Of a stretch of DNA of 64,000 nt, positions 1 through 64,000 are shown piece by piece. Within the stretch, counting starts at the first letter, position 1, and each line of letters opens with the position of its first letter. Both the position numbers and the translations under genes were made by a program. The notes below the pieces were generated by a model. The model was not told the DNA's origin. It did not search any database and worked only from the letters and a program-made list of their open reading frames with translations. This DNA comes from Candidatus Omnitrophota bacterium (GTDB lineage Bacteria > Omnitrophota > Gorgyraeia > Zapsychrales > Zapsychraceae), in the NCBI GenBank assembly GCA_015233115.1, contig JADFYJ010000014.1, positions 11,028 through 75,027 on the forward strand. Direction: 5' to 3'.

Positions 1-89
1 TATGGACTTTATTATGAGAGATTATAAATGATAAATGAAGGATGATGGACGATGGACGAAATAACGAATGATGGGAAAAACGATTGATG

Positions 90-114
90 CGGGCGATCGG
101 GAGATCGCCCCTAC
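90..114. repeat. REP-like palindrome GGGCGATC-GGGA-GATCGCCC-CTAC
   Basis: Perfect 8-bp arms; copies at 5252-5275, 5355-5378, 21839-21862, variant 21950-21973. Confidence 0.75.
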
Positions 115-145
115 AAAAAAAAAATAATTAAAAATTGTTGGTAAT

Positions 146-805
146 ATGTCAAATAAACATTTTTCTAAACGAATAAGTCCTTTCATCGGCACCAAACGTA
201 TTATTGTGCTGGCCGTTGCAATTATCAGCGGGTTTTGGGCGAAGAATAATATTATTGTGCATCATTCGGGCGGGCAAGTATCTAATAACCAATCGTACTA
301 CGATGTGAAACGGGTGGTCGACGGCGATACGATCTGGCTGGAAAATGGGGAAAAAATTCGGCTGGTCGGGATGGATGCTCCGGAAAGCCGGGAAAATGAT
401 AAGGCGCTTCGCGATAGTCACAGGACTGGGGCAGATTTGGATTCAATTGTCAAAATGGGGAAAAAGGCGACAGCTTTTGTGCGTGAACTGGTTGACCGCG
501 CTGGCAATAAAGTGAAGTTAGAATATGAAGTGGAACCAAAAGATAAGTATGGCAGGAGTTTAGCGTATTTATTCATAAAAATTCCGGGCGCGACTCCGGC
601 AACTGATCCGAATTTGTATTTTATGCCAAACTCGGATGAAATTTTTCTAAATGCCTCTATTGTTAAAAGCGGTTATGCCTCACCCATGACCATCCCACCG
701 AATGTGAAGTACAGCCATCTCATCGTAGACTTATTTAGAGACGCGCGTAAAAATAATCGCGGGTTGTGGGGGGAGCAGGACAATCTTTTATTTGGAAAAA
801 GATAG
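146..805 (+). CDS. Staphylococcal-nuclease (SNase/thermonuclease) family nuclease, N-terminal membrane anchor
   Basis: N-terminal hydrophobic segment; SNase catalytic-core-like motif VKRVVDGDTIWL...IRLVGMDAPES (cf. V.DGDT...RL.GIDAPE). Confidence 0.65.
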   Translation: MSNKHFSKRISPFIGTKRIIVLAVAIISGFWAKNNIIVHHSGGQVSNNQSYYDVKRVVDGDTIWLENGEKIRLVGMDAPESRENDKALRDSHRTGADLDSIVKMGKKATAFVRELVDRAGNKVKLEYEVEPKDKYGRSLAYLFIKIPGATPATDPNLYFMPNSDEIFLNASIVKSGYASPMTIPPNVKYSHLIVDLFRDARKNNRGLWGEQDNLLFGKR

Positions 806-822
806 GTGATAAAGGAGACTGA

Positions 823-1935
823 ATGGTAATGACTTTTAATAAGAAACGAATGACTTTTAAGGATTTGGTTTCCTCAATTAAGTATGCACATCAGCAATTT
901 TTTGTGCAGGCGACGATGGCTGTTAATGTTTCTCTGACTTTGAGAAATTGGGTTATTGGCTGTTATATAGAAAAATACGAAAGAGTTGGGGTTGATAGAG
1001 CTCGCTATGGTGAACGGCTTATGGATGTTTTGGCAGATGATCTTACTAAACAAGGGCTCACTAGGTGTGATCGTAGGGAACTATATCGGTATCGGCAATT
1101 TTTTATTGCTTATCCTCAAATTGTGGAGTCACTGACTCCACAATTTTTGGTCGGAAAAAAATTACTCATAAAGGGGACTAAAAAGAAAGTGGAGTCGGTG
1201 AGTCCACAATTGATTAATTCAGGAAAGTTTTTAATAGAACGGCTTTCTTTTACACACTTGGCTGAATTGATCGAGATCAGTGATCCTCTCAAGAGAATAT
1301 TTTATGAACATGAATGTATTCGGGGTAATTGGTCTGTACGTGAGCTTAAACGTCAGATATCGACATTGTATTATGAGCGTTCTGGCCTTTCCAAAAATAA
1401 GAAAAAACTTGCCATATTCACTGCTAAAAAGGCGGAGATAGATAAGCCGGAGTTTGTGATCCGCGATCCGTATGTTTTTGAATTTCTTGGTATCAAGCCT
1501 AGGGAAGTTATGAGTGAGTCGCATTTGGAAGATGCTCTTTTAGATCGGTTGCAAGATTTTCTTCTTGAGCTCGGACATGGGTTTTGTTTTGAATCTCGAC
1601 AGAAGAGGATAATCATTGGCGGAGAACATTGTTTTGTCGACCTCGTTTTTTATCATCGAATATTAAAATGCCATGTATTGATTGAGTTAAAAACAGACGC
1701 ATTCAAACATGAACATGTGAGTCAGTTGAATACCTATGTCAGCTGGTATCAAAAATATTCAATGACACCGGGAGATAATCCTCCTGTTGGCATTTTGTTA
1801 TGCACAGGGAAGAATCATGCTATGGTCGAGTTTGCTCTGGCTGGTATGGATAATAAACTTTTTGTAAGAAAATATCAGTTGGAACTGCCTAAAAAAGAAG
1901 AAATTCAGAAGTTTCTGGAATCGCAAATTGAATAG
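823..1935 (+). CDS. DUF1016/YhcG-like PD-(D/E)xK nuclease-fold protein
   Basis: C-terminal FVDLVFYHRILKCHVLIELK...SQLNTYVSWY resembles the DLLFYH...ELK signature of the YhcG/DUF1016 family. Confidence 0.5.
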   Translation: MVMTFNKKRMTFKDLVSSIKYAHQQFFVQATMAVNVSLTLRNWVIGCYIEKYERVGVDRARYGERLMDVLADDLTKQGLTRCDRRELYRYRQFFIAYPQIVESLTPQFLVGKKLLIKGTKKKVESVSPQLINSGKFLIERLSFTHLAELIEISDPLKRIFYEHECIRGNWSVRELKRQISTLYYERSGLSKNKKKLAIFTAKKAEIDKPEFVIRDPYVFEFLGIKPREVMSESHLEDALLDRLQDFLLELGHGFCFESRQKRIIIGGEHCFVDLVFYHRILKCHVLIELKTDAFKHEHVSQLNTYVSWYQKYSMTPGDNPPVGILLCTGKNHAMVEFALAGMDNKLFVRKYQLELPKKEEIQKFLESQIE

Positions 1936-1958
1936 AAAAAGTTAAAAAGTTTCCAGAT

Positions 1959-4900
1959 ATGTCAAAACCTAACCTTAATTTCCAATTCCCCGAAGTCCGC
2001 GTGGTCGAAGCTTCCGCCGGCTCAGGAAAAACCTATGCTTTGGCTAAGCGCTATGTCCAATTGCTATTGCTGCCTAAGAATAGTTCTATTCGGGAAATCC
2101 TTGCCTTAACTTTTACTAATAAAGCGGCGTTTGAGATGAAGCGTCGTATTTTATATTTTTTGCGATCTATGGCGTTGGGTGTGATGCCAGCGGAGGAGTT
2201 GAATCTTATGATCGCTCCGGTGGGTATATCGCCGGAAGCGGCCCGTCTGCGCTGTGCGGACATTATGGATGACATTATTCGTAATTATGATTTTTTTCAG
2301 GTTGAGACGATTGATACGTTTATTAACAGCATGCTGTCCGGATGCGCGTTTAAATTGGGGGTCAGCGCGAATTTTAAAATTAAAACTCAGGCGCGGGATT
2401 ATTTGGAATTAAGCCTGGATCAATTGATTGACAGCGCGTTTGTGCATTCGCCGACCATGGATTTGCTCAAAGATTTTCTGCACAGTTATTTGTATATTGA
2501 AAACCGCAGCGGCTGGTTTCCTAAAAAGGATATGCTCGCGATCATTAATGATTTGTTCAAGGAGATCAATTCCCGTCAGGGACAGTTTGTGACTTCTCCG
2601 TTAAAAAGTGAAGCTTTGGGGGAATTGCGCGGAATTATTCTGGATGAAATGAAATTGCTTAAGCAGGCTTTGCCGTCTGGAATCGATAAACGTTTTGTGG
2701 TGAAACTGGATAAATTTCTGACTGATCACAAAAAAGGTTTTGATATCGACAGTGTCCCGGACTGGTTCACGCATGAAGATATTCCAGTTAAAAAAGGATC
2801 GGATGTCAGCGATGACGCGGATATGCTTTGGAATTTGATCCGTCAAAATTTACTACAAATGTGCGTGGATGAGGCGACCTCATTGTTCAATCCGTATGTG
2901 CATATTTTTAACGCGGCCTGGTCGAGAATCAATGATCTGGCCCGGCAGGAAGATTTATTATTTTTAAGCGAATTAAACCGCAGAGCCTCACAAATGATTA
3001 AGGACGGAAATATCACCATAGAAGAATTGGCGTTTCGTTTGACCAGCCGTTACCGTCATTATTTGTTGGATGAATTCCAGGATACCAGCCGCTTGCAATG
3101 GTCGAATGTGCATGGCTTAGTGCATGACACTTTGGCGCAAGGCGGGTCTTTGTTTTATGTGGGGGATAAAAAGCAGGCCATTTACCGTTTCCGCGGCGGG
3201 GATGTGACGTTATTTGATGATGTAAAGGAAGATTTTAAGCCGTTTAATGTGCAGGAAGAGCAGTTAAGCCGGAACTGGCGCAGCCGGCAGAATATTATTG
3301 AATTTAATAACCGTATTTTTTCCATGGCGAATTTAAACGCGTTCATTGACCGTAAACAAAAATTTGAAAAAGAACAGCCTAATAAAAAAAATCCAGTTAT
3401 TCTTTCAGACAAAGACCGGCATTTTTTAGAAAAAGTTTTCGGCGGGTCAGCGCAGGACATAAAAGCGGACCGGACCGGCGGTTATGTCCGTTTTGAGCAT
3501 ATTGAAGGCAAAGGCAAACTGGAACGGGAAGATGTTTTAAAAGAACAATTTTTTAAAGTTATTGAAGACGTGCGGCAGAGGTTCGAGCTGGAAGATATTG
3601 CGGTGCTGACACGGACTAACGGGCAAGCAAAGTTGATCACGGATTGGCTTCTGGAAGCGGAAATACCGGTTCAGTCTGACGTAACTCTGGATGTCACTCA
3701 GAATATTGTGATCCGCGATTTAGTTGCTTTTTTGAAATTTTTAAATTCTCCAGTCGATAATTTATCATTTTGCGCGTTTATTTTAAGCGGCGTATTTTTA
3801 AAAGCCTCAGGTTTGTCGTTTGATACTGTTCAGGAGTTTTTATCGTCCTTACGCGACAAGCTGGGCCGTAAAAGTGAAGTCGTTATTTATACGGAATTCC
3901 GTAAAGCGTTTCCTGAGGCGTGGGCAGGATTAATCGACGAATTTTTTAAAAATGTGGGATTGTATCCGGTTTATGAATTAGTCGTCACGATATACCGGAA
4001 ATATGATTTGTTGAATCGTTTTCCTGAAGTACAAGGATTTTTGATGCATTTTCTGGAACTGATTAAAAAACAGGAAGAAGAATACTGTGACTTGGGGATG
4101 TTCCTGGAATATTTTGAGGAAGTAGCTGGCGAGGACGTGTATGTCCATATCAGCAGTGGTAACGCGGTTAAAGTGTTGACTGTCCACAAATCCAAGGGGC
4201 TGGAATTTCCGGTTGTGATATTGCCGTTTTTAAGCATGGATGTGCAGGTGGGAGCGGGCAGCGCGGATAATAAGTTGTCGTATGTAGTGCAGGAGGCGGG
4301 CGATGCTTTGCAATTATTGCGTTTAAAAAGCAAATATTACGGCTATTCCGACGATCTTTACAATATTTACGCTCAGGAATATAAAAAAGAATTTTTGTCT
4401 GAACTCAACAGTATTTATGTGGCCTTGACCCGTGCTTCGGAAGAAATGTACGGGTTTATTCCTGCTAAAGTGGGCAACTCCCATAATTTGGCCAAGTTTC
4501 TTTTTGCTGATGATGGGCTGGAATTGGGAACAGTGACGGGACAAAAAATTATTACCAAGAAAAAAGCTGAAGAAGTTGTTATGCTGGAATCCCTGCCGGC
4601 ACAGGACTGGATCGCTTATCTGACGGATGAATTTGTGGCGATTGAAGAGATAAAGAACCGGAAAGAACGGGGGCGGGGTAAATTGATTCATGCGGTTTTG
4701 GCGCGGATTTCGGATTTGGGGCAGCAAAATTTTGATGAATTGGTTTCAGTTAAGGAAATAGATGCTGAGGAGCAGGATTGGAATGAGGCAGTCAATGTTG
4801 TGCGGGGATTGATAGAAGCTGGTAATTTTTCCAAATTTGTAAAGTTGGCTCCCGGCGAAACAGTCTTGAACGAACAGGAGATCGTTGATCATTATGGCCA

Positions 4901-5099
4901 TTCAAAACGGATTGACCGGATGGTGGTTAGAAAAGATTTTGTGGATGTCATTGACTATAAGTCTGGTGAAGAATACGCCGAGGAACAGCAGGAACAAGTG
5001 CGGCATTATATGACTTTGATTAAGACAATGTATCCGCAGAAAAAGGTGCGGGGATATTTGGTATATGTAGAAAAAAAGGAAATTGTTGATGTGCTGTAG
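1959..5099 (+). CDS. AddA/RecB-like superfamily-1 (UvrD-type) helicase with C-terminal PD-(D/E)xK nuclease domain
   Basis: Walker A EASAGSGKTYAL; motif II LLDEFQDTS; motif III VGDKKQAIYRFRGG; C-terminal nuclease motif IDRMVV...VDVIDYKSG. Confidence 0.7.
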   Translation: MSKPNLNFQFPEVRVVEASAGSGKTYALAKRYVQLLLLPKNSSIREILALTFTNKAAFEMKRRILYFLRSMALGVMPAEELNLMIAPVGISPEAARLRCADIMDDIIRNYDFFQVETIDTFINSMLSGCAFKLGVSANFKIKTQARDYLELSLDQLIDSAFVHSPTMDLLKDFLHSYLYIENRSGWFPKKDMLAIINDLFKEINSRQGQFVTSPLKSEALGELRGIILDEMKLLKQALPSGIDKRFVVKLDKFLTDHKKGFDIDSVPDWFTHEDIPVKKGSDVSDDADMLWNLIRQNLLQMCVDEATSLFNPYVHIFNAAWSRINDLARQEDLLFLSELNRRASQMIKDGNITIEELAFRLTSRYRHYLLDEFQDTSRLQWSNVHGLVHDTLAQGGSLFYVGDKKQAIYRFRGGDVTLFDDVKEDFKPFNVQEEQLSRNWRSRQNIIEFNNRIFSMANLNAFIDRKQKFEKEQPNKKNPVILSDKDRHFLEKVFGGSAQDIKADRTGGYVRFEHIEGKGKLEREDVLKEQFFKVIEDVRQRFELEDIAVLTRTNGQAKLITDWLLEAEIPVQSDVTLDVTQNIVIRDLVAFLKFLNSPVDNLSFCAFILSGVFLKASGLSFDTVQEFLSSLRDKLGRKSEVVIYTEFRKAFPEAWAGLIDEFFKNVGLYPVYELVVTIYRKYDLLNRFPEVQGFLMHFLELIKKQEEEYCDLGMFLEYFEEVAGEDVYVHISSGNAVKVLTVHKSKGLEFPVVILPFLSMDVQVGAGSADNKLSYVVQEAGDALQLLRLKSKYYGYSDDLYNIYAQEYKKEFLSELNSIYVALTRASEEMYGFIPAKVGNSHNLAKFLFADDGLELGTVTGQKIITKKKAEEVVMLESLPAQDWIAYLTDEFVAIEEIKNRKERGRGKLIHAVLARISDLGQQNFDELVSVKEIDAEEQDWNEAVNVVRGLIEAGNFSKFVKLAPGETVLNEQEIVDHYGHSKRIDRMVVRKDFVDVIDYKSGEEYAEEQQEQVRHYMTLIKTMYPQKKVRGYLVYVEKKEIVDVL

Positions 5100-5147
5100 G
5101 GCTGTGGAATGCCGTGGCTGGTTTATTACAAAATATTTTCGTTTTTT

Positions 5148-5378
5148 TGTAGCACTGCTCGCGGGAGCTTCCAGCACTACGCGGACATTGCGTCCTTGGT
5201 CGGCTGTTCGCGGGAGCTCACGGCACTACTGCGGACATTGCGTCCTTGGTCGTAGGGGCGATCTCCTGATCGCCCGTACAATAAAGATTTAAAAATCTAT
5301 TATTCCGGGGTTTTGTTTTTGGTTTTGTATTGAAAAAACGAATATTTTGTAAGCGGGCGATCAGGAGATCGCCCCTAC
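5148..5378. repeat. Composite intergenic element: tandem about 45-nt units (GCGGGAGCTC..GGCACTAC.GCGGACATTGCGTCCTTGGTCG) plus inverted pair of REP palindromes
   Basis: Units at 5161-5203 and 5208-5252; REP copies 5252-5275 and 5355-5378 are exact reverse complements; the GGACattgcGTCC hairpin recurs. Confidence 0.75.
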
Positions 5379-5418
5379 AAAAGCGAATAAAAAAAGGTCC
5401 GTCGTTTGGGTATAAAAT

Positions 5419-8220
5419 ATGACTGAAAAAAATAGAATTATTACTATTAGCTTCTGCGACCACTTTATAGAACGGTTGGCTGATCTAATCGTCGAACGGT
5501 ATAAACACTGCGGCTCTGATCTGCGCCGGGTGGCTGTCGTATTCGGAGGCAGGCGGCCGGCTTTGTTTTTGAAGGAGGCTTTGGCGAAGAGATTTAAGGG
5601 GAATTATTTCCCGCCTGCGGTGATTAAGATTGATGATTTGATGAAGGTTATCGTTGAGCAAAATAGTGTTTATGCTCCGGTTCAGGATATGGATGGCGCG
5701 TATTTGCTGTATCAGCTGGTTCAGCAGCATGCCCCGGAATTTTTAAGTCAGCGGCCGACTTTCGCGGAATTTTTACCGTGGGCGAAAGAAATTTCCGCGT
5801 TTATTGATCAACTGGATTTAGAAAATATTGATGATAAGAATTTAATGGATGTGAGCCTAAACGCGGAAATTGGGTTTGATGTACCGGAAGATATTAACGC
5901 GTTATTAAAATATTTAGGTGTGTTGCGCCAAAAATATCATGAAGCATTAAATGAGAAAAAATTATATTCGCGCGGAATGTTGTATCAAAAGGCGGCAGCC
6001 GACGCAGGCAGCGTAAAATTATCCCAATGGGATGAAATTATTTTTGCTAATTTCTTTTATTTGAATGCTTCGGAATTGAAGGTATCCCAAACTTTATGTG
6101 ATAACAAAAAAGCGTTAATGGTTTTTCAAGGTGACAGCCGCAAATGGCCGGTCTTGGAAAAATTGTCCGGGCAATTAAACGCTTCAATTGTCGAAGGCAA
6201 AGCAGTCGATGAGCCAAAATTTGAGCTTAAAATTTATGAAGCTTTTGATGCGCATTCGCAGGTTGGGTTTGTACGGAAGATTTTGAGCCAGACCAAAAAT
6301 TTAGAACGCACAGTCGTGGTTTTGCCTCAGCCGGACCACTTTATTCCTTTATTATCCGAAGTCGCTGGTTCAATCAAAGATTTTAATATTTCCCTCGGCT
6401 ATCCTTTAAAACGCAGTAGTTTATTTTCTTTGTTTGAAAATATATGTGAATGCCAGCTGTCCATGCAGGACGGCAGGTATCACGCGAAAGATTATTTAAA
6501 AGTCCTCATGCATCCGTTTGTGAAAAATTTGTCTTTGTCCCAGGGCCCGGCCGCAAACCGGATTATGGTGCATAAAATTGAAGAAGTGTTAACCGGCCAG
6601 ATTCCGACGGATATTTCCGGAAAATTATTTCTTACTCCTAAAGAAATTTTAGGCACGGAACAAATTTTTGACAGCGCCAGCCGCATGAACGCGAATCAAG
6701 GCGAGGTGAGCCTGGTTCAAGGATTGAAAAATGATTTGAGGCTGATTCATGAGCTGTTTATCGATGGTTGGAGTGATATAAAAACTTTTTATGATTTCGC
6801 GCTGAAAATCAGAACCGTGCTGGACGCGTTAACGGAAAAAAGTTTTCTTAAAAATTATCCGTTAAATATTAATATTGTTAACCGGTTGTATGAACTGACT
6901 GAGCAGTTTTTAAAGGCTGATTTTAACCGCGAAGAATTTTTGATCGAAGAAATTTTTAAAATATTTTATTCCAGCGTGGAACACGAAATCGTGGCATTTT
7001 TAGGGTCACCTTTAAAAGGCCTGCAGATTTTGGGTTTGTTTGAAACCCGTTCGCTGAATTTCGACCAAGTGATTGTCATGGATGCCAATGAAGGCACTTT
7101 ACCCCGTCTGGATTTGCGTTCCAATCTTATTCCCCGGGAAGTGATGTTAGGGTTGAAATTTGACCGGCTCAATATGGAAGAAGAGATACAGCGTTATCAG
7201 TTTATGCGTTTAATATCGTCCGCGAAACAGGTGCATGTGATTTATCAGCACAATAACGGCCATGAGCGCAGCCGTTTTGTGGAAGAGCTGATCTGGGAAG
7301 ATCAGAAAAAACATAAAAAGCTTGAAGCTTTGCCTGTGGTTAAAGGCGCGTTTACGGTTTGTGCGACGCGGGAAATTAAGCGCGTGAAAAAGACCAAGGA
7401 CGTTATCGCTTATTTAAAGGATTTCAAGTTTTCTTCATCCAGCATTAACACGTATTTGAGAAACCCCCTGGATTTTTATTATCAGTATGTTTTGGGCTTG
7501 CGTGAAAAAGAAGACCTGTTGGATGAAGTGGAAGCCAAAGAAATTGGAATTTATTTTCATTCTCTGCTGGAAGAAACCTTTAAGCCTTTTATCGGAAAAA
7601 CTCCGGTGATTGACCGCGCGTTTATGGAAACGTTTCAAAGGATCGCTGAGGAAAAATTCGAGGACCATTTCGGTAAAGCTGGCAGGTCAGCAAATTTTCT
7701 TTTAAAAACAGTCGTGGATGAGCGGATCAAACGGTTTTTAGAGAATGAGCGGTTGTCAGAGGACCGGCAGATTAAACAAATATTATTTTTAGAACAGCGT
7801 TTTACGCATGAAGTTCAACTTCCAGGGGGGAAAGTTCATCTGAATTATGTTTTTGACCGTATTGACGAAATGGCGGACGGCTCAATTATGATTTTGGATT
7901 ATAAATCCGGCGGGACAGATAAAATGCCTAAATCGATTGAGAATATGCGGGATTTGAGTTTTTCTCGTAAAGCCTTGAAAGATAACGTGCGTTCATTCCA
8001 GCTGCCATTGTATTTTTATTATCTGACCCAAAAATATCCGGGGCGCAAATTGAATGCGGCACTATACAGTTTACGCACCATGAAAAATTTTTACTTTATT
8101 ACAGACAAAATGGCGGATTTTTCTTATGATGACATTAATAAATTTTACCTGCAAGCATTAGATTTTGTGATCACCGAGATTCGTAACCCTCATGTGGAGT
8201 TTGAAGAAGATGTGGAATAA
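5419..8220 (+). CDS. AddB-like partner protein with C-terminal PD-(D/E)xK nuclease motif, no intact Walker A
   Basis: 933 aa, directly downstream of helicase-nuclease; C-terminal FDRIDEMADGSIMILDYKSGG (RecB-family nuclease motif); N-terminus lacks GxGKT. Confidence 0.5.
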   Translation: MTEKNRIITISFCDHFIERLADLIVERYKHCGSDLRRVAVVFGGRRPALFLKEALAKRFKGNYFPPAVIKIDDLMKVIVEQNSVYAPVQDMDGAYLLYQLVQQHAPEFLSQRPTFAEFLPWAKEISAFIDQLDLENIDDKNLMDVSLNAEIGFDVPEDINALLKYLGVLRQKYHEALNEKKLYSRGMLYQKAAADAGSVKLSQWDEIIFANFFYLNASELKVSQTLCDNKKALMVFQGDSRKWPVLEKLSGQLNASIVEGKAVDEPKFELKIYEAFDAHSQVGFVRKILSQTKNLERTVVVLPQPDHFIPLLSEVAGSIKDFNISLGYPLKRSSLFSLFENICECQLSMQDGRYHAKDYLKVLMHPFVKNLSLSQGPAANRIMVHKIEEVLTGQIPTDISGKLFLTPKEILGTEQIFDSASRMNANQGEVSLVQGLKNDLRLIHELFIDGWSDIKTFYDFALKIRTVLDALTEKSFLKNYPLNINIVNRLYELTEQFLKADFNREEFLIEEIFKIFYSSVEHEIVAFLGSPLKGLQILGLFETRSLNFDQVIVMDANEGTLPRLDLRSNLIPREVMLGLKFDRLNMEEEIQRYQFMRLISSAKQVHVIYQHNNGHERSRFVEELIWEDQKKHKKLEALPVVKGAFTVCATREIKRVKKTKDVIAYLKDFKFSSSSINTYLRNPLDFYYQYVLGLREKEDLLDEVEAKEIGIYFHSLLEETFKPFIGKTPVIDRAFMETFQRIAEEKFEDHFGKAGRSANFLLKTVVDERIKRFLENERLSEDRQIKQILFLEQRFTHEVQLPGGKVHLNYVFDRIDEMADGSIMILDYKSGGTDKMPKSIENMRDLSFSRKALKDNVRSFQLPLYFYYLTQKYPGRKLNAALYSLRTMKNFYFITDKMADFSYDDINKFYLQALDFVITEIRNPHVEFEEDVE

Positions 8221-10219
8221 TCCTAAATTGCGGTTCGTCTGTCAGATATTATTATTAGTTATTGTCGGTGTTTTAATCTATTCCAACAGTTTGCATTCAG
8301 ATTTTGTTTTTGACGATAAAATTTTTGTGGCGGGCAATCCTAATCTTCACAAGTTAACTGATTTTAAAGCGCTATGGCATTCTCAGCCAGGGTCATCACG
8401 CATTGTCGCTGTCATCAGTTTCGCGTTAAACTATCATTTCACAAAATTGAATGTGGTTGGATTTCATGCGACGAATTTGGTGTTCCATTTGATCAATGGT
8501 TTTCTCGTCTGGTGGCTCATTTGTCTGCTGTTTGAAACACCGGTATTAAAACGCCACCGGTTTTATGAATCTCGAAATGTTATCGCCTGGATCTGCGCGT
8601 TATTATTTGTTGTACATCCGTTACAAACTCAGGCCGTCGCTTATATTACACAAAGATTCGCGTCATTGGCTACTTTATTTTATGTGTTAGGTATGTGCTG
8701 GTATTTAGTGGGCCGCTTGAGCGGTCGAAAACGGTTTTATGTATTGGCGTGTGGCAGTACTGCTTTGAGCATGCTGACTAAAGAAATGGCCATGACTTTT
8801 CCTTTAATGGTCATCATGACGGAATGGGTGCTTTTTGAACATCAGCGGGTAGAATGGCGTAAAATGCTTTTTGGGGGCGCTGCATTATTAGGATTAGGGA
8901 TGATTGTTCCTGCGGTGATGAGGTTTAATATTTTTGCGGCTTTGTTTGACCCCAAGCCAGGGAATTCACATCTTTGGGATACGGTGATGTTTGAACCCTT
9001 TGTGATGACGCAGCTAAAAGTATGGGTAGTATTATTGGCAAAATTATTTGTTCCGATACACCAGAATTTGGATTATGATTTTCCATTAGTTAATAATTTT
9101 TGGCAAATGGATATTTGGGGCAGCGCCGTTATATTGATAGCGCTGCTCGTTTTCGCGGTGAAATACCGGCAGAAAAGCCCTTTAGTCAGTTATGGAATTT
9201 TTTGGTTTTTTGTGGCGATGAGTGTTGAGATGATCCCGCGTATGTATGTGATTTTCGAACATAAAATGTATCTGCCCATGGCAGGCTTAAGTATGGCCCT
9301 TGTCGGATTAAGCTGGGAATGGATTAAAAATAATAAAGCGCGTGGGATAGTTCTGGCTGGGGTTATTATTTTGTTTGGCGTTTTAAGCTATCATCGGAAT
9401 TTTGTCTGGAAAGATGAAGTGTCCTTATGGGGTGATGTGGTCAAACATTCTCCTAACAAGCCAACAGCGAATTACAATTTAGGGTGCGCGTATCAGGAAA
9501 AGGGCATGTTGGATAAGGCCTTATATTATTTTAATAGAACCGCAGCTCTTTCACGGTATGAATACAGCGCGCTGGTTAACCGGTCTATGGTGAGAGAACA
9601 ATTGGGCGATTCAGACGGCGCATTGGATGATTTGAACCGGGTACTCTTGATGAAAAATGATCAATTTGAGGCCTACAATAACCGGGGCACACTTTACGGG
9701 AAGCGTCAGGAATATGGCAAGGCGGTCATGGATTTGAGCAAGGCGTTATACCTTCGTCCTGAGTCCGCGGAAACGTATTATAACCGGGGGTCAGCTTTTC
9801 AAGTTTTGAATAAACTTCCTGAAGCGTTAAATGATTTTACGAAATCCATTCAGTTGAAACCGGATTATTCCCGGGCGTATATAAGCCGGGGGATTGTTAA
9901 TATGATGTTAGGCCGCGATGCTGAAGCTGGCCAAGATTTTACCACAGCCATAGAATTAGAGCCTTATTTTCCGAATTCGTACATGAACCGGGGGATTTTA
10001 GAAATGAAGCTGGGATATGCCAAACAGGCAGGCATGGATTTGAGCCGGGCGGTGGCCCTTAATCCCAATCTGGGAATGGCTCGGTATGATTTATTTCTTA
10101 TTTTTAAGTCTGTCGGTTTAAATGACAAAGCTGCTGAGCAGGCCAAGTATATTATCGAGCATAATCTTGACGTTGATGCGCGGTCAAAAGCAGAGATACA
10201 AAAATTTTTTATGAAGTAA
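8192..10219 (+). CDS. TMTC/PMT-like polytopic membrane protein (DUF1736-type) with C-terminal TPR repeats, paralog 1
   Basis: N-terminal multi-TM region with FHATNLVFHLINGFLVWWL motif typical of TMTC-like GT-C proteins; C-terminal repeated A..Y.NRG.. TPR-like units. Confidence 0.55.
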   Translation: MWSLKKMWNNPKLRFVCQILLLVIVGVLIYSNSLHSDFVFDDKIFVAGNPNLHKLTDFKALWHSQPGSSRIVAVISFALNYHFTKLNVVGFHATNLVFHLINGFLVWWLICLLFETPVLKRHRFYESRNVIAWICALLFVVHPLQTQAVAYITQRFASLATLFYVLGMCWYLVGRLSGRKRFYVLACGSTALSMLTKEMAMTFPLMVIMTEWVLFEHQRVEWRKMLFGGAALLGLGMIVPAVMRFNIFAALFDPKPGNSHLWDTVMFEPFVMTQLKVWVVLLAKLFVPIHQNLDYDFPLVNNFWQMDIWGSAVILIALLVFAVKYRQKSPLVSYGIFWFFVAMSVEMIPRMYVIFEHKMYLPMAGLSMALVGLSWEWIKNNKARGIVLAGVIILFGVLSYHRNFVWKDEVSLWGDVVKHSPNKPTANYNLGCAYQEKGMLDKALYYFNRTAALSRYEYSALVNRSMVREQLGDSDGALDDLNRVLLMKNDQFEAYNNRGTLYGKRQEYGKAVMDLSKALYLRPESAETYYNRGSAFQVLNKLPEALNDFTKSIQLKPDYSRAYISRGIVNMMLGRDAEAGQDFTTAIELEPYFPNSYMNRGILEMKLGYAKQAGMDLSRAVALNPNLGMARYDLFLIFKSVGLNDKAAEQAKYIIEHNLDVDARSKAEIQKFFMK

Positions 10220-10220
10220 C

Positions 10221-10262
10221 ACCGCGCCGGAGGACCTACGATCCACCGACGCGGTGTTCCAT
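10221..10262. terminator. GC-rich hairpin downstream of TMTC-like paralog 1
   Basis: caccgcgccgg...ccaccgacgcggtgttcc imperfect inverted repeat sharing a core with 14069-14100 and 58616-58675. Confidence 0.45.
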
Positions 10263-10281
10263 GGGTTTATAGGGATTGATC

Positions 10282-12282
10282 ATGAAAAATAAATTACTTA
10301 AAATTATATTACTGGCCGGAGCCGTGATCCTTTTTTATGGGAACACTTTTACTTCGATATTTCATTTTGATGATCGTTTGTTTGTCGTTGAGAACAAAAA
10401 TATCCGAAACCTTATGGATATTAATGCCATATGGCATTCAGCGCCGCAGAATTCCCGGTTTGTCGCCAATTTTACCTTCGCGGTTAATTATGCTTTGGGT
10501 CAATTGAATGTGGTGGGTTATCACATCGTTAATATCCTGATCCACATGATCAACGGATTTTTAGTGTGGTGGTTGATTACGCTGCTGTTTAATACACCGG
10601 GGCTCAATAAACACAAATTGTTCAAATATAAAGATGGCATTGGATGGGTTGCGGGGATGTTGTTTATCGCCCACCCCTTGCAGACACAGGCTGTCACCTA
10701 TATTTGCCAAAGATACGCTTCCTTGGCTACGTTGTTTTACCTGTTAACAATGTGCTGGTATTTAAAAGCGCGGCTGAGCGGGCAGAAGAAATTTTTTGTG
10801 CTTTGTGTGGTCAGCGCACTCTTGGGGATGTTTACCAAGGAAATGACTATGACTTTGCCGCTTATGGTGATAATGACAGAATGGATGATGTTTGAGCATA
10901 AAAAGTGGGAATGGAAAAATACGGTTCTTTACGGATTGGTTTTATTTGGATTTTTCATGATTATTCCAGCCTTGATGAAGTTTAACTTTTTCTGGGCGAT
11001 TTTTGAGCCTAAACCATCATCGTCGCATAATTGGGATATGATTTTGCTGGAACCTTTTGTCATGACCCAGTTAAAAGTATGGGCGATTTTGTTGGGCAAG
11101 GTTTTTGTGCCCATTCACCAAAATGTGGATTATGATTTTCCGCTGGTCCATAATTTTTGGCAGATTGAGGTGTGGGGCAGTGCGGTGATATTGTCCGCTC
11201 TTTTAATATTCGCCGTTTTATATCGTCGTAAAAATCCTTTGGTCAGTTATGGAATTATGTGGTTTTTTGTGGCCATGAGCATAGAGATGGTGCCGCGGAT
11301 CTATGTCATTTTTGAACATAAAATGTATTTGCCATTTGCGGGTTTATGTATGGCTTTTACGGGATTGTGGCAGGATAAGGTGGAAGATGAAAAAATCCGT
11401 ATGATCATCATGACCGCGGTGATTGTCATTTTGGGTATGTTGACATTTCAACGTAACGCGGTTTGGAAAGATGATATTTCTTTGTGGTCTGATTCGGTTA
11501 AAAATTCCCCTCGTAAACCGACTCCCAATTATAATTTAGGCTGTGCTTATCAGCAAAAAGGCATGGCGAATGAGGCTCTTTATTATTTTAATCAGACGTT
11601 TCAATCGTATCGATATCATTATAAAAATTTAGTGAACCGGGCTTTGATTTTAGAAGACCGGGGAGATTTTAATGGAGCGCTGAATGATCTTAATCGGGCG
11701 ATTTTTTTACGGAGCGATTTGGCGGAAGCCTATAATAACCGCGGCGGGTTGATGGGGAAAATGAATAATTACGATCAGGCGTTGGCCAACCTTGATCGGG
11801 CGTTGAATCTTATGCCTAATTTTCCGGAAGCATATTATAACCGGGCTATGGTTTTTCAAAAGACCAATCGTTTGCCTGAGGCGGTCGTTGAACTCACCAA
11901 AGCAATAAATATAAACCCCAAATATGTCGGGGCTTATTTAAATCGGGGGAGTGTTTATTTGATGTTGCAAAAAACCGATGAGGCCTATCGGGATTTAAGC
12001 CGTGCTATTGAGCTATATCCTCAATACGCAGAAGCTTATTTAAACCGGGGAGCCGTTGAAGTTCAGATGGGTATGGCGGAACAAGCAGTACGCGATTTTA
12101 CCAAGGCACTTGAATATAAACCAGATTGGGGTATGGCGTACTATGACCGGTTTTTTATTTACCGTTCTATGAATCAGCTTGATAAAGCCCGGCAAGACGC
12201 GCGGTATATCATCGACGCGAATTTAGAATTGTCAGACAGCTCCAAACAAGAAATAAAAAAATTTTTAAATTATGCAAAATAA
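10282..12282 (+). CDS. TMTC/PMT-like membrane protein with C-terminal TPR repeats, paralog 2
   Basis: Colinear similarity to 8192-10219 (YHIVNILIHMINGFLVWWL; MTEWMMFEHKKWEWKNTVL); ATG at 10282 preceded by AGGGA; ORF track start 10276 is TTG. Confidence 0.55.
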   Translation: MKNKLLKIILLAGAVILFYGNTFTSIFHFDDRLFVVENKNIRNLMDINAIWHSAPQNSRFVANFTFAVNYALGQLNVVGYHIVNILIHMINGFLVWWLITLLFNTPGLNKHKLFKYKDGIGWVAGMLFIAHPLQTQAVTYICQRYASLATLFYLLTMCWYLKARLSGQKKFFVLCVVSALLGMFTKEMTMTLPLMVIMTEWMMFEHKKWEWKNTVLYGLVLFGFFMIIPALMKFNFFWAIFEPKPSSSHNWDMILLEPFVMTQLKVWAILLGKVFVPIHQNVDYDFPLVHNFWQIEVWGSAVILSALLIFAVLYRRKNPLVSYGIMWFFVAMSIEMVPRIYVIFEHKMYLPFAGLCMAFTGLWQDKVEDEKIRMIIMTAVIVILGMLTFQRNAVWKDDISLWSDSVKNSPRKPTPNYNLGCAYQQKGMANEALYYFNQTFQSYRYHYKNLVNRALILEDRGDFNGALNDLNRAIFLRSDLAEAYNNRGGLMGKMNNYDQALANLDRALNLMPNFPEAYYNRAMVFQKTNRLPEAVVELTKAININPKYVGAYLNRGSVYLMLQKTDEAYRDLSRAIELYPQYAEAYLNRGAVEVQMGMAEQAVRDFTKALEYKPDWGMAYYDRFFIYRSMNQLDKARQDARYIIDANLELSDSSKQEIKKFLNYAK

Positions 12283-14080
12283 ATGGTTAAAAATTTTATT
12301 ATTGGCTGGTGTTGTTCTTCTTTGTTATTCCAATACTTTTCATGCTCCTTTCCAATATGACGATTATATTTTTGTCTCTGGTAATCCGAATATCCGCGAT
12401 TTAACAGATATTAAAGCGTTATGGCATTCTCAACCGCAATATTCCCGTTTTGTCGCCACTGTTAGCTTTGCTTTGAATTATCATTTTGGCAAGTTGAATG
12501 TGTTTGGTTATCATGTTGTCAATTTATTGATCCATCTGATGAATGGGCTGTTAGTGTGGTGGCTGATCAAACTATTGATGGCCACTCCCGGACTTAATAA
12601 TCATAAACTATCAAAATATAAAGACAATATAGGATGGGTGAGCGCACTTTTGTTCATTGCTCATCCCTTACAGACAGAGGCCGTGACTTATATTTGTCAA
12701 AGATATGCGTCCCTGGCAACCTTGTTTTATCTGCTGGCCATGGGTTGGTATTTAAAAGCACGGCTGAGCGGGCAGAAAAAATTTTTTGTTATGTGCGCGG
12801 TGAGTGCGCTGTTGGGTATGTTCACCAAAGAATTCACCATGACTTTGCCGGTCATGATCATAATGACGGAATGGATGATGTTTGAACATAAAAAATGGGA
12901 TTGGAAAAATACGGTTTTGTTCGGATTGGTGCTGTTAGGATTTTTAATGATTGTTCCTGCTTTGATGAGGTTTAATTTTTTCTGGGCCATTTTTGAGCCT
13001 AAGCCGTCATCGTCTCATATTTGGGATGTGATTACCTTGGTTCCTTATGTGATGACGCAATTGAAAGTGTGGGTGGTGCTGTTAGGAAAAGTCTTGATAC
13101 CGATCCATCAGAATTTGGATTATGATTTTCCGCTGGTCCATAATTTTGGCCAGATTGATGTCTGGGGCAGCGCGGTGATTTTATTGGGTCTTTTGATATT
13201 CGCCATTATATATTATCGGAAAAATCTTTTGGTCAGTTATGGGATTATGTGGTTTTTTGTGGCCATGAGCATTGAAATGGTGCCGCGGATTTATGTCATT
13301 TTTGAACACAAGATGTATTTGCCGTTGGCGGGTTTATGCATGGCGTTTACGAGTTTGTGGCAGGATAAGGTGGAAGATGACAAAGTGCGTATCATTATCA
13401 TGACTACGCTGATTGTGGCTTTTGGCTTTCTTACGTTTCAGCGCAACGCGGTTTGGAAAAGCACGTTATCTTTATGGGCGGATACTGTCAGCCATTCACC
13501 GGATAAACCTTCGGCTAATCATATGTTGGCTTATTCTTATATTGAGAGCGGTGATCTGGACACGGGCATGTTGTATCTGGAAAAAACCTTAAGTATTGAT
13601 CGGTTTTATTTTAAAGCGATTTATAACCGCGCGTTTGTGTATTTAGAACGGGGACAATTGGATAAAGCTTTAAAAGAATTGAATGAATGTCTTCGCTTGA
13701 GTCCGACATATTCCCGGGCCTATGTTAAGCGGGGATTGGCATATACGCAAATGGGAAATATTCCTAAAGCGTTGGAAGACTATGCCAAAGGGATGGAATT
13801 GGAACCTAGATTTTCCGGCGCGTATCTTAATCGGGGTGTGGCTTATTACAAAATCGGCGAATTTGATTTAGCGATTAAGGATTTTTCAAAAGCTATTGCT
13901 TTGGACCCGGATTTGGCCGGCGCGTATTTTAACCGGTTTTCTGCGTACAAATCTAAAGGGGAGACGCAGAAAGCGTTGAATGAGGTTTTATACATTACTA
14001 AAAATAATATGAAGCTAAACCCGGAACAAATTGCGGAAATGGAAAAATATTTAAAGGAAAACCTCCGCGTCGGTGGTTAG
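12272..14080 (+). CDS. TMTC/PMT-like membrane protein with C-terminal TPR repeats, paralog 3
   Basis: Near-identical blocks to paralog 2 (MTEWMMFEHKKWDWKNTVLFGLVL); start overlaps paralog 2 stop. Confidence 0.55.
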   Translation: MQNKWLKILLLAGVVLLCYSNTFHAPFQYDDYIFVSGNPNIRDLTDIKALWHSQPQYSRFVATVSFALNYHFGKLNVFGYHVVNLLIHLMNGLLVWWLIKLLMATPGLNNHKLSKYKDNIGWVSALLFIAHPLQTEAVTYICQRYASLATLFYLLAMGWYLKARLSGQKKFFVMCAVSALLGMFTKEFTMTLPVMIIMTEWMMFEHKKWDWKNTVLFGLVLLGFLMIVPALMRFNFFWAIFEPKPSSSHIWDVITLVPYVMTQLKVWVVLLGKVLIPIHQNLDYDFPLVHNFGQIDVWGSAVILLGLLIFAIIYYRKNLLVSYGIMWFFVAMSIEMVPRIYVIFEHKMYLPLAGLCMAFTSLWQDKVEDDKVRIIIMTTLIVAFGFLTFQRNAVWKSTLSLWADTVSHSPDKPSANHMLAYSYIESGDLDTGMLYLEKTLSIDRFYFKAIYNRAFVYLERGQLDKALKELNECLRLSPTYSRAYVKRGLAYTQMGNIPKALEDYAKGMELEPRFSGAYLNRGVAYYKIGEFDLAIKDFSKAIALDPDLAGAYFNRFSAYKSKGETQKALNEVLYITKNNMKLNPEQIAEMEKYLKENLRVGG

Positions 14081-14100
14081 GCCTCCGACGCGGTGTTCCT
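14069..14100. terminator. GC-rich hairpin downstream of TMTC-like paralog 3
   Basis: ctccgcgtcggtgg ttagg cctccgacgcggtgttcc. Confidence 0.5.
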
Positions 14101-14163
14101 GGGTTGTTGTTGACTGCCCATACGTTTTGTGCTAGTTTATACGACAATGATTTTGGGTTTTAC

Positions 14164-14266
14164 GGTTGATAGTTGATGGTTTTTGGTTTTTGGAAAAAGC
14201 GAATAATTTCGATAACCAACAACCAGCAACCAGCAACCAACAACCAACAACCCATAACCATCAACA
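14164..14266. repeat. Inverted TGGTTTT/GTTGATG and CAACCA arrays flanking an AAAAAGCGAATAAT box upstream of yggS
   Basis: ggttgatagttgatggtttttggtttttgg ... aaaaagcgaataatttcg ... ataaccaacaaccagcaaccagcaaccaacaaccaacaacccataaccatcaac. Confidence 0.7.
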
Positions 14267-14276
14267 TTTTGGTCAC

Positions 14277-14972
14277 ATGATTTCAGAAAATTTACAGAAA
14301 ATTCGGGGAGAAATTGCTGATATTTGCCGGCGGGCAGGCCGCAGGGCGGATGATATCATTTTGATCGGCGCATCGAAGTACGCTAACGCCGAGCAGATTA
14401 AAGAAGCCATTGCCGCAGGATTGGAATATATCGGTGAAAACCGGGTGCAGGACGCTTTAGAAAAATTCGCGGCATTTGACCGGCTGGGGATTAAAGTGCA
14501 GCGGCATATGATCGGCCATTTGCAAACCAATAAGGCGAAGCAGGCGGTTGAAAATTTTGATCTGATTCAATCAGTTGACAGCTTGAAGCTGGCGCAAGAA
14601 ATTGAAAAACACGCCTCCCGGATGAACAAGGTGATGGATATCCTTTTACAGATTAATACGTCGGGTGAGGAGCAAAAATTCGGCGCGGATACTCAAGATG
14701 TGTTTGATTTGGTTAAAGGAGCGGCGGATTTGCCTCATGTACGGATATTAGGGCTTATGACCATGGGGCCATTAGTGGAGACTGCGGACCGTGAATTGGC
14801 TCGTCGGTGTTTTAGGCAATTAAAGGAATTTTCAGATATGATTCGCCGGGAATTTTCAGATCATCCTAAAATAGAAATGAAATATCTTTCTATGGGGATG
14901 TCCGGCGATTACGATATGGCGCTGGAAGAAGGTGCTAATATGATTAGAATCGGGAGGGCTATATTCTTATGA
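14277..14972 (+). CDS. yggS: YggS/PLPBP family pyridoxal-phosphate homeostasis protein
   Basis: IGHLQTNKAK...MGMSGDYDMALEEGANMIRIGRAIF; start moved to ATG at 14277 because upstream ORF extension is made of CA-rich repeats. Confidence 0.8.
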   Translation: MISENLQKIRGEIADICRRAGRRADDIILIGASKYANAEQIKEAIAAGLEYIGENRVQDALEKFAAFDRLGIKVQRHMIGHLQTNKAKQAVENFDLIQSVDSLKLAQEIEKHASRMNKVMDILLQINTSGEEQKFGADTQDVFDLVKGAADLPHVRILGLMTMGPLVETADRELARRCFRQLKEFSDMIRREFSDHPKIEMKYLSMGMSGDYDMALEEGANMIRIGRAIFL

Positions 14973-15766
14973 GTAAAAAAATGACGGTAGGAATTATCGG
15001 CGGAGGAAATATGGGCACGGCTATCGCGGCAGGAATTTGGAACGCGTATGACGTCTATGTGTGTGAGAAAGATAAAAAGCGGGAGGCTTTATTACGGCGG
15101 AAATATTCGGTTAAGACCGTCGATATTGCCAGTTTGGTTAAGAATTGTAAAGTACTCGTCCTGGCCGTTAAACCGCAAAATATTGATGAGGTTTTGGATT
15201 TGATGAACGGAAGGGTTGGACAAGATAAAATTTTGATATCAGTCGTGGCTGGGATTACTTCGGCTTTTCTGGAAAAACGTTTGGGAGGAAAAGTGCGGGT
15301 CATCCGTGCTATGCCGAATTTGCCGGCGCAAATCCGAGAAGGAATTACGGGCATTTCCAAAGGACAACACGCAAAGCCGCATGATTTGAAAGTCGGCGCA
15401 TTGATTTTAGGGAATATCGGACAGACGGTGGTGGTTGATGAAAAATTAATTAACGCGATTACGGCTGTTTCGGGCAGTGGACCGGCTTATGTGTTTTTAT
15501 TTTTAGAAAACTTGGTGAATTCGGCTGTAGCGCTAGGGTTAAGTAAAGATATGAGTATGAAATTGTCCATGCAAACAATTAAAGGCAGTATCAGTTTAAT
15601 TGAAAAAACCAAACAATGCCCGTCGCTCTTGAGGGAGCAGGTGACCTCAAAAGGCGGAACCACTCAAGCTGCCCTGGATGTTTTTGCGGAACATCGTTTT
15701 GATAAAATATTTTGTTCAGCCGTAAAAGCCGCGGAAAAACGTGCGAAAGAATTGGCGAGAAATTAA
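14969..15766 (+). CDS. proC: Pyrroline-5-carboxylate reductase
   Basis: N-terminal GIIGGGNMGTAIAAG Rossmann motif; C-terminal VTSKGGTTQAALDV P5CR signature. Confidence 0.85.
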   Translation: MSKKMTVGIIGGGNMGTAIAAGIWNAYDVYVCEKDKKREALLRRKYSVKTVDIASLVKNCKVLVLAVKPQNIDEVLDLMNGRVGQDKILISVVAGITSAFLEKRLGGKVRVIRAMPNLPAQIREGITGISKGQHAKPHDLKVGALILGNIGQTVVVDEKLINAITAVSGSGPAYVFLFLENLVNSAVALGLSKDMSMKLSMQTIKGSISLIEKTKQCPSLLREQVTSKGGTTQAALDVFAEHRFDKIFCSAVKAAEKRAKELARN

Positions 15767-15772
15767 CAAAAC

Positions 15773-15817
15773 AGTATGTGGTATGTAGCATGTAGGATGT
15801 CGTGAAAAAACGATTAG
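15773..15817. repeat. GTATGTN tandem array plus GAAAAAACGATTAGC box downstream of proC (no inverted partner)
   Basis: agtatgtggtatgtagcatgtaggatgtcgtg then aaaaaacgattagc. Confidence 0.7.
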
Positions 15818-15894
15818 CAATAAAAGCGCAAGGGGCGATTCCTGCCTACCGGCAGGCAGGCACGAATTGTCCGATAAGATACGGGAGAATTAAT

Positions 15895-16755
15895 ATGGCA
15901 AAAATCGGCATTATCGGCGGCAGTGGGTTATATCAGATTGAAGGCATTTCACAAGTCAAAGAAATTTCCGATGTTAACACCCCCTTTGGTAAAGCGTCGG
16001 ATTCTTTGTTCGCGGGAAAATTGGATGGGACGGATGTGGTTTTTTTGTCACGCCACGGCCGCGGGCATCGTATTTCTCCGTCGGAAATAAATTATCGTGC
16101 GAATATTTTTATGATGAAAAAGCTGGGAGTGGACGCGATTATTTCCGTATCCGCTTGCGGTAGTTTACGCGAAGAAATGAAGCCGTTGGATTTTGTGGTG
16201 CCAGACCAATTTGTGGATCGCACGCATCAGGCGCGGAAAATGACTTTTTTTGAGAATGGAATTGTCGCGCATGTTTCTTTGGCAGATCCGGTCAGTCCTG
16301 AATTAACTAAAATACTCATTGAAAGCTGCCGTTCTTTAGGACTAAATGTTCATCCCAAGGGAACGTATCTGAACATGGAAGGCCCGCAATTTTCGACCAA
16401 AGCGGAATCAAATTTATATCGTACCTGGGGCATGGATATTATCGGCATGACCACCATGTCAGAAGCCCGTTTAGCGAGAGAAGCAGAAATTTCTTACGCG
16501 ACTTTAGCCGCGGTGACGGATTATGACTGCTGGCATCCAGGCCATGATGCGGTGACTGTGGATATGATTATTGGTTATTTGATGAAAAACGCGGAAAACG
16601 CGAAGAGAATTTTGAAAACGGCGATTCCAAAGATTGGGCAGTTAAATAGTTTCAGCGCCCAAGACGCGCTAAAATTCGCCCTGATCACAGACAAAAAAGT
16701 CATACCGGAACAAATTAAAAAAGATTTGAATATATTGATTGAAAAATATATTTAG
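15895..16755 (+). CDS. mtnP: 5'-methylthioadenosine/purine nucleoside phosphorylase
   Basis: MAKIGIIGGSGLY...VVFLSRHGRGHRISPSEINYRANI...DAIISVSACGSL; ATG at 15895 with GGGAG RBS. Confidence 0.75.
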   Translation: MAKIGIIGGSGLYQIEGISQVKEISDVNTPFGKASDSLFAGKLDGTDVVFLSRHGRGHRISPSEINYRANIFMMKKLGVDAIISVSACGSLREEMKPLDFVVPDQFVDRTHQARKMTFFENGIVAHVSLADPVSPELTKILIESCRSLGLNVHPKGTYLNMEGPQFSTKAESNLYRTWGMDIIGMTTMSEARLAREAEISYATLAAVTDYDCWHPGHDAVTVDMIIGYLMKNAENAKRILKTAIPKIGQLNSFSAQDALKFALITDKKVIPEQIKKDLNILIEKYI

Positions 16756-16950
16756 TATGTAGTATGTGGTATGTGGTGAAAAAAAGCGATTGATGAACAG
16801 ACGTAATGGATTACAAAATAGATGCATGCCCGCGAAAGCGGGAATTTAAAAGAAAAAAATCTTTTGTTTTTTAACATTTCATTTTTCATATTTAACTTTT
16901 AACTTAATTTTTGTTTTTACTACATACGACATACTACGTACTACATACTA
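16755..16950. repeat. Intergenic island: (GTATGTN)x3 array, GAAAAAAAGCGATTGATGA box, AT-rich spacer, reverse-complement (NACATAC)x4 array
   Basis: Left arm gtatgtagtatgtggtatgtggtg 16755-16778; right arm ctacatacgacatactacgtactacatact 16920-16950. Confidence 0.8.
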
Positions 16951-16967
16951 TTAAAATTGGATAACAA

Positions 16968-19772
16968 ATGGATTACCAAAAAACATTAAATTTACCGAAC
17001 ACAAATTTTTCCATGAAAGCCGGGTTGGCTGAAAAAGAACCGGCTATGCTGGAAAAATGGAATAATGAACAGCTTTATCAGGAAATCAGAAAAAAATGCC
17101 AGGGCAAAAAGCCGTTTATTCTGCACGACGGGCCTCCGTATGCCAACGGCAATATTCATATCGGCCACGCTTTAAATAAAGTGCTGAAAGATATTATTGT
17201 TAAATACCGCACCATGCGGGATTTCGACGCGTTATATATTCCGGGATGGGATTGTCATGGTCTGCCGATTGAACATCAATTATTAAAAGAGATGAATAAA
17301 CATAAAGGCGAAGTGGATTGTGTGGATTTTCGGCATAAGGCCAATGAATACGCCATGAAATACGTTGGGATCCAGCGTGATCAATTTAAGCGTTTGGGTA
17401 TTTTCGGGCAATGGGATAATCCGTATTTGACCTTAAAACCTGATTATGAATATTGGATTTTAAATTCTTTGGCAAGGTTGAATAAAGACGGTTATATTTA
17501 CCGCGGGCTTAAACCAGTCAATTGGTGTTCGTCTTGTGAAACGGCTTTAGCGGAAGCGGAAGTGGAATATGAAAATCACACTTCTCCGTCAGTGTATGTT
17601 AAATTTTCCGTGAAAAATCCTGAGGCGATCGGGTTAAAGAACCAGAAGGTCAGTTTGCTTATTTGGACAACGACTCCGTGGACCTTGTTGGCGAATGTGG
17701 CTGTGGCCGTTCACGCGAAGTTTGATTATGTGGGGGCTAAAGTTGGTGATGAGATTTTAATTTTGGAAAAGAATTTATCCGCGTCAATTTTTGCCAAAGC
17801 GAAAATCGAAAATTTCCAGATTGAAAAAGAATTTAAAGGCCAGGATCTGACGGCTTTGAAATATGAACATCCATTCGGTGTTAAGACGAATTGCTGTGTG
17901 GTGACTGTTGATTATGTGACAAATGAAGACGGCACAGGTTTGGTGCATACGGCGCCGGGCCATGGGCAGGACGATTTTCAAACCGGGCTAAAATATAATT
18001 TAGATGTATTAATGCCGGTCGATGGACGAGGAATTTATACAAAAGAAGCCGGCGCTTTCGCGGGCCAACATGTATTCAAGGCGAATGAGCTGGTCATTAA
18101 AGATTTACAGGATCGGGGGCTTTTATTGTTAAAAGAAAATATTCCCCATTCATATCCGCATTGTTGGCGCTGTAAAAAGCCGATTATTTTCAGGGCGACC
18201 AAACAATGGTTTATGAATATTGAGCATAAAAATTTACGTCAACGTTTAAAAGATACGGTGATCAATCAGGTTCAATGGATTCCGGAAGCAGGCCGTGAAC
18301 GAATTTTAGGCATGGTCACTACGCGCCCGGACTGGTGTTTATCGAGGCAAAGAGTCTGGGGTGTTCCGATTCCTGATGTGGTATGTCAGTCATGCGGCGA
18401 GCATACTTTATTCACCGAAGTCATTGAAAAATTTAGAGATTTGGCTAAAGAAAAAGGTTCAGATGTGTGGTTTGAAAAAGATGTGCAAGAATTTCTGCCG
18501 CAAAATACTAAGTGCCCAAAGTGTTCTGGTATGGAATTTACTAAAGGGGTTGATATTTTGGATGTGTGGTTTGATTCAGGAGTTAGCCATCAGGCTGTGA
18601 TTAAAGGCATGATGGGCAAAGACATCCCGGCTGATCTTTATCTGGAAGGATCAGATCAGCATAGAGGCTGGTTTCAATCTTCCATCATTCCGGCTGTGGC
18701 TATGGAAGGCATTGCGCCATATAAGGCTGTTTTGACGCATGGTTTCGTAGTGGATGGAGAAGGTCGAAAAATGTCAAAATCTTTGGGAAATGTCATATCT
18801 CCGCTGGATATTATTAAGAATAGTGGAGCGGATGTTCTAAGGTTGTGGATCGCTTCAAGTTTATATAGTGATGATATACGCGCTTCAAAAGAGATTCTAG
18901 ACCGGTTAGTAGACGCGTACCGTAAGATCCGTAATACGCTTAGATATTTGTTAGGGAATCTGGATCAATTCAATCCGGATACTGATATCGTTCCGTATTC
19001 TCAGCTGTGTGATCTTGACCAATGGGCCTTAACCCGTCTTTATGCCATGATGAGCCGTATTCAGGCGCATTATGAATCGTATGAATTTTCAAAAGTGTAT
19101 CAGGAAATTTATCATTTTTGTAATGAGGATTTGTCATCTTTTTATCTTGACATTTTAAAGGACAGACTGTATATTTCATCCACTCGATCACTCGAGCGCA
19201 GGTCTGCTCAAACCGTTCTTTACCATATTTTAAATCATTTAATCCGCGCTATGGCTCCGATTTTGACTTTTACTTCTGAAGAAATTTTTAGTTCTATGCC
19301 TAAAAACGCGGAACTGAAAAATACCCAGAGTGTGCATTTGCTGAATTGGTTGAAACTGCCAGAAGAGTGGAAGAATGACGTGGCAAGCAAACGTTTTGAA
19401 ATATTAATCGCTTTACGCCCGTTTGTTCTTAAAGCGCTGGAAGATAAACGCCGGGAGAATATGATTGGCAGTCCGCTGGAAGCGAAAATTATTTTTAAAA
19501 CCGCCAGTGATCATGATTTTAATTATTTAACGAAGGAAGTTAAAGACCTTCCTCAAATGTTCATTGTGTCTCAAGTGTTGGTCGAGAAAACCGGTCAAGT
19601 TGAGAAAGCCTTGAGTGAACAATTTGCCCATACTGCTATTGAAATTCAAAAAGCTGACGGGAGTAAATGCAGTCGATGTTGGAATTACAGAACGGATGTT
19701 GGACAAAATCATGAGCATCCGGATTTGTGTAACCGGTGTAACACCATTGTAAAGGAGATAGTGAATGCCTAA
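16968..19772 (+). CDS. ileS: Isoleucyl-tRNA synthetase
   Basis: HIGHALNK (HIGH) and KMSKSLGN (KMSKS) motifs; 934 aa; C-terminal Cys-rich zinc-binding tail. Confidence 0.95.
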   Translation: MDYQKTLNLPNTNFSMKAGLAEKEPAMLEKWNNEQLYQEIRKKCQGKKPFILHDGPPYANGNIHIGHALNKVLKDIIVKYRTMRDFDALYIPGWDCHGLPIEHQLLKEMNKHKGEVDCVDFRHKANEYAMKYVGIQRDQFKRLGIFGQWDNPYLTLKPDYEYWILNSLARLNKDGYIYRGLKPVNWCSSCETALAEAEVEYENHTSPSVYVKFSVKNPEAIGLKNQKVSLLIWTTTPWTLLANVAVAVHAKFDYVGAKVGDEILILEKNLSASIFAKAKIENFQIEKEFKGQDLTALKYEHPFGVKTNCCVVTVDYVTNEDGTGLVHTAPGHGQDDFQTGLKYNLDVLMPVDGRGIYTKEAGAFAGQHVFKANELVIKDLQDRGLLLLKENIPHSYPHCWRCKKPIIFRATKQWFMNIEHKNLRQRLKDTVINQVQWIPEAGRERILGMVTTRPDWCLSRQRVWGVPIPDVVCQSCGEHTLFTEVIEKFRDLAKEKGSDVWFEKDVQEFLPQNTKCPKCSGMEFTKGVDILDVWFDSGVSHQAVIKGMMGKDIPADLYLEGSDQHRGWFQSSIIPAVAMEGIAPYKAVLTHGFVVDGEGRKMSKSLGNVISPLDIIKNSGADVLRLWIASSLYSDDIRASKEILDRLVDAYRKIRNTLRYLLGNLDQFNPDTDIVPYSQLCDLDQWALTRLYAMMSRIQAHYESYEFSKVYQEIYHFCNEDLSSFYLDILKDRLYISSTRSLERRSAQTVLYHILNHLIRAMAPILTFTSEEIFSSMPKNAELKNTQSVHLLNWLKLPEEWKNDVASKRFEILIALRPFVLKALEDKRRENMIGSPLEAKIIFKTASDHDFNYLTKEVKDLPQMFIVSQVLVEKTGQVEKALSEQFAHTAIEIQKADGSKCSRCWNYRTDVGQNHEHPDLCNRCNTIVKEIVNA

Positions 19773-20157
19773 TAAAAATGTTGAAAAGATGGATCCGAAG
19801 AAAATGGCAGCATATAAGGATCTTCTTATAAAGATGAAAAATGAAATCCTTCACAATATCGATACGATGAATAAGGAAACTGGCGGAAATATGGCGGATT
19901 CAAAAGACGTTTCTGGACACGTGATGCATATGGCAGATGTGGCGACGGATATGTACGACCGTGAATTTGCTTTAGGTTTAGCCTCCAATGAACGTGATAT
20001 TCTGGTGAAGATTGAAGGGGCTTTAAAGCGTATTGAGAGCGGAACATTTGGTATTTGTATGGGGACAGGTAAACCTATTTCTCAGGCTCGTCTCAAAGCG
20101 ATCCCATATGTAGAGTATTGTCTTGAACATCAGGAAAAATTAGAGCAGGAAAAATGA
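19765..20157 (+). CDS. TraR/DksA-family C4 zinc-finger protein (ileS-lspA linked)
   Basis: 130 aa; position between ileS and lspA where a DksA/TraR-like gene commonly sits; Cys/His near C-terminus (GICMGTG...YCLEH). Confidence 0.4.
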   Translation: MPNKNVEKMDPKKMAAYKDLLIKMKNEILHNIDTMNKETGGNMADSKDVSGHVMHMADVATDMYDREFALGLASNERDILVKIEGALKRIESGTFGICMGTGKPISQARLKAIPYVEYCLEHQEKLEQEK

Positions 20158-20633
20158 AACGTTTAACCAAGTCTCAGTTTGACACCATTCTTGCCCTGGT
20201 GGCGAGCTTATCCGTTATTCTGATCGACCGTTTTACAAAAATAGTATTTTCAAAGTTTTTGTCTTTAGGTGAATCATGGCCCGTCTGGCGTAATGTCCTT
20301 CACATGACCCTGGTTCATAATACGGGTATTGCTTTTGGTTTTTTTAAAGACCACGGAGTTGTCTTTATCATTATCCCGTTGATCGCAGTGGCCCTCCTGA
20401 TTTATAATATTTTTTATTACCGTCAAAATAATGAAGCTTTGAGCCGGGGATACATTGTTGGTTTTTCTTTGATCTTGGGCGGAGCGATCGGGAATTTGAT
20501 TGACCGGATTTTTTACGGTTATGTGATCGATTTTATCGATTTCAGGGTTTGGCCGGTTTTTAATATCGCCGACAGCGCTATCACTATCGGCGCAGTGATT
20601 ATAGTATTGAAATGTTTGAGAACGAGTGAATAA
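20154..20633 (+). CDS. lspA: Lipoprotein signal peptidase (signal peptidase II)
   Basis: NTGIAFGFF and FNIADSAITIG motifs; 4 TM segments. Confidence 0.9.
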   Translation: MKRLTKSQFDTILALVASLSVILIDRFTKIVFSKFLSLGESWPVWRNVLHMTLVHNTGIAFGFFKDHGVVFIIIPLIAVALLIYNIFYYRQNNEALSRGYIVGFSLILGGAIGNLIDRIFYGYVIDFIDFRVWPVFNIADSAITIGAVIIVLKCLRTSE

Positions 20634-20640
20634 AATGCGA

Positions 20641-20837
20641 GTATGTCGTATGTAGTATGTGGTATGTCGTGAAAAGCGATTGATGAGAAAATTAAAAAAA
20701 CGCTAAATTATAAAATCGAATAAGAAAATATTGTTATATCGTTTGAGAGGCGCGGTTACGATCTTTTCTAAATATTATTTATTTTTTCCGCGTTTTTTGT
20801 TTTTTTCTACATACTACATACCACATACGACATACCT
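20641..20837. repeat. Intergenic island of same family between lspA and rluD
   Basis: Left gtatgtcgtatgtagtatgtggtatgtcgtg 20641-20671 then gaaaagcgattgatga; right ctacatactacataccacatacgacatacc 20808-20837. Confidence 0.8.
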
Positions 20838-20856
20838 AAATTAGGATTAATTTAAC

Positions 20857-21759
20857 ATGTCCCCAATTTATAAAATTTCCGAAGACTCTGCCCAGAAACG
20901 TTTGGATGTTTTTCTGACCGAAATGTTGACGGAAATTCCTTCCCGGTCGCTTATCCAAAAATTAATAGATAACGGCCACGTCAAGGTTAATGAACATCTC
21001 ACTAAACCCGGGCACAAGCTTCGAGAGGGTGATGATGTCTGGGTCGAAATACCTGATGATTTTTTTTCTGCCCGTTATGCTGCGCCGGAAAATCTGCCTT
21101 TGGATGTTTTTTATGAAGATGAAAGTTTTTTATTGATCAATAAAGCGTCTGGGATGACTGTTCATCCGGGAGCTAACTGCTCTGCCGGTACTGTGGTGAA
21201 TGCTTTATTGTTTAAAGAAATAGAACTTTCTGCGAGTGATGATGAAATGCGGCCGGGGATTGTGCACCGTTTGGATAAAGACACGTCAGGATTGCTTTTG
21301 GTTGCGAAAGACAATATCGCGCACGCGAAATTGGCTAAACAATTTGAACGGCACTCGATCCGCAAAAATTATATCGCTTTGGTTGAAGGGGAAGTGTCGT
21401 TTGATGAAGGAAAAATTGATCAGCCTTTAGGACCGCATCCGCGGGATCATGAGAAACGAGCTGTCCGGCAGGATGACAAGGGAAAAGATTCTGTGACGTA
21501 TTACAAAGTCATTAAACGGCATCAAGGCGTGAGTTTAGTGGCGTTGTACCCTCATACCGGACGCACTCACCAATTGCGTGTGCATATGGCGTATTTAAAA
21601 CATCCCATTTTAGGAGACGAAAAATACGGCCGCCGTAATACTTTTCCCCGTTTGGCCTTACATGCTATGTCCATCGGATTCCAGCATCCCCGCACCAACC
21701 GTTACGTAGAATTTTCCTCAGTCCCGCCCGTGGAGTTTCTTGAAAAGGTAGGACTGTAA
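20857..21759 (+). CDS. rluD: RluA/RluD-family 23S rRNA pseudouridine synthase with S4 domain
   Basis: Catalytic HRLDKDTSGLLLVAKD motif; N-terminal S4-like domain. Confidence 0.85.
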   Translation: MSPIYKISEDSAQKRLDVFLTEMLTEIPSRSLIQKLIDNGHVKVNEHLTKPGHKLREGDDVWVEIPDDFFSARYAAPENLPLDVFYEDESFLLINKASGMTVHPGANCSAGTVVNALLFKEIELSASDDEMRPGIVHRLDKDTSGLLLVAKDNIAHAKLAKQFERHSIRKNYIALVEGEVSFDEGKIDQPLGPHPRDHEKRAVRQDDKGKDSVTYYKVIKRHQGVSLVALYPHTGRTHQLRVHMAYLKHPILGDEKYGRRNTFPRLALHAMSIGFQHPRTNRYVEFSSVPPVEFLEKVGL

Positions 21760-21797
21760 AGAGTGACAAAGTAACCGAGTAACAGAGTACGCCGCAT

Positions 21798-21866
21798 GCA
21801 GGAGCTCTCGGCATTACTCGGACATTGCGTCCTTGGTCGTAGGGGCGATCTCCCGATCGCCCGTAA
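21798..21866. repeat. Second copy of the about 45-nt unit + REP palindrome downstream of rluD
   Basis: gcaggagctctcggcattactcggacattgcgtccttggtcgtaggggcgatctcccgatcgcccgtaac. Confidence 0.75.
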
Positions 21867-22155
21867 CAAAAGTATCGTTTTTTGTTTTTTAAAATTGATA
21901 TTTTGAAACAATTTTTAAACGGATGACGGTAAAGCGACAATTTTGAAGCGGGAGATCTGGAGATCTCCCCTACGAAAAATGTGGATATTTTGTCAAAAAA
22001 TGCTCGTTTTTGCGGCGATTCACAAATCGTTTTTAAAACAAAGCGAAAATCCGGATAAATCTTCTTTATTAATTGCAAATTTCAAATATAATAAGTTTAG
22101 TTTAAATGCGTATATTATTTATTTTTGCTATGTTATTTTTTTTAGGGGAGATCGT

Positions 22156-23025
22156 ATGGGACAAAATGATACAAAAAATTCTTCGGGCCGGATACTCGTC
22201 ATATTTTTGGTGATCGCTGCTGTATTATTGACGTCGTTGGCCGCGATATCCACCTTTTTATTCCAGAAAGAAGTCGAAAAACGTAAAAGTACTGAAGCGT
22301 CTTTGAATCAATATTTGAAAGACCGGGCGACTGTTGAGAAAGATTTGGAACAGTTAAAAAAAGAAAAACAGGTTTTACAGGATAAAAATAAAGAAGCGGA
22401 TGACAAGATTAACGGATTATTGGATGAATTGGAGTTGCAGGAAGGGCTCCGTAAAGAAATAAAAAATGAAAGCGCCACGCTGAGAGAACAACTCGATACC
22501 GCGAAAAAAGAAACAGATAAATTGAACGCGAAGATTGCTGAATTACAGGACGTTAATCAGAAGTATGATGAACTGAAAAATAATTTTGATTCGCAGAAGA
22601 AACAAAAAGATGATTTAGAAAATCAGATGAAGATGACTAATGAACGTACCCGTAAAATGGAAAGTAATTTAGTTGAGTTGGAACGGAAAATTTTAGAGTA
22701 TGACCCGAATTATAAGCCGTCTTCACCTTCCGTCGCGAAAACTGTAAAGGGTGAGCAGGTGGTTTTGGATACGATCGTGGTTGGAACGCAAACTGTGCCT
22801 GAAGGACGTGTTTTAGCCGTGGACACAGACGCGGAATTTGTGATCCTGAATTTGGGTGAAAAAGACGGAGTTAAAGCCGGCACGATCATGTCTGTGTACC
22901 GCGGCAAGGATTACTTAGGCGATGTCAAGATCACCCGCGTTCAGCCGGAAATGTCCGCCGCTGATTTTCTCCCTCCATTCTCTAGTAAACTGGTTCGCAA
23001 GAATGATCAGGTAGTTTTAAAATAA
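22156..23025 (+). CDS. Membrane-anchored coiled-coil protein (hypothetical)
   Basis: ATG 22156 with AGGGGAG RBS; TM helix then long heptad-rich K/E/L segment; ORF-track upstream extension overlaps a REP palindrome. Confidence 0.4.
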   Translation: MGQNDTKNSSGRILVIFLVIAAVLLTSLAAISTFLFQKEVEKRKSTEASLNQYLKDRATVEKDLEQLKKEKQVLQDKNKEADDKINGLLDELELQEGLRKEIKNESATLREQLDTAKKETDKLNAKIAELQDVNQKYDELKNNFDSQKKQKDDLENQMKMTNERTRKMESNLVELERKILEYDPNYKPSSPSVAKTVKGEQVVLDTIVVGTQTVPEGRVLAVDTDAEFVILNLGEKDGVKAGTIMSVYRGKDYLGDVKITRVQPEMSAADFLPPFSSKLVRKNDQVVLK

Positions 23026-24293
23026 TGAACTTTGTAGTAAAACCTATCTCAGGTCTTAAGGGCGAGGCAAATTGCACGGCCTCCAAATCCTATTCCATCC
23101 GCGCGTTTATGATCGCCGCTTGCGGAGGCTCATCTGTAATTATTTCCCCTTCCAATTCTAATGACGCTAAAGTTGCTTTAAAAATTGCTTTGGCTCTTGG
23201 TTCAAAAGTTAAGCATGCGGGCGATGCTTTTGAAATTCAAGGAGGAATACTTCCTTTAAAGCAACATTCGATTTGTGTGGATGAATCCGGAACAGTACTA
23301 AGGTTTTTACTTCCGTTGTTGGCGCTGCATGATCAAAAGATAATTGTCGATGGCATTGGCACGTTGGTCGGGCGGCCTAATACTTTTTTAATTAAAACTC
23401 TTCAGGATATGGGTGTGGCCATTAAGGGCGCCGGCGCAAAACATAGTGTGCCAATTCATCTCAATGGCGGGGTTATGTCCGGAGGGAAGGTCACCATCGA
23501 TGCCAGTATCAGTTCACAATTTGTTTCCGCGCTGTTGATTGCCTGTCCCCAATTACCGAACACGACCCGGCTTAAATTAATCGGTCATTTGGTGTCCGGC
23601 GATTATATTACCATGACTTTGCAAATGCTTAAGCGCGCAGGGATTAAAATCGAGGTAAAAAGTCCGCGGGAATATGTGATTCCCGGAAATCAAAAATTTA
23701 AAGGTCTTAAAAAATTTCATGTTCCGTCAGATTATGGCTTGGCCGCGTTTTTGATGGGAGCTGCCGCGCTGCTTCCGTCGAATATAACTTTAAAAGGATA
23801 TTTTGACGATAGTTTGGTGCAGGCCGATGGGCATATTATTTCATTTTTAGAACATATGGGCGTGAAAATCGTTCGCTCACAAAAAGCCATTAAAATTAAA
23901 GGCCCGTTTGAATTAAAGGCGGATGATTTTTCACTGAAGGAATGTCCTGACTTGGTACCGATTATGGCAGTATTGGCGCTGTTCGCTAAAGGCCCAACGC
24001 GTCTTTTTAACATTGAACACGCGCGCGTCAAAGAATCAGACCGGATTTCGGATTTGCGGCAGGAATTATTAAAAATTGGCGCGGATGTGAGAGAAACCAA
24101 AAATGAATTGTTTATTTATCCTCGAGAAGAGTATAAAACCGGGGCAATCTTAGACCCGCATAATGACCATCGTTTAGCTATGGCCTTCTCCGTATTAGGC
24201 TTGAGAATAGGCTGTACAGTTCAAAATATTGAATGCTCTCATAAGTCATATCCGGGGTTTGTTAAGGATTTGAGGGTATTGATGAAACAATAG
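23025..24293 (+). CDS. aroA: 3-phosphoshikimate 1-carboxyvinyltransferase (EPSP synthase)
   Basis: N-terminal TASKSYSIRAF (KSxSxR) and C-terminal DHRLAMAFSVLGL motifs. Confidence 0.8.
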   Translation: MNFVVKPISGLKGEANCTASKSYSIRAFMIAACGGSSVIISPSNSNDAKVALKIALALGSKVKHAGDAFEIQGGILPLKQHSICVDESGTVLRFLLPLLALHDQKIIVDGIGTLVGRPNTFLIKTLQDMGVAIKGAGAKHSVPIHLNGGVMSGGKVTIDASISSQFVSALLIACPQLPNTTRLKLIGHLVSGDYITMTLQMLKRAGIKIEVKSPREYVIPGNQKFKGLKKFHVPSDYGLAAFLMGAAALLPSNITLKGYFDDSLVQADGHIISFLEHMGVKIVRSQKAIKIKGPFELKADDFSLKECPDLVPIMAVLALFAKGPTRLFNIEHARVKESDRISDLRQELLKIGADVRETKNELFIYPREEYKTGAILDPHNDHRLAMAFSVLGLRIGCTVQNIECSHKSYPGFVKDLRVLMKQ

Positions 24294-24364
24294 AAATCAG
24301 AATGGGGGTATTTGGACATTATTTATTCATTGGAAATCTCTCAAATATATGGTAAAGTTAAAGT

Positions 24365-24574
24365 ATGAATGAATTAATTTTTGAAATCACACAAGAAAAT
24401 GACGGCGGATTTGTGGCTGAATGTTTGACAGAATCAATTTTCACCCAAGCTGATACATGGGAGGAGTTGAGAAAACAGGTTATAGACGCCGTTCACGGAT
24501 ATTTTTTTGACCAACCTAAACCCGAAGTGATCCATTTGCATTTTGTCCGCGATGAGATTCTTGCTACAGCATGA
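24365..24574 (+). CDS. hicB: HicB-like antitoxin (UPF0150)
   Basis: 69 aa; overlaps start of a HicA-like gene; HicB N-domain-like sequence (GGFVAECLTESIFTQADTWEEL). Confidence 0.5.
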   Translation: MNELIFEITQENDGGFVAECLTESIFTQADTWEELRKQVIDAVHGYFFDQPKPEVIHLHFVRDEILATA

Positions 24575-24810
24575 AAATACCACGCAATTTAAATGGCCGC
24601 GCTTTAGCTCAATCACTTTGTCAGCATTGGAAATATCTTCAGGTGCATCAAACCGGCAGTCATATCATTTTGGATACAGAAGAACCGTTTCACCAGCGTA
24701 TAGCAATTCCTGCCCATGAAAGCCTACGGATAGGCACACTTAATCATATTTTAAAGTCTGTAGCGAATCATAAACGGATTAATCGTCAAGAAATCCTTGA
24801 CAAGTTGTAA
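24571..24810 (+). CDS. hicA: HicA/YcfA-like mRNA interferase toxin
   Basis: 79 aa; GSH...IPAHESLRIGTLNHILKSV matches the YcfA/HicA pattern (GSHh...P.H..l..GTL..ILK). Confidence 0.55.
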   Translation: MKIPRNLNGRALAQSLCQHWKYLQVHQTGSHIILDTEEPFHQRIAIPAHESLRIGTLNHILKSVANHKRINRQEILDKL

Positions 24811-24891
24811 TCTTACATATATTTTAAATCTTCCCAGTAAAGAAAGTCAGAGGCTATATTTAAAATAAATTTTACTTAAAATACACAATAG

Positions 24892-25899
<1,008 letters not shown>

Positions 25900-25932
25900 G
25901 TTTGAGGTTTAATAAAAAGGGGACGATAAAAA

Positions 25933-25990
25933 GGGGGACGGAGCCCTATTTCGAAATACGAAATAGGGCTCCGTCCCCCTTTTTTCTCCC
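25933..25990. terminator. Bidirectional rho-independent terminator between convergent gap and GT2 genes
   Basis: GGGGGACGGAGCCCTATTTCG / CGAAATAGGGCTCCGTCCCCC perfect hairpin flanked by A-run upstream and T-run downstream. Confidence 0.7.
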
Positions 25991-25998
25991 CCTTTTTT

Positions 25999-27633
25999 CT
26001 ATTTCCTACTCTTATCCGTCACCCAGAATTCCATATATTTGCCGAACATCAAGCGGGTCTGCGCGTCGAGGGCGGGGAGGGCGCTTAAGCCTACTAGGAC
26101 AAAAGGAATGGTTAGCCATTCCAGGATATGGCCTAGTTTTTTCTTCCAGGGTTTTTCCCCTTCCGGGTCCGGGAGCATCGCGATCGACAGGGCAGTCGAT
26201 ATAAATAAGGAAATGGTAGATAATTGAAATATGGTCTGCGCGATGTGCGGTTCGTTGTAATAAATGACTGAATGCGCAAAACGGTGCCCGGCAATGAGGG
26301 CAGGAAGCCAACTCATCGTTGTTAACAGAAATCCCCACGTGGCCCAGGACACATGATCTTCCAGCATTTTAAATCCATGACGGATTTTATTATAAAGAGA
26401 AATGTTGGGGCTTTGCATAAAACCTCGAATAAGAATGGGAAAATTTTCTGCTCCGTAAGCCCAGCGTCGTCTTTGTTTATAAATATTTTTCATGGTTTTA
26501 ACCCAGTCTTCCGCGACGGTCGCGTCCATGGACAGCGTGGCATAGATCGGCATGACCTGATATTTTCCTTCATAAAATAAATAAGCTTTCCAGAAAATAG
26601 CTGAGTCGTCGGATATCATATCTCTCGGCCAATATCCGATTTCAACTAAAGCTTTAAAACTCATACTATGACTTGAAAATGTGACCAGTTTTTCCGGGTT
26701 AGTGGATTCGATGAGCTGGAAAAACGAAGATCCGGTTTCCATAACGCGGGAAAAGGGCGGGACATTCCAAATATTATTGTGGTATACGGGAATAGGCTGA
26801 TAACTAGTATGGTCGCGATCCGGGCTGGTCATGAAAGAATAGGTCAGGGCGGAGAAATATTTTTTGTCGACGACCGTGTCCGCATCAAAACAAGAAACCA
26901 CGACCTGGCTAAAGTCGATTTTTTTCTTCTCTAAATATTGGGAACAATGTTCAGCCGCGTATGAAGCATTGGCGCCTTTAACCCGGGCTTCGCCCGGCAA
27001 TCCAGCCGGATGAAAAATAACCAGGAAATCCATGAAATGGGTTTTATATTCTTCTTGCAGTCTGAGCGCCGCTTCTTTTGTCGCTGAGGGGGCTCGTTCT
27101 TCAACGGCGAATACGATCAACATTTGATGAGTGGAAAATTCTTGCTCAGCTAAAGACACAATCCCTGGACGAATAATTTCTTCACCTTCTTTGGCGGCTG
27201 GGATGATGACCACATGGTAGATGTCAGATGATAAAGGCGGTAGGGATTTGCACTGCATTAATTTTTTTAAATTGTTTTTATGGATTCCGACAGAAATAAA
27301 ATCATTGAACGACGCGGATTCGAAAGCATTTTTAAAAGTCAGATGTTGATGCAGATCGTCAATTTCTTTAATGCGTTTAAGCCATTCGGTTTTACGTTCA
27401 ATATTAAAGCGCAAATAGGAGATCGTCAGTAGGATTGTTAAATAGATCAGCCGGATAAACCAAAAAAATATTAATGCGATCGCGATAATAGAAGCGCGTA
27501 AAGGATCGAAAATCGAGAGAAACAGGATTCCCAGGAGAATTGACCAACTGCATATTCCGGGTAGAATTTCCAAAAATCGTTGAAGCCGTTTTTCTTTTTC
27601 GCTTAAATTTGATTTAGAATAATTAAAAGACAT
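25999..27633 (-). CDS. Family-2 processive glycosyltransferase (cellulose/chitin/hyaluronan-synthase-like)
   Basis: QRRRWAYG (QxxRW) processivity motif; DADT (DxD); N- and C-terminal TM clusters. Confidence 0.65.
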   Translation of the reverse strand: MSFNYSKSNLSEKEKRLQRFLEILPGICSWSILLGILFLSIFDPLRASIIAIALIFFWFIRLIYLTILLTISYLRFNIERKTEWLKRIKEIDDLHQHLTFKNAFESASFNDFISVGIHKNNLKKLMQCKSLPPLSSDIYHVVIIPAAKEGEEIIRPGIVSLAEQEFSTHQMLIVFAVEERAPSATKEAALRLQEEYKTHFMDFLVIFHPAGLPGEARVKGANASYAAEHCSQYLEKKKIDFSQVVVSCFDADTVVDKKYFSALTYSFMTSPDRDHTSYQPIPVYHNNIWNVPPFSRVMETGSSFFQLIESTNPEKLVTFSSHSMSFKALVEIGYWPRDMISDDSAIFWKAYLFYEGKYQVMPIYATLSMDATVAEDWVKTMKNIYKQRRRWAYGAENFPILIRGFMQSPNISLYNKIRHGFKMLEDHVSWATWGFLLTTMSWLPALIAGHRFAHSVIYYNEPHIAQTIFQLSTISLFISTALSIAMLPDPEGEKPWKKKLGHILEWLTIPFVLVGLSALPALDAQTRLMFGKYMEFWVTDKSRK

Positions 27634-27698
27634 GTTGGTTGATGGTTTTTGGTTGTTGGTTTTTGGTTGTCATCCCCGAGTGCTTCAATCGGGGATCC
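27634..27698 (-). promoter_or_regulatory. Conserved leader element (hairpin + CA-rich CAACCA array) immediately upstream of GT2 gene start
   Basis: Transcribed-strand sequence GGATCCCCGATTGAAGCACTCGGGGATGACAACCAAAAACCAACAACCAAAAACCATCAACCAAC then ATG; about 90% identical copy at 29241-29290. Confidence 0.6.
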
Positions 27699-27772
27699 AG
27701 TAATAAAATTTTTCGTTTTTTTAACAGCCAATCGTTTTTTGTTTGACCGATCACCTTTCACCTATCACTTTT

Positions 27773-29218
27773 TTACGGCAATATATCAATCACGTTAAGT
27801 TGTTGGTTTTTGTCATCTAAATAAAATAATTTTTGGGCTCGGTCTGAATAAACAATCGGGCTTTCAGTCGTGGTAATTAAAGAGATATCCCGATTATACA
27901 TGAGTTCAGTATCTGTTAAATTGACTTTTGAGCCGTCTTTAAAAAGTATTTGGGATCCCCGATTCACGAGAAAGGCTTGCGTGATATCACTGCCATTTTC
28001 AATAATCCATTTTACCGACGGACCAGTTTCAAATATGCCTTCTTTGCGGTTCTCAGTAAAATCAATGATTCCGATTTTATTTTGTGTCCATACCATGATT
28101 TGCCGTCCCTGATGGACTGGAAGGTAGCCTCGGCACCCTTGTTCGATCAGCATATACGGAAGATTGTTCCAAAGCAGTTGACCGTTTAGCCCAAGGAAAA
28201 CGACCATATTATCGTTTAAAATATCAATGTTATAATTTTGTTCATCTTGAAATTCTTTAGGTAATTGGTCCAGGTCGCCGGTCAGGGTTTCTGGTTTGAG
28301 CTGACGGTAATCAAATTTGTTAAAATGATTGCTTTGGTCAATGACAAAGATTTGGCGGCCGCGCAAGCCTGCCCCTTTAATGTTTTTGATAATTTGTGGG
28401 TATAAATTTTGATTTTTGATGTCTAACCGGGAGACAGTGTTATTATTTAAAGTGAAGATGTTGTCTTCATCATCATTCGACCAGAAAATTTTATCTGGAG
28501 GATTGGTAAATAAAGCGGAAATATCCGTAGAGGAGGTAAAGGACGCGGGCGTTGAGAGCGGGTCGACCCACGTATAAATTATTTTTTCAGGGTCAGTCGT
28601 ATTTCTAAGTTTTAGCAGAAAATGGGTACTTTCCGGCATGGTGAAGATATCTTCAAGTTCATTGGGAAATGGAGAAACTGGTGCATTAAATAAAGGATAG
28701 ATCTTTTCATTGCTCGCTGGGTTATCATTTTTGAGGTTAATGGAAAGAGCAGGGTTAGACCAACGATAAACAAATATTCCTTGAACAGTATTGTCTCCAG
28801 GTAAAAGGAGAAGGGCTTTTTCATCTACCGGAATAATTTTTTTAAACACGCGGGTGGTCACTATGCGTTTAGGCCAGACTTTGGGGATAAGCAGAATGTC
28901 TTCCAAAACAGAGGCTTGTCCTTCCATGACTGGAACTGTTTTTTTCCAAGGCATGAATTTATCAGCGGTGAGGGTAATTTCATATTCTCCTGTTTTGAGA
29001 TCCCGGAGAATGGTCGGGGTATGGGATGCATATAATTTTCCGTTTATATAAATTTTCGCGCCTGAAGGCAGGGATGAAAGACTAATAATTCCGGTTTTTT
29101 CAATTGGTTTCTGTGGGTGCACGACAATCCCCAAAGCATGGAAAATTATGATAGGACAAAGGATAAGATAAATGAGTGTAAAAAAATAAAATAAAATTTT
29201 ACGGAATTTAGATAACAT
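27773..29218 (-). CDS. PEGA-domain membrane protein (hypothetical)
   Basis: N-terminal TM; SLPSGAKIYINGKLYASHTPTIL...GEYEITL matches the PEGA motif. Confidence 0.45.
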   Translation of the reverse strand: MLSKFRKILFYFFTLIYLILCPIIIFHALGIVVHPQKPIEKTGIISLSSLPSGAKIYINGKLYASHTPTILRDLKTGEYEITLTADKFMPWKKTVPVMEGQASVLEDILLIPKVWPKRIVTTRVFKKIIPVDEKALLLLPGDNTVQGIFVYRWSNPALSINLKNDNPASNEKIYPLFNAPVSPFPNELEDIFTMPESTHFLLKLRNTTDPEKIIYTWVDPLSTPASFTSSTDISALFTNPPDKIFWSNDDEDNIFTLNNNTVSRLDIKNQNLYPQIIKNIKGAGLRGRQIFVIDQSNHFNKFDYRQLKPETLTGDLDQLPKEFQDEQNYNIDILNDNMVVFLGLNGQLLWNNLPYMLIEQGCRGYLPVHQGRQIMVWTQNKIGIIDFTENRKEGIFETGPSVKWIIENGSDITQAFLVNRGSQILFKDGSKVNLTDTELMYNRDISLITTTESPIVYSDRAQKLFYLDDKNQQLNVIDILP

Positions 29219-29240
29219 GAAATAATAAAATTGTCAGTTT

Positions 29241-29290
29241 TTGGTTGATGGTTTTTGGTTGTCATCCCCGAGTGCTTAAATAGGGGATCC
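29241..29290 (-). promoter_or_regulatory. Second copy of the hairpin + CA-rich leader element upstream of the PEGA-protein gene
   Basis: ttggttgatggtttttggttgtcatccccgagtgcttaaataggggatcc on plus strand; no SD-like sequence before either ATG. Confidence 0.6.
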
Positions 29291-29430
29291 CAAAATAACA
29301 TAGTTAATTTATCTATCCTTACCTTTTTATTATAAATGAAATCTGAGGCTTGCGCAACTTTAGTATATATTTCTTAATGTTCTGTAGGACCCCGGCATAG
29401 CCTCGGCCGATTTTTGCGTCTAAAAATCGT

Positions 29431-29459
29431 TTGACAGTAATTTTCTTTTAATATATTAT
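29431..29459 (+). promoter_or_regulatory. Candidate sigma70-type promoter for the mreB operon
   Basis: TTGACA (29431-36), 17-nt spacer, TATTAT (29454-59), about 60 nt upstream of mreB ATG. Confidence 0.4.
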
Positions 29460-29520
29460 GGTAGCCACAATTTAAGTATTTAAATTCGTTTTAATGGTTC
29501 TCAAGTCAAAGGAAATACTG

Positions 29521-30594
29521 ATGTTACATAAATTATCCAAACTCTTAAAACGTTTATCCAATTGGGTGCTGGGCTTGTTCTCTAATGATATGGGTATTGA
29601 TTTGGGAACAGCTACGACCTTGGTTTATGTAAAAGGCGAAGGCGTAGTTTTGCGTGAGCCGTCAGTTGTTGCTATTGAAAAAGATACGAATCGGGTTATT
29701 GCGGTTGGAGAAGAAGCCAAAAAAATGTTGGGAAAAACTCCTGGTAATATCGTGGCAATCCGGCCGATGAAAGACGGCGTCATCTCGGATTTTGAGATTA
29801 CTGAAGCCATGTTACGTTATTTTATTAAGAAAGTTCATCCTCGCAGACATTTGGTTCGTCCGGCTATGGTTATCGCGATCCCCTCGGGTATTACAGAAGT
29901 AGAAAAACGGGCTGTCCGTGATTCAGCAGAGAGAGCCGGGGCTCGTTCTGTGGAATTGATTGAAGAACCTAAAGCTGCTGCCGCCGGAGTTGGTCTTCCA
30001 ATTGAAGAACCTGAAGGCAATATGATCATTGACATCGGTGGTGGTACCACAGAGTTTGCCGTAATTTCTTTAGGGGGTTTAGTGCATTCTAAATCGATCC
30101 GTATCGCTGGCGACGAATTAGACGGGGCAGTGATTGAATATTTGCGTAAAACATATAATTTAATGATTGGTGAACGTACCGCGGAAGAAATTAAAATTCG
30201 GATTGGATCAGCCTTTCCGCTGGAAGAAGAATTGACCATGGACGTTCGCGGCCGTGATTTAATATCCGGACTTCCTAAAACTATTTCTGTGACTTCGGTT
30301 GAAATTCGGGAAGCTTTGCATGATCCTGTTCAAGCTATTGTGGATGCCGCTAAATCGACTTTGGAACAAACGCCTCCAGAGTTAGCCGCGGATTTAATTG
30401 ACCGGGGTATTGTGTTAGCGGGCGGAGGGGCTTTATTGCGGGGTATTGATAAACGTATAGCTGAAGAAACAGGTTTGCCAGTTCACATTGCGGATGATCC
30501 ATTGATTGCCGTAGTTATGGGGACAGGCTACGTTTTAAACATGCCGGCACGTTTACGTCGCCGTATGGTTGTTCAGACGAAACTTGATTTTTAA
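29521..30594 (+). CDS. mreB: Rod shape-determining actin homolog MreB
   Basis: [23 protein letters not shown]-terminus; start set at ATG 29521 by analogy to E. coli MLKKFRGMFSNDLSIDLG. Confidence 0.9.
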
Positions 30595-30634
30595 TTACCT
30601 GTCACTAATTATTTAAGAAATAGGTTGTGTTGAT

Positions 30635-31417
30635 GTGTTTGGAAATAGACGAAACAACTCTACACTGATCATCATTGCTTGCCTTACTATTCTTTTCTTT
30701 TTATTTCGAAGTAATTTTTTTGATGCGTTAAAATTTAGTACGATCGACGGCATTAAGGGTCCGATCCGGGTTTTGGCTTGGCCGGTTTTGGAAGTCAGAA
30801 AGCTTATCTTATTTCATCAAAGTTACTCGGAAAATGGTCGTTTACGCAAGGCGAACGAAATATTGAAAGCTCAACTGGCCGGCATTGATGACGTGGTCGC
30901 TGAAAATCAGCGGTTAAGTCAAATGTTAGCGTTGAAACGGAAAAATGTTTTTTCATCTGTAGCCGCTTCTGTGATCGGCCGCGATCCCTCCTATTGGAAT
31001 TCCATTTTGGTCATTGATAAAGGAAGCGCTGATGGCGTGAAAATGGGACAAGCTGTGATCAGTCCTGCCGGGGTAGTTGGCAAAGTGACAGAAGTCGGAC
31101 GTAATTCTAGTAAAGTGGTTTTGATCACAGACCCGGATTTTAGCGTGGCGGCGGTCATTGAAGATTCTCGGGAAAGCGGATTAGTTTCCGGAACGCTGCA
31201 AGGGTTGTCCCGTATGAAATATTTACGGAAGGACGCTGTCATCTCTGTCGGCAGCCGGGTAGTTACGTCGAAGATTAGCTCATCGTTTCCGGAAAATTTA
31301 TTAATTGGAGAAGTGATTCAAGTGCTTCCTACGGCTGATGGGGATTCAATGGAGTGTACTGTAAAGCCGCAGATTGATTTGTCGCGGCTGGAAGAAGTGC
31401 TTGTCGTAGGAGAATAA
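30635..31417 (+). CDS. mreC: Rod shape-determining protein MreC
   Basis: N-terminal TM, coiled-coil, C-terminal beta-domain VVTSKISSSFPENLLIGEVIQV; position after mreB. Confidence 0.75.
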   Translation: MFGNRRNNSTLIIIACLTILFFLFRSNFFDALKFSTIDGIKGPIRVLAWPVLEVRKLILFHQSYSENGRLRKANEILKAQLAGIDDVVAENQRLSQMLALKRKNVFSSVAASVIGRDPSYWNSILVIDKGSADGVKMGQAVISPAGVVGKVTEVGRNSSKVVLITDPDFSVAAVIEDSRESGLVSGTLQGLSRMKYLRKDAVISVGSRVVTSKISSSFPENLLIGEVIQVLPTADGDSMECTVKPQIDLSRLEEVLVVGE

Positions 31418-31506
31418 CCAAGTGATAAAGGTGATAAAGGAAAAAGCGATGGGTGAAAAACGATAGGTTTGAAAAATTAAAAATTAAAAATTTTGGGATT
31501 TGTTAA

Positions 31507-31989
31507 GTGCGAAAAATATTATTTTTAATTCTGGCTTGTATGGTTTGCTTTATTTTTGAATTTCTTATATTCAATTATATCGGGCCATGGGTTAGGCCGA
31601 GTTTGGTGGTGATCCTTTTGGTATTCGCGACCGTATTTTGGAATGTGGAGAGCGGTATTCTGGTCGCTGTTCTTGGAGGAATACTGGAGGACAGTTTTGG
31701 AGCATCATTTGGGTTTAATATGGTGGCGTATGGATTTTGCGTGCTGGCGACTTCATTTTTTAATGATTATATTTATCAAAAAGGATCAAGAATTTCGCTC
31801 GTGATCCTTTTATTTTTTGTTCTTGTCGCTAATATTTTTGCCCGTTTCGTATTAATGACGATGGCAGATCAAGCGATTTCATTCAGTATGGTCTACAGGG
31901 GAATTTTTTCAGATATTGCCGTTACGATTTTGATCGCCAACTTGATGTTTAATGGTCTTATTCGATGCGCCTTAAAATTATCCGTATAA
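31507..31989 (+). CDS. mreD: Rod shape-determining protein MreD
   Basis: 160-aa polytopic membrane protein between mreC and PBP2; GTG start. Confidence 0.6.
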   Translation: MRKILFLILACMVCFIFEFLIFNYIGPWVRPSLVVILLVFATVFWNVESGILVAVLGGILEDSFGASFGFNMVAYGFCVLATSFFNDYIYQKGSRISLVILLFFVLVANIFARFVLMTMADQAISFSMVYRGIFSDIAVTILIANLMFNGLIRCALKLSV

Positions 31990-33677
31990 TTATTACTGTT
32001 TTATTTATCGGGGTGATCTTGCACCTTTTTAACGCGCAGGTAATCCGCGGAAAATATTATCACCAGTTAAGCACCCAGAATCGGATACGGGTGGTGCCGC
32101 TTGATGGATGGCGGGGCGCGATCCGTGACCGCAATGGCGTGGTTTTGGCTGATAATAAATTGGCATATAATCTGGCCGTCACGCCGCAGGATATTACGGA
32201 TGTTGAACCGCTATTTGAATTTTTGGAGCAGGTGTTGGATATTCCCAGCCGTGAATTGATGCGGCGGTATCAGCAAAATCGTGAGGCCCCTTTTGCGCCT
32301 GTGGTTTTGGCGGAAGATATTACCCGAGAAAAAGCAATTGTCATTGAGGAAAATGAGTACCGGTTCCCATCCATATGGGTGCAAAAAACTTTCCGGCGTT
32401 TTTATCCTTTAAAAAATAATTCTGCGCATGTACTGGGCTATGTTGACAAAGTTAATGAAGATAAATTTGAAAATCTTCAAGAATACGGCTATTCTCCGCA
32501 GAGTTTGGTTGGGTATTTGGGTGTGGAAGAGTATTATGACCGGTATTTACGCGGAGAGGAAGGCGGCTTGCAGGTTGAAGTTAACAATCGGGGCAAGCAG
32601 GTTCGGTTATTGAGTATTAAAGATGCCAAGCAAGGGCAGGATATTGAGTTAACCATAGATTCGAGTATACAAGGGATGGGAGCGGAATTATTGCAAGGCC
32701 GGGTTGGGTCGGTCGTGATGATGGATATGGAAAGCGGCGAGATATTAGCCATGGTGAGTTCTCCTGATTATGACCCCAATGTGTTCGTGAACCCGGCATT
32801 CAACAAAATCAAAGTGGATATTTTGACGGATACGCGCGGCCCTTTGATTAACCGTGTGGTCCGGGGCACGTATCCGCCGGGATCAGTTTTTAAAATTCCT
32901 ATGGCGTTTGCCTCTTTGGATTCTAAAAAAGTTTCTTTATTGACGAGGTTTAACTGCCCGGGGTATTTAGAGGTGGGGGGCAGAAAATTCGGATGCACGC
33001 ACGTGCATGGTGAACAGGATTTAATGGAAGCGATCGCTCATTCGTGCGATGTGTATTTTTATCATGTGGGTCAATTGTTGGGCGCGGATATGATCGCTTA
33101 TTATGGAAAAATGTTTGGGTTAGGACGTCTCACCGGAATTGATCTGCCTTATGAAAAACCCGGGTTTATCCCGGAACGGAAAATGTATCGTCTCTCTGGA
33201 AAAGAGTGGTATTTAGGAAATACTCTTAATTTTTCGATTGGACAAGGAGATACGCTGGCCACTTCGCTGCAGTTAGCGCGGATGTTGTCGACTGTGGCTC
33301 TCAATGGCGCGGAAGTGCAACCGCATGTGATCCGTTCTATTAATGGGTCGCCCGTGAGCAAATTTAATTTTACGAGAAAGATTAAACTCAATCCGGAGTT
33401 GTTTACTGAAATTAAAAAAGGACTGCGCGCGACTGTTGCTGATCCGACTGGGACAGCCTATGATTTAAATATGCCGGATCTTTATATCGCGGGAAAGACC
33501 GGTACCGCCCAGACTATGCGAGGACGTGAATCGCACGCGTGGTTCGCGGGTTACGCGTTAGGTAAATCACGGCATGTGTCGTTCTGCGTTTTTTTAGAAT
33601 ACGGCGGTTCGAGCCAAAACGCTTGTATTTTAGGGAGGCAGTTGTTTGAGAGAATGAGAGAAAAGGGACTTATTTAA
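31965..33677 (+). CDS. mrdA: Penicillin-binding protein 2 (elongasome transpeptidase)
   Basis: SxxK (GSVFKIP) and KTGTAQ motifs; N-terminal TM. Confidence 0.85.
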   Translation: MRLKIIRIIITVLFIGVILHLFNAQVIRGKYYHQLSTQNRIRVVPLDGWRGAIRDRNGVVLADNKLAYNLAVTPQDITDVEPLFEFLEQVLDIPSRELMRRYQQNREAPFAPVVLAEDITREKAIVIEENEYRFPSIWVQKTFRRFYPLKNNSAHVLGYVDKVNEDKFENLQEYGYSPQSLVGYLGVEEYYDRYLRGEEGGLQVEVNNRGKQVRLLSIKDAKQGQDIELTIDSSIQGMGAELLQGRVGSVVMMDMESGEILAMVSSPDYDPNVFVNPAFNKIKVDILTDTRGPLINRVVRGTYPPGSVFKIPMAFASLDSKKVSLLTRFNCPGYLEVGGRKFGCTHVHGEQDLMEAIAHSCDVYFYHVGQLLGADMIAYYGKMFGLGRLTGIDLPYEKPGFIPERKMYRLSGKEWYLGNTLNFSIGQGDTLATSLQLARMLSTVALNGAEVQPHVIRSINGSPVSKFNFTRKIKLNPELFTEIKKGLRATVADPTGTAYDLNMPDLYIAGKTGTAQTMRGRESHAWFAGYALGKSRHVSFCVFLEYGGSSQNACILGRQLFERMREKGLI

Positions 33678-33679
33678 AA

Positions 33680-33838
33680 GCGGTATGTCGTATGTGGTAT
33701 GTAGTATGGGGCGAAGAATTTAAAATAATAAAAAAATTGAAAAATGATTTTAAAAACATAATGGGCAAAAGCAAAAAATGTAACAGAAACGCGAAGCGTT
33801 CCAACAATGACATACGACATACTACGCACTACATACTC
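33680..33838. repeat. Intergenic island of same family between mrdA and rodA
   Basis: Left gcggtatgtcgtatgtggtatgtagtatgg 33680-33709; right gacatacgacatactacgcactacatactc 33809-33838. Confidence 0.8.
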
Positions 33839-33852
33839 AACAGGCATAATTT

Positions 33853-34962
33853 ATGAACAGAAGCTTAGTTTTTAAAATTTGGTTGTTTTCAATTTTGATC
33901 ATGATATTTGGGTTGATCGGACTTTATAGCGCGACTTTTAATAATGTCCGGGTGCCGCAGAAAATTTTTTATGATCAAATGATATTTTCATTAATCGCGA
34001 TCCTCATCATGTGGGGCTTGAGCAATACGGATTATCGTAAATTTTATGATTTTGCTTACATTGTTTACGGCGGCAATGTTTTGTTTTTAGTTTTGGTTTT
34101 ACTTTCCGGCCGCAATGCGTTAGGCGCGACCCGTTGGTTTGAAGTCGCGGGCTTTAGTTTTCAGCCGTCGGAATTTATGAAATTGAGTTTGATTTTGGCG
34201 TTAGGACGATATTATTCCAGCCGGTCTTCGAATTATATGTTTGGTTTTTATGGACGGATCATGTACGTGGTTCAGTTTATTATTGTGCCGTTTTTGTTAA
34301 CCGCTGTGCCCATGTATTTAATTTTTAAACAGCCGGATTTGGGGACCGCTATATTATTGTTTGGTATTTTTTTCGCTATGCTTTTTATTAACGGGATATC
34401 ATACCGTTTTATTTTTGGATTTATGGGTTTGTGTGTTTTGGTTACTCCGGTTTTATGGATGATGATGAAAGATTACCAGAAAGCCAGGTTGTTAGTTTTT
34501 CTTAATCCGAACATTGATCCTTTGGGATCAGGATATACGATTATTCAATCAAAGATTGCCGTGGGTTCTGGACAGATATTTGGAAAAGGCTGGTTTGCCG
34601 GGACACAAAACCAATTGAATTTTCTTCCAGAGAGGCATACGGATTTTATTTTTTCGGTGATTGGTGAAGAATGGGGATTCATAGGCTGTGTATTTATGAT
34701 TGGGTGTTTTTATATGTTAGTGCGTGCGGGTTTAAGCATCGCGGAAAAAGTGACAGACAAATTTGGGGTGAATGTAACAGTCGGGATTGCTTCGATTTTA
34801 GCGTTGCAAGTGGTGATCAATGTGGGCATGGTTATGGGTATGTTTCCTATAGTAGGCATTACTTTGCCTTTAGTCAGTTATGGACGCACGTCATTTTTAA
34901 CCACAGCTATCATGCTGGGATTTTTATTGAATTTAAGCCGTAAACGAACATTTGCTGGATGA
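33853..34962 (+). CDS. rodA: SEDS-family peptidoglycan polymerase RodA
   Basis: FtsW/RodA/SpoVE-like polytopic protein downstream of mrdA. Confidence 0.85.
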   Translation: MNRSLVFKIWLFSILIMIFGLIGLYSATFNNVRVPQKIFYDQMIFSLIAILIMWGLSNTDYRKFYDFAYIVYGGNVLFLVLVLLSGRNALGATRWFEVAGFSFQPSEFMKLSLILALGRYYSSRSSNYMFGFYGRIMYVVQFIIVPFLLTAVPMYLIFKQPDLGTAILLFGIFFAMLFINGISYRFIFGFMGLCVLVTPVLWMMMKDYQKARLLVFLNPNIDPLGSGYTIIQSKIAVGSGQIFGKGWFAGTQNQLNFLPERHTDFIFSVIGEEWGFIGCVFMIGCFYMLVRAGLSIAEKVTDKFGVNVTVGIASILALQVVINVGMVMGMFPIVGITLPLVSYGRTSFLTTAIMLGFLLNLSRKRTFAG

Positions 34963-36829
34963 TATCTCTTTGACCAACCAAGAACTGTCTTTTAAAAATA
35001 TCCTCCAACACGGAGGACTCCTGCTGGCATTGCTCGTCGCGGTAATTTTGCGGATTGCTTATGCCATCGACTTTTGGCACAGCCCATTCTTTCCTTTAAT
35101 GCCATACACGGACGGGTATTACTATTACACTTGGGCCAATGACATCGCGAGCGGCGAATTTATTAAAACTACTGCTTTCATGAAATGGCCGCTTTACGCT
35201 TATTTCTTTAGTTTGTTGATCAGGTTTTGTTCTGACCCTCTGACGTCTCTTTACATTTTTCAGTTCGCCGCTGGGGTCTTAACCTGCGGCCTTATTTATT
35301 TTATTTCCCTTAAAATTTTTAATAGGCCTACTGCGGTCATCGCAGGGCTACTTTGCGCTGTTTACACGCCTTTTATTTTTTATGAAGGACTGGCGACCTA
35401 TACCAGCTTATCTATTTTACTGGAAGCGGTTTTCTTACTTTTTGTTCTTAACTCGAGAGGTTCTGTTGCGCCAAACCGATTTTTTTCTCTAGGCCTGATA
35501 GCAGGGATTTGTTTCATTTTGCAGGGGAATATCATTATTTTCAGCTTGGCGGCTTTGGTCTGGCTGTTGAGCACAAATGCTAGCGCGCGGCCTAAATTTT
35601 TAAGCCTGGCGGTTTGTTTTTTTCTGGGTTTAGGTGCTGTGGTCAGTATAACGGCTATGATGAATTTTTGCGCGGAGAAAGATGCAGTCGCCGTCACTGG
35701 GAATTTCGGATTTAATTTTTATTCCGGTAACAATTCTCAGGCCAGGGGAATGGCTACCTATGATAATGATATCAGCCGGAATCAGGAAGATATGCTGCGC
35801 GATGCGCGTATTGTAGCGCAATCTTCTTTGCATAAAAAACTTAAGACTTCTGAAGTATCACATTTTTGGTTTAAAAAGAGCACGGCGTTTATTAAAGAAC
35901 ATCCGGGGCAATACTTGCACTTATTATTTCAGAAAGCTTTGTTAATATTTTGTCCTGAGAATACACAGCCTGAAAAAGAATATTCCGCCGCGTTTAAAAA
36001 TATCCGTCTTTTACCATTGTTTCAACCTGCGGCAGTTATTATTTTTCCTCTGGCTCTGTTCGGATTCATTTTTAGTCTGAAACATCGACGGAATGCCGCG
36101 CTTCTTTATTGCGCAATCCTTTCATGCGTGCAGGGTATGCTATTATTTTTTGTCATTGATAAACTTCGCATCCATATGATGCCATTTTTAATCATTCTTG
36201 CCGCTTATGGCATTTATTCTCTGTTTGATATCATTCGTAACAAAGAGTACTTAAAAATGGGGGGAATGGTGATTCTTCTCATTTTTTGTTTTATTCTGAT
36301 TAACCAGCGGTCAATCTTACCCGCGCAAAATAATTCTCGCCTCTTGGACCGCCAGAATCTTTACGATCAATATTTGGATCAGGCAGACAGCTTTGAGAGC
36401 GGTGGGGAAATTCTTAAAGCCATTCAGGCTTTAAAGACGGCATCTGTTATAGGCCCGGACAATCGCAGGGCTCCGTTTAGAATGGGGATCATTTTGGTTT
36501 CTTTAGGTGACTTGAAGGGGGCTGAAGAAAATTTTAAGCGTGCGATCACTTTAAGTCCCACTTGTGTTGATGCTTTGTATAATTTAGGTTTTATTTATAA
36601 TAAGCAGCAAAAATATTTGCAAGCTTTGGAGTCGTTGATCAGAGCTGCGGATCTCAATCCTGATGATGCACGGGTACATTTTGAATTGGGTATCGCATAC
36701 AAAGAAAGCCATGACTTAAAGAATGCTGCAACTGAACAGGAATTAGCCTTGAAAAAAATGGCGCGGTGGCGAGTTAGGGAACGTTCGTTGATTATCAGGG
36801 AACTTGGCGTCATCAAACAAATCCGTTAA
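34952..36829 (+). CDS. Polytopic membrane protein (GT-C/ArnT-PMT-like) with C-terminal TPR repeats
   Basis: More than 10 predicted TM segments then TPR-like repeats (NLGFIYNKQQKYLQALESLIRAADLNPDDARVHFELGIAY). Confidence 0.4.
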   Translation: MLDDISLTNQELSFKNILQHGGLLLALLVAVILRIAYAIDFWHSPFFPLMPYTDGYYYYTWANDIASGEFIKTTAFMKWPLYAYFFSLLIRFCSDPLTSLYIFQFAAGVLTCGLIYFISLKIFNRPTAVIAGLLCAVYTPFIFYEGLATYTSLSILLEAVFLLFVLNSRGSVAPNRFFSLGLIAGICFILQGNIIIFSLAALVWLLSTNASARPKFLSLAVCFFLGLGAVVSITAMMNFCAEKDAVAVTGNFGFNFYSGNNSQARGMATYDNDISRNQEDMLRDARIVAQSSLHKKLKTSEVSHFWFKKSTAFIKEHPGQYLHLLFQKALLIFCPENTQPEKEYSAAFKNIRLLPLFQPAAVIIFPLALFGFIFSLKHRRNAALLYCAILSCVQGMLLFFVIDKLRIHMMPFLIILAAYGIYSLFDIIRNKEYLKMGGMVILLIFCFILINQRSILPAQNNSRLLDRQNLYDQYLDQADSFESGGEILKAIQALKTASVIGPDNRRAPFRMGIILVSLGDLKGAEENFKRAITLSPTCVDALYNLGFIYNKQQKYLQALESLIRAADLNPDDARVHFELGIAYKESHDLKNAATEQELALKKMARWRVRERSLIIRELGVIKQIR

Positions 36830-37032
36830 TAATGATAATATTCTTTTAATGATTGTCATTTAATATGGTCTATAGTAAAATCACTTCAAGTTTATTTGTA
36901 AGTTGTTAATACAAAAATACTTGTGCTATGGATCATTGGGGATACTTTACAGGGAAATTCGTGCTGTCTTCCGGCAGGCAGGAATAGCCCCTACGTTTTT
37001 TACTAATCGCTTTCTTTGTTCCGTGATTAAAT

Positions 37033-37479
37033 ATGAAAGAACTTAAAAGAACTAATACAAAAAAATTGGGTGAGGTACTCGTCGAGAGGGGAGTCATTAA
37101 TCACCAACAGCTTAACAAGGCACTGGAAATTTGGGAGACTAAAGGCGGTCTCATGGGTGAAACGTTAGTTGATCTGAAATTTGCCACTGAAGAAGATATC
37201 GCGCAAGCCTTAACCTGCCAATATGGGTTTCCTTTCTTGCCTTTGACGAATTATGAAGTTGATCCTGCTGTTATTCATTCCGTACCTAAAAAAATATGCC
37301 AGGAATATGTTTTGGCTCCGATTGATAAAATTGGTAAAAGTATAACCTTAGCCATGGCCAATCCTTTAAATACGTTCGCGATCGAAGAGATTGAAAAAGT
37401 AACAGAATGTTCAATCCAGGTTTTTGTCAGTACCGGGACAGAAATTAAGAAGTTTTTAGAAAAAAACTACGTGGAGTGA
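37033..37479 (+). CDS. Stand-alone MshEN/GspE-N-like domain protein (putative c-di-GMP receptor)
   Basis: Two tandem 24-residue motifs KLGEVLVERGVINHQQLNKALEIW and LMGETLVDLKFATEEDIAQALTCQ fit the MshEN consensus RLGxxLVxxGxIxxxQLxxALxxQ. Confidence 0.6.
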   Translation: MKELKRTNTKKLGEVLVERGVINHQQLNKALEIWETKGGLMGETLVDLKFATEEDIAQALTCQYGFPFLPLTNYEVDPAVIHSVPKKICQEYVLAPIDKIGKSITLAMANPLNTFAIEEIEKVTECSIQVFVSTGTEIKKFLEKNYVE

Positions 37480-37480
37480 T

Positions 37481-39259
37481 ATGGCCTTCCTAAAGGACCG
37501 GATCAAAGAAATTTTGTTGAGGGATAAACATCTCTCTGCCTCTGATCTTGAAAAAGCGCTGGGTGAACAACAGCGTAAAGGCGGGGAATTAAGCCGGATT
37601 CTTATTGATATGAAATTGATTGATGAAGATACGTTGACGAGCGTATTGAGTCAAAGCCTAGGTATTCCTGTCATTAGTATTACCCGCATTAAAATAGACC
37701 CTCAAGTGATTAAATTTATAGCTCGCGATGTTGCCTTGAAATATCAAATTATGCCCGTTTCTTTAATTGGCCAGACTTTAACTTTGGCTATGGCTGATCC
37801 GTTGAACATTTTTGTTATTGATAATGTCAAGGCGGTAACCGGGTATACGATTAATCCCATTATCGGGCGCAAAGCGGAAATCGCGGGCGCGATTGAACAA
37901 TATTACAAAAAAACGGAAGCGCCTAAAGAAGAAGCTTCAGAAGAATCTCGTGAAGAGTCTTTGGATAAAATTAGTGATTTAATGGGAGATATGGCGAATG
38001 CGGAAGAGCTTGATGAGATTAAGTCGGATGAATTTATCGGGTCTTCGTCGGGTGTGGAAGAGATTAAAGATGAGGCGCCGATTATCCGTCTGACGGATTC
38101 GATCGTCCGGCAATCGGTTCTTATGAAATCCAGCGACGTTTTTATTGAACCTTTAGAAAAAGAAATGCGGGTGAGGCTGAGAGTTGACGGGGTTATCCGG
38201 GAGATTGACCGTCTACCCAAAGCGATTTTGGCGCCATTGGTATCGCGCATTAAAGTTATTTCAAATCTGGATATTTCCGAACACCGGCTCCCTCAAGATG
38301 GACGCTTTAAGATGATCGTGTCCGCGGATAAAGAAGTTGATTTCCGGGTGAATGTTTTACCGACCGCGTTAGGGGAAAAGGTGTGTTTACGCGTGCTGGA
38401 CCAGACGGGTACGGTTTTGGATGTGGAAAAACTAGGGTTTGAGGCCAGTTCTTTACGGCGGTTAAAAGAATGCGCGCTTAAACCGCATGGCATGATTTTG
38501 ACTTGCGGCCCTACGGGTAGTGGAAAAACCACCACGTTGTATTCGATTCTCAAACACGTCGACTCTCCGGAAAAAAATATTGTGACGGTGGAAGATCCGG
38601 TCGAATACCAGTTTAAGGGAGCGTGCCAGGTCAATGTCAAGCCCGCCATGGGACTGACGTTCGCGACGAGCTTGCGCTCAATTCTTCGGCAGGATCCGGA
38701 CATAATTATGATCGGAGAGATCCGTGACGCGGAAACTTTGGATATTGCCGTGAAAGCCGCTTTGACGGGACATTTGGTATTGAGTTCGCTGCATACCACT
38801 ACCGCTTCGGGTTCTGTGGTGCGGATGGTGAATATGGGGGTAGAACCGTTTTTAATTTGTTCTTCGGTTTTAGCGATTATTGCTCAGCGGCTTTTAAGAA
38901 AAGTCTGCCAGAATTGTAAAGAGCCCTATACTCCTCCGGAGGCGGTGATTGAAAAAGTGGGACTGCGGCAGGTGACCCAAGACAAAGAAATTATTTTATA
39001 CCGTGGAAAAGGCTGTGAGCAATGTTTTAAGAGCGGATATAAGGGCCGGGTGGGGATTACGGAGATTTTGGTTATGACGCCGGCGCTTAAAGAAGTGATT
39101 ATGGCCATGGCTGGTGAACCCAAAGTCAAAGAGGTTTCCCGCCGTGAAGGGATGATCACCATGCGGGAGGACGCGTTATTGAAAGCTTTGAAAGGGTTAA
39201 CGACGTTAGAAGAAGTTCTACGGATCACTGCGCCGGATGAGATATTGGAGAAAAAGTAA
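37481..39259 (+). CDS. pilB: Type IV pilus assembly ATPase PilB/GspE family
   Basis: Walker A GPTGSGKTTT; N-terminal MshEN/GspE-N-like repeats (RIKEILLRDKHLSASDLEKALGEQ); C-terminal CxxC...CxxC tetracysteine. Confidence 0.85.
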   Translation: MAFLKDRIKEILLRDKHLSASDLEKALGEQQRKGGELSRILIDMKLIDEDTLTSVLSQSLGIPVISITRIKIDPQVIKFIARDVALKYQIMPVSLIGQTLTLAMADPLNIFVIDNVKAVTGYTINPIIGRKAEIAGAIEQYYKKTEAPKEEASEESREESLDKISDLMGDMANAEELDEIKSDEFIGSSSGVEEIKDEAPIIRLTDSIVRQSVLMKSSDVFIEPLEKEMRVRLRVDGVIREIDRLPKAILAPLVSRIKVISNLDISEHRLPQDGRFKMIVSADKEVDFRVNVLPTALGEKVCLRVLDQTGTVLDVEKLGFEASSLRRLKECALKPHGMILTCGPTGSGKTTTLYSILKHVDSPEKNIVTVEDPVEYQFKGACQVNVKPAMGLTFATSLRSILRQDPDIIMIGEIRDAETLDIAVKAALTGHLVLSSLHTTTASGSVVRMVNMGVEPFLICSSVLAIIAQRLLRKVCQNCKEPYTPPEAVIEKVGLRQVTQDKEIILYRGKGCEQCFKSGYKGRVGITEILVMTPALKEVIMAMAGEPKVKEVSRREGMITMREDALLKALKGLTTLEEVLRITAPDEILEKK

Positions 39260-39465
39260 CCGAGTAACCGAGTAACAGAGTAACAAAGAGATAGCACAAA
39301 AGGCTAAACGCGATTGCTGAGAAAAGTTTTGTATTTTAAAAGCATCTATTTATTAAACATTTTTTATCAATTTTTGAGTATTAGTTTTTGTTTTTTATGC
39401 TTTTCGTTGTTTTACTCGGTTACTTTGTTACTCGGTTACTTTGTTACTCGGTTACTTTGTTACTA
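39256..39465. repeat. Intergenic island between the two pilB genes: (GTAACNRA) 8-mer array, AT-rich spacer, inverted (KGTTACTY)x7 array
   Basis: Left gtaaccgagtaaccgagtaacagagtaacaaagag 39256-39290; right gttgttttactcggttactttgttactcggttactttgttactcggttactttgttact 39405-39465. Confidence 0.8.
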
Positions 39466-39481
39466 TTAAGAATATAATCCT

Positions 39482-41200
39482 ATGGCTAAGACGGTAAAAG
39501 ATACAATTTTGGATGAATTGGTGGGTTCGGGAAAGTTTCCGCCTAAAGTGTTGGAAGAGGCTAAACAGCTTCACCTGCGCGAAAAGATTCCTTTTGAGAA
39601 AGCTTTGATTAAAAAAGGCTTGATTACAGAGGAAGATTGGCTGTTAATGCTGGTTTCTGAACTGGGGATACCATTCGTAAATTTGGCCCGGTATAAATTA
39701 ACGCCCTACTTGCAGGAAATCATTCCAGAAAATATTGCCCGTCAGTATAAAATTGTTCCTTTGGTGGATACGCAATTTTCTGTGACCATCGCGACAGCTG
39801 ACCCCTTAAATGTTTACGCGTTGGATGATCTTAAAAACATTACAGGGAAACGGATTGATGTGGTGTTGAATACAGAGAGTGAAATTATCAAGAAAATTGA
39901 TAATTTTTACGGTGATCCAACGAAACGGGATGTCCCGGAATTTAAGGCTCAGGATGCGGCTTTTGAAGAATTCGAGCTGGTATCTCAAAAAGAAGAAGAT
40001 GACGCGAATTCAGGAGGCGAGGCTGTTGATGAAAGCGAAAAAGCACCAATCATCCGTATGGTTAATCTGATATTGAAAGAAGCCTTGCGTCAACGGGCGT
40101 CGGATATTCATATTGAACCTATGGAAGAGTGCGTCCGGGTGAGGTATCGGATTGATGGGGTTTTGCGGGATGTGCTGACCATTCCTAAAAAAAATCAAAA
40201 CGCGATGGCAACGCGTATCAAGATTATGTCGCGGTTGGATATTACCGTCAATCAAGCGCCGCAGGATGGACGTTTTAAGCTAACGTTAAAAGAAAAGAGC
40301 GTGGATTTTCGCGTTTCCATTCTGCCTGCCACATTTGGCCCCAAAGTGGTTATGCGGATTTTGGATCGTTCCAAATTAGCGGTTGGGGTGGACGGTCTGG
40401 GATTAACTCCTAAAGCTTTGCAGTTGATCAAGGACGGAATTAAAAAACCATTTGGGATGATGTTAGTCACTGGCCCGACAGGAAGCGGAAAATCTACGAC
40501 TTTGTATTCTATTGTGAATGAATTAAATACAGTGGAAAGAAATATCATTACTGTAGAAGATCCGGTTGAATATTTGTTAGAAGGTTTAACTCAGATTCAG
40601 GCCATGCCGGAAATCGGGCTCACCTTCGCGGAAGGCTTGCGTTCCATTTTACGTCAGAGTCCAGACGTGGTCATGGTGGGAGAAATCCGCGATGGGGAGA
40701 CTGCGGATATCGCGATCAAAGCGTCTCTGACTGGGCAATTGGTATTGTCAACGCTGCATACCAACGACGCGGCTGGGGCATTGACGCGTCTGGTGGATAT
40801 GGGAGTGGAGCCGTTTTTAGTGGCTTCCAGTTTGGTGCTGGTCACAGCTCAGCGCTTGTGCCGCAGGATTTGCCCTCACTGCAAAGCAGAAATAAAAATT
40901 GATCCGGATGTGTTAAAACGTTTGGGGGATATTGTTCCGAAGGACTCCATTTTTTATCAAGGCAAAGGTTGTGAGCAATGCAAAAACACCGGCTATACCG
41001 GCCGTTTATGTATTACAGAAGTTTTAGACATTGATGATGAGATACGAATGATGCTGTTGCAAGGAAAGACGTCTGACGAGATTAAAAAATATTCCCGCGA
41101 AAAAAAAGGTATGGCTACGTTGTATCAAGATGCTATGGCTAAATGTTTGCAAGGAATTACCTCTCTAGAAGAGGTCTTTAGGATTACGTCTAGTGACTAA
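39482..41200 (+). CDS. Second PilB/GspE-family secretion ATPase paralog
   Basis: Walker A GPTGSGKSTT; colinear with preceding gene; C-terminal CPHC...CEQC. Confidence 0.85.
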   Translation: MAKTVKDTILDELVGSGKFPPKVLEEAKQLHLREKIPFEKALIKKGLITEEDWLLMLVSELGIPFVNLARYKLTPYLQEIIPENIARQYKIVPLVDTQFSVTIATADPLNVYALDDLKNITGKRIDVVLNTESEIIKKIDNFYGDPTKRDVPEFKAQDAAFEEFELVSQKEEDDANSGGEAVDESEKAPIIRMVNLILKEALRQRASDIHIEPMEECVRVRYRIDGVLRDVLTIPKKNQNAMATRIKIMSRLDITVNQAPQDGRFKLTLKEKSVDFRVSILPATFGPKVVMRILDRSKLAVGVDGLGLTPKALQLIKDGIKKPFGMMLVTGPTGSGKSTTLYSIVNELNTVERNIITVEDPVEYLLEGLTQIQAMPEIGLTFAEGLRSILRQSPDVVMVGEIRDGETADIAIKASLTGQLVLSTLHTNDAAGALTRLVDMGVEPFLVASSLVLVTAQRLCRRICPHCKAEIKIDPDVLKRLGDIVPKDSIFYQGKGCEQCKNTGYTGRLCITEVLDIDDEIRMMLLQGKTSDEIKKYSREKKGMATLYQDAMAKCLQGITSLEEVFRITSSD

Positions 41201-41203
41201 AAA

Positions 41204-41520
41204 AGAGTAACAAAGTAACCGAGTAACAGAGTAACCGAGTAAAAAAGTAACAACGGAAAGAATATAAAAAAATAAAAAACGAATGTGAAAAGAAAAGCAT
41301 TGGAAAAAAATATAAATTGTAAATTGCAAAGATTCGCTTTTTCTATTCAATATTGATGCTAAAATATCAAAGAATAGGATTTTGTTAAAATATAGAAGAA
41401 CATAAGGTTCGTGGCACAAGTAAGAAATTTTTATTATAAATAATATAATGCTTGCTTTGTGTTTTTAATTTTTTATTGTTTTATCATTGTTACTTTGTTA
41501 CTCGGTTACTCTGTTACTCT
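41204..41520. repeat. Intergenic island between pilB paralog and pilC, same GAGTAAC family
   Basis: Left agagtaacaaagtaaccgagtaacagagtaaccgagtaaaaaagtaacaacgg 41204-41252; right cattgttactttgttactcggttactctgttactct 41485-41520. Confidence 0.8.
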
Positions 41521-41536
41521 AAAGTGAGGTTAAATT

Positions 41537-42739
41537 ATGCCGACTTTTAAATATGTAGCCAAAGATGCTGAATCCAAAAGTTTGACCGGTAAAATTGCGG
41601 CAGATGATAAGAATGCGGTGGTTGAAGAGTTACGCAAACGGAAACTGACTATTATTTCTGTAACGGAAATGAAGGGCGAAAAAGTCAAAACCGGCTCCCG
41701 TAGAAAAGTTAAAGCGGAAGAAATTGTGCTTTTTGCCCGTCAGTTAGCCACGATGGTGGAGGCAGGTATGCCAATCTTGCAGGGCTTAAACGCTTTGGCG
41801 GACCAGACCACCAATGAAGGGTTTAAAAAAGTTTTGACTGAAGTTGAAACAGATATCAAGCATGGTTCGAGTTTATCCTCTGCATTTGCCAAACATCCGC
41901 ATGTGTTTAATAATTTATTTATTAATCTCGTAAAAGTCGGGGAAACCGGCGGTATTTTGAGTACAGTTTTAGATCGGGTTTCCACGTATATGGAAAAAAC
42001 TTTGAGTTTACAGCGTAAGGTGAAATCCGCTTTAGTTTATCCGAGCGTAGTCGTATCTATGGCGATCATTATCACTGTGGTGCTTTTGATTAAAGTCGTT
42101 CCCACTTTTACGGGAATTTATTCTTCTTTCGGGAAAGAATTGCCGGCGATGACGCAAGTACTGGTTAACGCGAGTAATTTTCTGCAGTCTTATATAATTT
42201 TTATTATTATTGCCATTGTTGGTTTAGGGTTTGGGCTTGCGCGCTGGCATAAAACTGAAAAAGGCGCTTTGGTGATTGATGGTGCTGTGTTACGTTTGCC
42301 GGTTTTTGGAGAGCTTTTACGTAAAGTCGCGGTGAGTCGGTTTACCCGTACGCTGGCTACGTTGGTTCAGAGCGGGGTGCCTATTCTCGAATCATTGAAT
42401 ATTGTTGAAAAAACTATTGGAAATAAAGTTTTGGAAAATGTTATCAAAGATGTTCAAGTGAGTGTCAGGCAAGGGGAAAGCTTATCTGTGCCGTTGGAAA
42501 AGAGCACAGTATTTCCTCCCATGGTCACCCGCATGATTTCCATTGGAGAAAAATCCGGGCAGATGGAAAAAATGCTTTTAAAAGTTTCTGAATTTTATGA
42601 TGATCAAGTGGACACGGCTGTTGATGGCTTGACGAGTATGATTGAACCTCTTATCATTGGGGTCATGGGAGTGGTGATCGGTTTTATCGTTATCGCGCTT
42701 TTTATGCCGATCTTGTCAATGTCGCAGTTGGTGAGCTAG
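41537..42739 (+). CDS. pilC: Type IV pilus inner-membrane platform protein PilC/GspF family
   Basis: 400 aa, two GspF-type repeats with 3 TM helices; follows PilB genes. Confidence 0.85.
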   Translation: MPTFKYVAKDAESKSLTGKIAADDKNAVVEELRKRKLTIISVTEMKGEKVKTGSRRKVKAEEIVLFARQLATMVEAGMPILQGLNALADQTTNEGFKKVLTEVETDIKHGSSLSSAFAKHPHVFNNLFINLVKVGETGGILSTVLDRVSTYMEKTLSLQRKVKSALVYPSVVVSMAIIITVVLLIKVVPTFTGIYSSFGKELPAMTQVLVNASNFLQSYIIFIIIAIVGLGFGLARWHKTEKGALVIDGAVLRLPVFGELLRKVAVSRFTRTLATLVQSGVPILESLNIVEKTIGNKVLENVIKDVQVSVRQGESLSVPLEKSTVFPPMVTRMISIGEKSGQMEKMLLKVSEFYDDQVDTAVDGLTSMIEPLIIGVMGVVIGFIVIALFMPILSMSQLVS

Positions 42740-42845
42740 TCAATAGGTTATAGGTTATAGGAAAAATTTTTGTCATTCCCGCGCAAGCGGGAATCCAGAT
42801 TTTCGTTTTTCCTGTCGCCTATCGTATTATCAAAGGAGAATAGGC

Positions 42846-43781
42846 ATGTATAAATTTTGCTGCATGGTAATAGCGTTAATAATGTTGGCCGCCACACCAG
42901 TGTTGGCTCAGGAAGGTCGGGTGACTACCCGGGATTGGAACGATTCTTTGCGCGCGTTGAATGAGAGTTTGCAGCAGGTTGACGCGAGAAATCAATGGCT
43001 GGCTTTCCAGATTGAGTTCATGAAGGGGGATATGTCGCGTCTTAAAGCTCAGGCAGATGAAATGAATCAGCAGGCCGTGGACAATCCAGGGCAGTTTGCG
43101 TTTAACAATAAACAAGAAGTGGAAGTTTTCCAAAAAGAAGCGGACGGAGTATATCAAAGTTTAAAAGCTATTGCTAAAGAGCGGCAAAATTTGGAAATCC
43201 GGTTGGTTGAAAAATCAAAAGAGGGAGTTCAACTCAAATCAGATATTGAGCAACTCACCAAAACGGTTGCAGAGTTAAAAGATCAATTGAGGTACTCCAT
43301 TTCGGGAACAGACCCGGATATAGAGCGCGAAAAAAAAGATTTAAGTGCTTGGATTAAAGACGCGGAAAAAAATTATAATAAGGCTCAGACGGAATTGGCA
43401 AGAGTGAAAAGGAAAAATGAGCCCGATGTCCGGATCAAAGATTTAGCAAAACACCGGGATGATTTACAGGCTAAGGTTGATAAATTAAAGACAGAGATGT
43501 CTCAGCTGGGACAAAATAAAGAAGAGTCAATTTCTGAATACGAAAAGAGGGCAAAATTCTCGCAAGACAATCTCAATGCCCTAGACGAAGAAATCGTTAA
43601 GTTGGAAAAACGTAAAGAAGAGTTAAATGTTATTCTAGATAATATTGCTAATAAGCTTGATAAGAATAATCTGCACTTAGATACACCGAAAGATAATCAG
43701 CAAGAATTAGAGAATAATTTGCAAATGTTAAAAAATGAAAATGCTCAACTTAAAGATAAGTTGAGCGCTTTTAAAAAATAA
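42846..43781 (+). CDS. Secreted coiled-coil protein (hypothetical)
   Basis: Signal-peptide-like N-terminus then continuous heptad-rich E/K/L/Q sequence. Confidence 0.35.
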   Translation: MYKFCCMVIALIMLAATPVLAQEGRVTTRDWNDSLRALNESLQQVDARNQWLAFQIEFMKGDMSRLKAQADEMNQQAVDNPGQFAFNNKQEVEVFQKEADGVYQSLKAIAKERQNLEIRLVEKSKEGVQLKSDIEQLTKTVAELKDQLRYSISGTDPDIEREKKDLSAWIKDAEKNYNKAQTELARVKRKNEPDVRIKDLAKHRDDLQAKVDKLKTEMSQLGQNKEESISEYEKRAKFSQDNLNALDEEIVKLEKRKEELNVILDNIANKLDKNNLHLDTPKDNQQELENNLQMLKNENAQLKDKLSAFKK

Positions 43782-43799
43782 GAGTGTCAACCAGGAAGC

Positions 43800-44366
43800 G
43801 TGCCAGTGGCTGAAAAATTTGATGCGCAAGTTATTGCGGCAAAACTTATGGGAAGTGTTCAAGACTTAATGGAAAAGACCTGCAAGTCTAAACTTTCGGA
43901 AAAACCAGTTATGGAGACGAAAGAAATCATTGAGTATGGCAGTAGGATGCGCGTGTTAGGACTTTCAAAATTCGACGGACCGTGTTATGTGGCTGCGGTT
44001 AATTTATATTTAAATCAGAAAAAATCCGAAGATAAAGATGCCTGCGGGGTCATTGTGAGTTATTGGGAACAGGAGACAGCGGAGGGTTTTGTCCGCGCTT
44101 TACAAAAGGGTTTAGACCTTGAAGACCCGGATGTGATATTGGATAGTTGCGGAGAATTTTGTAATAGTATTGCCGGCCAATTTAAAAACGAGTTAGCGGC
44201 GTTTGGTTATCCGGAGCTAAATCTTTCTACGATTATCAAAGCCCGGAACGAAATTGATGAGGGAGTTGATTTTCCTTTTAGCGAAGGAGAATATTGCGAG
44301 CTGTCATTTAAAGTAAAAAATAAAAAAGTGGTGGTTGTTTCTTTGGTTATGGCGCCCCCCGCATAA
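43800..44366 (+). CDS. CheX/CheC-family phosphatase-like protein
   Basis: DSCGEFCNSIAGQF fits the CheC/CheX/FliY D-x3-E-x2-N-x3-G active-site motif; located in the che cluster. Confidence 0.4.
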   Translation: MPVAEKFDAQVIAAKLMGSVQDLMEKTCKSKLSEKPVMETKEIIEYGSRMRVLGLSKFDGPCYVAAVNLYLNQKKSEDKDACGVIVSYWEQETAEGFVRALQKGLDLEDPDVILDSCGEFCNSIAGQFKNELAAFGYPELNLSTIIKARNEIDEGVDFPFSEGEYCELSFKVKNKKVVVVSLVMAPPA

Positions 44367-44393
44367 AGACTGGATTTTAAAGGAGCTCATTTT

Positions 44394-44810
44394 ATGACAC
44401 TGATGAATGTCCCTCAAGAAAGAAGAAAATATATCCGGCTTCCGCTGAAATGCATATTAAGGTGTTCTCCTTTTGCTGGACATGGTTCAGAATTGTGGTC
44501 AGGCGAAGTGACCACGGCTACTAAAAATATCAGCGCTGGCGGTATTTTATTTGAAAGCCGGCACCCTTATGAATTAGGAGCTTTATTGCAAGTCGAGGCG
44601 GACGTTCCGGGTTGGGAAAAATTTAAAACCGAATTTTATAAAGAAGAGCAGATTTCTCGGTCTTTGCCAGTGGTTATTTTGGTGTCGGTCGTGCGTGTTG
44701 AGGCGATTGAGATTGGGAGGAAATACGATATTGGAGCCGCTTTTGTGGGGATTGACCGGGGACATCAAGGAGCGCTGGTTAAATATATCAAAAGCCGGGT
44801 GAAGGAGTAG
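44394..44810 (+). CDS. PilZ-domain c-di-GMP-binding protein
   Basis: RRKYIRL (RxxxR) and NISAGGILFES (D/NxSxGG) PilZ motifs. Confidence 0.75.
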   Translation: MTLMNVPQERRKYIRLPLKCILRCSPFAGHGSELWSGEVTTATKNISAGGILFESRHPYELGALLQVEADVPGWEKFKTEFYKEEQISRSLPVVILVSVVRVEAIEIGRKYDIGAAFVGIDRGHQGALVKYIKSRVKE

Positions 44811-44817
44811 AAACCCA

Positions 44818-45333
44818 ATGCCAGAAATTAATTTTGAAGAGAGTACGAGCCGGGTGGCTAGGACTATAAAACAATTTGTGTGTTTTAAATTGGCGGCAGA
44901 AGAATACGCGATTGATATTAGTTATATTCAGGAAGTGATCCGGGTGGTGACGATTACTCAGGTGCCGCAGATGCCGGAGTTCTGCTGGGGTGTAATTAAT
45001 GTCAGGGGAAATGTTCTTCCGGTTTTTGATTTGCGGCGGTTGTTTCATTTGCCAGAAAAAAAATTTGATGCACAATCCAAATTTTTAATCGCTTCAATCG
45101 GAAATTTTATTGCCAGTTTTATTGTGGATGAGATTGTGGATAATATTAAATTAGAATCATCCGCTATTGATCCAACTCCCGCGGTTAAAATGAAAATCGA
45201 TGCAGATTGTATTAAAGGATTAGGCGAGTTGGATGACCGGATGATCGTGATCATCAATTTAGAAAAAGTCCATGATCATATTTTGAAAATAATTAATACT
45301 TTTTCAAAAATTAAGGGACCTGTCCATGAATAA
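44818..45333 (+). CDS. cheW: Chemotaxis coupling protein CheW
   Basis: FVCFKLAAEEYAIDISYIQEVIR...INVRGNVLPVFDLRRLF. Confidence 0.85.
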   Translation: MPEINFEESTSRVARTIKQFVCFKLAAEEYAIDISYIQEVIRVVTITQVPQMPEFCWGVINVRGNVLPVFDLRRLFHLPEKKFDAQSKFLIASIGNFIASFIVDEIVDNIKLESSAIDPTPAVKMKIDADCIKGLGELDDRMIVIINLEKVHDHILKIINTFSKIKGPVHE

Positions 45334-45748
45334 AAACCATCGGATTCAAGCGGATAACCGCCGAGTGTATACCCGCATTGACCGCCCGCATTTGCTTAAA
45401 GTCAAAATGTTTGATCTCAAGGATCAGAGTTCGGTGCGGAAAATAGAAGCCATTACTCGGAACGTATCTGCCGGGGGGTTAGCATTTGAATCGGAACAAT
45501 TTTTTGAATCCGGAACAGTTTTGGAGATTGAGCTAGATACGCCGGGATGGGAAAAACTCAGAGGCGTCTTTGACGGAGAAAAGGGCGATGCCTTGCCCTC
45601 AGCGGTGATGCTCTTGGCCAAAGTTATCCGGACAAGAGTTATTGAAGAGGATTTGTATGATATTGCTGTTTCTTTTGTTGGGATCGATGACCGGCATCGC
45701 CATGCTCTGACGAAATATGTCCAAGAACGAGAAAACAGCGCGGGTTAA
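45326..45748 (+). CDS. PilZ-domain c-di-GMP-binding protein (second)
   Basis: RRVYTRIDR and NVSAGGLAFES motifs. Confidence 0.75.
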   Translation: MNKNHRIQADNRRVYTRIDRPHLLKVKMFDLKDQSSVRKIEAITRNVSAGGLAFESEQFFESGTVLEIELDTPGWEKLRGVFDGEKGDALPSAVMLLAKVIRTRVIEEDLYDIAVSFVGIDDRHRHALTKYVQERENSAG

Positions 45749-45761
45749 AAGGAGGGGATGA

Positions 45762-46706
45762 GTGTCTTCGGAAAAAATTCGACTTTCAAATGTGCTATTA
45801 GACGTTGGAACGAATGAATTGGAAATTGTGGAATTTTGCCTGGCGGATAGTTTTTATGGGATTAATGTCATGAAGGTCAGGGAGATTATCCGCTGTCCAG
45901 AAAATATTGTAGCTGTGCCTCATGCTCATCCGGCTGTCGATGGTGTGATTAATGTCCGGGGCACGATTATTCCGGTTGTGAATTTGGCGCGTCAATTTGG
46001 CATCGATGATACCAAAGCCACTAAAGCGGTTCAGCGCATTATTATTTCCCAGTTTAATAAATTAACAATAGGTTTTCTGGTCAGTTCTGTCTCACGGATC
46101 CACAGGTTTTCGTGGCAACAGGTCGTCGCTCCGTCTGGCATGATTTCTAATGGTGATACTTATGTTGTTTCTATGGTCAAGATGGATGAAAAAATAATTT
46201 TATTATTAGATTTTGAAAAAATAGCTTTTGACGTTAGTCCTGAAGCACGCCCCCCGCAAGTGGAAGCTTCGCCGGTTAAAGAATTGCCAGCGGCATTTGA
46301 CCGCTCGGCTAAAACCATTCTGGTGGCAGAAGATTCGAAGTTTTTAAGGGCTGTTATGGTCGAGGCCTTGTCGAAATTAGGTTACAAAGTGATCGCGACG
46401 AGTGATGGAGAAGAAGCGTGGCAAGAGTTTGAAACTCATAATGCTAACAATGCGGCTGGCGGGGTTCCCATCGATTTATTAGTCAGCGATATTGAGATGC
46501 CGCGGATGGATGGGTTACATTTGGTGCGGAAGATAAAGGTTTCTAACGGATTTCGTAAGGTTCCTTGCATTGTTTTTTCATCTATGATAAATACCGATTT
46601 GTCCCAGCGTTGTGCCGCTATTGGGGTGGATGTCACGATCACTAAGCCGGAAATTAGTAAGCTTGTTGAAGCGGTAGAGGGCCATTTCAATCAAGGCAGG
46701 GCATGA
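45762..46706 (+). CDS. cheV: CheV (CheW-like domain fused to receiver domain)
   Basis: N-terminal CheW-like domain (LEIVEFCLADSFYGINVMKVREII...INVRGTIIPVVNLARQFG) and C-terminal REC (ILVAEDSKF...DLLVSDIEMPRMDG). Confidence 0.8.
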   Translation: MSSEKIRLSNVLLDVGTNELEIVEFCLADSFYGINVMKVREIIRCPENIVAVPHAHPAVDGVINVRGTIIPVVNLARQFGIDDTKATKAVQRIIISQFNKLTIGFLVSSVSRIHRFSWQQVVAPSGMISNGDTYVVSMVKMDEKIILLLDFEKIAFDVSPEARPPQVEASPVKELPAAFDRSAKTILVAEDSKFLRAVMVEALSKLGYKVIATSDGEEAWQEFETHNANNAAGGVPIDLLVSDIEMPRMDGLHLVRKIKVSNGFRKVPCIVFSSMINTDLSQRCAAIGVDVTITKPEISKLVEAVEGHFNQGRA

Positions 46707-47533
46707 ATATCGACATAAAAGATTCTGAATATAAAGCGGTCCATGACTTGATGTACCGTTACGCGGGCGTCCATCTGACAGAAAAGAAAAAGCCGTTGAT
46801 TGTGGCGCGGTTAAGGAAACGGCTGGTGGAGTTTTCTTTAAACACGTTGGGCGATTACATCAAATATTTGCAAACTCATTTAAAAGAAGAATTGCCCAAT
46901 TTTATTAGTGCTTTAACGACGAATGAAACATATTTTTTCCGGCATACGAAACAATTTAATTTATTTTTTGAAGAAATACTACCTGAATTGTGCAGCCGCA
47001 AAAAAAGGGCGGGTCAGAAACTGATTAAAATTTGGTCTGCGGCATCATCGACAGGGGAAGAAGCCTATTCCATCGCCATAGTTTGCCAGGAGTTTATGGC
47101 TAAGCATCCGGGTTGGCAATTCCAAATTTATGCGTCAGACATTGATTATCAAGTACTGCAGAAGGCCCGGGAAGGGATTTACGGTGAAAAAAGTGTGGCA
47201 AAAGTTACAGAATCTTTGATGCGTAAATATTTTACGGCGAGGCATGCGGGAATTATAAAGCGGTTCGAGTTAAACCATCAGATAAAACAATGTGTGACGT
47301 TTGAGAATCACAATTTAATGAATCCGCCGAAACGCGCGGATTATGACGTAATTTTTTTACGGAATGTTTTGTACTATTTTGATAAATCGACTCAACAAAC
47401 CGTAGCCAGCTTATTAGAATCCGCATTATTGCCGGGCGGATATTTTTTTGTCAGTCTATCAGAAAATTTACATGATCGTCCCAATCAATTAGAATATTTG
47501 AGAAATGGAATTTACCGCAAGGCTGATAGATAG
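46703..47533 (+). CDS. cheR: Chemotaxis protein methyltransferase CheR
   Basis: CheR all-alpha N-domain plus SAM methyltransferase (KIWSAASSTGEEAYSIAI). Confidence 0.85.
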   Translation: MNIDIKDSEYKAVHDLMYRYAGVHLTEKKKPLIVARLRKRLVEFSLNTLGDYIKYLQTHLKEELPNFISALTTNETYFFRHTKQFNLFFEEILPELCSRKKRAGQKLIKIWSAASSTGEEAYSIAIVCQEFMAKHPGWQFQIYASDIDYQVLQKAREGIYGEKSVAKVTESLMRKYFTARHAGIIKRFELNHQIKQCVTFENHNLMNPPKRADYDVIFLRNVLYYFDKSTQQTVASLLESALLPGGYFFVSLSENLHDRPNQLEYLRNGIYRKADR

Positions 47534-47569
47534 GTCACAAAGGCACAAGGTCACACCTTAAAGTTAGGA

Positions 47570-48655
47570 ATGTTTATGTTGAAAAAAATTAAAGTGGTGA
47601 TCGCGGATGATTCGGCGTTTTTTCGACAGGTTCTGAAAACTGTTTTGGAAGAATCCAGGAAGATCGTGGTCGTTGCCGCGGCGAAGAATGGGAAAGAAGC
47701 GGTTGAATTTGTCAAAACTCTTAACCCGGATATTTTGATTTTGGATTGTGATATGCCGGTGATGAATGGTTTGGATGCTTTAAAGCGGGTCATGGATGAG
47801 AACCCCTTACCGGTTTTGATGTTTAGCGCGTTAACACAGGAAGGGGCGAAAGAGACGTTGACCGCTTTATCATTGGGGGCTGTGGATTTTTTGCTCAAAC
47901 CCGCGGGGCATGCCCATGCGCTAGATGAAGTCGCGGAAGAATTGATCAAAAAAATTGAAACAATTGTCCGCCAGGCCAAATGGCGGGTTTCTCTTCCTTC
48001 GGTCAACCGGCCGAAGCTGTCCAATGGGGTTGAAACAGAAAATGTTCAGGTTCAAGACCGCCGGCCGGCTGTGGAGTTGAGGCGAAGAACAGTCGATTTG
48101 ATTGCTATGGGATCATCAACCGGCGGAGTGCAGGCGTCAACGAGAGTATTGATGGCTTTGCCAGAAAATACGGCCCCGATTGTATGGGTTCAGCATATGC
48201 CTCCGGAATTTACCAAAAATTTTGCTGAACGGTTAAATGGGTTGTGTCAAATGGAAGTGAAAGAGGCCAAAGATGGAGACCTGGTGAAGCGGGGAATTTG
48301 TTATCTGGCGCCAGGCGGATTTCAGATGCGCTTGTTAAAAAAAGGTAATGATTATTGTGTGAGTGTTAAATTAGGTGAAAAAGTTTCCGGTCAATGCCCG
48401 TCTTGTAATGTCTTGTTTGATTCGGCGGCAGAATATTTTGGTGACAATGCGCTGGGGATTATATTAACGGGCATGGGAGACGACGGAGCCTCTGGCTTAG
48501 CCAAAATGCACCAAAAAGGCGCATATGTGATCGGCCAGAATGAAAAATCCTGTGTGGTTTACGGGATGCCTAAAGCCGCGTATAATTTAGGCGCGGTGGA
48601 TATTGAACTGGATATTCAAGAAATTTCGGATGCCATTATTAAAGCCGGAGGTTGA
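47570..48655 (+). CDS. cheB: Chemotaxis methylesterase/deamidase CheB
   Basis: N-terminal REC (VVIADDSAFFRQ...ILDCDMPVMNG) plus methylesterase domain (IAMGSSTGG; GMGDDGASG). Confidence 0.9.
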   Translation: MFMLKKIKVVIADDSAFFRQVLKTVLEESRKIVVVAAAKNGKEAVEFVKTLNPDILILDCDMPVMNGLDALKRVMDENPLPVLMFSALTQEGAKETLTALSLGAVDFLLKPAGHAHALDEVAEELIKKIETIVRQAKWRVSLPSVNRPKLSNGVETENVQVQDRRPAVELRRRTVDLIAMGSSTGGVQASTRVLMALPENTAPIVWVQHMPPEFTKNFAERLNGLCQMEVKEAKDGDLVKRGICYLAPGGFQMRLLKKGNDYCVSVKLGEKVSGQCPSCNVLFDSAAEYFGDNALGIILTGMGDDGASGLAKMHQKGAYVIGQNEKSCVVYGMPKAAYNLGAVDIELDIQEISDAIIKAGG

Positions 48656-48656
48656 G

Positions 48657-49082
48657 ATGATAAGAAATATTATCTTAGTCGTGGATGATGAAGAGCATAT
48701 GGTGAGCTTGTTGAAACAAGCTTTGGCGGATGATCATACGGAAGTGATTGGTGCTTCTGATGGACAAGAAGCTTTGGATTTGGTATCGAACCGGCATGTG
48801 GATTTGATCATTGCGGATAACAATATGCCTAAAATTCTGGGAGAAAATCTTTTTTTAGAAATTAAAAAAATGGATCCATTTGTTCAGCTGATCATGATTA
48901 CGGGATATCCGTCAGTCACAGTGATTGTTAAGATGCTGGAAGCGGGAGTATCAGATTTTTTAATCAAGCCTTTTGATCTAAATCAGATTCAATTGGTGGT
49001 TAAAGAAACATTAGGGAGGATCGAACGCTGGCGCAATTTGCGCAAAGAGTGGATGGCGTATAAGAAAAGAGGAATCGAGTAA
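48657..49082 (+). CDS. Single-domain response regulator (CheY-like receiver)
   Basis: ILVVDDEEHMVSLL...DLIIADNNMP...FLIKPF; ATG at 48657 two nt after the cheB stop. Confidence 0.8.
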   Translation: MIRNIILVVDDEEHMVSLLKQALADDHTEVIGASDGQEALDLVSNRHVDLIIADNNMPKILGENLFLEIKKMDPFVQLIMITGYPSVTVIVKMLEAGVSDFLIKPFDLNQIQLVVKETLGRIERWRNLRKEWMAYKKRGIE

Positions 49083-49140
49083 CCGAGTGACAGAGCAAAA
49101 ATGTTGATGGATAAAAGAAAAATTATATTAAGGGAGAATT

Positions 49141-50097
49141 ATGGGCAGCGAAAATAATGAATTGATAGGAGAGTTTATCGCGGAGAGTGAGGAATACTTG
49201 GCCGTTTTAAACCAGAAATTGCTCAAGGCTGAAGATGCCATTAAATCCGGCGTGGATATGTCTGCGGAAGAATTAAACGCTATGTTCCGTTCTGTGCATA
49301 CGATTAAAGGGACAGCCTCCTTTTTTGATTTGCAAAAGATCGTTCATTTAACGCATGATATGGAAGCCGTTTTATCCCGGATAAAAAAATTTGAAATGAA
49401 ATTGACGGCGCCTATCATAGATGTATTATTCGGTGCTTTTGATACATTACAAAAATTGGTCACGAATTTAAAAGAACAGGGCTCATTGGATTCAGTGGAT
49501 ATTAAAAAAAATATTCAGGAAATCGCGTTGATCTTAGATGAAAAGCCTGTTGAACCAAGTATTAAAGGGACTCAGCCGAGTTTGGGTTCGAATCAACCGG
49601 TTCTCCCTGTTGTTGCGGCAGGGACAGTTATCCCGGCGGCCGTTTCTATTCCGCCCGCCGCGGTTCAGGTCCCCAAAGGAGAACAGGATTTTGGGGTCAT
49701 GGAGATCAATGATAGATTTATGGAAGCTTTTGTTTCGGATATCGAAGATAATGTTGAGAATTTTAATAATGATCTGATCAAGCTGGAACAAACTGGGAAT
49801 CTCGATTTGGTCGGGAATTTGTTTCGTTATGCTCATACTGTAAAAGGTTCGTCCGGCGTCGTTAATTGTCAGCCTATGACAGAGGTGTCCCATAAGATGG
49901 AAAGCATTTTGTCAGTTTTTCGCGAGCAGAAAAAAACTATTGATACAGATACGGTCACTTTGCTTTTAGATGGAATTGATACGGTTAAATTTATTTTAAA
50001 TGCAATTAAAAAACAGACTCATCTGGTTTTAGATTTGCAGGCCATTACCGATAAATTAGATCAGCAATACAAGAAATTGATCAACCCTGGAATTTGA
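49141..50097 (+). CDS. cheA: CheA N-terminal fragment: two tandem HPt (P1) domains
   Basis: Two HPt signatures, FRSVHTIKGTASFF and FRYAHTVKGSSGVV, separated by a Pro/Val-rich linker; no kinase domain. Confidence 0.75.
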   Translation: MGSENNELIGEFIAESEEYLAVLNQKLLKAEDAIKSGVDMSAEELNAMFRSVHTIKGTASFFDLQKIVHLTHDMEAVLSRIKKFEMKLTAPIIDVLFGAFDTLQKLVTNLKEQGSLDSVDIKKNIQEIALILDEKPVEPSIKGTQPSLGSNQPVLPVVAAGTVIPAAVSIPPAAVQVPKGEQDFGVMEINDRFMEAFVSDIEDNVENFNNDLIKLEQTGNLDLVGNLFRYAHTVKGSSGVVNCQPMTEVSHKMESILSVFREQKKTIDTDTVTLLLDGIDTVKFILNAIKKQTHLVLDLQAITDKLDQQYKKLINPGI

Positions 50098-50121
50098 GTG
50101 TGCTGGAAGGAGTCACTGAAT

Positions 50122-51519
50122 ATGAATGAATCTGCCCCAATATCTGCGGCGCACAATACGGGAAAATCCGCTCCAGTGGAAGTTTCAACATTACGGATTG
50201 ATTCCCGAAAATTGGATTTATTGATGAATATGTCTGGAGAGTTGGTCACCTTACGCGCACAATTTTCTCGTTTAGTGGCATTATTCAGAAATGAGCTGAT
50301 GACCTACAAGGAAATGACTAAGGCTTTGGAAGAATTGAAAGATTCATCGCTGCAAATGGTGTCCAGCAAATTGGATGTCGAACGACGAAAAAAGAGCGAA
50401 GAACAGTTTGTACGGTTGATAGGAAATGTCGAGCAATATAAAAATGAGCTTAATTTTACGGCTCAAGTGCATTCGTTTGATGAGCTGACCGGGATGCTGG
50501 GCAAATTAGCTTCTGATATTCAGTCGGGTATTATGCAAACGCGTATGATTCCAGTGGAATGGGTTTTTACCCGCTTCAAACGGGTCATCCGGGACATGGC
50601 TAAAGAGTTAAATAAAAATGTTGATTTGAAAGTAGAAGGCGAAGATACGGAATTGGATAAAAAAATTGTGGATTGTTTAGCTGATCCACTTACGCATATG
50701 ATCCGAAATGCCATGGACCATGGAATTGATGATAAAGAAACCCGGCTTAAGTTGGGCAAACCGGAAATAGGAACTGTTTTTTTAAAAGCCGCTAACCGGG
50801 GTAACACCATTTTTATAGAAGTCGGAGATGATGGACGGGGTATTGATCCGGAACGGTTGGTTAAAAAAGCAATTGAAAAAGGAATTATCAATCAAGAACA
50901 GGCCCAGCGGATGAGTGAAAAAGAGAAATTACATTTGATGTTTTTACCGGGTTTTAGCACTGCAGAAGCGGTGACGGCTATTTCTGGACGCGGTGTGGGG
51001 CTGGATGTCGTGACGAATATGCTTAATGCCGTTAATGGGACTATTGATATTGAAACAAAAATTGATATGGGGTCTAAGTTTATTTTAAAAATACCTTTAA
51101 CGTTAGCTATTATTCAAGCGTTATTGATTAAGATCAATGAACAGGTATTTGCGGTTCCTATTGAGGCAGTCATTGAGATTATTAAAGTGAGTACGGGGGA
51201 TATATATTCCATTGAAGGAAATGATACTGTGAAATTGCGCGGGCACGCTTTAAGTTTAGTCAGTTTAGAGCAGGTCATCAAGATACAGGGATGTTCAGAA
51301 AAAAATGGAGATGGTTTAAAAACAGTCGTAGTCATTGGTGATAAAGAAAATCGCATCGGGGTGTTAGTGGACAGTCTGATTGGCGAAGATGAAATTGTCA
51401 TTAAACCTTTATCAGAACACTTCAGTCATGTTAAAGGCGTGAGCGGGGCATCCATTTTAGGGGATGGAAATGTGGTGTTGATCTTAGACCCAAATGCCAT
51501 AATCAGCGAAGCGCAATAG
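50122..51519 (+). CDS. cheA: CheA C-terminal fragment: dimerization (P3), HATPase (P4) and CheW-like (P5) domains
   Basis: STLRIDSRKLDLLMNMSGELV (P3); HMIRNAMDHGID N-box; GRGVGLDVV G2 box; C-terminal CheW-like domain; AAGGAG RBS then ATG 50122 directly after the upstream stop. Confidence 0.8.
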   Translation: MNESAPISAAHNTGKSAPVEVSTLRIDSRKLDLLMNMSGELVTLRAQFSRLVALFRNELMTYKEMTKALEELKDSSLQMVSSKLDVERRKKSEEQFVRLIGNVEQYKNELNFTAQVHSFDELTGMLGKLASDIQSGIMQTRMIPVEWVFTRFKRVIRDMAKELNKNVDLKVEGEDTELDKKIVDCLADPLTHMIRNAMDHGIDDKETRLKLGKPEIGTVFLKAANRGNTIFIEVGDDGRGIDPERLVKKAIEKGIINQEQAQRMSEKEKLHLMFLPGFSTAEAVTAISGRGVGLDVVTNMLNAVNGTIDIETKIDMGSKFILKIPLTLAIIQALLIKINEQVFAVPIEAVIEIIKVSTGDIYSIEGNDTVKLRGHALSLVSLEQVIKIQGCSEKNGDGLKTVVVIGDKENRIGVLVDSLIGEDEIVIKPLSEHFSHVKGVSGASILGDGNVVLILDPNAIISEAQ

Positions 51520-51536
51520 CAGCGGAAAAGGCAGCA

Positions 51537-52025
51537 ATGAATGAAATGATTTTGATCCAGGTTGGAGTAGCTGATATCAAAGTCAGCAAAGCTCCGGCTA
51601 TGCTGATGACGAACTTAGGCTCATGCATTGCGGTATGTTTATATTATGAGCAAGGGCAGATCGGAGGCATGCTGCATTTGATGATGCCCCGCGCGGACGA
51701 AAAAGCTTTGGAATACCGGGGCTTTAAAAAAGAAAAATATGCGAATACTGGCATCCGTGAATTGGTGTATCAAATCAAACAGCAGTTTAGAGTTGACCAT
51801 TCGATGCTGACCGCCAAAATTTTTGGCGGCGGCCGTATTCTTCAAAATGTTTCCTTGGATATTGGGGCGGATAATGCCAAGGCGGCGCAGGACATTCTCC
51901 GGGAATTAGGAATCCGCATCATAGCATCTAAAGTTGGCGGGACCAAAGGGTATAATATTAGGTTTGATCTGTCGACGGGAAAAGTGCGTTGTCAGATTTT
52001 TGGCGAACAAGAACAGGAGTTTTAA
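51537..52025 (+). CDS. cheD: Chemoreceptor glutamine deamidase CheD
   Basis: IKVSKAPAMLMTNLGSCIAVCLY...GGMLHLMMP matches the CheD core with catalytic Cys. Confidence 0.8.
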   Translation: MNEMILIQVGVADIKVSKAPAMLMTNLGSCIAVCLYYEQGQIGGMLHLMMPRADEKALEYRGFKKEKYANTGIRELVYQIKQQFRVDHSMLTAKIFGGGRILQNVSLDIGADNAKAAQDILRELGIRIIASKVGGTKGYNIRFDLSTGKVRCQIFGEQEQEF

Positions 52026-52026
52026 C

Positions 52027-52635
52027 ATGGTTCATTCTAATAAAACCATCAACGCAATACAAATGATTGCTCGTTTAATTATTGATGAAGCATCCCGGGC
52101 TTTCTCAAAAATGATCAGGCAAGGCGTGAGCATTGAAATGCAAAACGCGTATTTTGATGATATTTCCAATGTGACAGCCAAGATTTGCAATGAATACAAT
52201 GAATACAAGGGAAGCGTAGGGGCCATCGTCGATTTGACAGGAGATGTTAAATTAAAATTTTTGTTTATGACGGATTTGAGTACAGCTCAGATTTTAACTG
52301 ACCTGTTACTGCGCCGCCAGACTGGTACAACCAAAGAATATGACATAAATGTTGAGAGTACGGTGCAGGAAATTGGGAATGTTCTTTCCTGTATTGTGGC
52401 GAATATGTTGGTCAATGATTTTCAAATTTCAATGACGCCGAGTGTACCGGTGGTTTTGCGGGATTTTGCCGGGACAATTTTTGCGGAATTTATCAGAGAT
52501 GTCGCTGACGAACGGCAGGAAGCGTTAGTCGTGGAGAGTAGATTTCTTCTTTCCAATCAGAAAATGAAGTGTCACATGTTTATTATGCCGGTTGGTGAAA
52601 GTGAGCAGATACTGCAGTATTTAACTTTTTCTTAA
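52027..52635 (+). CDS. CheC-like phosphatase (CheC/CheX/FliY family)
   Basis: Follows cheD (the classical cheC-cheD pairing is inverted here); EIGNVLSCIVANML resembles the CheC E-x2-N-x3-G...A motif. Confidence 0.4.
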   Translation: MVHSNKTINAIQMIARLIIDEASRAFSKMIRQGVSIEMQNAYFDDISNVTAKICNEYNEYKGSVGAIVDLTGDVKLKFLFMTDLSTAQILTDLLLRRQTGTTKEYDINVESTVQEIGNVLSCIVANMLVNDFQISMTPSVPVVLRDFAGTIFAEFIRDVADERQEALVVESRFLLSNQKMKCHMFIMPVGESEQILQYLTFS

Positions 52636-52650
52636 ACGTAAAGGACATTT

Positions 52651-53019
52651 ATGGGTAAAAAAATTATGGTGGTGGATGACGCCGCTGTTATTCGGCTTAT
52701 GTTGAAAGATATTTTGGAATCCCATCAATTTGAAGTGGTAGGAGAATGTAGTAACGGGCAAGATGCCATTGAAAAATTTAAGGCGTTGAAGCCGGATATT
52801 GTTACCATGGATATAATTATGCCGAATATGGACGGCGTTCAGGCGCTTGAGGAAATTTTGAAATTTGATAAGAATGCCAAAGTTATAATGGTCACAGCTC
52901 TTGATCAGCGGGAATTTCTTATGAAAGCTATCCGTTTGGGAGCCGCGGATTTTATTGTTAAGCCATTTGAAGATGCCCGGGTCATCGCGGCGATTCAAAG
53001 AGTTGCGAGACAAATATAA
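52651..53019 (+). CDS. cheY: Chemotaxis response regulator CheY
   Basis: KIMVVDDAAVIRLML...DIVTMDIIMPNMDG...KVIMVTA...IVKPF. Confidence 0.9.
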   Translation: MGKKIMVVDDAAVIRLMLKDILESHQFEVVGECSNGQDAIEKFKALKPDIVTMDIIMPNMDGVQALEEILKFDKNAKVIMVTALDQREFLMKAIRLGAADFIVKPFEDARVIAAIQRVARQI

Positions 53020-53024
53020 TTTTG

Positions 53025-53075
53025 AAAAGACACAAGTCACATGTCACATGTCACATGTTACAAGTTACCTGTGAC
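53025..53075. repeat. GTCACAT heptamer tandem array between cheY and hybrid kinase
   Basis: gtcacatgtcacatgtcacatgttacaagttacctgtgacac. Confidence 0.7.
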
Positions 53076-54231
53076 ACAACAAAGGTTACATATTTTGCCT
53101 GCCATATTGATCGTTGATGATTCAGAAGTGGAATGCGCCCTTTTAAAAGGGATATTGCATAAATCGTTTTCTGCATACGAAGTGTTAATTGCCCATCATG
53201 GCCGGGAAGGCCTGGAGCTGTTGGCGCAGAGAGACGTTGATATTGTCTTGTCTGATATGATGATGCCGGTTATGAATGGCTGGGAGTTTTGTGAAATTAT
53301 AAAAAAAGATCCCCGAACCAAAGATGTTCCAGTCCTTTTATTTTCTTCTTTAGAGCAGGTCCAGGAAAAAGCCAAAGGTTTTGAAGCGGGCGCGGCCGAT
53401 TATATTGTCAAACCAATCGAATCCGGTGAAGTCATCGCACGCATTAAAGTCCATTTAGGGCTTAAACATTATCAGGATCAATTGAAAGACCTTAACCGAG
53501 AGTTAAAAGAAGCTCAAGACGCTCTGGTGCAAAGTGAAAAAATGTCAGCGGTCGGAACTTTGGCGGCAGGGATTTCTCATGAATTTAATAATGTTTTGGC
53601 GATGATGAAAGGTTATATCCAGTTATCCCAGCAAAAGAATAAACTAGACGACGTGAAACCTGCCCTTGCGGTCATGCTGGACTTGGTCGAACGGGGGCAA
53701 TTTTTAGTAAGATCTATGCTGGATTTTTCCAAAGGCGGGATGTCGGAAAACAAGCAAAAAATAGTTTTAGCACAGATAATCGATAAAGTCAGGGTGCTTA
53801 TGGAACCCATGTTTAAGGCGCAGGGTGTTCAGGTTGAGCTTCAGGGTAAATCCTCGTGTGAGTTGCAAGGTTATCCTAATCAATTGTCTCAAGCGATTAT
53901 TAATTTTGCCAAGAATGGGATTGAAGCCTGTGAAGGCCGTACGGAGAAAAAAATTACCATTGAATTCGGTAAATCTTTGTTCGATAGGGTGGAGTGCGCG
54001 TATATCCGGGTCATTGATACCGGCGCCGGAATCCCTGAATCAATTCGGAAATGTATTTTTGATCCTTTTGTGACCACCAAAGGTGTTATCGCCGGAGGCA
54101 ATCGTTCCACGGCTGGCACGGGGTTGGGTTTAACTGTTTCGTATAATATTATCAAAAAACACCACGGTGAAGTCAAAATCGAAAAGACCGGCTCTGCAGG
54201 AACGACGATGCTAGTTACTATACCTCTATAA
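53041..54231 (+). CDS. Hybrid receiver-histidine kinase (REC-HisKA-HATPase)
   Basis: N-terminal REC (ILIVDDSEVE...VLSDMMMPVMNG), H-box ISHEFNNVLAMM, G-boxes (IDTGAGI; GTGLGLTVS). Confidence 0.8.
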   Translation: MSHVTCYKLPVTQQRLHILPAILIVDDSEVECALLKGILHKSFSAYEVLIAHHGREGLELLAQRDVDIVLSDMMMPVMNGWEFCEIIKKDPRTKDVPVLLFSSLEQVQEKAKGFEAGAADYIVKPIESGEVIARIKVHLGLKHYQDQLKDLNRELKEAQDALVQSEKMSAVGTLAAGISHEFNNVLAMMKGYIQLSQQKNKLDDVKPALAVMLDLVERGQFLVRSMLDFSKGGMSENKQKIVLAQIIDKVRVLMEPMFKAQGVQVELQGKSSCELQGYPNQLSQAIINFAKNGIEACEGRTEKKITIEFGKSLFDRVECAYIRVIDTGAGIPESIRKCIFDPFVTTKGVIAGGNRSTAGTGLGLTVSYNIIKKHHGEVKIEKTGSAGTTMLVTIPL

Positions 54232-54321
54232 TTTTCCTTCCCAAATATTCTAAATTATGTTAATGTACAAAATAAGAAAAATGTGAAATAACGGTAGGGC
54301 GGAATCATTACAAAGGCAGAT

Positions 54322-54531
54322 ATGGAAAAGAAAAGATTAAGCGACCTTTTACACGATCTTAGTCAGCCGCTTTGCGCCTCAGTCATCAATCTTAAAGTTT
54401 TAGCTTCCTTTTTGGAAAAAGACAAGTTAGATCTTCCGGAAATAAAAAATATAGTTGCCGACGTAGAACGCGAACAAAATCGCGCTGTCGAGATATTAAA
54501 CACCCTACGGACCACCATTAAGGAGATTTGA
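54322..54531 (+). CDS. Stand-alone HisKA_3-like dimerization/phosphoacceptor mini-protein
   Basis: 69 aa; RLSDLLHDLSQPL resembles the HisKA_3 H-box (R.IARELHDslGQ.L) of NarX/DesK-type kinases; length equals one HisKA_3 domain; no ATPase domain. Confidence 0.4.
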   Translation: MEKKRLSDLLHDLSQPLCASVINLKVLASFLEKDKLDLPEIKNIVADVEREQNRAVEILNTLRTTIKEI

Positions 54532-55148
54532 ATATGGACAATAAATTTTTCGTCATTTATGTCGTGGATGATGATACCGCGATGTTGAAATCACTGGAAC
54601 GGGTGTTTGTGGGGAAAGGATATCGAGTAGAGGTTTTCGTGTCTGCTAAAGATTTTTTGTCTAAAGGAAAATACCATCAGCCTGCCTGCATTTTATTGGA
54701 TCTGCGTATGCCGGAGTTAAGCGGGCTGGAGCTTCAACAGCATCTTTTAACCCGAGGAGTTTTATTGCCGATTATTTTTATTTCCGGCCAGGGCGATGTT
54801 CCCAGCAGTGTGAAAGCCATGAAAGGCGGGGCTATTGATTTTATTGTAAAACCTTTTGACATGGATGAATTATTATCTACCGTTGAGCGGGCGCTGGCGT
54901 TATCAGTGAAAACTCAAAAAGAACAGGCAGAAAAAAATAAACTGCGGGTTTTGTTGGATAAAATGACTCAACGGGAAAAACAAGTTTTTCATCTAGTGGT
55001 TAAAGGGATGCTGAATAAACAAATTGCTGCGGCTTTAGGGATCAGTGAAAAAACTGTCAAAGTACACCGGGGAAGATTTATGGAAAAATTGGATGTTAAT
55101 TCTGTAGCCGAATTAGTAAAACTCGCAGGCAAAGCGGCTAATCTCTAA
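54528..55148 (+). CDS. NarL/FixJ-family response regulator (REC + LuxR-type HTH)
   Basis: REC (FVIYVVDDDTAML...ILLDLRMPELSG) and C-terminal LTQREKQVFHLVVKGMLNKQIAAALGISEKTVKVHR. Confidence 0.9.
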   Translation: MNMDNKFFVIYVVDDDTAMLKSLERVFVGKGYRVEVFVSAKDFLSKGKYHQPACILLDLRMPELSGLELQQHLLTRGVLLPIIFISGQGDVPSSVKAMKGGAIDFIVKPFDMDELLSTVERALALSVKTQKEQAEKNKLRVLLDKMTQREKQVFHLVVKGMLNKQIAAALGISEKTVKVHRGRFMEKLDVNSVAELVKLAGKAANL

Positions 55149-55225
55149 TGTAAAGGTTAGGTCGCAGGTCACAAAGAGTAGCAAAGATTATAAAAAAACA
55201 TGAAATATATCACGATAGGATAAAT

Positions 55226-55798
55226 ATGAAAGCAAGACCTTTAACCACGGGTGAAATGGCGCATTATTGTCATGTGACATACCGGACTGTTTTAAAATGG
55301 ATCGAAGATGGTAAATTGAAAGCTTATCGGACGCCAGGGAAACACAGCCGGGTAGCGGCTGAAGAATTTGTCCGTTTTTTGCGTGATTATCAAATGCCGA
55401 TTCCTGAAGAATTCCGGTCGTTGGCAGAATCAAAAAAAATTTTAGTGGTTGATGATGACAAAAATATGATCAAATCATTACAACGTTTATTGAAAAATGC
55501 CGGATACAATGAAATTGAAGCGGCATTTGATGGTTTTGAAGCTGGTCGGAAATTTTTTGAATTCGAACCGCATTTGGTGCTATTGGATATCCGGATGCCT
55601 GGGATTGATGGTTATCATGTTGTAGAACATATTAAAAAATCGCCACATGGGCATTTGGCCAAGATTATCGCGATTTCTGCGTTTTTTGAAGAAGATAAAA
55701 AAGCCGCGTTGTTCAAACAAGGAGTCAATTTTTGTTTTGACAAACCATTTGATCCCAAGGATCTTGTGGAAAAGGTCAAAAGTCTCCTTGGAGACTAG
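55226..55798 (+). CDS. Response regulator with N-terminal excisionase/MerR-type HTH and C-terminal receiver domain
   Basis: LTTGEMAHYCHVTYRTVLKWIEDGKLKAYRTPGKHSRV (HTH_17-like) then ILVVDDDKNMIKSL...VLLDIRMPGIDG. Confidence 0.7.
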   Translation: MKARPLTTGEMAHYCHVTYRTVLKWIEDGKLKAYRTPGKHSRVAAEEFVRFLRDYQMPIPEEFRSLAESKKILVVDDDKNMIKSLQRLLKNAGYNEIEAAFDGFEAGRKFFEFEPHLVLLDIRMPGIDGYHVVEHIKKSPHGHLAKIIAISAFFEEDKKAALFKQGVNFCFDKPFDPKDLVEKVKSLLGD

Positions 55799-55812
55799 GA
55801 GAAAAAGATCTT

Positions 55813-58611
55813 ATGCTTTTTATCATAAGGCGAGGGGTTCGCCGGTACTTTCTAACCTGGTTTTTCATTATGGTTTGGCAAATTTTCTCCGGGGGGGACG
55901 CCCAAGCTGAGACGGCTTCTTCGGCGAGTTGCAGTCGTATCGGAGTTGTTACAGAGCAGGATGCCCTGGATGCCAAACAGCATTGGATTCCTACGGTTGA
56001 TTATTTGAACCAAAATATTAAAGATTATTGTTTTGAATTAAAAATATTTGACCCGCAATATGCTTTAACCGCAGTGAAGGAAAAAGAAGCGGATTTTTTT
56101 GTTATGAGTCCCGTCGTATTTTCCGAGATTGGACATCTTGTTCCCCTTGAAAGTTATTTAACCATGGAACGCACGCAGGGCGGCTTTATATATCCCCTGA
56201 ATGGTGCTGTAGTGTTTACCCGTTCCGATCATCAATATTTAAATTATTTCCGGGATTTGCGTGATAACCGGGCGATTGTACTGAAAACAGAGGGGATGCA
56301 AGGAGAATTAGCTTTTCTGCGTGAACTCACTGATCTGCATATGAATCCTGCTGGGAAATTTAAACAATACACGTCAACGGCCAATTATAAAGAAATATGT
56401 TCTGCTGTCTTGCGGGGTGAATATGATATTGGTGTTTCAGCGACGGGTGATTTGGAGCAGTGTGTCGTAGAGAAATTATTGAAATGGAAGGATGTCAAAG
56501 TTTTGGAGCCGTATCAGGGGTTCCGGATGGGGAACAATTATAATGTACCTTTCCGATATAGCACAAGGTTATATGCGGATTGGGTTTTTGTTTCAGTCGA
56601 GCATCTCCCTTCACTTTTAATCCGCGATACGGTTGGCGCTTTATTGAATGTTCCGGAAAATGCTCCAGCGGCCCTATCAGCCGGTTATGCTGGATGGCTG
56701 CCTGATTTAAGTTATCAAGATGTTCATGATGCGTTGCAGAATTTAAAGCGGGGGCCGCGTAATTGGGTGGATATTCAAAATGCTTTTATGCTGATTTGGA
56801 AGTTTTATAGATGGGGAATTATCAGTGTGTTGTGTTTTTTAATTTTTTTAATCGGGGCGTTATTATATTTGATGGTCAAGAATATTGGCTTATACCGCGT
56901 TAAACAGGACCTGGCGCGAAAGCTAGTTTCACAAAAAAACATTGAGGACGGAGCCCAGGAAACAGAAGCCAAAATCGATGCAATATTAAACGCCATCCCG
57001 TATGCGGTCATTGGTTTTGAAAATGATGTTATTATTTTTGCCAATGGCGCGGTTAAAAAAATGTTTGGCAGGGATCCGGAAAGTTTGATAGGTAAAACAG
57101 CGGAAATATTATATTCAGGGGCGAATTATATCAATGTTTTGGAGGAAATTTATGGAACGTTAAAAAATGAGCAAACGTTATCTAAAGAGCTTAGGGCGAT
57201 CCGTAAAAATGGAGAAAAATTTGATTGTTTAGTCAGTGTGGCTCAGCTGAAAAATGATAAATCACAACACCGGTTCGTGGGAGTTTTCGTGGATGTCACG
57301 GAACGGTACAACCGAGAAGAGTTGTTAAGGAAATTGTCAAAGGCGATCCAACAAAATCCTGCTGGAGTTATTATCGCTTCACCTGCAGGGAGGATTGAAT
57401 ATGTCAATGACCGATTTCTGCAGATTTCCGGTTGGGATCGGAATTCCGTATTGAACGTTAATATTCAGAAATTAATTGTTGATTTATTGATGGATGGGAA
57501 AAGTACAGATTTCTGGAAAATGGTTGTAAATGGCCAGCTCACCCAGAAAGAATTTTTTAGCCGGCGAAAAAATGCTGAACTGTATTGGGGCATGTTTACG
57601 GTTTCTCCATTAAAAGATAATGAGGGAGGGATAACTCATTTTGTTTTCAATTGGGAAGATATTTCAGAACGTAAAAAAACTGAAGAAAAATTTAAGGTGA
57701 GTCAACAAGAATTAGAACGCGCGAATAAAAATTTAGTCGAAAATGAAAAAACTTTAAAAAATATGATTCAGGATTTGGAGGCGACCCATCGGCAATTAAA
57801 GACGATGCAGGCGCAGTTAATCCAAACCGAAAAATTATCATCTATTGGTCAATTGGCGGCTGGCATTGCTCACGAAATTAATAACCCGGTGGCATTTATT
57901 ACCAGCAATATTAATGCGTTGGAACGATATTTGGTTAGTTTTAAAAAAATATTTTATATTTTAAAAGAATTGGAAAATAGCGCGGGTGGAGAAGACAGCA
58001 GAATGGCGCGGGATATTTTCAAAAAATTGGAAAGGGTGACCGAAGAAGAAGATATTAATTTTATTCTTAAGGATATTGACGCAGTGATCGCGGAATCGAA
58101 AGAAGGTTTGGAGCGCATCAAAAATATTGTTCTGGATATGAAGACCTTTTCCCGCCGGGATGATTTGTCCCGGATGCCGGCGGATATCAACCATATTTTG
58201 GACGGAGTGATCAATATTGTTTGGAATGAAATTAAATATAAAGCTAAATTAGTAAAAAATTTTCAGCCTCTGCCTTTAATTAATTGCAATCCCCAGCAGA
58301 TAGGGCAGGTTTTTATGAATCTTTTGATCAACGCCGTTCAAGCCATTGATGAACAAGGACAGATTACGGTTTCGACATACCTAAAAAATAATTTTGCGGT
58401 GGTTGAGATCGCGGATACCGGAAGGGGTATTCCGGCGGATGTGCGGGGTAATATTTTTGAGCCATTTTACACGACAAAAAAAACCGGAGAAAGTACCGGA
58501 TTAGGATTAAGTATCAGTTTGGAAATTATTAACCGGCATCAAGGAAAAATTGATCTGGAAAGTGAGATAGGAAAAGGGACAACTTTTATAGTTCGTTTGC
58601 CGGTTGTGTGA
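55813..58611 (+). CDS. Sensor histidine kinase with periplasmic solute-binding-like domain, PAS domains, HisKA and HATPase
   Basis: Signal/TM, periplasmic PhnD-like domain, TM (ISVLCFLIFLIGALLYLMV), PAS regions, H-box IAHEINNPVAFI, G-boxes (IADTGRGI; GLGLSIS). Confidence 0.8.
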   Translation: MLFIIRRGVRRYFLTWFFIMVWQIFSGGDAQAETASSASCSRIGVVTEQDALDAKQHWIPTVDYLNQNIKDYCFELKIFDPQYALTAVKEKEADFFVMSPVVFSEIGHLVPLESYLTMERTQGGFIYPLNGAVVFTRSDHQYLNYFRDLRDNRAIVLKTEGMQGELAFLRELTDLHMNPAGKFKQYTSTANYKEICSAVLRGEYDIGVSATGDLEQCVVEKLLKWKDVKVLEPYQGFRMGNNYNVPFRYSTRLYADWVFVSVEHLPSLLIRDTVGALLNVPENAPAALSAGYAGWLPDLSYQDVHDALQNLKRGPRNWVDIQNAFMLIWKFYRWGIISVLCFLIFLIGALLYLMVKNIGLYRVKQDLARKLVSQKNIEDGAQETEAKIDAILNAIPYAVIGFENDVIIFANGAVKKMFGRDPESLIGKTAEILYSGANYINVLEEIYGTLKNEQTLSKELRAIRKNGEKFDCLVSVAQLKNDKSQHRFVGVFVDVTERYNREELLRKLSKAIQQNPAGVIIASPAGRIEYVNDRFLQISGWDRNSVLNVNIQKLIVDLLMDGKSTDFWKMVVNGQLTQKEFFSRRKNAELYWGMFTVSPLKDNEGGITHFVFNWEDISERKKTEEKFKVSQQELERANKNLVENEKTLKNMIQDLEATHRQLKTMQAQLIQTEKLSSIGQLAAGIAHEINNPVAFITSNINALERYLVSFKKIFYILKELENSAGGEDSRMARDIFKKLERVTEEEDINFILKDIDAVIAESKEGLERIKNIVLDMKTFSRRDDLSRMPADINHILDGVINIVWNEIKYKAKLVKNFQPLPLINCNPQQIGQVFMNLLINAVQAIDEQGQITVSTYLKNNFAVVEIADTGRGIPADVRGNIFEPFYTTKKTGESTGLGLSISLEIINRHQGKIDLESEIGKGTTFIVRLPVV

Positions 58612-58615
58612 ACCG

Positions 58616-58675
58616 TTGGACCACCGCGTCGGTGGACCACTGGTCCACCGACGCGGTGGCCCAACGGTCTAAAGG
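58616..58675. terminator. GC-rich palindromic terminator between convergent kinase and prenyl-synthase genes
   Basis: CCGTTGGACCACCGCGTCGGTGGACCA / TGGTCCACCGACGCGGTGGCCCAACGG near-perfect 27-bp inverted repeat. Confidence 0.6.
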
Positions 58676-59712
58676 CCTTGGATCAGGGCTTTAAATTCAA
58701 GGTTGATACACGAGCGGTTAAGAATGGAAGCTGCTTTTTTCTCAAGCCGTAAAATATCAGCTTCAGCTTGAAGCAGGCTTCCCGTATCGATAATTATTTT
58801 TCGGATAATTTTAAGGTCTTTTTGGTTGACCCGGTTTTTCGCAAAAATGCTTTTGATGGTTTTCCGGTTTTTGCTATCCGCGTTTTGAAAAGCGTAAAAA
58901 ATAAGAATAGTGCGTTTGGATTCCTGCAGGTCCGTTAAGCAAGATTTTCCTGAGTTATTATGGTTTGAAAACATGCCTATGATGTCATCGCGAATTTGAA
59001 ACGCCTGCCCAATAGCGCGTCCGTATTTTTCCAGGACGCTGACTTCTTGAGACGAGGCCCCGGCTAATATCGCCCCTAAACACAGCGGCGCCGCGAATGT
59101 GTACCAGGCGGTTTTGAGATCATAGATTTTATGAATATCTTCCAGAGCAATTTTTTCAAAGGGTTGAGTCGTCAGAAGCAGTTCTTCAAATTGTCCGCAA
59201 CCCGTCAAAGCGGCGATACGTAGCAGATAATGCAGGGCGGTTTCTTTTGATTGAGGATTGGCTTTAATTGAAAAAAATAAATCGAGGGCGATCGAGAAGA
59301 GGACGTCACCGGCAATAATCCCCATGTCTTCACCCGTGAATTTGTTTTTCTGGTTTTTTCCGATCTTTTGGTTGAACAAGACATGCAAGGAAGACTGCCA
59401 CCGCCGTTTGTTTGAGTGGTCAATAATATCGTCGTGGATCAGCATAAAATTGTGGATGAGTTCTAATCCGGCAGCACTGGTATAGATGGATTGGGGTAAA
59501 ATGCCCAGCTGAGGAGTTATTCTTTTGTTGGCATGCGCGGCGTAGCTTAGGATAAAAAGGAGCGGCCGCAAACGTTTGCCTTTTCTTAAAGAATAATCAG
59601 TTATCGTCGAAAAAAGAAAAGGAGAAAAACTTTTAAAAGGATAAGATTTTTGAAAGATCTGCGGCAGTGACGCAATCGTTTTGTCTAATTTAAGTTTTAT
59701 TTGGTTAATCAT
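58669..59712 (-). CDS. trans-Polyprenyl diphosphate synthase (GGPP/longer-chain, CrtE/IspB-like)
   Basis: Two DDxxD motifs: LIHDDIIDHSNKRR and FQIRDDIIG. Confidence 0.85.
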   Translation of the reverse strand: MINQIKLKLDKTIASLPQIFQKSYPFKSFSPFLFSTITDYSLRKGKRLRPLLFILSYAAHANKRITPQLGILPQSIYTSAAGLELIHNFMLIHDDIIDHSNKRRWQSSLHVLFNQKIGKNQKNKFTGEDMGIIAGDVLFSIALDLFFSIKANPQSKETALHYLLRIAALTGCGQFEELLLTTQPFEKIALEDIHKIYDLKTAWYTFAAPLCLGAILAGASSQEVSVLEKYGRAIGQAFQIRDDIIGMFSNHNNSGKSCLTDLQESKRTILIFYAFQNADSKNRKTIKSIFAKNRVNQKDLKIIRKIIIDTGSLLQAEADILRLEKKAASILNRSCINLEFKALIQGL

Positions 59713-59735
59713 AGGGCATATGTTAGCATAAAATT

Positions 59736-60917
59736 ATGAACACCGTAAATGATAAATTCCCTTTCAATGACCCGGTGATAGTTGTTATCATTGGAGGAGG
59801 ATTCGCCGGATTGTCTGTGGTAAAAGGGCTGTGTAAAAAATCAGCAGATTTAAAAATTATCTTGATTGACATTAAATTGACATTTGATTTTCTTCCTGCC
59901 TTGCCTGACGTGGTCAGCCAGAATATTAGTTCTCAATTCCTACAAGCCGATCTTACGGAATTATCGCGGCGATGGAACTTTGAATTTATCTGTGAAGAAG
60001 TAAAAGCTGTTTCTTTGGTTGATAAGTGTGTTTCGATATCAAACCGGACCATCGTTTTTGATTTTTTAGTGGTAGCAAGCGGCAGTCAAACTAATTTTTA
60101 TGGCCATGATAATTTAAAGCAAAATTGTCTGGTTTTTGATACCATTCATGATGCGTTGGTTTTATCGGAAAAATGCGCTGACCCACAATGGAAAAATATT
60201 ATTATTGCCGGAGGCGGATATACTGGAGTCGAACTTTCTTCTCAGGTATGTGCTTTTATCCAGCGGAAGCGTTTGAATAAAAAAGTTTTATTATTGATCC
60301 GTTCGGATAATCCTTTTCAATTTTTAAAACAAAATCAAAATAAATATACATATAATGTTTTATCAAAATCAGGGGTGGATATTCGCTTGAAAACTGAGGT
60401 TAAAAATATCCATGACGGACGCGTTGAATTAAATACCGGTGAAGTGATTGAAAATGCTTTGACAGTATGGACTGCGGGGGTAAAAACGCCTGAATTTATC
60501 TGGAATATGGGCGTGCCCATAACTGAGCAGGGTAGAATTATGGTCAACAAACAGTTATTGTTTGCAGATTATTGTTTCGCGGCAGGAGATTCCTCTGCCT
60601 TTGAACATCAGGGGAATTTCTTGAGAATGGCGGTGCATTTTTCATGTATGGAAGGTCTTTTGATTGCCCAAAATATTCTTCGCATTATAAAAGGGTTACC
60701 TTTGAAGGAATATAAGCCGTTTGATTTAGGATATGTTTTGCCATTGGCTAACTCCCAAGCTTGCGGTATAATCCTTGGTATTTCCGTTTGGGGCAGGATT
60801 CCATTATTTTTACATTATTTTATGTGTATTGTTAAGACGTTAGGTTGGAGAAAAAAATGGGGAATTTTTAAAGAGCTGATAATTCATCTCCGAACATATG
60901 AGAAAACCTTTTCTTGA
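59736..60917 (+). CDS. FAD/NAD(P)-binding oxidoreductase (NDH-2/SQR-like pyridine nucleotide-disulfide oxidoreductase family)
   Basis: Two Rossmann dinucleotide motifs VVIIGGGFAGLS and IIAGGGYTGVELS. Confidence 0.5.
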   Translation: MNTVNDKFPFNDPVIVVIIGGGFAGLSVVKGLCKKSADLKIILIDIKLTFDFLPALPDVVSQNISSQFLQADLTELSRRWNFEFICEEVKAVSLVDKCVSISNRTIVFDFLVVASGSQTNFYGHDNLKQNCLVFDTIHDALVLSEKCADPQWKNIIIAGGGYTGVELSSQVCAFIQRKRLNKKVLLLIRSDNPFQFLKQNQNKYTYNVLSKSGVDIRLKTEVKNIHDGRVELNTGEVIENALTVWTAGVKTPEFIWNMGVPITEQGRIMVNKQLLFADYCFAAGDSSAFEHQGNFLRMAVHFSCMEGLLIAQNILRIIKGLPLKEYKPFDLGYVLPLANSQACGIILGISVWGRIPLFLHYFMCIVKTLGWRKKWGIFKELIIHLRTYEKTFS

Positions 60918-61002
60918 TTTTGTAAAAGTCCATTGCGGGACGGTGTTTTGTTTGGCATACTTATAATAGGAAAAAAGAATTAAATCATGTCAGGAGTACA
61001 AA

Positions 61003-62592
61003 ATGGTAAAAAAATTTTTGATCATAGGGGTGACCCTCATGAGTTTGGCAGGGATGGCATGGGCGCAGAAAATGACGCTGAATGCCTATTATCCTGCGCC
61101 AAAGGGGACTTATAAAGCTATGCGTCTCGTTCCTACACTTTTGGGTGATCTTATCCCAAATTCTCCGGAGGGTACTTTACAAGTATTGGATAATGGCGCT
61201 AGTACGATTCCTCAATATACTCTTGATGTATCTCAGGGGGATGATAATAAGCGGATAAATTTGACACCCTGGTTTGAGAGAAATCATATCGCGCAATTAA
61301 TGAATAGCGCTTCCAATGTGGGTATTGGTACCTCTGGGCCTGGAGCGAAATTGGAGGTTAAAGGTACAGGGACAGGTTCAGTTCTTATAGGGCAAGTGGC
61401 CGGGGCAGGGTTTGAAATGTTTGGAGGCATAGGTTTAGCTGGATCTCTCAGTAGTACTGCCTATAACTTTGCGAGTAGTAGCAGTACAACAGCAGGGTTT
61501 AGAAATTTATTTATTAATGTTCCAACTGGACAAATGATTAGATTTCGTGAGAACAATTCGACGGATAATATGACTATCGCGGCAGGAGGTAATGTTGGAA
61601 TAGGAACGACTAGTCCTGCTCAGAAATTACAAGTGGGGGATAGCAAAAACACTTCCAGTAATATTATTAGAATAACAAATGCTGGAACGTCAAATGTTCC
61701 TGAGTTAATCTCTTATTTCGCCTCTGGCAGTCGGGAATGGGTGAGTGGAGCGGGAGGAGGGGCTGGAAAATATATTATTGGCGTGGGGCCAGCGAACTAC
61801 ACTCAAGCGGGTGTTATGGCATCTGCTAAATTGACTATAGATGAAAAAGGCAATGTCGGAATAGGTACGACCGTTCCTAGCGCAACTTTGGATATTAACG
61901 GCGGTATTAATACTCCCATAGGAACATCAAATGATGGTAAAGCTGGATATTTTTTTGGAGGAGATTCAAGCTCTGGATTATTTGCTGTTAAAGGTCCAGT
62001 GGGTGATTACCAAGATTTTGTCTTGAAAACCCAAGGGACCACATTTTTGTATGCTGATATTAGACCAGGCTATGATTATAAAGGAGTTTTTAACGGGAAC
62101 GCTGCTAGAGTTGGAATAGGTACAACAGATCCACAATCTACATTAGATGTGGCTGGCAACATTCGGGTAGGAACTTCTTCTGCCGAGCATCCGGTGTGTG
62201 GTTCTGCTAATGAAGGAGCCATACGGTATTATAAACCTAATACGAATCCTGGAGTGATGCAATATTGCAATGGTGTAGAGTATGTTCCTATGGGGAGCAC
62301 TCAAGTCATTGCTAAGAACGTTTATAAGGATATTGGTAATGAGGACATTACTTTGCCCAATTATCCTGATGGGTCAACAGCCGAATATAGTGAGTGTGTG
62401 GTGGGCGTTAATCTTAAAGGTATTAATTTTGATGATTATAGTGATGGAGACTGGAAGTACTTGTATGCTTATGCGAAATCCGCAGCGAATAATAATAAGG
62501 CCAACATTACCTGTACATTTAAATGGGATAGTGGTCAAGGTCGAAGTAGTAGTGTAAAAAAATGTGATGTTAATGTAATTTGTGTAAAATAA
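61003..62592 (+). CDS. Secreted Gly-rich repeat protein with tail-fibre-like NVGIGTTxPxxxLxV repeats and Cys-containing C-terminal domain
   Basis: Signal peptide (MVKKFLIIGVTLMSLAGMAWAQ); repeats NVGIGTSGPGAKLEVKG / NVGIGTTSPAQKLQVGD / NVGIGTTVPSATLDING / RVGIGTTDPQSTLDVAGNIRVG; C-terminal CGSANEGAIRYYKP...QYCNGVEYVP. Confidence 0.5.
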   Translation: MVKKFLIIGVTLMSLAGMAWAQKMTLNAYYPAPKGTYKAMRLVPTLLGDLIPNSPEGTLQVLDNGASTIPQYTLDVSQGDDNKRINLTPWFERNHIAQLMNSASNVGIGTSGPGAKLEVKGTGTGSVLIGQVAGAGFEMFGGIGLAGSLSSTAYNFASSSSTTAGFRNLFINVPTGQMIRFRENNSTDNMTIAAGGNVGIGTTSPAQKLQVGDSKNTSSNIIRITNAGTSNVPELISYFASGSREWVSGAGGGAGKYIIGVGPANYTQAGVMASAKLTIDEKGNVGIGTTVPSATLDINGGINTPIGTSNDGKAGYFFGGDSSSGLFAVKGPVGDYQDFVLKTQGTTFLYADIRPGYDYKGVFNGNAARVGIGTTDPQSTLDVAGNIRVGTSSAEHPVCGSANEGAIRYYKPNTNPGVMQYCNGVEYVPMGSTQVIAKNVYKDIGNEDITLPNYPDGSTAEYSECVVGVNLKGINFDDYSDGDWKYLYAYAKSAANNNKANITCTFKWDSGQGRSSSVKKCDVNVICVK

Positions 62593-62624
62593 AATGTGTG
62601 CCTATTATTGTTTGTTAAAAATAT

Positions 62625-64000
62625 ATGTCAAAAAAATATCATATCGCTATCATCGGCGCAGGCGTGGGCGGGTTAGCAACGGCTTGCCGGCTGGCTCATT
62701 GCGGGTATCACGTCGAAGTTTTTGAAAAATTGCCAGAATGCGGCGGCCGGGCACACCTGATTGAAGATCGCGGGTTTAAGTTTGATACCGGGCCTTCGTT
62801 TGTCTTGATGCCGGATTTTTTTCGGGAAGTCTATGAATTTTGCGGCGAGCGCTTAGACGATCACTTGAAATTAAAGGTACTGGATGTTAATTATAAAATA
62901 TTTTATCCCGATGGTGAGGCTTTAACGGTTTACCGTGATTTGGAAAAGTCCGCGCAGGAATTGGAAAGAATTGAAAAAGGAAGTATCCCGCAGTATTACG
63001 CTTTTCTGAAATATACCGGTAACATTTATAAAACTGTTGAGCCGTTGTTATATCAATGTTTTTCTCTCCGTTCTTTATTGGACATAAAAAATTGGGCCTT
63101 GCTTGGGAAATTAAAGCCATGGTTGTCGTACTGGGAATTGGCCTCCCGATATTTTAAGTCGGAAAAACTCCGCTATGCTTTTACGTTTGAGGCGATGTTC
63201 ATGGGTGTCTCGCCGTTTAAAGCTCCTTCGTTTTACAGTATTATTACGTATACTGATCACGTGCAAAAAATTGCTCATCCAATGGGCGGAATGGCGGAGA
63301 TTCCTAAATCATTGGAACGCCTGGCAGTCAAGAAGGGCGCGCGATTTTATTACAACGCGGAAGTGACTCATGTCGAGCCTAAAAATGACCAGGTCAGCGT
63401 GACAGTGAATAATGAAGAAAAAATATTTGATAAAGTGGTCTTTAACGCGGACTATTGCCATTCCCGGGCTGATGTTTTAAAGCGCAATTTGCCGGATTAT
63501 ACATATTCGTGTTCCGTGTATCTGATTTATCTGGGTTTGAAGAAAAAAGTGAAAGGCTTAGAACATCACAATCTTTTTTTTGCCAAAGATTTGCGCCGGA
63601 ATTTAAGAGAAATATTCGCGGATAATGTCACGCCGGATGACCCTTCGTTTTATATTCATGTGCCCACCGTAACGGATCCATCATTAGCGCCGGAAGGAAA
63701 AGATATTCTTTATATACTAATTCCGGTCGCGAATTTGAAGAATGGCCCCAGTGATGTGCCGGCTAAGGAAAATGCCATCCGGCAATTGGTCTTTGGCAAG
63801 ATCAGGGAAATTATTGGCGAAGATGTGGACCCGTTGATTGAGGCGGAACATAAATTTTATCCGGAAGATTTTATCACGCGGTATAATATTAAATGCGGCG
63901 CCACGTTTGGTTTGGCGCATAATCTGATGCAGAGCGCGTTTTTCCGCCCAGTAAACTTTGATCAAAAAAGCAAAAATATTTTTTACGTCGGAGCCAGCAC
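62625..64000 (+). CDS. crtI: CrtI-family phytoene desaturase-like FAD-dependent oxidoreductase (3' end beyond window)
   Basis: Not in ORF track because no stop before window end; own translation from ATG 62625: MSKKYHIAIIGAGVGGLATACRLAHCGYHVEVFEKLPECGGRAH...FDTGPSF matches the CrtI/amine-oxidase N-terminus. Confidence 0.7.
   Translation, partial: MSKKYHIAIIGAGVGGLATACRLAHCGYHVEVFEKLPECGGRAHLIEDRGFKFDTGPSFVLMPDFFREVYEFCGERLDDHLKLKVLDVNYKIFYPDGEALTVYRDLEKSAQELERIEKGSIPQYYAFLKYTGNIYKTVEPLLYQCFSLRSLLDIKNWALLGKLKPWLSYWELASRYFKSEKLRYAFTFEAMFMGVSPFKAPSFYSIITYTDHVQKIAHPMGGMAEIPKSLERLAVKKGARFYYNAEVTHVEPKNDQVSVTVNNEEKIFDKVVFNADYCHSRADVLKRNLPDYTYSCSVYLIYLGLKKKVKGLEHHNLFFAKDLRRNLREIFADNVTPDDPSFYIHVPTVTDPSLAPEGKDILYILIPVANLKNGPSDVPAKENAIRQLVFGKIREIIGEDVDPLIEAEHKFYPEDFITRYNIKCGATFGLAHNLMQSAFFRPVNFDQKSKNIFYVGAS

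Follow-up and report, generated by a model that had tools for sequence, protein, structure and literature searches.

A free-standing MshEN domain encoded ahead of paired PilB-like ATPases in Omnitrophota: a candidate c-di-GMP input to the pilus motor

Introduction

What role could the c-di-GMP-binding part of a pilus motor play when it is encoded as a protein of its own, directly in front of a motor ATPase? The question is raised by a short gene within a 64-kb stretch of DNA from a Candidatus Omnitrophota bacterium (hereafter referred to as the window, to which all coordinates refer). MshEN belongs to the small group of c-di-GMP receptor domains that are found widely among bacterial phyla (PMC5013675; PMC11656802). 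An original prediction, made from the letters of the window, described the gene product as a stand-alone double MshEN-like module that could act in trans on the PilB ATPase encoded downstream. Here we describe this protein, which we call s1, together with the two ATPases encoded next to it and the corresponding loci of related genomes.

Results

s1 is a single, complete MshEN domain

The s1 gene extends from position 37033 to position 37479 on the + strand, stop codon included. As predicted, it is an ATG-to-TGA open reading frame for 148 amino acids, followed by a PilB-like gene that starts at position 37481. The protein is identical to HQL26_08115, a protein of a Candidatus Omnitrophica MAG. 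A search with MshEN/GspE-N profile models had been set beforehand as the test that could refute the assignment, and it returned two matches above their curated cut-offs: residues 11–61 were matched by NCBIfam NF053729 (‘c-di-GMP_motif’; full title ‘cyclic di-GMP-binding domain, MshE-related’) with 57.9 bits (E=6e-16; cut-off 38), and residues 64–146 by Pfam PF05157 (MshEN) with 62 bits (E=5e-17; cut-off 23.1). The likeness of s1 to MshEN is far above chance. Since the two matches cover both halves of the domain, s1 corresponds to a full MshEN domain.

Read from the N-terminus, all on the + strand, s1 starts with c-di-GMP motif I (K11–W34, KLGEVLVERGVINHQQLNKALEIW; 37063..37134), which agrees at all positions with the relaxed motif of Wang 2016 (PMC5013675). 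A spacer of five residues, read directly as ETKGG (37135..37149), has the same length as that of Vibrio cholerae MshE (VcMshE) and leads to c-di-GMP motif II (L40–Q63, LMGETLVDLKFATEEDIAQALTCQ; 37150..37221). The remainder is the MshEN_C/T2SSE_N1 alpha/beta subdomain (residues 64–146; 37222..37470). The original prediction had the protein consist of the two 24-residue motifs; both strings are indeed present, but the T2SSE_N1 subdomain is there as well, and what had been taken for a double MshEN module is, by the profile searches and the predicted fold, one full MshEN domain.

An AlphaFold2 model, for which an alignment of 29 orthologues was used as input, was of high confidence, with a mean pLDDT of 89.7. 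It places helices at residues 12–18, 24–37, 41–47 and 53–64, followed by the strands and helices of the alpha/beta subdomain. In the proposed comparison with solved structures, the top Foldseek match of the model was 5HTL, V. cholerae MshEN with bound c-di-GMP (TM-scores 0.81/0.85; rmsd 2.1 Å over 138 columns). The complex of Xanthomonas citri PilB-N with PilZ (7LKM) came next and the GSPII domains of Thermus PilF thereafter; 2D27/2D28 were also among the matches. The register of the two motifs and the 5-residue spacer agrees with residues 7–118 of 5HTL. On all the sequence and fold criteria examined, s1 is a member of the MshEN family, and it is composed of one complete domain with a four-helix bundle (residues 11–63) and a T2SSE_N1 subdomain (residues 64–146).

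Two other classifications were considered and rejected. Some orthologues carry the JGI label ‘type IV pilus assembly protein PilB’. The PilB profile TIGR02538 aligns with s1 at profile positions 1–136 of 564 only, scoring 71.6 bits where the cut-off is 675, and a Pfam search of s1 gave no match to PF00437 (T2SSE ATPase); the protein ends at residue 148 and has no ATPase domain. Neither is s1 a protein of the PA3740 type (see Discussion), as its 148 residues hold a single MshEN domain and the second, diverged N1 domain is absent.

A scan of positions 36600–37600 identified a sigma-70-like promoter site (10/12) at 36853–36881, the counts of such sites being not above those in shuffled sequences, and no terminator between s1 and the following gene. 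No Rfam family matched at its gathering score anywhere in the 64-kb window, and there was no c-di-GMP riboswitch upstream of s1; the only RNA match within 36750–37100 was a chance lncRNA at E=0.43.

Conservation of the ligand site

We compared the ligand site of s1 with that of VcMshE, whose residue numbers equal those of the window protein minus 2, in a set of 80 s1 orthologues (identity about 60%). VcMshE recognises the Hoogsteen edges of the guanines through its G11/D12 and G40/D41 backbone amides, and substitution of G11 or G40 leads to the loss of both binding and function (PMC5013675). The s1 residues at these two positions, G13 and G42, are glycine in 80/80 orthologues, and Q63, the equivalent of VcMshE Q61, is likewise glutamine in 80/80. 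The leucine clusters of VcMshE, L10/L54/L58 and L25/L29/L39, are represented in s1 by L12/I56/L60 and L27/L31/M41. I56 and L60 are conserved, and the cluster positions are hydrophobic in nearly all of the 80 orthologues, with arginine at the L29-equivalent position in 4/80.

Other positions of the site deviate from VcMshE. The motifs of the window protein start with K11 and L40 instead of arginine. [quoted passage not shown] Motif II of s1 differs at two places from the consensus of 2016, position 1 (L for R) and position 10 (K for G); the latter is the turn glycine G47 of VcMshE, which is replaced with lysine in the s1 family. VcMshE Q32, which contacts the phosphate, is retained as Q in 71/80 orthologues; the window protein has W34 at this position, as do 2/80 of the set, and tryptophan at the final position of motif I is permitted by the relaxed search motif of Wang 2016 (PMC5013675). 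VcMshE D108, which hydrogen-bonds guanine N2, corresponds to N110 of the window protein, and asparagine is found at this position in 54/80 orthologues. Much of the strongest family-specific conservation of s1 lies outside the ligand site, at YGFPYLPL, PIDKIGKS, C126 and Q129–T134.

[quoted passage not shown] Replacement of its glutamines is far more damaging, with 158-fold (Q190E) and 77-fold (Q218E) losses of affinity, and the PilF work led to a widened motif consensus, (R/K/L)LG... (PMC11731258). Judged by the residues that s1 has retained, binding of c-di-GMP is likely.

PilB1 and PilB2 have lost the residues that s1 retains

Two ATPase genes follow s1 on the + strand. PilB1 (592 aa; 37481..39259), which starts 1 nt past the s1 stop codon, is a PilB-like ATPase (T2SSE E=4e-134; TIGR02538 630 bits), and PilB2 (572 aa; 39482..41200) is a PilB/GspE-like ATPase (T2SSE E=2.5e-135) with no NF053729 match. 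s1 can be aligned with residues 7–142 of PilB1 at 31% identity without a gap. PilB1 had been described as beginning with MshEN-like repeats; it does share the MshEN fold, but in the segment in question, RIKEILL..., the essential glycine is replaced with K, and S is found in the second motif.

These substitutions are general among PilB1 proteins. In 72 orthologues, the residue at the G11 position is K or Q and never G, that at the G40 position is S in 59/72 (S in the window), and that at the Q61 position is G or S (S in the window); the Q32 position is Q in 67/72, and the R38 position is E. The MshEN site of PilB2 is strongly degenerate. Across 65 orthologues, G11 is replaced with I, L or V, G40 with D or E, R38 with S, G or P, and Q61 with E in 61/65, the Q32 position being Q in 55/65. 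In PilF, the substitution equivalent to this Q61 change, Q218E, is by itself enough for the 77-fold loss of affinity (PMC11731258). The same pattern, in which the free protein keeps these residues and the PilBs do not, recurs in relatives of 44% identity (L081 and L083). There is hence an apparent division of labour within the operon: the residues of a working site are kept only in its free-standing protein or proteins, and both PilBs have lost them.

At E<=1e-9, NF053729 matched 29/29 s1 orthologues tested and 29/30 PilB1 N-domains, as well as 3/30 PilB2 N-domains. We therefore rejected this profile as a means of separating working from dead sites, because the PilB1 N-domains match it as well as s1 does; it recognises the helical bundle and not the working site. 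As NF053729 cannot tell s1 from PilB1, our classification of PilB1 as non-binding is based on a few Gly/Gln residues and on published mutagenesis. Wang 2016 (PMC5013675) points out that MshEN motifs with imperfections can bind. PilB1 has kept the MshEN fold but, by these residues, probably no working binding site. The original prediction spoke of three potential c-di-GMP receptors at the locus; the downstream PilB, with its substituted motif glycines, is unlikely to be an additional one. Censuses of receptors need residue-level checks, because matches to profiles such as NF053729 over-call working c-di-GMP sites.

A detached MshEN in front of a PilB pair is the rule in Omnitrophota

More than 1000 homologues of s1 were found, the best 120 of which are all 147–165 aa long and 60–85% identical to it. 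When one genome per species was scanned, at least 525 stretches were confirmed as encoding an s1 relative. Of the 150 best representatives of clusters at 50% identity, roughly 60 have the size of a stand-alone protein. The 80 best loci come from MAGs labelled Omnitrophota or ‘uncultured Planctomycetales/Planctomycetia’ (automated submissions).

The gene order is conserved: mreB-mreC-mreD-PBP2-rodA is followed by s1, PilB1, PilB2 and PilC. Among the loci with enough downstream flank, a PilB gene comes directly after s1 in 73/74, with two PilB-like ATPases following, and about 50 of the 73 s1–PilB junctions overlap or have a gap of 10 nt or less. The exceptional locus (L028) has kept s1 with no adjoining PilB, and fatty-acid synthesis genes come next. 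Relatives of 44% identity (P0189 and P0163) retain the order s1-PilB-PilB-PilC even without the upstream mre genes. This persistence of the block shows that the ATPase pair is the stable partner of s1. A stand-alone MshEN protein of 39% identity (P0186) is encoded in an unrelated gene context; thus, free MshEN proteins are not confined to pilus loci. Although the arrangement at the window locus had been thought unusual, a detached MshEN in front of a PilB pair is the standard layout across the phylum, a rule and not an oddity.

c-di-GMP-related genes in and around the operon

The s1-PilB1-PilB2-PilC block ends with the gene for the PilC/GspF platform protein (41537..42739, + strand; Pfam T2SSF E=2.7e-66). 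The slot between PilB2 and PilC is empty in 27 loci, as it is in the window, where tblastn detected no remnant of a further MshEN gene in the 337-nt spacer. In 31/60 loci, this slot contains a second free MshEN protein, s2, in which G11, G40, Q32 and Q61 are each kept in 32/32 sequences and the R38 position is Y, F or L. The same slot encodes a REC-HD-GYP protein in four loci (L056, L060, L071 and L081) and a REC-GGDEF protein in another (L050; E=1.7e-41). That c-di-GMP enzymes and extra MshEN receptors share one operon position argues that the motor is under c-di-GMP control. One of these loci, L060, also has a single open reading frame of 1173 aa in which PilB1 and PilB2 are fused.

Downstream of PilC in the window, a chemosensory cluster with two CheX-like genes and a full che set includes two genes for single-domain PilZ proteins on the + strand (44394..44810, Pfam PilZ E=5.7e-9; 45326..45748, E=1.7e-7), both having the RxxxR and NxSxxG motifs by regular-expression search. 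Two PilZ proteins had been noted 5 kb downstream; both genes exist, but they lie about 7.4 and 8.3 kb from the s1 start. The presence of two canonical PilZ genes in the cluster indicates that the host organism uses c-di-GMP. No GGDEF, EAL or HD-GYP domain was found in the 64-kb window by motif regular expressions or by Pfam searches of candidate response regulators and kinases. Elsewhere, fusions to PilZ domains occur among relatives that have 38–47% identity to s1 (P0159, P0208, P0230 and P0255).

Discussion

On balance, we favour the interpretation that s1 is a detached, complete MshEN domain that works in trans as the c-di-GMP-sensing module of the Omnitrophota type IV pilus (or type-II-secretion-like) motor. 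Going by the residues it has kept, s1 probably feeds the signal into the motor from outside. In the mechanism that we envisage, s1, a paralogue of the PilB N-domain that turned into a separate polypeptide, is co-produced with the two tandem ATPases. It would bind one c-di-GMP molecule in its four-helix bundle, as VcMshE and PilF GSPII-B do. The contacts would come from the G13/E14 and G42/E43 backbone amides, from the two leucine clusters (L12/I56/L60 and L27/L31/M41), from K11 and L40 as stacking residues, and from Q63. Bound s1 may then dock, through its T2SSE_N1 subdomain or its bundle, on PilB1 or PilB2 or on their platform, and pilus assembly would thereby be tuned, the choice of partner and the sign of the effect being conjectural. 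Action in trans gains support from the adjacency to PilB in 73/74 loci, from the retention of the ligand-contact Gly/Gln residues only in the free-standing protein and their loss from both PilBs, and from the c-di-GMP turnover enzymes within the same operon in some relatives. Observations that weigh against the trans-sensor interpretation are, in the family, Q or H at the start of motif I in most members, K at G47 and N at D108 in 54/80 and, in the window, W at Q32; NF053729 matches s1 and PilB1 alike, imperfect motifs can bind, the window has no cyclase or phosphodiesterase, L028 has no PilB next to s1, and the context of P0186 is unrelated. A more elaborate version, which we regard as unlikely, has s1 and s2 as exchangeable c-di-GMP ‘keys’ of a two-ATPase motor, bound s1 selecting whether PilB1, PilB2 or a hetero-hexamer engages PilC. 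A local signalling module of this kind is compatible with the PilB1–PilB2 fusion of L060 and with the slot in which s2, HD-GYP and GGDEF proteins are interchangeable. If it were true, Omnitrophota would have moved second-messenger sensing from the motor polypeptide to a separate regulatory subunit.

Clearly less probable than the trans-sensor interpretation, though the most probable of its rivals, is a ligand-independent role, in which s1 is an adaptor or decoy whose T2SSE_N1 subdomain docks on a PilM/GspL-like platform or on the ring of PilB N-domains, and in which the conserved Gly and Gln serve folding or an interface. Protein docking is a known function of the MshEN/N1 fold. Both XpsE-N and X. 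citri PilB-N bind partners and not c-di-GMP (PMC8389850; PMC5013675), and 2D27/2D28 and 7LKM are among the fold matches of s1. The concentration of much of the strongest conservation outside the ligand site also fits an adaptor, as do the deviations at contact positions (Q or H for R9, N for D108, and W34 in the window). A structural role, however, does not predict that G11, G40 and Q61 should be invariant in s1 and s2 and lost from PilB N-domains of the same fold. The HD-GYP and GGDEF enzymes encoded in the same operon of some relatives, and the first-position K and L, which match those of a 6 nM binder, are also at odds with it. The fusions of s1 relatives to PilZ, a Rosetta-stone hint, raise a different possibility, namely that s1 pairs with the downstream PilZ, chemosensory or other targets in a c-di-GMP relay only loosely tied to the ATPases. 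In X. citri the MshEN fold of PilB binds a PilZ protein (7LKM; PMC8389850), and in the window the two PilZ genes come after PilC, as do the CheX-like pair and the full che set. PilZ and che genes were nevertheless not seen in the recovered flanks of related loci, which mostly end at PilC, whereas PilB1 and PilB2 adjoin s1 in 73/74 loci, and we consider such a relay improbable.

The ligand could also be a different nucleotide, such as 3′3′-cGAMP or another cyclic dinucleotide. VcMshEN binds cGAMP weakly (PMC5013675), and the equivalents of the guanine-contacting residues R9, R38 and D108 are Q/H, L and N in the s1 family. The recognition by backbone amides and leucine clusters that confers guanine specificity is intact, however; L at the R38 position raises the affinity of PilF for c-di-GMP (PMC11731258), and the enzymes encoded in the same operon in relatives are those of c-di-GMP. 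We give this alternative only a slight chance. Finally, s1 might be the product of artefact or decay, a pilB gene broken in two by a frameshift or an assembly error, or it might be made as a fusion with PilB1 through programmed +1 frameshifting at GAG-TGA-T. The two reading frames are 1 nt apart, a +1 shift would join them, and s1 resembles PilB1's own N-domain at 31% identity. But the stop codon keeps its place across 80 diverged orthologues whose C-terminal tails vary, the sequence and spacing of the junction vary between loci, PilB1 already has a complete N-domain, and a fused (MshEN)2-ATPase occurs in none of the 74 loci. With the stop conserved and the junctions not, a split gene or a frameshift fusion with PilB1 is effectively refuted.

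A c-di-GMP sensor in the form of a small separate protein, as we propose for s1, would allow binding, docking and ATPase activation to be studied apart, which bears on the question of how MshEN controls the ATPase (PMC5013675; PMC11656802). The system would provide a testable model of pilus control for Omnitrophota, an uncultured phylum, and would overturn nothing. No c-di-GMP effector of Omnitrophota is described in the open-access literature that we searched. Likewise, neither a plain stand-alone MshEN protein nor one acting as a PilB cofactor is described in Wang 2016 and its Supplementary Table 4, in the 2024 review of PilB cofactors or in the open-access literature on MshEN and Omnitrophota.

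Among characterised domains, VcMshE MshEN (5HTL; PMC5013675) has in common with s1 the two-subdomain fold and the two 24-residue motifs with their 5-residue spacer, as well as the glycine of each motif, the leucine clusters and the second glutamine. s1 differs from it in being unfused to a T2SSE ATPase and in having K and L for the first-position arginines, K for G47, N for D108 and W for Q32. Thermus thermophilus PilF GSPII-B (8PDK; PMC11731258), which regulates twitching and adhesion (PMC11731258), is matched by s1 in fold, and its motifs start with K and L as do those of the window protein. It is, however, covalently joined to its ATPase as part of a tandem of three domains, whereas s1 is a separate polypeptide; unlike the window protein, it keeps the turn glycine, D266 and both glutamines. 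The nearest characterised ‘free’ MshEN is Pseudomonas aeruginosa PA3740, which, as far as it is described in Wang 2016 and its Supplementary Table 4 (PMC5013675), lacks an ATPase, binds c-di-GMP, affects surface motility and occurs in beta- and gamma-proteobacteria. In that description, PA3740 has an extra, diverged N1 domain (MshEN - xT2SSE_N1) and no coupling to a PilB gene, whereas s1 is a bare single domain. The PilZ–FimX–PilB system of Xanthomonas and Pseudomonas (PMC8389850; PMC5595344) offers a parallel in principle, as a non-binding PilB N-domain there receives its signal from separate receptors docked on it. Those receptors, an EAL-domain protein and a PilZ adaptor, have folds that are unrelated to MshEN, whereas the receptor proposed here is a paralogue of the very PilB N-domain (31% identity). 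Compared with these systems, what is new is not the MshEN receptor domain but its arrangement, which is detached throughout the phylum and shows a clear division of labour.

A second free-standing MshEN protein and c-di-GMP enzymes between PilB2 and PilC

In 31 of the 60 loci, the slot between the genes for the second PilB-like ATPase, PilB2, and the platform protein PilC was filled by s2, a second stand-alone MshEN paralogue of about 150 residues with 30–41% identity to s1, the free-standing MshEN protein encoded before PilB1 (for instance, L003:10052–10564, L009:10001–10456 and L017:10181–10642, together with 28 further loci, all between PilB2 and PilC). The ligand-site residues G11, G40, Q32 and Q61 (VcMshE numbering) were all retained in 32 of 32 s2 sequences, and the R38 position was occupied by Y, F or L. 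The corresponding spacer of the window (41201–41536) contained neither an s2 copy nor a remnant of one.

In some relatives, the same slot encodes a REC-GGDEF diguanylate cyclase (L050:9897–10790) or a REC-HD-GYP phosphodiesterase (L056:6236–7303, L060:10007–11074, L071:9949–11025 and L081:9821–10861), making c-di-GMP turnover enzymes part of the motor operon. L060 also has a single 1173-residue ORF (6481–10002) spanning both PilB1 and PilB2; this apparent fusion of the two ATPases hints that they may act jointly.

A chemosensory cluster downstream of PilC

Right after PilC (window 41537–42739) and a secreted coiled-coil protein, the window carries a full chemosensory set interspersed with two PilZ genes (43800–52635), in the order CheX-like, PilZ, CheW, PilZ, CheV, putative CheR and CheB (labelled from ORF size and position), REC, CheA, putative CheD (a presumed identity) and a second CheX-like gene. 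The presence of these che and PilZ genes after PilC suggests that the pilus is under chemotactic and c-di-GMP control. The CheA-like gene (49141–51519) is interrupted: an Hpt-containing ORF (49141–50097) and a kinase-core ORF starting at 50098 or 50122 share one frame and are divided by a single TGA at 50095–50097, which could reflect a split CheA, read-through or a sequencing error.

MshEN proteins in other contexts

Only one of 74 loci, L028, lacked PilB next to the free MshEN gene, which lies there at 5370–5831 after rodA and is followed by fatty-acid synthesis genes (FabG-like, FabF-like and a reductase; 5828–10836), a layout that may represent a rearrangement or a chimeric contig. At L085, where no PilB gene is close by, a 154-residue stand-alone MshEN protein (P0186; 6001–6465; 39% identity to s1) is encoded between ndk and a gene for a Rex-like regulator, showing that free MshEN proteins occur outside pilus operons as well.

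Two fusion architectures among the s1 relatives are missing from the architecture table of Wang 2016 (Suppl. Table 4; PMC5013675): MshEN joined to a DnaA-type AAA+ ATPase domain (P0160 and P0264), and MshEN joined to PilZ (P0159, P0208, P0230 and P0255; MshEN part 38–47% identical to s1), which unites two types of c-di-GMP receptor within one protein.

Follow-up and report, generated by a model that had tools for sequence, protein, structure and literature searches.

The two long gaps in the pilus operon of a Candidatus Omnitrophota genome are members of a dispersed foldback-repeat family that is lineage-specific and was inserted into junctions that are tight in related genomes, and they are not a pilus-specific control device. 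Judging from the sequences compared, their insertion into the operon was recent, and the family is one of the long-unit simple-sequence repeats, a class that comprises the cyanobacterial STRR repeats and the inverted heptamer pairs of Xanthomonas. The analysis covered a 64-kb stretch of a metagenome-assembled genome (MAG), referred to below as the window.

Inverted arrays at both junctions of the pilus operon

A sequence-only reading of the window had described inverted 8-mer arrays, GAGTAAC and GTTACTC, at both internal junctions of the operon, in noncoding gaps of 222 and 336 nt. Coordinates bear out the gap lengths (pilB stop at 39257-39259 to pilB2 start at 39482; pilB2 stop at 41198-41200 to pilC start at 41537), and Pfam supports the gene identities (Table 1); the pilB2 protein matches one from a Candidatus Omnitrophica MAG at 100% identity. 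The arrays themselves were confirmed by a scan for period 8 with at most one mismatch to AGTAAC and by the complementarity of the arms; the scan places the gap 2 arrays at 41206-41251 and 41489-41518. Where 4 to 6 units had been reported at the gap starts and 4 to 7 reverse-complement units at the gap ends, we find 4 and 6 at the former and 7 and 4 at the latter, such that unit counts differ between the arms of each gap (4 versus 7 and 6 versus 4). The 16-bp unit noted in the right array of gap 1 was recovered by TRF as a 16-nt unit repeated 3.3 times with a 100% match (39412-39464).

The gap 1 arms are 92% complementary over 36 nt; those of gap 2 are 94% complementary over 32 nt or, in a shifted register, 86% over 58 nt. 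The spacers consist of 70 to 75% A+T (75% for gap 2 as a whole). In gap 1, a T-rich tract, TTTTTGTTTTTT..TTTTCGTTG, precedes the right arm, while the gap 2 loop is A-rich on its left and T-rich on its right, so that the stem can reach past the arrays. The gap 1 loop contains no plausible small ORF, the gap 2 loop only low-complexity ones, and neither loop has an Rfam match. In the window, GAGTAAC occurs 15 times versus 3.2 ± 1.6 expected (0 of 100 shuffles reach 15), and AGTAAC 29 times versus 14.7 expected.

Table 1. Genes, promoter, and repeat features of the window, by position
Feature	Position	Strand	Remarks
Compact GGTTNNT/AACCAAC-family element	14163..14265	+	TPR/YggS-like junction, upstream of YggS-like gene
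Solo GTATGTN left array, then box GTGAAAAAACGATT	15775..15802	+	3' of ProC gene
GTATGTN/NACATAC heptamer element	16754..16949	+	PNP/IleRS junction; arms 16754-16777, 16919-16949
GTATGTN-family element	20641..20836	+	LspA/RluD junction; arms 20641-20668, 20807-20836
Solo left-type GAGTAAC array	21762..21783	+	3 units, directly 3' of RluD-like gene
Junction of two minus-strand genes	27634..27772	-	GTGATAG-type units after stop; AACCAAN x5 abutting next ATG (gene orientation)
GTATGTN-family element	33683..33837	+	PBP2/RodA junction; same two-armed architecture
Likely operon promoter, TTGTCA-17-TAAAAT	36853..36881	+	10/12 consensus match; 5' of MshEN-domain gene, pilB, pilB2, pilC
pilB-type ATPase	37481..39259	+	592 aa; Pfam T2SSE 4e-134, MshEN
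Gap 1 left arm	39255..39284	+	4 units of NNAGTAAC; first unit includes pilB stop codon
Gap 1 AT-rich loop	39285..39410	+	box AAACGCGATTGCTGAG (39306-39321) close to left arm
Gap 1 right arm	39411..39464	-	7 reverse-complement units (GTTACTNN); ends 17 nt 5' of pilB2 ATG
pilB2, second pilB-type ATPase	39482..41200	+	572 aa; Pfam T2SSE 2.5e-135, MshEN
Gap 2 left arm	41204..41251	+	6 units of NNAGTAAC; begins 3 nt past pilB2 stop
Gap 2 AT-rich loop	41252..41488	+	
Gap 2 right arm	41489..41520	-	4 reverse-complement units; ends 16 nt before pilC ATG, just 5' of GAGG ribosome-binding site
pilC platform protein	41537..42739	+	400 aa; Pfam T2SSF 2.7e-66
Post-pilC element	42743..42831	+	ATAGGTT x2.7, GC-rich hairpin + T-run (terminator-like), then partial CCTATCG arm
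Solo left-type GAGTAAC array	49078..49091	+	2 units, overlapping stop of receiver-domain gene

The same architecture elsewhere in the window

The arrays had been linked to individual regulation or processing of the pilus genes. They are not tied to those genes: the same architecture is found at the TPR/YggS-like, PNP/IleRS, LspA/RluD, and PBP2/RodA junctions. These other junctions, which build the same layout from other 7- to 9-mers, had been overlooked in the earlier reading. Across the window, about 15 of about 24 intergenic gaps carry tandem arrays of 7- to 9-nt units from several motif families, 0 to 7 nt past the stop codon. The five best two-armed elements have a left arm beginning 0 to 7 nt past the stop and a right arm ending 15 to 20 nt before the next start. 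Element sizes range from 106 to 336 nt and interiors are not conserved, the variable spacers being unalignable (mean column identity, 58%).

Several arrays stand alone (at 15775, 21762, 29237, 31422, and 49078), among them both isolated GAGTAAC arrays that the sequence-only reading had pointed out; a hairpin therefore cannot be the role of these. At the junction of two minus-strand genes, the two arrays lack mutual complementarity, and the antisense fold is the stabler.

Near-identical arms suggest that the copies share ancestry: the right arms at PNP/IleRS (16920-16949) and PBP2/RodA (33808-33837) differ by 1 mismatch in 30 nt, and the solo array after the RluD-like gene (21760-21795) matches the gap 2 left arm (41204-41239) at 32 of 36 positions. 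A shared box, GTGAAAA(AAA)GCGATTGATGA, located 3' of two left arms, points the same way. An AAAARCGAT box occurs 10 times versus 4.6 expected, mostly adjoining arrays. Candidate routes of spread are transposition, gene conversion, or slippage combined with inverted duplication. The element borders show no visible target-site duplications, and the 64-kb window, to which the gene search was confined, holds neither a transposase or recombinase gene nor an RNase III gene.

Related genomes lack the insertions

Five related Omnitrophota genomes share the gene order pilB/pilB2/pilC, and none of them has arrays at these junctions, where their gaps measure 3 to 81 and 25 to 162 nt (n = 5). In the relative with 87% PilB2 identity, the gaps are 3 and 77 nt; in those at 63 to 65% identity, they are 3 to 81 and 25 to 162 nt. 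Adjacent-unit pairs of three array families number 15, 14, and 11 in the window versus 0 across all the relatives' loci, and arrays of period 6 to 9 reach a density of 0.33 per kb versus 0 to 0.09 per kb. We therefore regard the elements as lineage-specific insertions. The earlier reading had itself named absence from the same junctions in close relatives, with no effect on expression, as evidence against its view; as far as presence and absence go, none of the five genomes has arrays at these two junctions. The pilus operon thus works without the elements in these relatives, and any function that they have is dispensable.

At the PBP2/RodA site, one relative (L001) carries a degenerate left array at the same position. 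Among 107 loci from unrelated phyla, tandem arrays of period 7 (138) and period 8 (213) dominate, versus 28 of period 6 and 22 of period 9, and none of their motifs is shared with the window.

Predicted folding of the elements

Structure prediction for both gaps gave RNA hairpins far stabler than shuffled sequences: -66.6 kcal/mol for gap 1 (z, -6.1) and -91.5 kcal/mol for gap 2 (z, -9.8), with no shuffle equally stable in either case. The LspA/RluD element yielded a z of -6.2. In all nine elements tested, plus-strand RNA is stabler than its complement, and plus is the gene sense strand in eight of them; long-range pairs number 253 in the sense fold (20 G-U, 1 A-C) and 236 in the antisense fold (9 G-U, 4 A-C). 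This asymmetry is modest and partly due to G+T-rich left arms, which mutational bias could also yield.

Arm pairing extends across the family. Left and right arrays come from the same complementary motif family at 7 of 8 two-armed junctions, and the cognate duplex energies sum to -246 kcal/mol versus a permutation mean of -120, with 103 of 40,320 permutations as good. The post-pilC junction, included in the 7, matches only weakly, and the 33683/33810 arms are about 75% complementary, no more.

Interpretation and alternatives

Our preferred account, held with moderate confidence, is one of lineage-specific foldback insertions that are probably co-transcribed, would loop out of the mRNA in vivo, and may be targets of RNase III. 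Each element runs from an array after the stop codon through a variable spacer that is first A-rich and then T-rich and, in the five best two-armed copies, on to a reverse-complement array before the next start. Promoterless, it would form part of an operon transcript that starts at the conserved promoter 5' of the MshEN gene, and pairing of its arrays in RNA would form a 30- to 57-bp stem that loops out the insert. Upstream stop and downstream ribosome-binding site would then lie about 15 to 27 nt apart, as in insert-free relatives, the stem keeping them close. The insertion would then leave expression of the operon and translational coupling intact. So long and nearly perfect a double-stranded stem would be the kind of substrate cut by RNase III; hence, the element may also split the polycistronic mRNA and change how stable or how well translated the two neighboring cistrons are relative to each other, an effect that could be tuned as slippage adds or removes units. 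The earlier suggestion that the pilus genes are individually regulated or processed through the arrays thus survives in part: the very stable predicted intercistronic hairpins make processing of the operon mRNA plausible at both gaps, while individual regulation finds no support.

It is possible, if rather doubtful in our view, that the elements are a neutral or selfish by-product without regulatory role, slippage-prone simple-sequence repeats that fold on themselves and are tolerated as harmless inserts at junctions. Their origin and spread would be due to slippage during replication, to inverted duplication and gene conversion, or to a mobilizing enzyme. The element-free relatives, the diversity of sequence-unrelated motif families, the variable spacers, the unequal unit counts, and the solo and decayed copies all agree with this, and the dominance of periods 7 and 8 with unshared motifs in other phyla fits a mutational process; an excess of heptamers has also been explained by the footprint of the polymerase, in a proposal cited in PMC4692102. 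Such a by-product is harder to reconcile with the strict placement of the five best elements relative to stop and start, the retained complementarity of the pilus-gap arms (92 to 94%), the better folding of the sense strand in 8 of 9 elements, and the persistence, in two species, of a left array at the 3' end of PBP2. However, most of these observations could also follow, without any function, from purifying selection on the sites at which an insert can be tolerated.

An element acting at the DNA level, whose units bind a nucleoid-associated protein, recombinase, or transposase or whose cruciforms affect replication, supercoiling, or recombination, appears improbable. The single-stranded DNA fold does lie well beyond shuffles (-37.4 kcal/mol; z, -6.3), inverted site arrays at both ends recall transposon ends, and the AAAARCGAT box near arrays could be a protein site. 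Yet a period of 8 or 7 bp places successive sites on different helix faces, and since at least five unrelated unit sequences share one layout in one genome, a single sequence-specific protein cannot explain them; the lack of visible target-site duplications at the borders and of a transposase or recombinase gene in the 64 kb also speaks against it.

We consider it very improbable that the arrays are pilus-specific operators or insulators next to separate promoters, with pilB, pilB2, and pilC individually regulated. Such a scheme would suit the length and A+T content of the spacers, and gap 2 has several promoter-like matches on its antisense strand. Sense promoters suspected inside the spacers did not materialize: no sigma-70-like match of at least 9/12 lies on the sense strand of gap 1, gap 2, or the other array elements scanned, whereas the regions upstream of the pilus operon and of mreB score 10/12 and 11/12, respectively. 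Neither gap has a sigma-54 match, the sole TGGCAC (near 41405) being without the TTGC half. At the operon promoter, six Omnitrophota genomes share the -35 TTGT and the TATAGTAAAAT block. Together, this conserved promoter, 5' of the MshEN gene, and the promoterless spacers argue against individual transcription; the presence of the same elements beside housekeeping genes and their absence from relatives speak against the scheme as well. Finally, although assemblers can be misled by repeats and the source is a short-read metagenome bin, an assembly artifact is scarcely credible given that each array spans at most 54 nt, below read length, gene order over both gaps is the same in five independent assemblies, reading frames on either side are intact, and the pattern recurs, precisely placed, at about 15 junctions.

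Relation to known repeat families

The MITE-like and mosaic intergenic repeats of bacteria, such as Neisseria Correia elements and the enterobacterial ERIC and REP/BIME sequences, are short noncoding inverted repeats at intergenic sites and operon junctions, co-transcribed as RNase-cleavable hairpins that alter the stability of flanking mRNA segments. Compared by description only, they resemble the Omnitrophota elements as inverted-repeat inserts with predicted co-transcribed hairpins, possible RNase cleavage, presence in some relatives but not in others, and modules shared in mosaic fashion. On the same descriptive basis, the Omnitrophota elements differ in having arms of tandem 7- to 9-nt subrepeats rather than unique terminal repeats, which recalls eukaryotic Foldback elements, as well as no visible target-site duplication, unconserved interiors, and their range of sizes.

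Our working model, a transcribed tandem repeat in a long RNA hairpin just 5' of a gene, has a precedent in Haemophilus influenzae hmw1A. There, one side of a long 5'-UTR hairpin is a transcribed heptamer repeat; RNase III processes the hairpin, which alters expression and repeat-number dynamics, and repeat number tunes expression (PMC12721329). That mechanism is experimental at hmw1A and would apply to the Omnitrophota elements by analogy. The hmw1A hairpin belongs to one phase-variable virulence locus and pairs its repeat with a G-rich region; in the dispersed Omnitrophota family both arms are arrays.

The Xanthomonas GGGAATC and Nostoc GGGGA(C/T)T heptamer repeats are built from G-tract units for which G-quadruplex formation has been proposed (Rehm et al. 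2015, PMC4692102). Each Xanthomonas genome has 70 to 75 convergent inverted heptamer pairs capable of forming stem-loops, most of the repeats are transcribed, and 83% of sites are common to two species (PMC4692102). The Omnitrophota arrays are likewise mostly intergenic, favor co-oriented genes, lie within 50 bp of a stop (sense strand) or 50 bp upstream of an ORF (antisense), prefer about four units, and vary in length between relatives. In contrast, the GAGTAAC, GTATGTN, and AACCAAC units lack G-tracts, which means that quadruplex formation cannot be what unites these repeats, and the pilus-junction copies are missing from the closest relative.

For the cyanobacterial STRR hairpins in the hupS-hupL gap, an effect on transcript stability or translational coupling has been proposed (PMC2670836). 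Like these Nostoc/Anabaena repeats, the Omnitrophota elements consist of tandem units of the 7-nt class in intergenic positions, including intercistronic operon gaps, are hairpin-capable, and are dispersed in many copies. They depart from STRR in several respects: the pilus gaps are built on an octamer, several unrelated unit families occur side by side, the elements reside in an Omnitrophota MAG, AT-rich loops of about 125 to 240 nt lie between the arms, and the interval from stop to ribosome-binding site is filled almost exactly. At a cyanobacterial locus from Chamaesiphon (L087), we found inverted heptamer arrays lying adjacent to each other.

Octamer arrays at both internal junctions of the pilus operon

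A period-8 chain scan for AGTAAC, allowing at most one mismatch, placed two arrays in each of the gaps separating pilB, pilB2 (a second pilB-type ATPase gene) and pilC: a left arm in + orientation after the stop codon and a right arm in reverse-complement orientation before the next start, with a loop between them (see table). Every array was confirmed by TRF, which gave a period of 8 with 3.8 to 6.6 copies in all four arms and a perfect 16-nt unit repeated 3.3 times (100% match) at 39412-39464. The heptamer GAGTAAC occurs 15 times in the window compared with 3.2 expected, a count reached by no shuffle. The sequence-only reading had described two unusually long gaps bounded by four such arms, a near-perfect 16-bp unit at 39405-39465 and isolated GAGTAAC arrays elsewhere; its description of arrays and gaps was borne out in every detail, and the 16-nt unit and both isolated arrays were recovered. 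The finding itself is real, and its statistical basis is solid.

The arms of each gap form a true inverted repeat, 36 nt long and 92% complementary in gap 1 (pilB-pilB2) and 32 nt long and 94% complementary in gap 2 (pilB2-pilC), where a shifted register of 58 nt at 86% complementarity extends into the A-rich and T-rich flanks. Structure prediction, which the same reading had called for, returned stable RNA folds for both gaps, with energies of -66.6 kcal/mol (z -6.1) for gap 1 and -91.5 kcal/mol (z -9.8) for gap 2. The outer stems of the predicted hairpins comprise 51 and 57 long-range pairs. Folded as DNA, gap 1 gave a z of -6.3.

Positions of pilus genes, gaps and repeat arrays in the window
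Feature	Position	Orientation	Description
pilB	37481-39259	+	Pfam T2SSE and MshEN
Gap 1, left arm	39255-39284	+	4 units
Gap 1	39260-39481		222 nt
Gap 1, right arm	39411-39464	reverse complement	7 units
pilB2	39482-41200	+	second pilB-type ATPase
Gap 2	41201-41536		336 nt
Gap 2, left arm	41206-41251	+	6 units
Gap 2, right arm	41489-41518	reverse complement	4 units
pilC	41537-42739	+	Pfam T2SSF
Solo GAGTAAC array	21762-21783	+	3 units
Solo GAGTAAC array	49078-49091	+	2 units
TPR/YggS-like junction	14163-14265		GGTTNNT and AACCAAC
PNP/IleRS junction	16754-16777; 16919-16949		GTATGTN x3; NACATAC arm
LspA/RluD junction	20641-20668; 20807-20836		two arms
PBP2/RodA junction	33683-33710; 33810-33837		two arms
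After pilC	42743-42831		ATAGGTT x2.7, GC hairpin with T-run, then partial CCTATCG arm
Other solo arrays	15775; 31422; 47532; 55155
R-type AACCAAN arrays	27634; 29237		before two minus-strand genes

A family of two-armed elements across the window

TRF on the whole window, combined with a list of intergenic gaps, revealed the same two-armed layout at non-pilus junctions too, the identities of the flanking genes being taken from Pfam. The 64-kb window holds 6 GAGTAAC, 7 GTATGTN-type and 4 AACCAAN/GGTTNNT arrays, and about 15 of its approximately 24 intergenic gaps of at least 30 nt have an array. This layout is a general one, of which the pilus gaps provide two cases, and we call it genome-wide from these 64 kb.

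In the five best two-armed elements, left arms begin 0 to 7 nt past the stop codon, and the distance from the end of the right arm to the next ATG is 18, 20, 15, 17 and 16 nt, so that the interval from stop codon to ribosome-binding site is almost exactly filled by the element. At 7 of 8 junctions, both arrays come from one complementary family, although the pair after pilC, one of these seven, is only weakly complementary. In an 8x8 matrix of duplex energies, the cognate combinations sum to -246 kcal/mol against a mean of -120, with 103 of 40320 permutations equal or better. Arrays flanking genes match in about 2 of 6 cases as opposed to 7 of 8 for those flanking gaps, and mRNA circularization by 5'-3' UTR pairing was rejected on this basis. 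An all-frame stop-codon array, with a TAA every 8 nt, was discarded as well, AACCAAC and most GTATGTN units being devoid of stops.

The elements range from 106 to 336 nt in length, and their AT-rich interiors are unalignable (58% mean column identity), the common parts being the ends and a box of about 20 nt. Positions 21760-21795 and 41204-41239 agree at 32 of 36 nucleotides, the right arms at 16920-16949 and 33808-33837, both irregular, show one difference in 30 positions, and a box GTGAAAA(AAA)GCGATTGATGA follows two left arms. In addition, AAAARCGAT (10 occurrences, 4.6 expected) and the TTTTCGTTTTT-like tracts that precede right arms (21 occurrences, 9.7 expected) are in excess. From these similarities we judge the element copies to be related by descent and not by independent slippage.

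A self-complementary array at the two-gene boundary 53031-53076, built of GTCACAT/ACATGT units and then TGTGAC, represents a palindromic version of the arrays at junctions.

Recent insertion into tight operon junctions

PilB2 is 100% identical to a protein from a Candidatus Omnitrophica MAG; its next relative stands at 87%, and many then follow at 60 to 69%. We compared the contigs of five related Omnitrophota genomes, all of which keep the gene order mreB-mreC-(mreD)-PBP2-RodA-MshEN-pilB-pilB2-pilC. Here, the pilB-pilB2 gap measures 3 nt in L001 (the closest relative, at 87% identity), 20 nt in L002, 81 nt in L116, 3 nt in L118 and 35 nt in L119, and the gap after pilB2 measures 77, 25, 142, 94 and 162 nt, respectively. 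No array was found in any of these gaps. Adjacent-unit pairs of the three main array families number 15, 14 and 11 in the window and zero in each relative's locus, and period 6-9 arrays reach a density of 0.33 per kb in the window compared with 0 to 0.09 per kb in the relatives.

At the pilB-pilB2 site, L001 reads AAAAAATAA-TTT-ATG and the window AAAAAGTAA-[element]-ATG, which places the insert exactly between stop and start. Comparing the filled sites of the window with the empty sites of L001, we saw no clear target-site duplication; at most, AAA or CTAAA forms a direct repeat at gap 2, which is weak given the AT-rich sequence. The comparison shows the pilus-junction elements to be lineage-specific insertions. 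Recent insertion has placed these arrays in operon junctions that are otherwise tight. Some arrays are older: at the 3' end of the PBP2 gene, L001 (5381-5420; window 33678-33720) has a degenerate heptamer array (GTATAGA GTGGATG GTATAGA GTATATA) in the corresponding position, and GAAGAAT.AAAAT comes after it there as it does in the window. Therefore, some arrays predate the species split, whereas the pilus-junction copies do not. The window represents an unusually clean natural experiment, in which junctions that are tight in relatives (3 to 81 nt for pilB-pilB2) are filled by foldback inserts of 222 to 336 nt in one lineage, at housekeeping and pilus genes alike.

Relation to known repeat classes

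Short tandem repeats of 7 to 8 nt near gene boundaries (STRR) have been known since 1990 and are still unexplained. The window arrays resemble them in their head-to-tail units of 6 to 9 nt (TRF period 8, four to seven units per pilus arm), in a non-coding site near an ORF boundary (seen in the five best two-armed elements), in their many dispersed copies within the 64-kb window, and in convergent inverted pairs able to form stem-loops. Their closest class is that of long-unit simple-sequence repeats.

Rehm et al. described GGGAATC heptamers in Xanthomonas and GGGGA(C/T)T heptamers in Nostoc (PMC4692102). These heptamers, 89 to 93% intergenic in two Xanthomonas genomes, prefer co-oriented ORFs as flanks and about four units, lie at most 50 bp from a stop on the sense strand or, on the antisense strand, at most 50 bp upstream of an ORF, and form 70 to 75 convergent inverted pairs per Xanthomonas genome, their function being reported as unknown (PMC4692102). 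The window arrays obey the same placement rules, but their units cannot form quadruplexes: taking at least four G-tracts of at least three G per array as the measure, GAGTAAC, GTATGTN, AACCAAC and ATAGGTT all fall short, having no GGG. This suggests a unifying feature other than quadruplexes, and points to hairpin formation or the mutational process itself as what these repeats have in common.

Like MITEs, the elements have terminal inverted repeats (arms of 32 to 36 nt, 92 to 94% complementary) and are present or absent at orthologous sites, as seen for both pilus junctions against the five relatives. Uniform size and a conserved interior were not found, and no transposase domain was detected among the approximately 40 window ORFs scanned. 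A classical MITE was rejected for want of a clear target-site duplication and a conserved interior. The arms of tandem sub-repeats also recall eukaryotic Foldback elements.

Searches of the literature by sequence string, and for Omnitrophota together with tandem repeats, found no paper on such arrays in Omnitrophota. The elements very probably constitute an STRR-like foldback repeat family, recently inserted and not specific to pilus genes, and they extend the known class of inverted tandem arrays of the STRR type, itself of unsettled function, to a new phylum and new units.

AGTAAC arrays in unrelated genomes

A scan for four AGTAAC units in one genome per species, with this as the one pattern used, returned more than 111 loci. 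Bacteroidota dominate among the matches listed, which also include Planctomycetota, Calditrichota, Cloacimonadota, Patescibacteria, Gammaproteobacteria, Actinomycetota, Myxococcota and a cyanobacterium. Among these listed matches, 105 of 114 arrays fall outside called ORFs, a complementary partner occurs within 500 nt for 16 of 168 arrays, most being solo microsatellites, and the hosts are not related to the source organism, with protein identities of 36% or less. Likewise among the matches listed, polarity is inconsistent (36 arrays nearer one side, 30 the other), and the other arrays present have different motifs, with periods of 6 (28 arrays), 7 (138), 8 (213) and 9 (22), so that 7 and 8 predominate. 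With loci that are mostly solo, without consistent polarity, in unrelated hosts and beside differing motifs, one AGTAAC-specific factor acting across phyla was rejected.

A window-like layout is found in some of the listed loci, an illustrative example being L033 (with L027, L028 and L038 similar), from an uncultured bacterium (contig CAZIXI010000053.1). At 4456-4580 of this locus, between two receiver-domain genes, the stop codon lies inside the first of 11 AGTAAC units, which are followed by a short reverse-complement arm, an AAGGAGG ribosome-binding site and ATG. A metagenome scan for a shared 22-mer returned one unrelated solo array, past a stop.

Long intergenic mosaics of varied 7-/8-nt arrays occupy positions 1175-2438 and 4297-5268 of the locus from Allomuricauda sp. 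CP2A (L050), and mosaics of many such arrays are also present in L063, L105 and L087, with up to 16 arrays in 8 kb. These mosaic loci come from cultured Flavobacteriia, Lentimicrobiaceae, Calditrichota and a cyanobacterium.

Possible fate of the elements in the operon transcript

As a tentative model, in which we place somewhat less than even confidence, we propose a loop-out hairpin with possible RNase III processing. The arms would pair within the operon mRNA and loop out the insert, leaving 15 to 27 nt from stop to next start via the stem base, comparable to the 3 to 35 nt of most relatives, and translational coupling would be preserved. pilB2 is without a Shine-Dalgarno sequence in both the window and L001. 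A stem of 30 to 57 bp would also make a natural RNase III substrate, such that segmental processing or differential stability may follow, and slippage in unit number (4 versus 7, 6 versus 4) could tune the effect. In the 5' UTR of Haemophilus influenzae hmw1A, a transcribed heptamer repeat supplies one arm of a long hairpin that RNase III cleaves, and cleavage affects expression and repeat dynamics (PMC12721329); the predicted outer stems of the pilus gaps are similarly long hairpins with a repeat as arm. For the STRR hairpins of cyanobacterial hupS-hupL, an effect on transcript stability or translational coupling has been suggested (PMC2670836). If cut by RNase III or preserving coupling, such hairpins would provide a general route to tolerate, and then exploit, junk inside operons.

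Alternatively, the arrays might be a neutral or selfish by-product. This would fit with their absence from relatives, with the variety of their motifs, with the occurrence of copies that are solo or decayed, and with period-7 and period-8 arrays being generally in excess in unrelated genomes; a self-folding insert would be harmless and hence tolerated. We consider this account rather doubtful. The loop-out model could also be carried much further, to a new class of bacterial foldback elements with arms of tandem 7-9-nt sub-repeats, which would actively colonize operon stop-to-start junctions, possibly by a dedicated or host-encoded mechanism and without target duplication, as tunable operon punctuation, the hairpin keeping coupling while RNase III cutting and unit slippage set the cistron expression ratio. 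On that view, cyanobacterial STRR, Xanthomonas heptamer pairs and the abundant 7/8-nt arrays found in loci of Bacteroidota, Calditrichota and Planctomycetota would all be instances of one phenomenon. This we regard as an unlikely, speculative proposal; if true, STRR, a puzzle for 35 years, would have a general function.

That the arrays act at the DNA level, as protein sites or cruciforms, is very unlikely, five unrelated unit sequences and a 7-8-bp period being hard to reconcile with it. Since an inverted repeat is identical on both strands, the polarity with the G-rich arm first cannot separate RNA from DNA level. Plus-strand RNA is predicted to be more stable than its complement in 9 of 9 elements tested, by 2 to 15 kcal/mol, and the plus strand is the gene sense strand in eight of them, the exception being the junction at 27634, where the arrays are non-complementary. 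Sense folds contain 253 long-range pairs (20 G-U, 1 A-C), and antisense folds 236 (9 G-U, 4 A-C). The predicted strand difference leans toward sense RNA, but is confounded by the G+T-rich left arms.

No sense-strand sigma-70-like match of at least 9/12 was found in any array element, and an internal promoter search of the elements found no sigma-54 site. By comparison, such matches are present in both regions where promoters are expected: TTGACA-17-TATTAT upstream of mreB, and TTGTCA-17-TAAAAT at 36853-36881 upstream of the MshEN gene, the latter conserved as TTGT...TATAGTAAAAT in six genomes. Scanning for a GC-rich stem directly before a U-run, we found no terminator-like site within either pilus gap, whose right arms are followed by AUUAAGAAUAU and CUAAAGUGAGG, and intrinsic terminators at the arms were dismissed. 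Rfam likewise ruled out a known RNA family, the whole window being without a match at gathering threshold and 39200-41600 matching solely a chance-level miRNA (E 0.83). Small proteins encoded in the spacers were rejected, these having low-complexity TTG/GTG ORFs only and no credible small ORF. On the simplest reading, we infer a single transcript that runs from 36853 to include pilC and both elements.

The sequence-only reading had proposed that the pilus genes are individually regulated or processed through these arrays. Separate regulation is contradicted by the lack of a sense sigma-70-like or sigma-54 site inside either spacer; internal promoters were rejected on these grounds, and a promoter for each pilus gene is most improbable. 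The pilus framing itself is wrong: the TPR/YggS-like, PNP/IleRS, LspA/RluD and PBP2/RodA junctions have the same layout, excluding sites for a pilus-specific regulator. For annotation, a long gap within an Omnitrophota operon is no sure sign of separate transcription units. An assembly artifact has next to no probability, as synteny contradicts it and the arrays are shorter than the read length.

Further repeats and genes in the window

REP-like palindromes GGGGCGATCTCCCGATCGCCC at 89-118, 5254-5283, 5353-5382, 21841-21870 and 21948-21977 make up a second repeat family, which is rich in GC. The family is also present at 5155-5252 and 21795-21840, often beside a 47-49-nt unit (..CGGACATTGCGTCCTTGGTCG..), and its copy at 21819-21865 matches 5232-5278 with 98% identity. 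In the stretch 21760-21870, the GC-rich repeat directly follows a GAGTAAC array; different repeat families thus form mosaics. A third dispersed palindromic repeat, CACCGCGTCGGTGGACC...CCACCGACGCGGTG, is found at 10220-10278, 14060-14105 and 58621-58680, in short gaps after genes, and looks like hairpins at gene 3' ends. Beside the AACCAAN arrays, a conserved hairpin module, GTCATCCCCGAGTGCTT.AAT.GGGGATCC, occupies 27666-27700 and 29258-29292, the regions upstream of the two minus-strand genes being 84% identical over 79 nt. A similar GTCATTCCCGCGCAAGCGGGAATCC, then a T-run, is present after pilC (42770-42797).

Among the genes, cheA is apparently split by a single in-frame TGA at 50095-50097, with the Hpt part at 49141-50097 and the dimerization/ATPase/CheW part starting at 50098 in the same frame; the relative L002 has one CheA of 851 aa. 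Read-through, recoding, a real split of the gene or an error in sequencing could each account for the TGA. Positions 8192-14080 encode three tandem paralogues of 675, 668 and 602 aa with C-terminal TPR repeats; with 70 to 79% DNA identity over blocks 2057 and 1990 nt apart, this trio is, by sequence comparison, a recent triplication. Finally, the 607-nt "gap" at 24294-24900 contains two short ORFs of about 70 and 80 aa, which look like a putative pair of small genes of the toxin-antitoxin type.

Follow-up and report, generated by a model that had tools for sequence, protein, structure and literature searches.

A stand-alone PilZ protein family associated with one class of chemosensory operon, represented by two divergent paralogues in an Omnitrophota bacterium

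We found that PilZ1, one of two PilZ-domain proteins encoded among the chemosensory genes of this genome, belongs to an apparently undescribed family of stand-alone PilZ proteins. The family recurs in one class of chemosensory operon, which indicates that c-di-GMP input is conserved in that pathway. The second protein, PilZ2, is by sequence a divergent, lineage-specific and faster-evolving paralogue, whose conserved companions are a CheX-like protein, an RR159-type receiver and a REC-histidine kinase. The best explanation, which we hold with moderate confidence, is that PilZ1 would be the built-in c-di-GMP adaptor of one chemosensory operon class and PilZ2 a paralogue that gates a phosphorelay. 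Below, the window is the whole 64-kb stretch of DNA that was analysed, and related loci compared with it are labelled with L numbers (L001, L007, L168 and so on).

Two PilZ genes among chemosensory and pilus genes

The genes under discussion lie between positions 37033 and 54231, all on the + strand:

37033..37479, +, stand-alone MshEN-domain protein, 148 aa (Pfam MshEN 62 bits)
37481..39259, +, PilB/GspE-type ATPase 1, 592 aa, with an MshEN N-domain and without a C-terminal PilZ (Pfam T2SSE 447 bits)
39482..41200, +, PilB/GspE-type ATPase 2, 572 aa, without a C-terminal PilZ (Pfam T2SSE 451 bits, plus MshEN)
41537..42739, +, PilC/GspF platform protein, 400 aa (Pfam T2SSF 222 bits, two repeats; 87.5% identical in L007)
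42846..43781, +, secreted coiled-coil protein, 311 aa, with a signal-like N-terminal hydrophobic segment (52% identical in L007)
43800..44366, +, CheX-like protein, 188 aa, heading the chemosensory cluster (Pfam CheX 27.0 bits, equal to the cutoff; 61% identical in L007)
44394..44810, +, PilZ1, 138 aa, PGWEK-insert family (Pfam PilZ 36.7 bits)
44818..45333, +, CheW coupling protein, 171 aa (Pfam CheW 119 bits; 58% identical to the first CheW of L001)
45326..45748, +, PilZ2, 140 aa, divergent PGWEK-insert paralogue (Pfam PilZ 32.0 bits)
45762..46706, +, CheV, 314 aa, CheW domain plus receiver (Pfam CheW 113 bits, Response_reg 71 bits)
46703..47533, +, CheR methyltransferase, 276 aa (41% identical to the Pfam-annotated CheR of L001)
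47570..48655, +, CheB methylesterase, 361 aa (61% identical to the Pfam-annotated CheB of L001)
48603..49082, +, single-domain receiver RR159 (Pfam Response_reg 90.8 bits); the true start is probably ATG 48657, giving 141 aa
49141..50097, +, N-terminal part of CheA, 318 aa, two Hpt domains (Pfam Hpt 105 bits in two stretches)
50098..51519, +, CheA core with dimerisation, ATPase and CheW-like domains (Pfam H-kinase_dim, HATPase_c, CheW; 56% identical to the CheA of L001); the start is probably at ATG 50122, preceded by an AAGGAG site
51537..52025, +, CheD, 162 aa (53% identical to the Pfam-annotated CheD of L001)
51934..52635, +, CheC/CheX-like phosphatase (Pfam CheX 26.2 and CheC 17.1 bits, both sub-threshold; 40% identical to the CheC of L001); the listed frame overlaps cheD and the true start is probably near 52024
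52651..53019, +, CheY, 122 aa (58-71% identical to the terminal CheY of related che operons)
53041..54231, +, REC-HisKA-HATPase hybrid kinase, 396 aa (Pfam Response_reg, HisKA, HATPase_c)

The initial annotation had read the order PilZ-CheW-PilZ-CheV at this site, and the open reading frame coordinates together with the Pfam matches confirmed it on the + strand. Several finer points of that description needed correction. The junctions had been taken for stop/start overlaps throughout; only CheW and PilZ2 overlap, by 8 nt, and the other two junctions are gaps of 7 and 13 nt. PilZ1 had been placed immediately downstream of the pilus ATPase and PilC genes and at the head of the chemosensory cluster. 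Instead, the secreted coiled-coil protein and the CheX-like protein intervene between PilC and PilZ1, and the CheX-like gene is the head, as it is in related clusters, where homologues of 187-196 aa come first in L008/L009, L169, L170, L171 and L172. The coiled-coil protein, for which Pfam and NCBIfam returned only sub-threshold matches of coiled-coil type, is conserved with the locus.

Both PilZ proteins were said to keep their c-di-GMP-binding motifs intact, and this reading holds. The translations contain R11-KYI-R15 (RKYIR) and N45-I-S47-A-G-G50 (NISAGG) in PilZ1, and R13-VYT-R17 (RVYTR) and N46-V-S48-A-G-G51 (NVSAGG) in PilZ2; the Arg, Ser and Gly positions of these motifs are invariant across 47-50 aligned family members. 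Each protein has one Pfam domain, PilZ (PF07238), with scores above the cutoff of 22.5 bits. NCBIfam has no curated family for PilZ1 and gave PilZ2 only a sub-threshold match to TIGR02266. AlphaFold2 models (mean pLDDT 85.3 for PilZ1 and 77.7 for PilZ2) predicted in both a six-stranded barrel and a single C-terminal helix at residues 122-137 and 122-139, respectively. The top Foldseek matches of both models were PilZ structures bound to c-di-GMP, namely MotI (5vx6), Alg44 (4rt0), BcsA (4p00) and YcgR (5y6g). Judged by motifs and models, PilZ1 and PilZ2 are canonical single-domain PilZ proteins with a predicted PilZ fold, and they most likely bind c-di-GMP as competent receptors. They differ in this from the type II PilZ proteins PA2960/XAC1133, in which RxxxR and D/NxSxxG are lost, the barrel is incomplete and c-di-GMP is not bound; PilZ1 and PilZ2 retain both motifs and a full predicted barrel.

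PilZ1 and PilZ2 are paralogous to each other (37% identity, E 2e-26). We considered whether a PilZ-CheW pair had recently duplicated in tandem to give PilZ1-CheW and PilZ2-CheV, but the two CheW domains of the window rule this out, being old paralogues: both occur in related operons, and they show 58% versus 30-35% identity to the two CheW proteins of L001. PilZ1 also resembles PilZ proteins encoded in other genomes (54% identity) more closely than it does PilZ2, which likewise counts against such a duplication.

Further downstream, the N-terminal CheA frame stops at TGA 50095-50097 and aligns with the N-terminus of single-chain CheA orthologues. The hybrid kinase is 62% identical to its L007 counterpart and 38% to that of L001, directly follows an RR159-type receiver in both, and is part of a conserved set of PilZ, RR159-type REC and REC-histidine kinase. 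A promoter and terminator scan of 36.8-55.9 kb returned 17 terminator-like sites against 17.3 in shuffled sequence, with none in the relevant gaps. The 64-kb window contains no diguanylate cyclase or phosphodiesterase gene, no MCP gene and no FimX-like gene.

The PGWEK-insert family and its operons

We defined the family as stand-alone proteins of about 130-145 aa with a PGWEKxKxEF insertion and the motifs VVRxE and YDIGxxFxGID, scoring at least 90 bits on the family profile. The insertion contains a Trp, nearly invariant in the family alignments (W74/W75), and lies between the fourth and fifth barrel strands. On the A3 family profile PilZ1 scored 161 bits and PilZ2 144 bits, which places both within the family, and PilZ2 retains PGWEK but not the 'EFYK' part of the insertion. 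Searches returned 1581 representatives below E 1e-3 and 243 below E 1e-10; almost all are stand-alone proteins of 125-150 aa, and both RxxxR and (D/N)xSxxG were present in 181 of 211 retrieved members. The carriers are Omnitrophota, Auribacterota and other uncultured bacteria.

For the neighbourhood tally, stand-alone members were grouped at 70% identity into 20 clusters and surveyed within 5 kb. Twelve of the 20 had che genes in this range and nine had an abutting CheW-domain gene; two further che-embedded cases came to light beyond this tally, one of which, L172, shares the gene order of L169. In the window, PilZ1 and PilZ2 each abut cheW or cheV. The typical operon reads CheX-REC-CheW-CheW/CheV-PilZ-[MCP]-CheR-CheB-CheA (two Hpt)-CheD-CheC-CheY, often followed by REC-histidine kinase, REC and CBS genes. 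With Che proteins abbreviated to their letters, L168 has W-W-PilZ-R-B-A-D-C-Y, L169 and L172 have CheX-REC-W-W-PilZ-R-B-A-D-C-Y-CBS, and L170 and L171 have CheX/REC-(W)-CheV-PilZ-MCP-(W)-R-B-A-D-C. A family PilZ also has che context in L008/L009, L013, L010, L088-L090 and L001, and a second operon type, PilZ-CheY-CheZ-like-3xCheW-CheA-CheW, occurs on 11 metagenome contigs. Downstream of the PilZ, the next gene differs between loci and encodes CheR, an MCP or a protein with a PilJ-N or Cache domain. Six to eight clusters lie outside che contexts (STAS-PilZ in Auribacterota, PilZ-CYTH and others), so the family is not exclusively chemosensory.

The closest relatives of PilZ1, 46-54% identical, are located inside che operons, and in a rough NJ tree PilZ1 grouped with che-embedded PilZs, whereas PilZ2 and its L007 counterpart formed a separate long branch. 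The exact order PilZ-CheW-PilZ-CheV, with its two PilZ genes, was found only here; what is conserved is the looser module CheW-CheW/CheV-PilZ. Of the initial proposal that c-di-GMP gates the coupling of a chemosensory array to type IV pili, the link between c-di-GMP and chemosensing is supported, as the association of the PilZ family with che genes is conserved well beyond chance, but its pilus part is not. In a literature search of incomplete coverage, we found no report of a PilZ encoded between cheW and cheV, nor of one binding CheW or CheA.

Candidate roles of PilZ1 and PilZ2

In this genome, PilZ1 would represent a component that is integral to one chemosensory operon class, most likely a c-di-GMP-dependent adaptor. 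In its c-di-GMP-loaded state, it may bind a protein of the signalling array or of the adaptation/phosphorelay branch, and the cellular c-di-GMP level could thereby bias chemosensory output. The candidate partners are CheW/CheV, the most constant neighbour, and alternatively CheR, an MCP or a receiver domain. The logic would resemble that of MapZ with CheR1 or of MCP-PilZ fusions, although with a different PilZ family and probably a different partner.

Established single-domain PilZ adaptors are MapZ, which acts on CheR1, and HapZ, which acts on a kinase receiver domain (bioRxiv 10.1101/2020.02.11.943704). The likeness to MapZ (PA4608) of Pseudomonas aeruginosa is that a family PilZ stands directly before cheR in three related operons. 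However, MapZ has no PGWEK insertion, and its partner is CheR1 whereas the most constant neighbour here is CheW/CheV. The models of PilZ1 and PilZ2 show one helix at the C-terminus, where MapZ has two that carry its contacts to CheR1. The carriers differ as well: proteobacteria are reported for the MapZ cluster, whereas the present family came from Omnitrophota, Auribacterota and other uncultured lineages. The family profile, searched against the PDB, recovered only YpfA/MotI, weakly (E 0.0028), and up to E 1 no chain of MapZ appeared; in Foldseek, MapZ (5xly_B) ranked 16-28 with 10-15% identity, which does not amount to a sequence relationship. In the MCP-PilZ fusions Tlp1 and Aer of Azospirillum brasilense and Cbp1 of Azorhizobium caulinodans, c-di-GMP is sensed at the chemoreceptor array (PMC3604760, PMC6406031, PMC6454048). 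A family PilZ gene directly precedes an MCP gene in five related operons, which is similar, but in the fusions PilZ is a C-terminal receptor domain, whereas here it is a separate protein, in another operon class and in other phyla.

For PilZ2, the most informative comparison was with L007, the locus of a sister genome (a MAG, GCA_015233195.1) that encodes its only close relative, P0007 (74% identical). There the PilZ2 orthologue lies next to the same PilB-PilB-PilC genes and is followed by REC and REC-histidine kinase genes, with a CheX-like gene also adjoining, and CheW, CheV, CheR, CheB, CheA, CheD, CheC and CheY are all absent from the locus. PilZ2 would therefore not need the array. Clear orthologues of the RR159-type receiver were found only in L007 (68%) and L001 (46%), and in both the gene sits between a family PilZ and a REC-histidine kinase. 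Most likely, PilZ2 gates a phosphorelay of the CheX-like protein, RR159 and the REC-histidine kinase in the manner of HapZ and SagS, even where the Che core is missing. This division of roles between PilZ1 and PilZ2 is drawn from one sister genome, a MAG, and the rough NJ tree.

The HapZ mechanism could be extended to both proteins. Loaded with c-di-GMP, they would stop or divert phosphotransfer by binding the receiver domain of CheV, of CheY, of RR159 or of the REC-histidine kinase, and would not act on the receptor-CheW-CheA lattice. The precedent is HapZ (PA2799), a single-domain adaptor that binds the SagS receiver domain at high c-di-GMP (bioRxiv 10.1101/2020.02.11.943704), and the gene order PilZ-REC-REC-histidine kinase, contiguous in L007 and L001, is analogous. 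A CheY-like receiver directly follows PilZ on the 11 metagenome contigs, and in several operons the upstream neighbour is the receiver-carrying CheV. On the other hand, the upstream CheW has no receiver in L168, L169, L172, L013 and L088, and most family members lie by CheW/CheV and not by a hybrid kinase. We regard this extension as possible, if unlikely.

Under the preferred reading, with PilZ1 as an operon-borne adaptor, the family would add to the known routes of c-di-GMP into chemotaxis, which are MapZ-CheR1, receptor-fused PilZ domains and motor brakes. In uncultured phyla, a stand-alone PilZ that regularly belongs to the operon, next to CheW/CheV, would provide another such route. Were its partner the coupling layer, the sensitivity or assembly of the entire array, and not just one receptor or enzyme, could come under c-di-GMP control. 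At about 135 aa, soluble and with clear motifs, the family is readily testable.

Relation to type IV pili and flagella

The link of the PilZ and chemosensory genes to type IV pili is one of gene neighbourhood only. The adjacent pilus ATPase module would have its own c-di-GMP sensors in its MshEN domains. The stand-alone MshEN protein is likely a c-di-GMP receptor of this module: it matches NCBIfam NF053729, the MshE-type c-di-GMP-binding motif, with 57.9 bits (cutoff 38), and its L007 orthologue is 85% identical. ATPase 1 also scores above this cutoff (40.4 bits) and reaches 630 bits on TIGR02538 (PilB), slightly under the cutoff of 675.65; ATPase 2, which had no NF053729 match, shares 41% identity with ATPase 1 when compared through the L007 copies.

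The initial annotation proposed that the two PilZ proteins couple the array to the pilus motor under c-di-GMP control, with PilB/PilC as the output of the Che pathway. In support, MshEN-PilB-PilB-PilC-coiled coil-CheX-PilZ1-CheW-PilZ2-CheV form a tight same-strand run without a convincing terminator, L007 shows synteny for both the pilus genes and the CheX/PilZ2 block, and the locus also carries the MshEN sensors. PilZ control of PilB is moreover a habit of the phylum, in which most PilBs have a fused C-terminal PilZ, unlike the two in the window. However, the window and L007 are the only loci in which a family member has pilus ATPase/PilC genes within 5 kb, and no pilus neighbours occur in any other che operon that includes a PilZ1-type gene. 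The L007 locus lacks the whole che core although it retains PilZ2 and the pilus genes, and no pilin, PilM-Q or PilT gene is present in the window. We consider this coupling unlikely.

The logic was likened to that of Pil-Chp, with which it has in common the notion that a Che-type pathway controls type IV pili, and here the che genes do adjoin pilus genes. The Tfp (Pil-Chp) class, in the scheme of Wuichet and Zhulin (2010), reportedly combines a PilJ receptor and PilG/PilH with a ChpA that has many Hpt domains and ends in a receiver; it is not known to include CheC, CheD, CheX or CheV. By contrast, the operon in the window has a two-Hpt CheA without a receiver, CheC-like, CheD, CheX-like and CheV proteins and no MCP gene. 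The presence of CheC, CheD, CheV and CheX shows that it is not Pil-Chp-like, which also counts against the coupling model.

In a broader version, PGWEK PilZ proteins would be hitherto unrecognised accessory subunits of a whole class of chemosensory arrays that bind the CheW/CheV layer and are switched by c-di-GMP, which would change array activity or assembly, and the duplicated pair here would also signal to MshEN-PilB-PilB-PilC, in a Che-to-pilus pathway unrelated to Pil-Chp. We consider this combined version quite unlikely.

Alternatively, the PilZ proteins, PilZ2 above all, might be a trans-acting version of the PilB-fused PilZ that regulates PilB1 and PilB2 directly, the che genes being mere neighbours. 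PilB, a separate PilZ and then PilC occur in L083, L084, L135 and L160, MshEN-T2SSE-PilZ fusions are found in more than 100 loci, and in the window and L007 the PilBs are unfused and PilZ2 lies four genes downstream of PilC. There is also the precedent of PilZ (PA2960/XAC1133)-FimX-PilB, in which a small PilZ-fold protein is tied genetically and physically to PilB (PMC8389850, PMC11656802). However, the PilB-fused domains lack PGWEK and score 45-78 bits on the family profile, against 144-177 for stand-alone che-type members (the exception among fused domains, L123, reaches 125 bits from two PilZ stretches), and PilZ1-type proteins occur without pilus genes. Direct regulation of PilB is thus very doubtful. 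PilZ2 as a split-off PilB domain was ruled out, since it keeps the PGWEK insertion that is absent from the fused domains, which places its origin in the che-type family.

Finally, it is highly improbable that the PilZ proteins are clutches or brakes of MotI/YcgR type, encoded in the che operon and acting on a flagellar motor encoded elsewhere: the PilZ domain of Bacillus subtilis MotI is the best structural and sequence match of both models, but identity is only about 20%, in Foldseek the alignment to MotI is confined to its PilZ half (target-normalised TM-score 0.43-0.46), PilZ1 and PilZ2 lack the N-terminal PilZN (YcgR_N) of MotI and YcgR, and no flagellar gene was found in the window or, where annotated or labelled, in the flanks of about 10 kb of related loci. 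The che-encoded FtgA of Actinoplanes missouriensis, a non-canonical che-cluster protein like those here, offers a parallel in that it binds CheA and CheW, carries the signal to the motility apparatus and acts on FliN after release from CheA/CheW (PMC11522434). FtgA is a protein of 290 aa of unknown function with a flagellar target, and the same paper describes it neither as PilZ nor as c-di-GMP-binding (PMC11522434).

As a separate observation, most PilB ATPases of Omnitrophota have a PilZ domain fused to their C-terminus, and a literature search of incomplete coverage returned no report of PilB-PilZ fusions. Together with the PGWEK PilZ family, these phylum-wide fusions suggest that in these bacteria, which are small and possibly host-dependent, decisions on motility and attachment are closely tied to c-di-GMP.

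Gene order and the two PilZ proteins

We found that all credible genes between ~29.5 kb and 58.6 kb of the window lie on the + strand, in the following order.

MreB, MreC, PBP2, RodA and a PMT/TPR protein, + strand, first block of the run
37033-37479, + strand, stand-alone MshEN protein (148 aa)
37481-39259 and 39482-41200, + strand, two paralogous PilB/GspE-type ATPases (PilB1, PilB2), followed by PilC
After PilC, + strand, secreted coiled-coil protein (311 aa), then CheX-like protein (188 aa)
44394-44810, + strand, PilZ1 (138 aa)
44818-45333, + strand, CheW
45326-45748, + strand, PilZ2 (140 aa)
45762-46706, + strand, CheV
After CheV, + strand, CheR, CheB, the single-domain receiver RR159, a two-Hpt protein, CheA core, CheD, CheC-like protein, CheY
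53041-54231, + strand, REC-histidine kinase (hybrid kinase), then more two-component genes

The initial annotation was correct in ordering PilZ-CheW-PilZ-CheV at these positions, but stop/start overlap, which it had described throughout, occurs only between cheW and pilZ2 (8 nt). It had also placed the PilZ genes directly downstream of PilC and at the head of the chemosensory cluster; two genes intervene between PilC and PilZ1, and the CheX-like gene heads the cluster. Both pilZ genes lie in tight succession with coupling-protein genes. No MCP, pilin, pilMNOPQ, pilT, flagellar or GGDEF/EAL gene was found within the 64-kb window. The mechanical ORF calls for RR159 (48603-49082) and the CheC-like gene (51934-52635) use TTG starts and overlap cheB by 53 nt and cheD by 92 nt, respectively; both are probably too long, and orthologue alignment points to ATG 48657 (141 aa) and to a start near 52024 (~203 aa). 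Upstream of housekeeping genes, the stretch 8192-14080 encodes a run of three large TPR-repeat proteins (675, 668 and 602 aa); the pilus ATPase block is itself immediately preceded by the gene for a fourth such protein, of PMT_2/TPR type (34952-36829).

As initially noted, both PilZ proteins keep intact RxxxR and NxSxxG motifs (RKYIR/NISAGG in PilZ1, RVYTR/NVSAGG in PilZ2). They are 37% identical (E 2e-26) and score 36.7 and 32.0 bits, respectively, against Pfam PilZ (threshold 22.5). AlphaFold2 models built from 47-sequence alignments (pLDDT 85.3 and 77.7) each predicted a six-stranded barrel with a long C-terminal helix, and the best PDB matches of both were c-di-GMP complexes of PilZ domains (MotI, Alg44, BcsA, YcgR and PA0012), with MapZ ranking below them. 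Identity as type II PilZ proteins was ruled out because the motifs are intact, and as YcgR/MotI proteins because the N-terminal domain is absent; a PDB profile search gave no match to MapZ, excluding a relative by sequence. With binding residues conserved family-wide, PilZ1 and PilZ2 are canonical PilZ proteins, predicted to bind c-di-GMP.

A PilZ family in chemosensory operons

Close relatives are few: PilZ1 shares 46-54% identity with its best matches, and for PilZ2 there is only one, at 74%. With E<1e-3 as cutoff, an exhaustive profile search returned 1581 cluster representatives, of which 243 had E<1e-10; almost all were stand-alone proteins of 125-150 aa. Judged by the alignment, these form a distinct family, in which R11, R15 and G50 are invariant and S47, W74, V99, R101 and L128 nearly so. 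What sets it apart is a PGWEKxKxEFxK insertion that separates strands 4 and 5, modelled by AlphaFold2 as a short helix with a loop of low confidence. Both c-di-GMP motifs are kept in 181 of 211 retrieved members (110-200 aa), and no specific relative was found in NCBIfam or the PDB. In a rough NJ tree PilZ1 fell among che-embedded proteins, while PilZ2 and its relative in the sister genome (locus L007) formed a separate long branch, despite which PilZ2 retains the insertion.

To place the family in context, we scanned GTDB genomes and JGI metagenomes for sequence patterns, which gave 160 loci, and added nine that were looked up exactly; their ORFs were labelled by phmmer against the window proteins, and key cases were checked with Pfam. 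Close stand-alone members (at least 90 bits on the family profile) were found mostly within chemosensory operons of one recurring design.

Operons containing family PilZ genes
L168: CheW-CheW-PilZ-CheR-CheB-CheA-CheD-CheC-CheY-REC/HK-REC-CBS
L169, L172: CheX-REC-CheW-CheW-PilZ-CheR-CheB-CheA-CheD-CheC-CheY-CBS
L170: REC-CheX-CheV-PilZ-MCP-CheW-CheR-CheB-CheA-CheD-CheC
L171: CheX-REC-CheW-CheV-PilZ-MCP-CheR-CheB-CheA-CheD-CheC-CheY
L008/L009, L013 (Auribacterota), L010 (Omnitrophota), L088-L090: orders similar to L168-L172
L001: PilZ after CheY, ahead of REC and REC/HK genes
L092-L107 (second type, 11 metagenome contigs; e.g. L094:9941-16045): PilZ(149)-CheY(118)-CheZ-like(199)-triple CheW(510 aa)-CheA(~720)-CheW-domain protein(308 aa)

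In the second type the family PilZ heads the operon, and MCP genes lie nearby. When members were clustered at 70% identity, che genes were present within 5 kb in 12 of 20 clusters and a CheW-domain gene abutted in 9, two of the non-che clusters being on 1-kb contigs. Other contexts were STAS-PilZ in Auribacterota, PilZ-CYTH and a few others. These results indicate that the PilZ family is a conserved member of this chemosensory operon class. In L013, the family PilZ is directly followed by a gene (10313-10744) for a 143-aa protein that matches the N-terminal sensor domain of PilJ (PF13675, 71.6 bits). The MCP signalling part is encoded by the next, separate gene, and the two may be a split receptor.

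The sister genome and the type IV pilus

In the sister genome (GCA_015233195.1, Omnitrophota), MshEN, both PilB proteins and PilC are 85-88% identical to those of the window; identity is 52% for the coiled-coil protein and 61% for the CheX-like one. Its single PilZ is 74% identical to PilZ2 and only 41% to PilZ1, and is directly followed by orthologues of RR159 (68%) and the REC-histidine kinase (62%). None of CheW, CheV, CheR, CheB, CheA, CheD, CheC or CheY is present at this locus, where intergenic gaps are too small for remnants. Thus four genes that are contiguous in the sister (L007:9342-12000; CheX-like, PilZ2, RR159, REC-histidine kinase) are separated in the window (43800-54231) by three che blocks: PilZ1 and CheW; CheV, CheR and CheB; and Hpt, CheA, CheD, CheC and CheY. 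The che core may have been lost in the sister or gained in the window, several events being needed by either route. Clear orthologues of RR159 occur only in the sister and L001, in both flanked by a family PilZ on one side and a REC-histidine kinase on the other. We read PilZ1 as the standard che-operon PilZ, and PilZ2 as a lineage-specific paralogue that is consistently accompanied by the CheX-like protein, RR159 and the hybrid kinase. Beyond this kinase the sister carries orthologues of the window's 69-aa ORF, REC-GerE regulator, HTH-REC protein and PAS kinase. The 69-aa window ORF (54322-54531, between hybrid kinase and REC-GerE regulator) has a sub-threshold HisKA-like match (21 bits versus 26.9) and is probably a real small gene, since its sister counterpart is 57% identical.

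The initial annotation had proposed that the PilZ pair couples the chemosensory array to type IV pili under c-di-GMP control. In its favour, the pilus-to-che run is contiguous on one strand with no convincing terminator (although the terminator scan was uninformative), the pilus and CheX/PilZ2 region is syntenic with the sister, and MshEN-type c-di-GMP sensors lie at the pilus locus: against NCBIfam NF053729, a model of the MshE-type c-di-GMP motif with a cutoff of 38 bits, the stand-alone MshEN protein scores 57.9 and PilB1 40.4, whereas PilB2 fails. Elsewhere, MshEN-T2SSE-PilZ PilB proteins (~715 aa) occur in more than 100 loci, mostly Omnitrophota, and in a few genomes one or two separate PilZ genes (~126-168 aa) lie between pilB and pilC (L076, L083, L084, L135, L160). 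Against it, the PGWEK insertion is missing from these PilB-fused PilZ domains, which score poorly on the family profile. In other genomes the che operons with a PilZ1-type gene are not accompanied by pilus genes; the window and its sister are the only cases in which pilus ATPase/PilC genes were seen less than 5 kb from a family PilZ. In the sister, pilus genes and PilZ2 persist at a locus devoid of the che core. In composition, too, the operon is unlike Pil-Chp, having CheC, CheD, CheX and CheV and a CheA with no receiver, and the system is not Pil-Chp. We consider the coupling unlikely.

In many Omnitrophota loci a stand-alone MshEN gene (~150-160 aa) is found ahead of pilB. The fused C-terminal PilZ of PilB, which is absent from both window ATPases, bears c-di-GMP motifs (L016-L087, L108-L167; e.g. 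L020:8216-10366, L123:8036-10363), and the L123 protein has two PilZ stretches. PilB-PilZ fusions are unmentioned in a 2024 review of PilB cofactors (PMC11656802), and we found none described in an incomplete literature search, in which absence is weak evidence.

Possible mode of action and the CheA break

For the chemosensory role, we suggest that c-di-GMP-loaded PilZ1 would bind a component of the array or of its adaptation/phosphorelay branch and bias kinase output, and that PilZ2 would gate the RR159/hybrid-kinase relay. CheW/CheV is the most constant neighbour of the family PilZ, whose downstream neighbour may be CheR, an MCP or a sensor-domain protein; gene neighbourhood alone is insufficient to name the partner. 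A reading in which the PilZ is an accessory subunit of the coupling layer, switched by c-di-GMP and linked to a pilus motor as well, seems improbable. The closest analogues in function are MapZ-CheR1 and HapZ-SagS, in which a PilZ adaptor of one domain targets CheR1 or the receiver of SagS, and the MCP-PilZ fusions Tlp1, Aer and Cbp1, in which the domain is fused to a receptor. FtgA, which is che-encoded and docks on CheA/CheW, is a precedent for an accessory protein. The literature searched, again incompletely and so as weak evidence, gave no account of a PilZ gene beside cheW/cheV or of PilZ binding to CheW/CheA.

The window cheA (49141-51519) is parted by an in-frame TGA (50095-50097) into a two-Hpt ORF and a dimerisation-ATPase-CheW ORF, which may reflect a genuine two-gene CheA, read-through or an assembly error. 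Translation could restart downstream of the stop at ATG 50122, behind an AAGGAG site. In L001, L168, L169, L171 and L172 the orthologue is an unbroken chain of 916-956 aa with ~100 extra residues exactly at the break, so the window CheA appears to have lost this segment.
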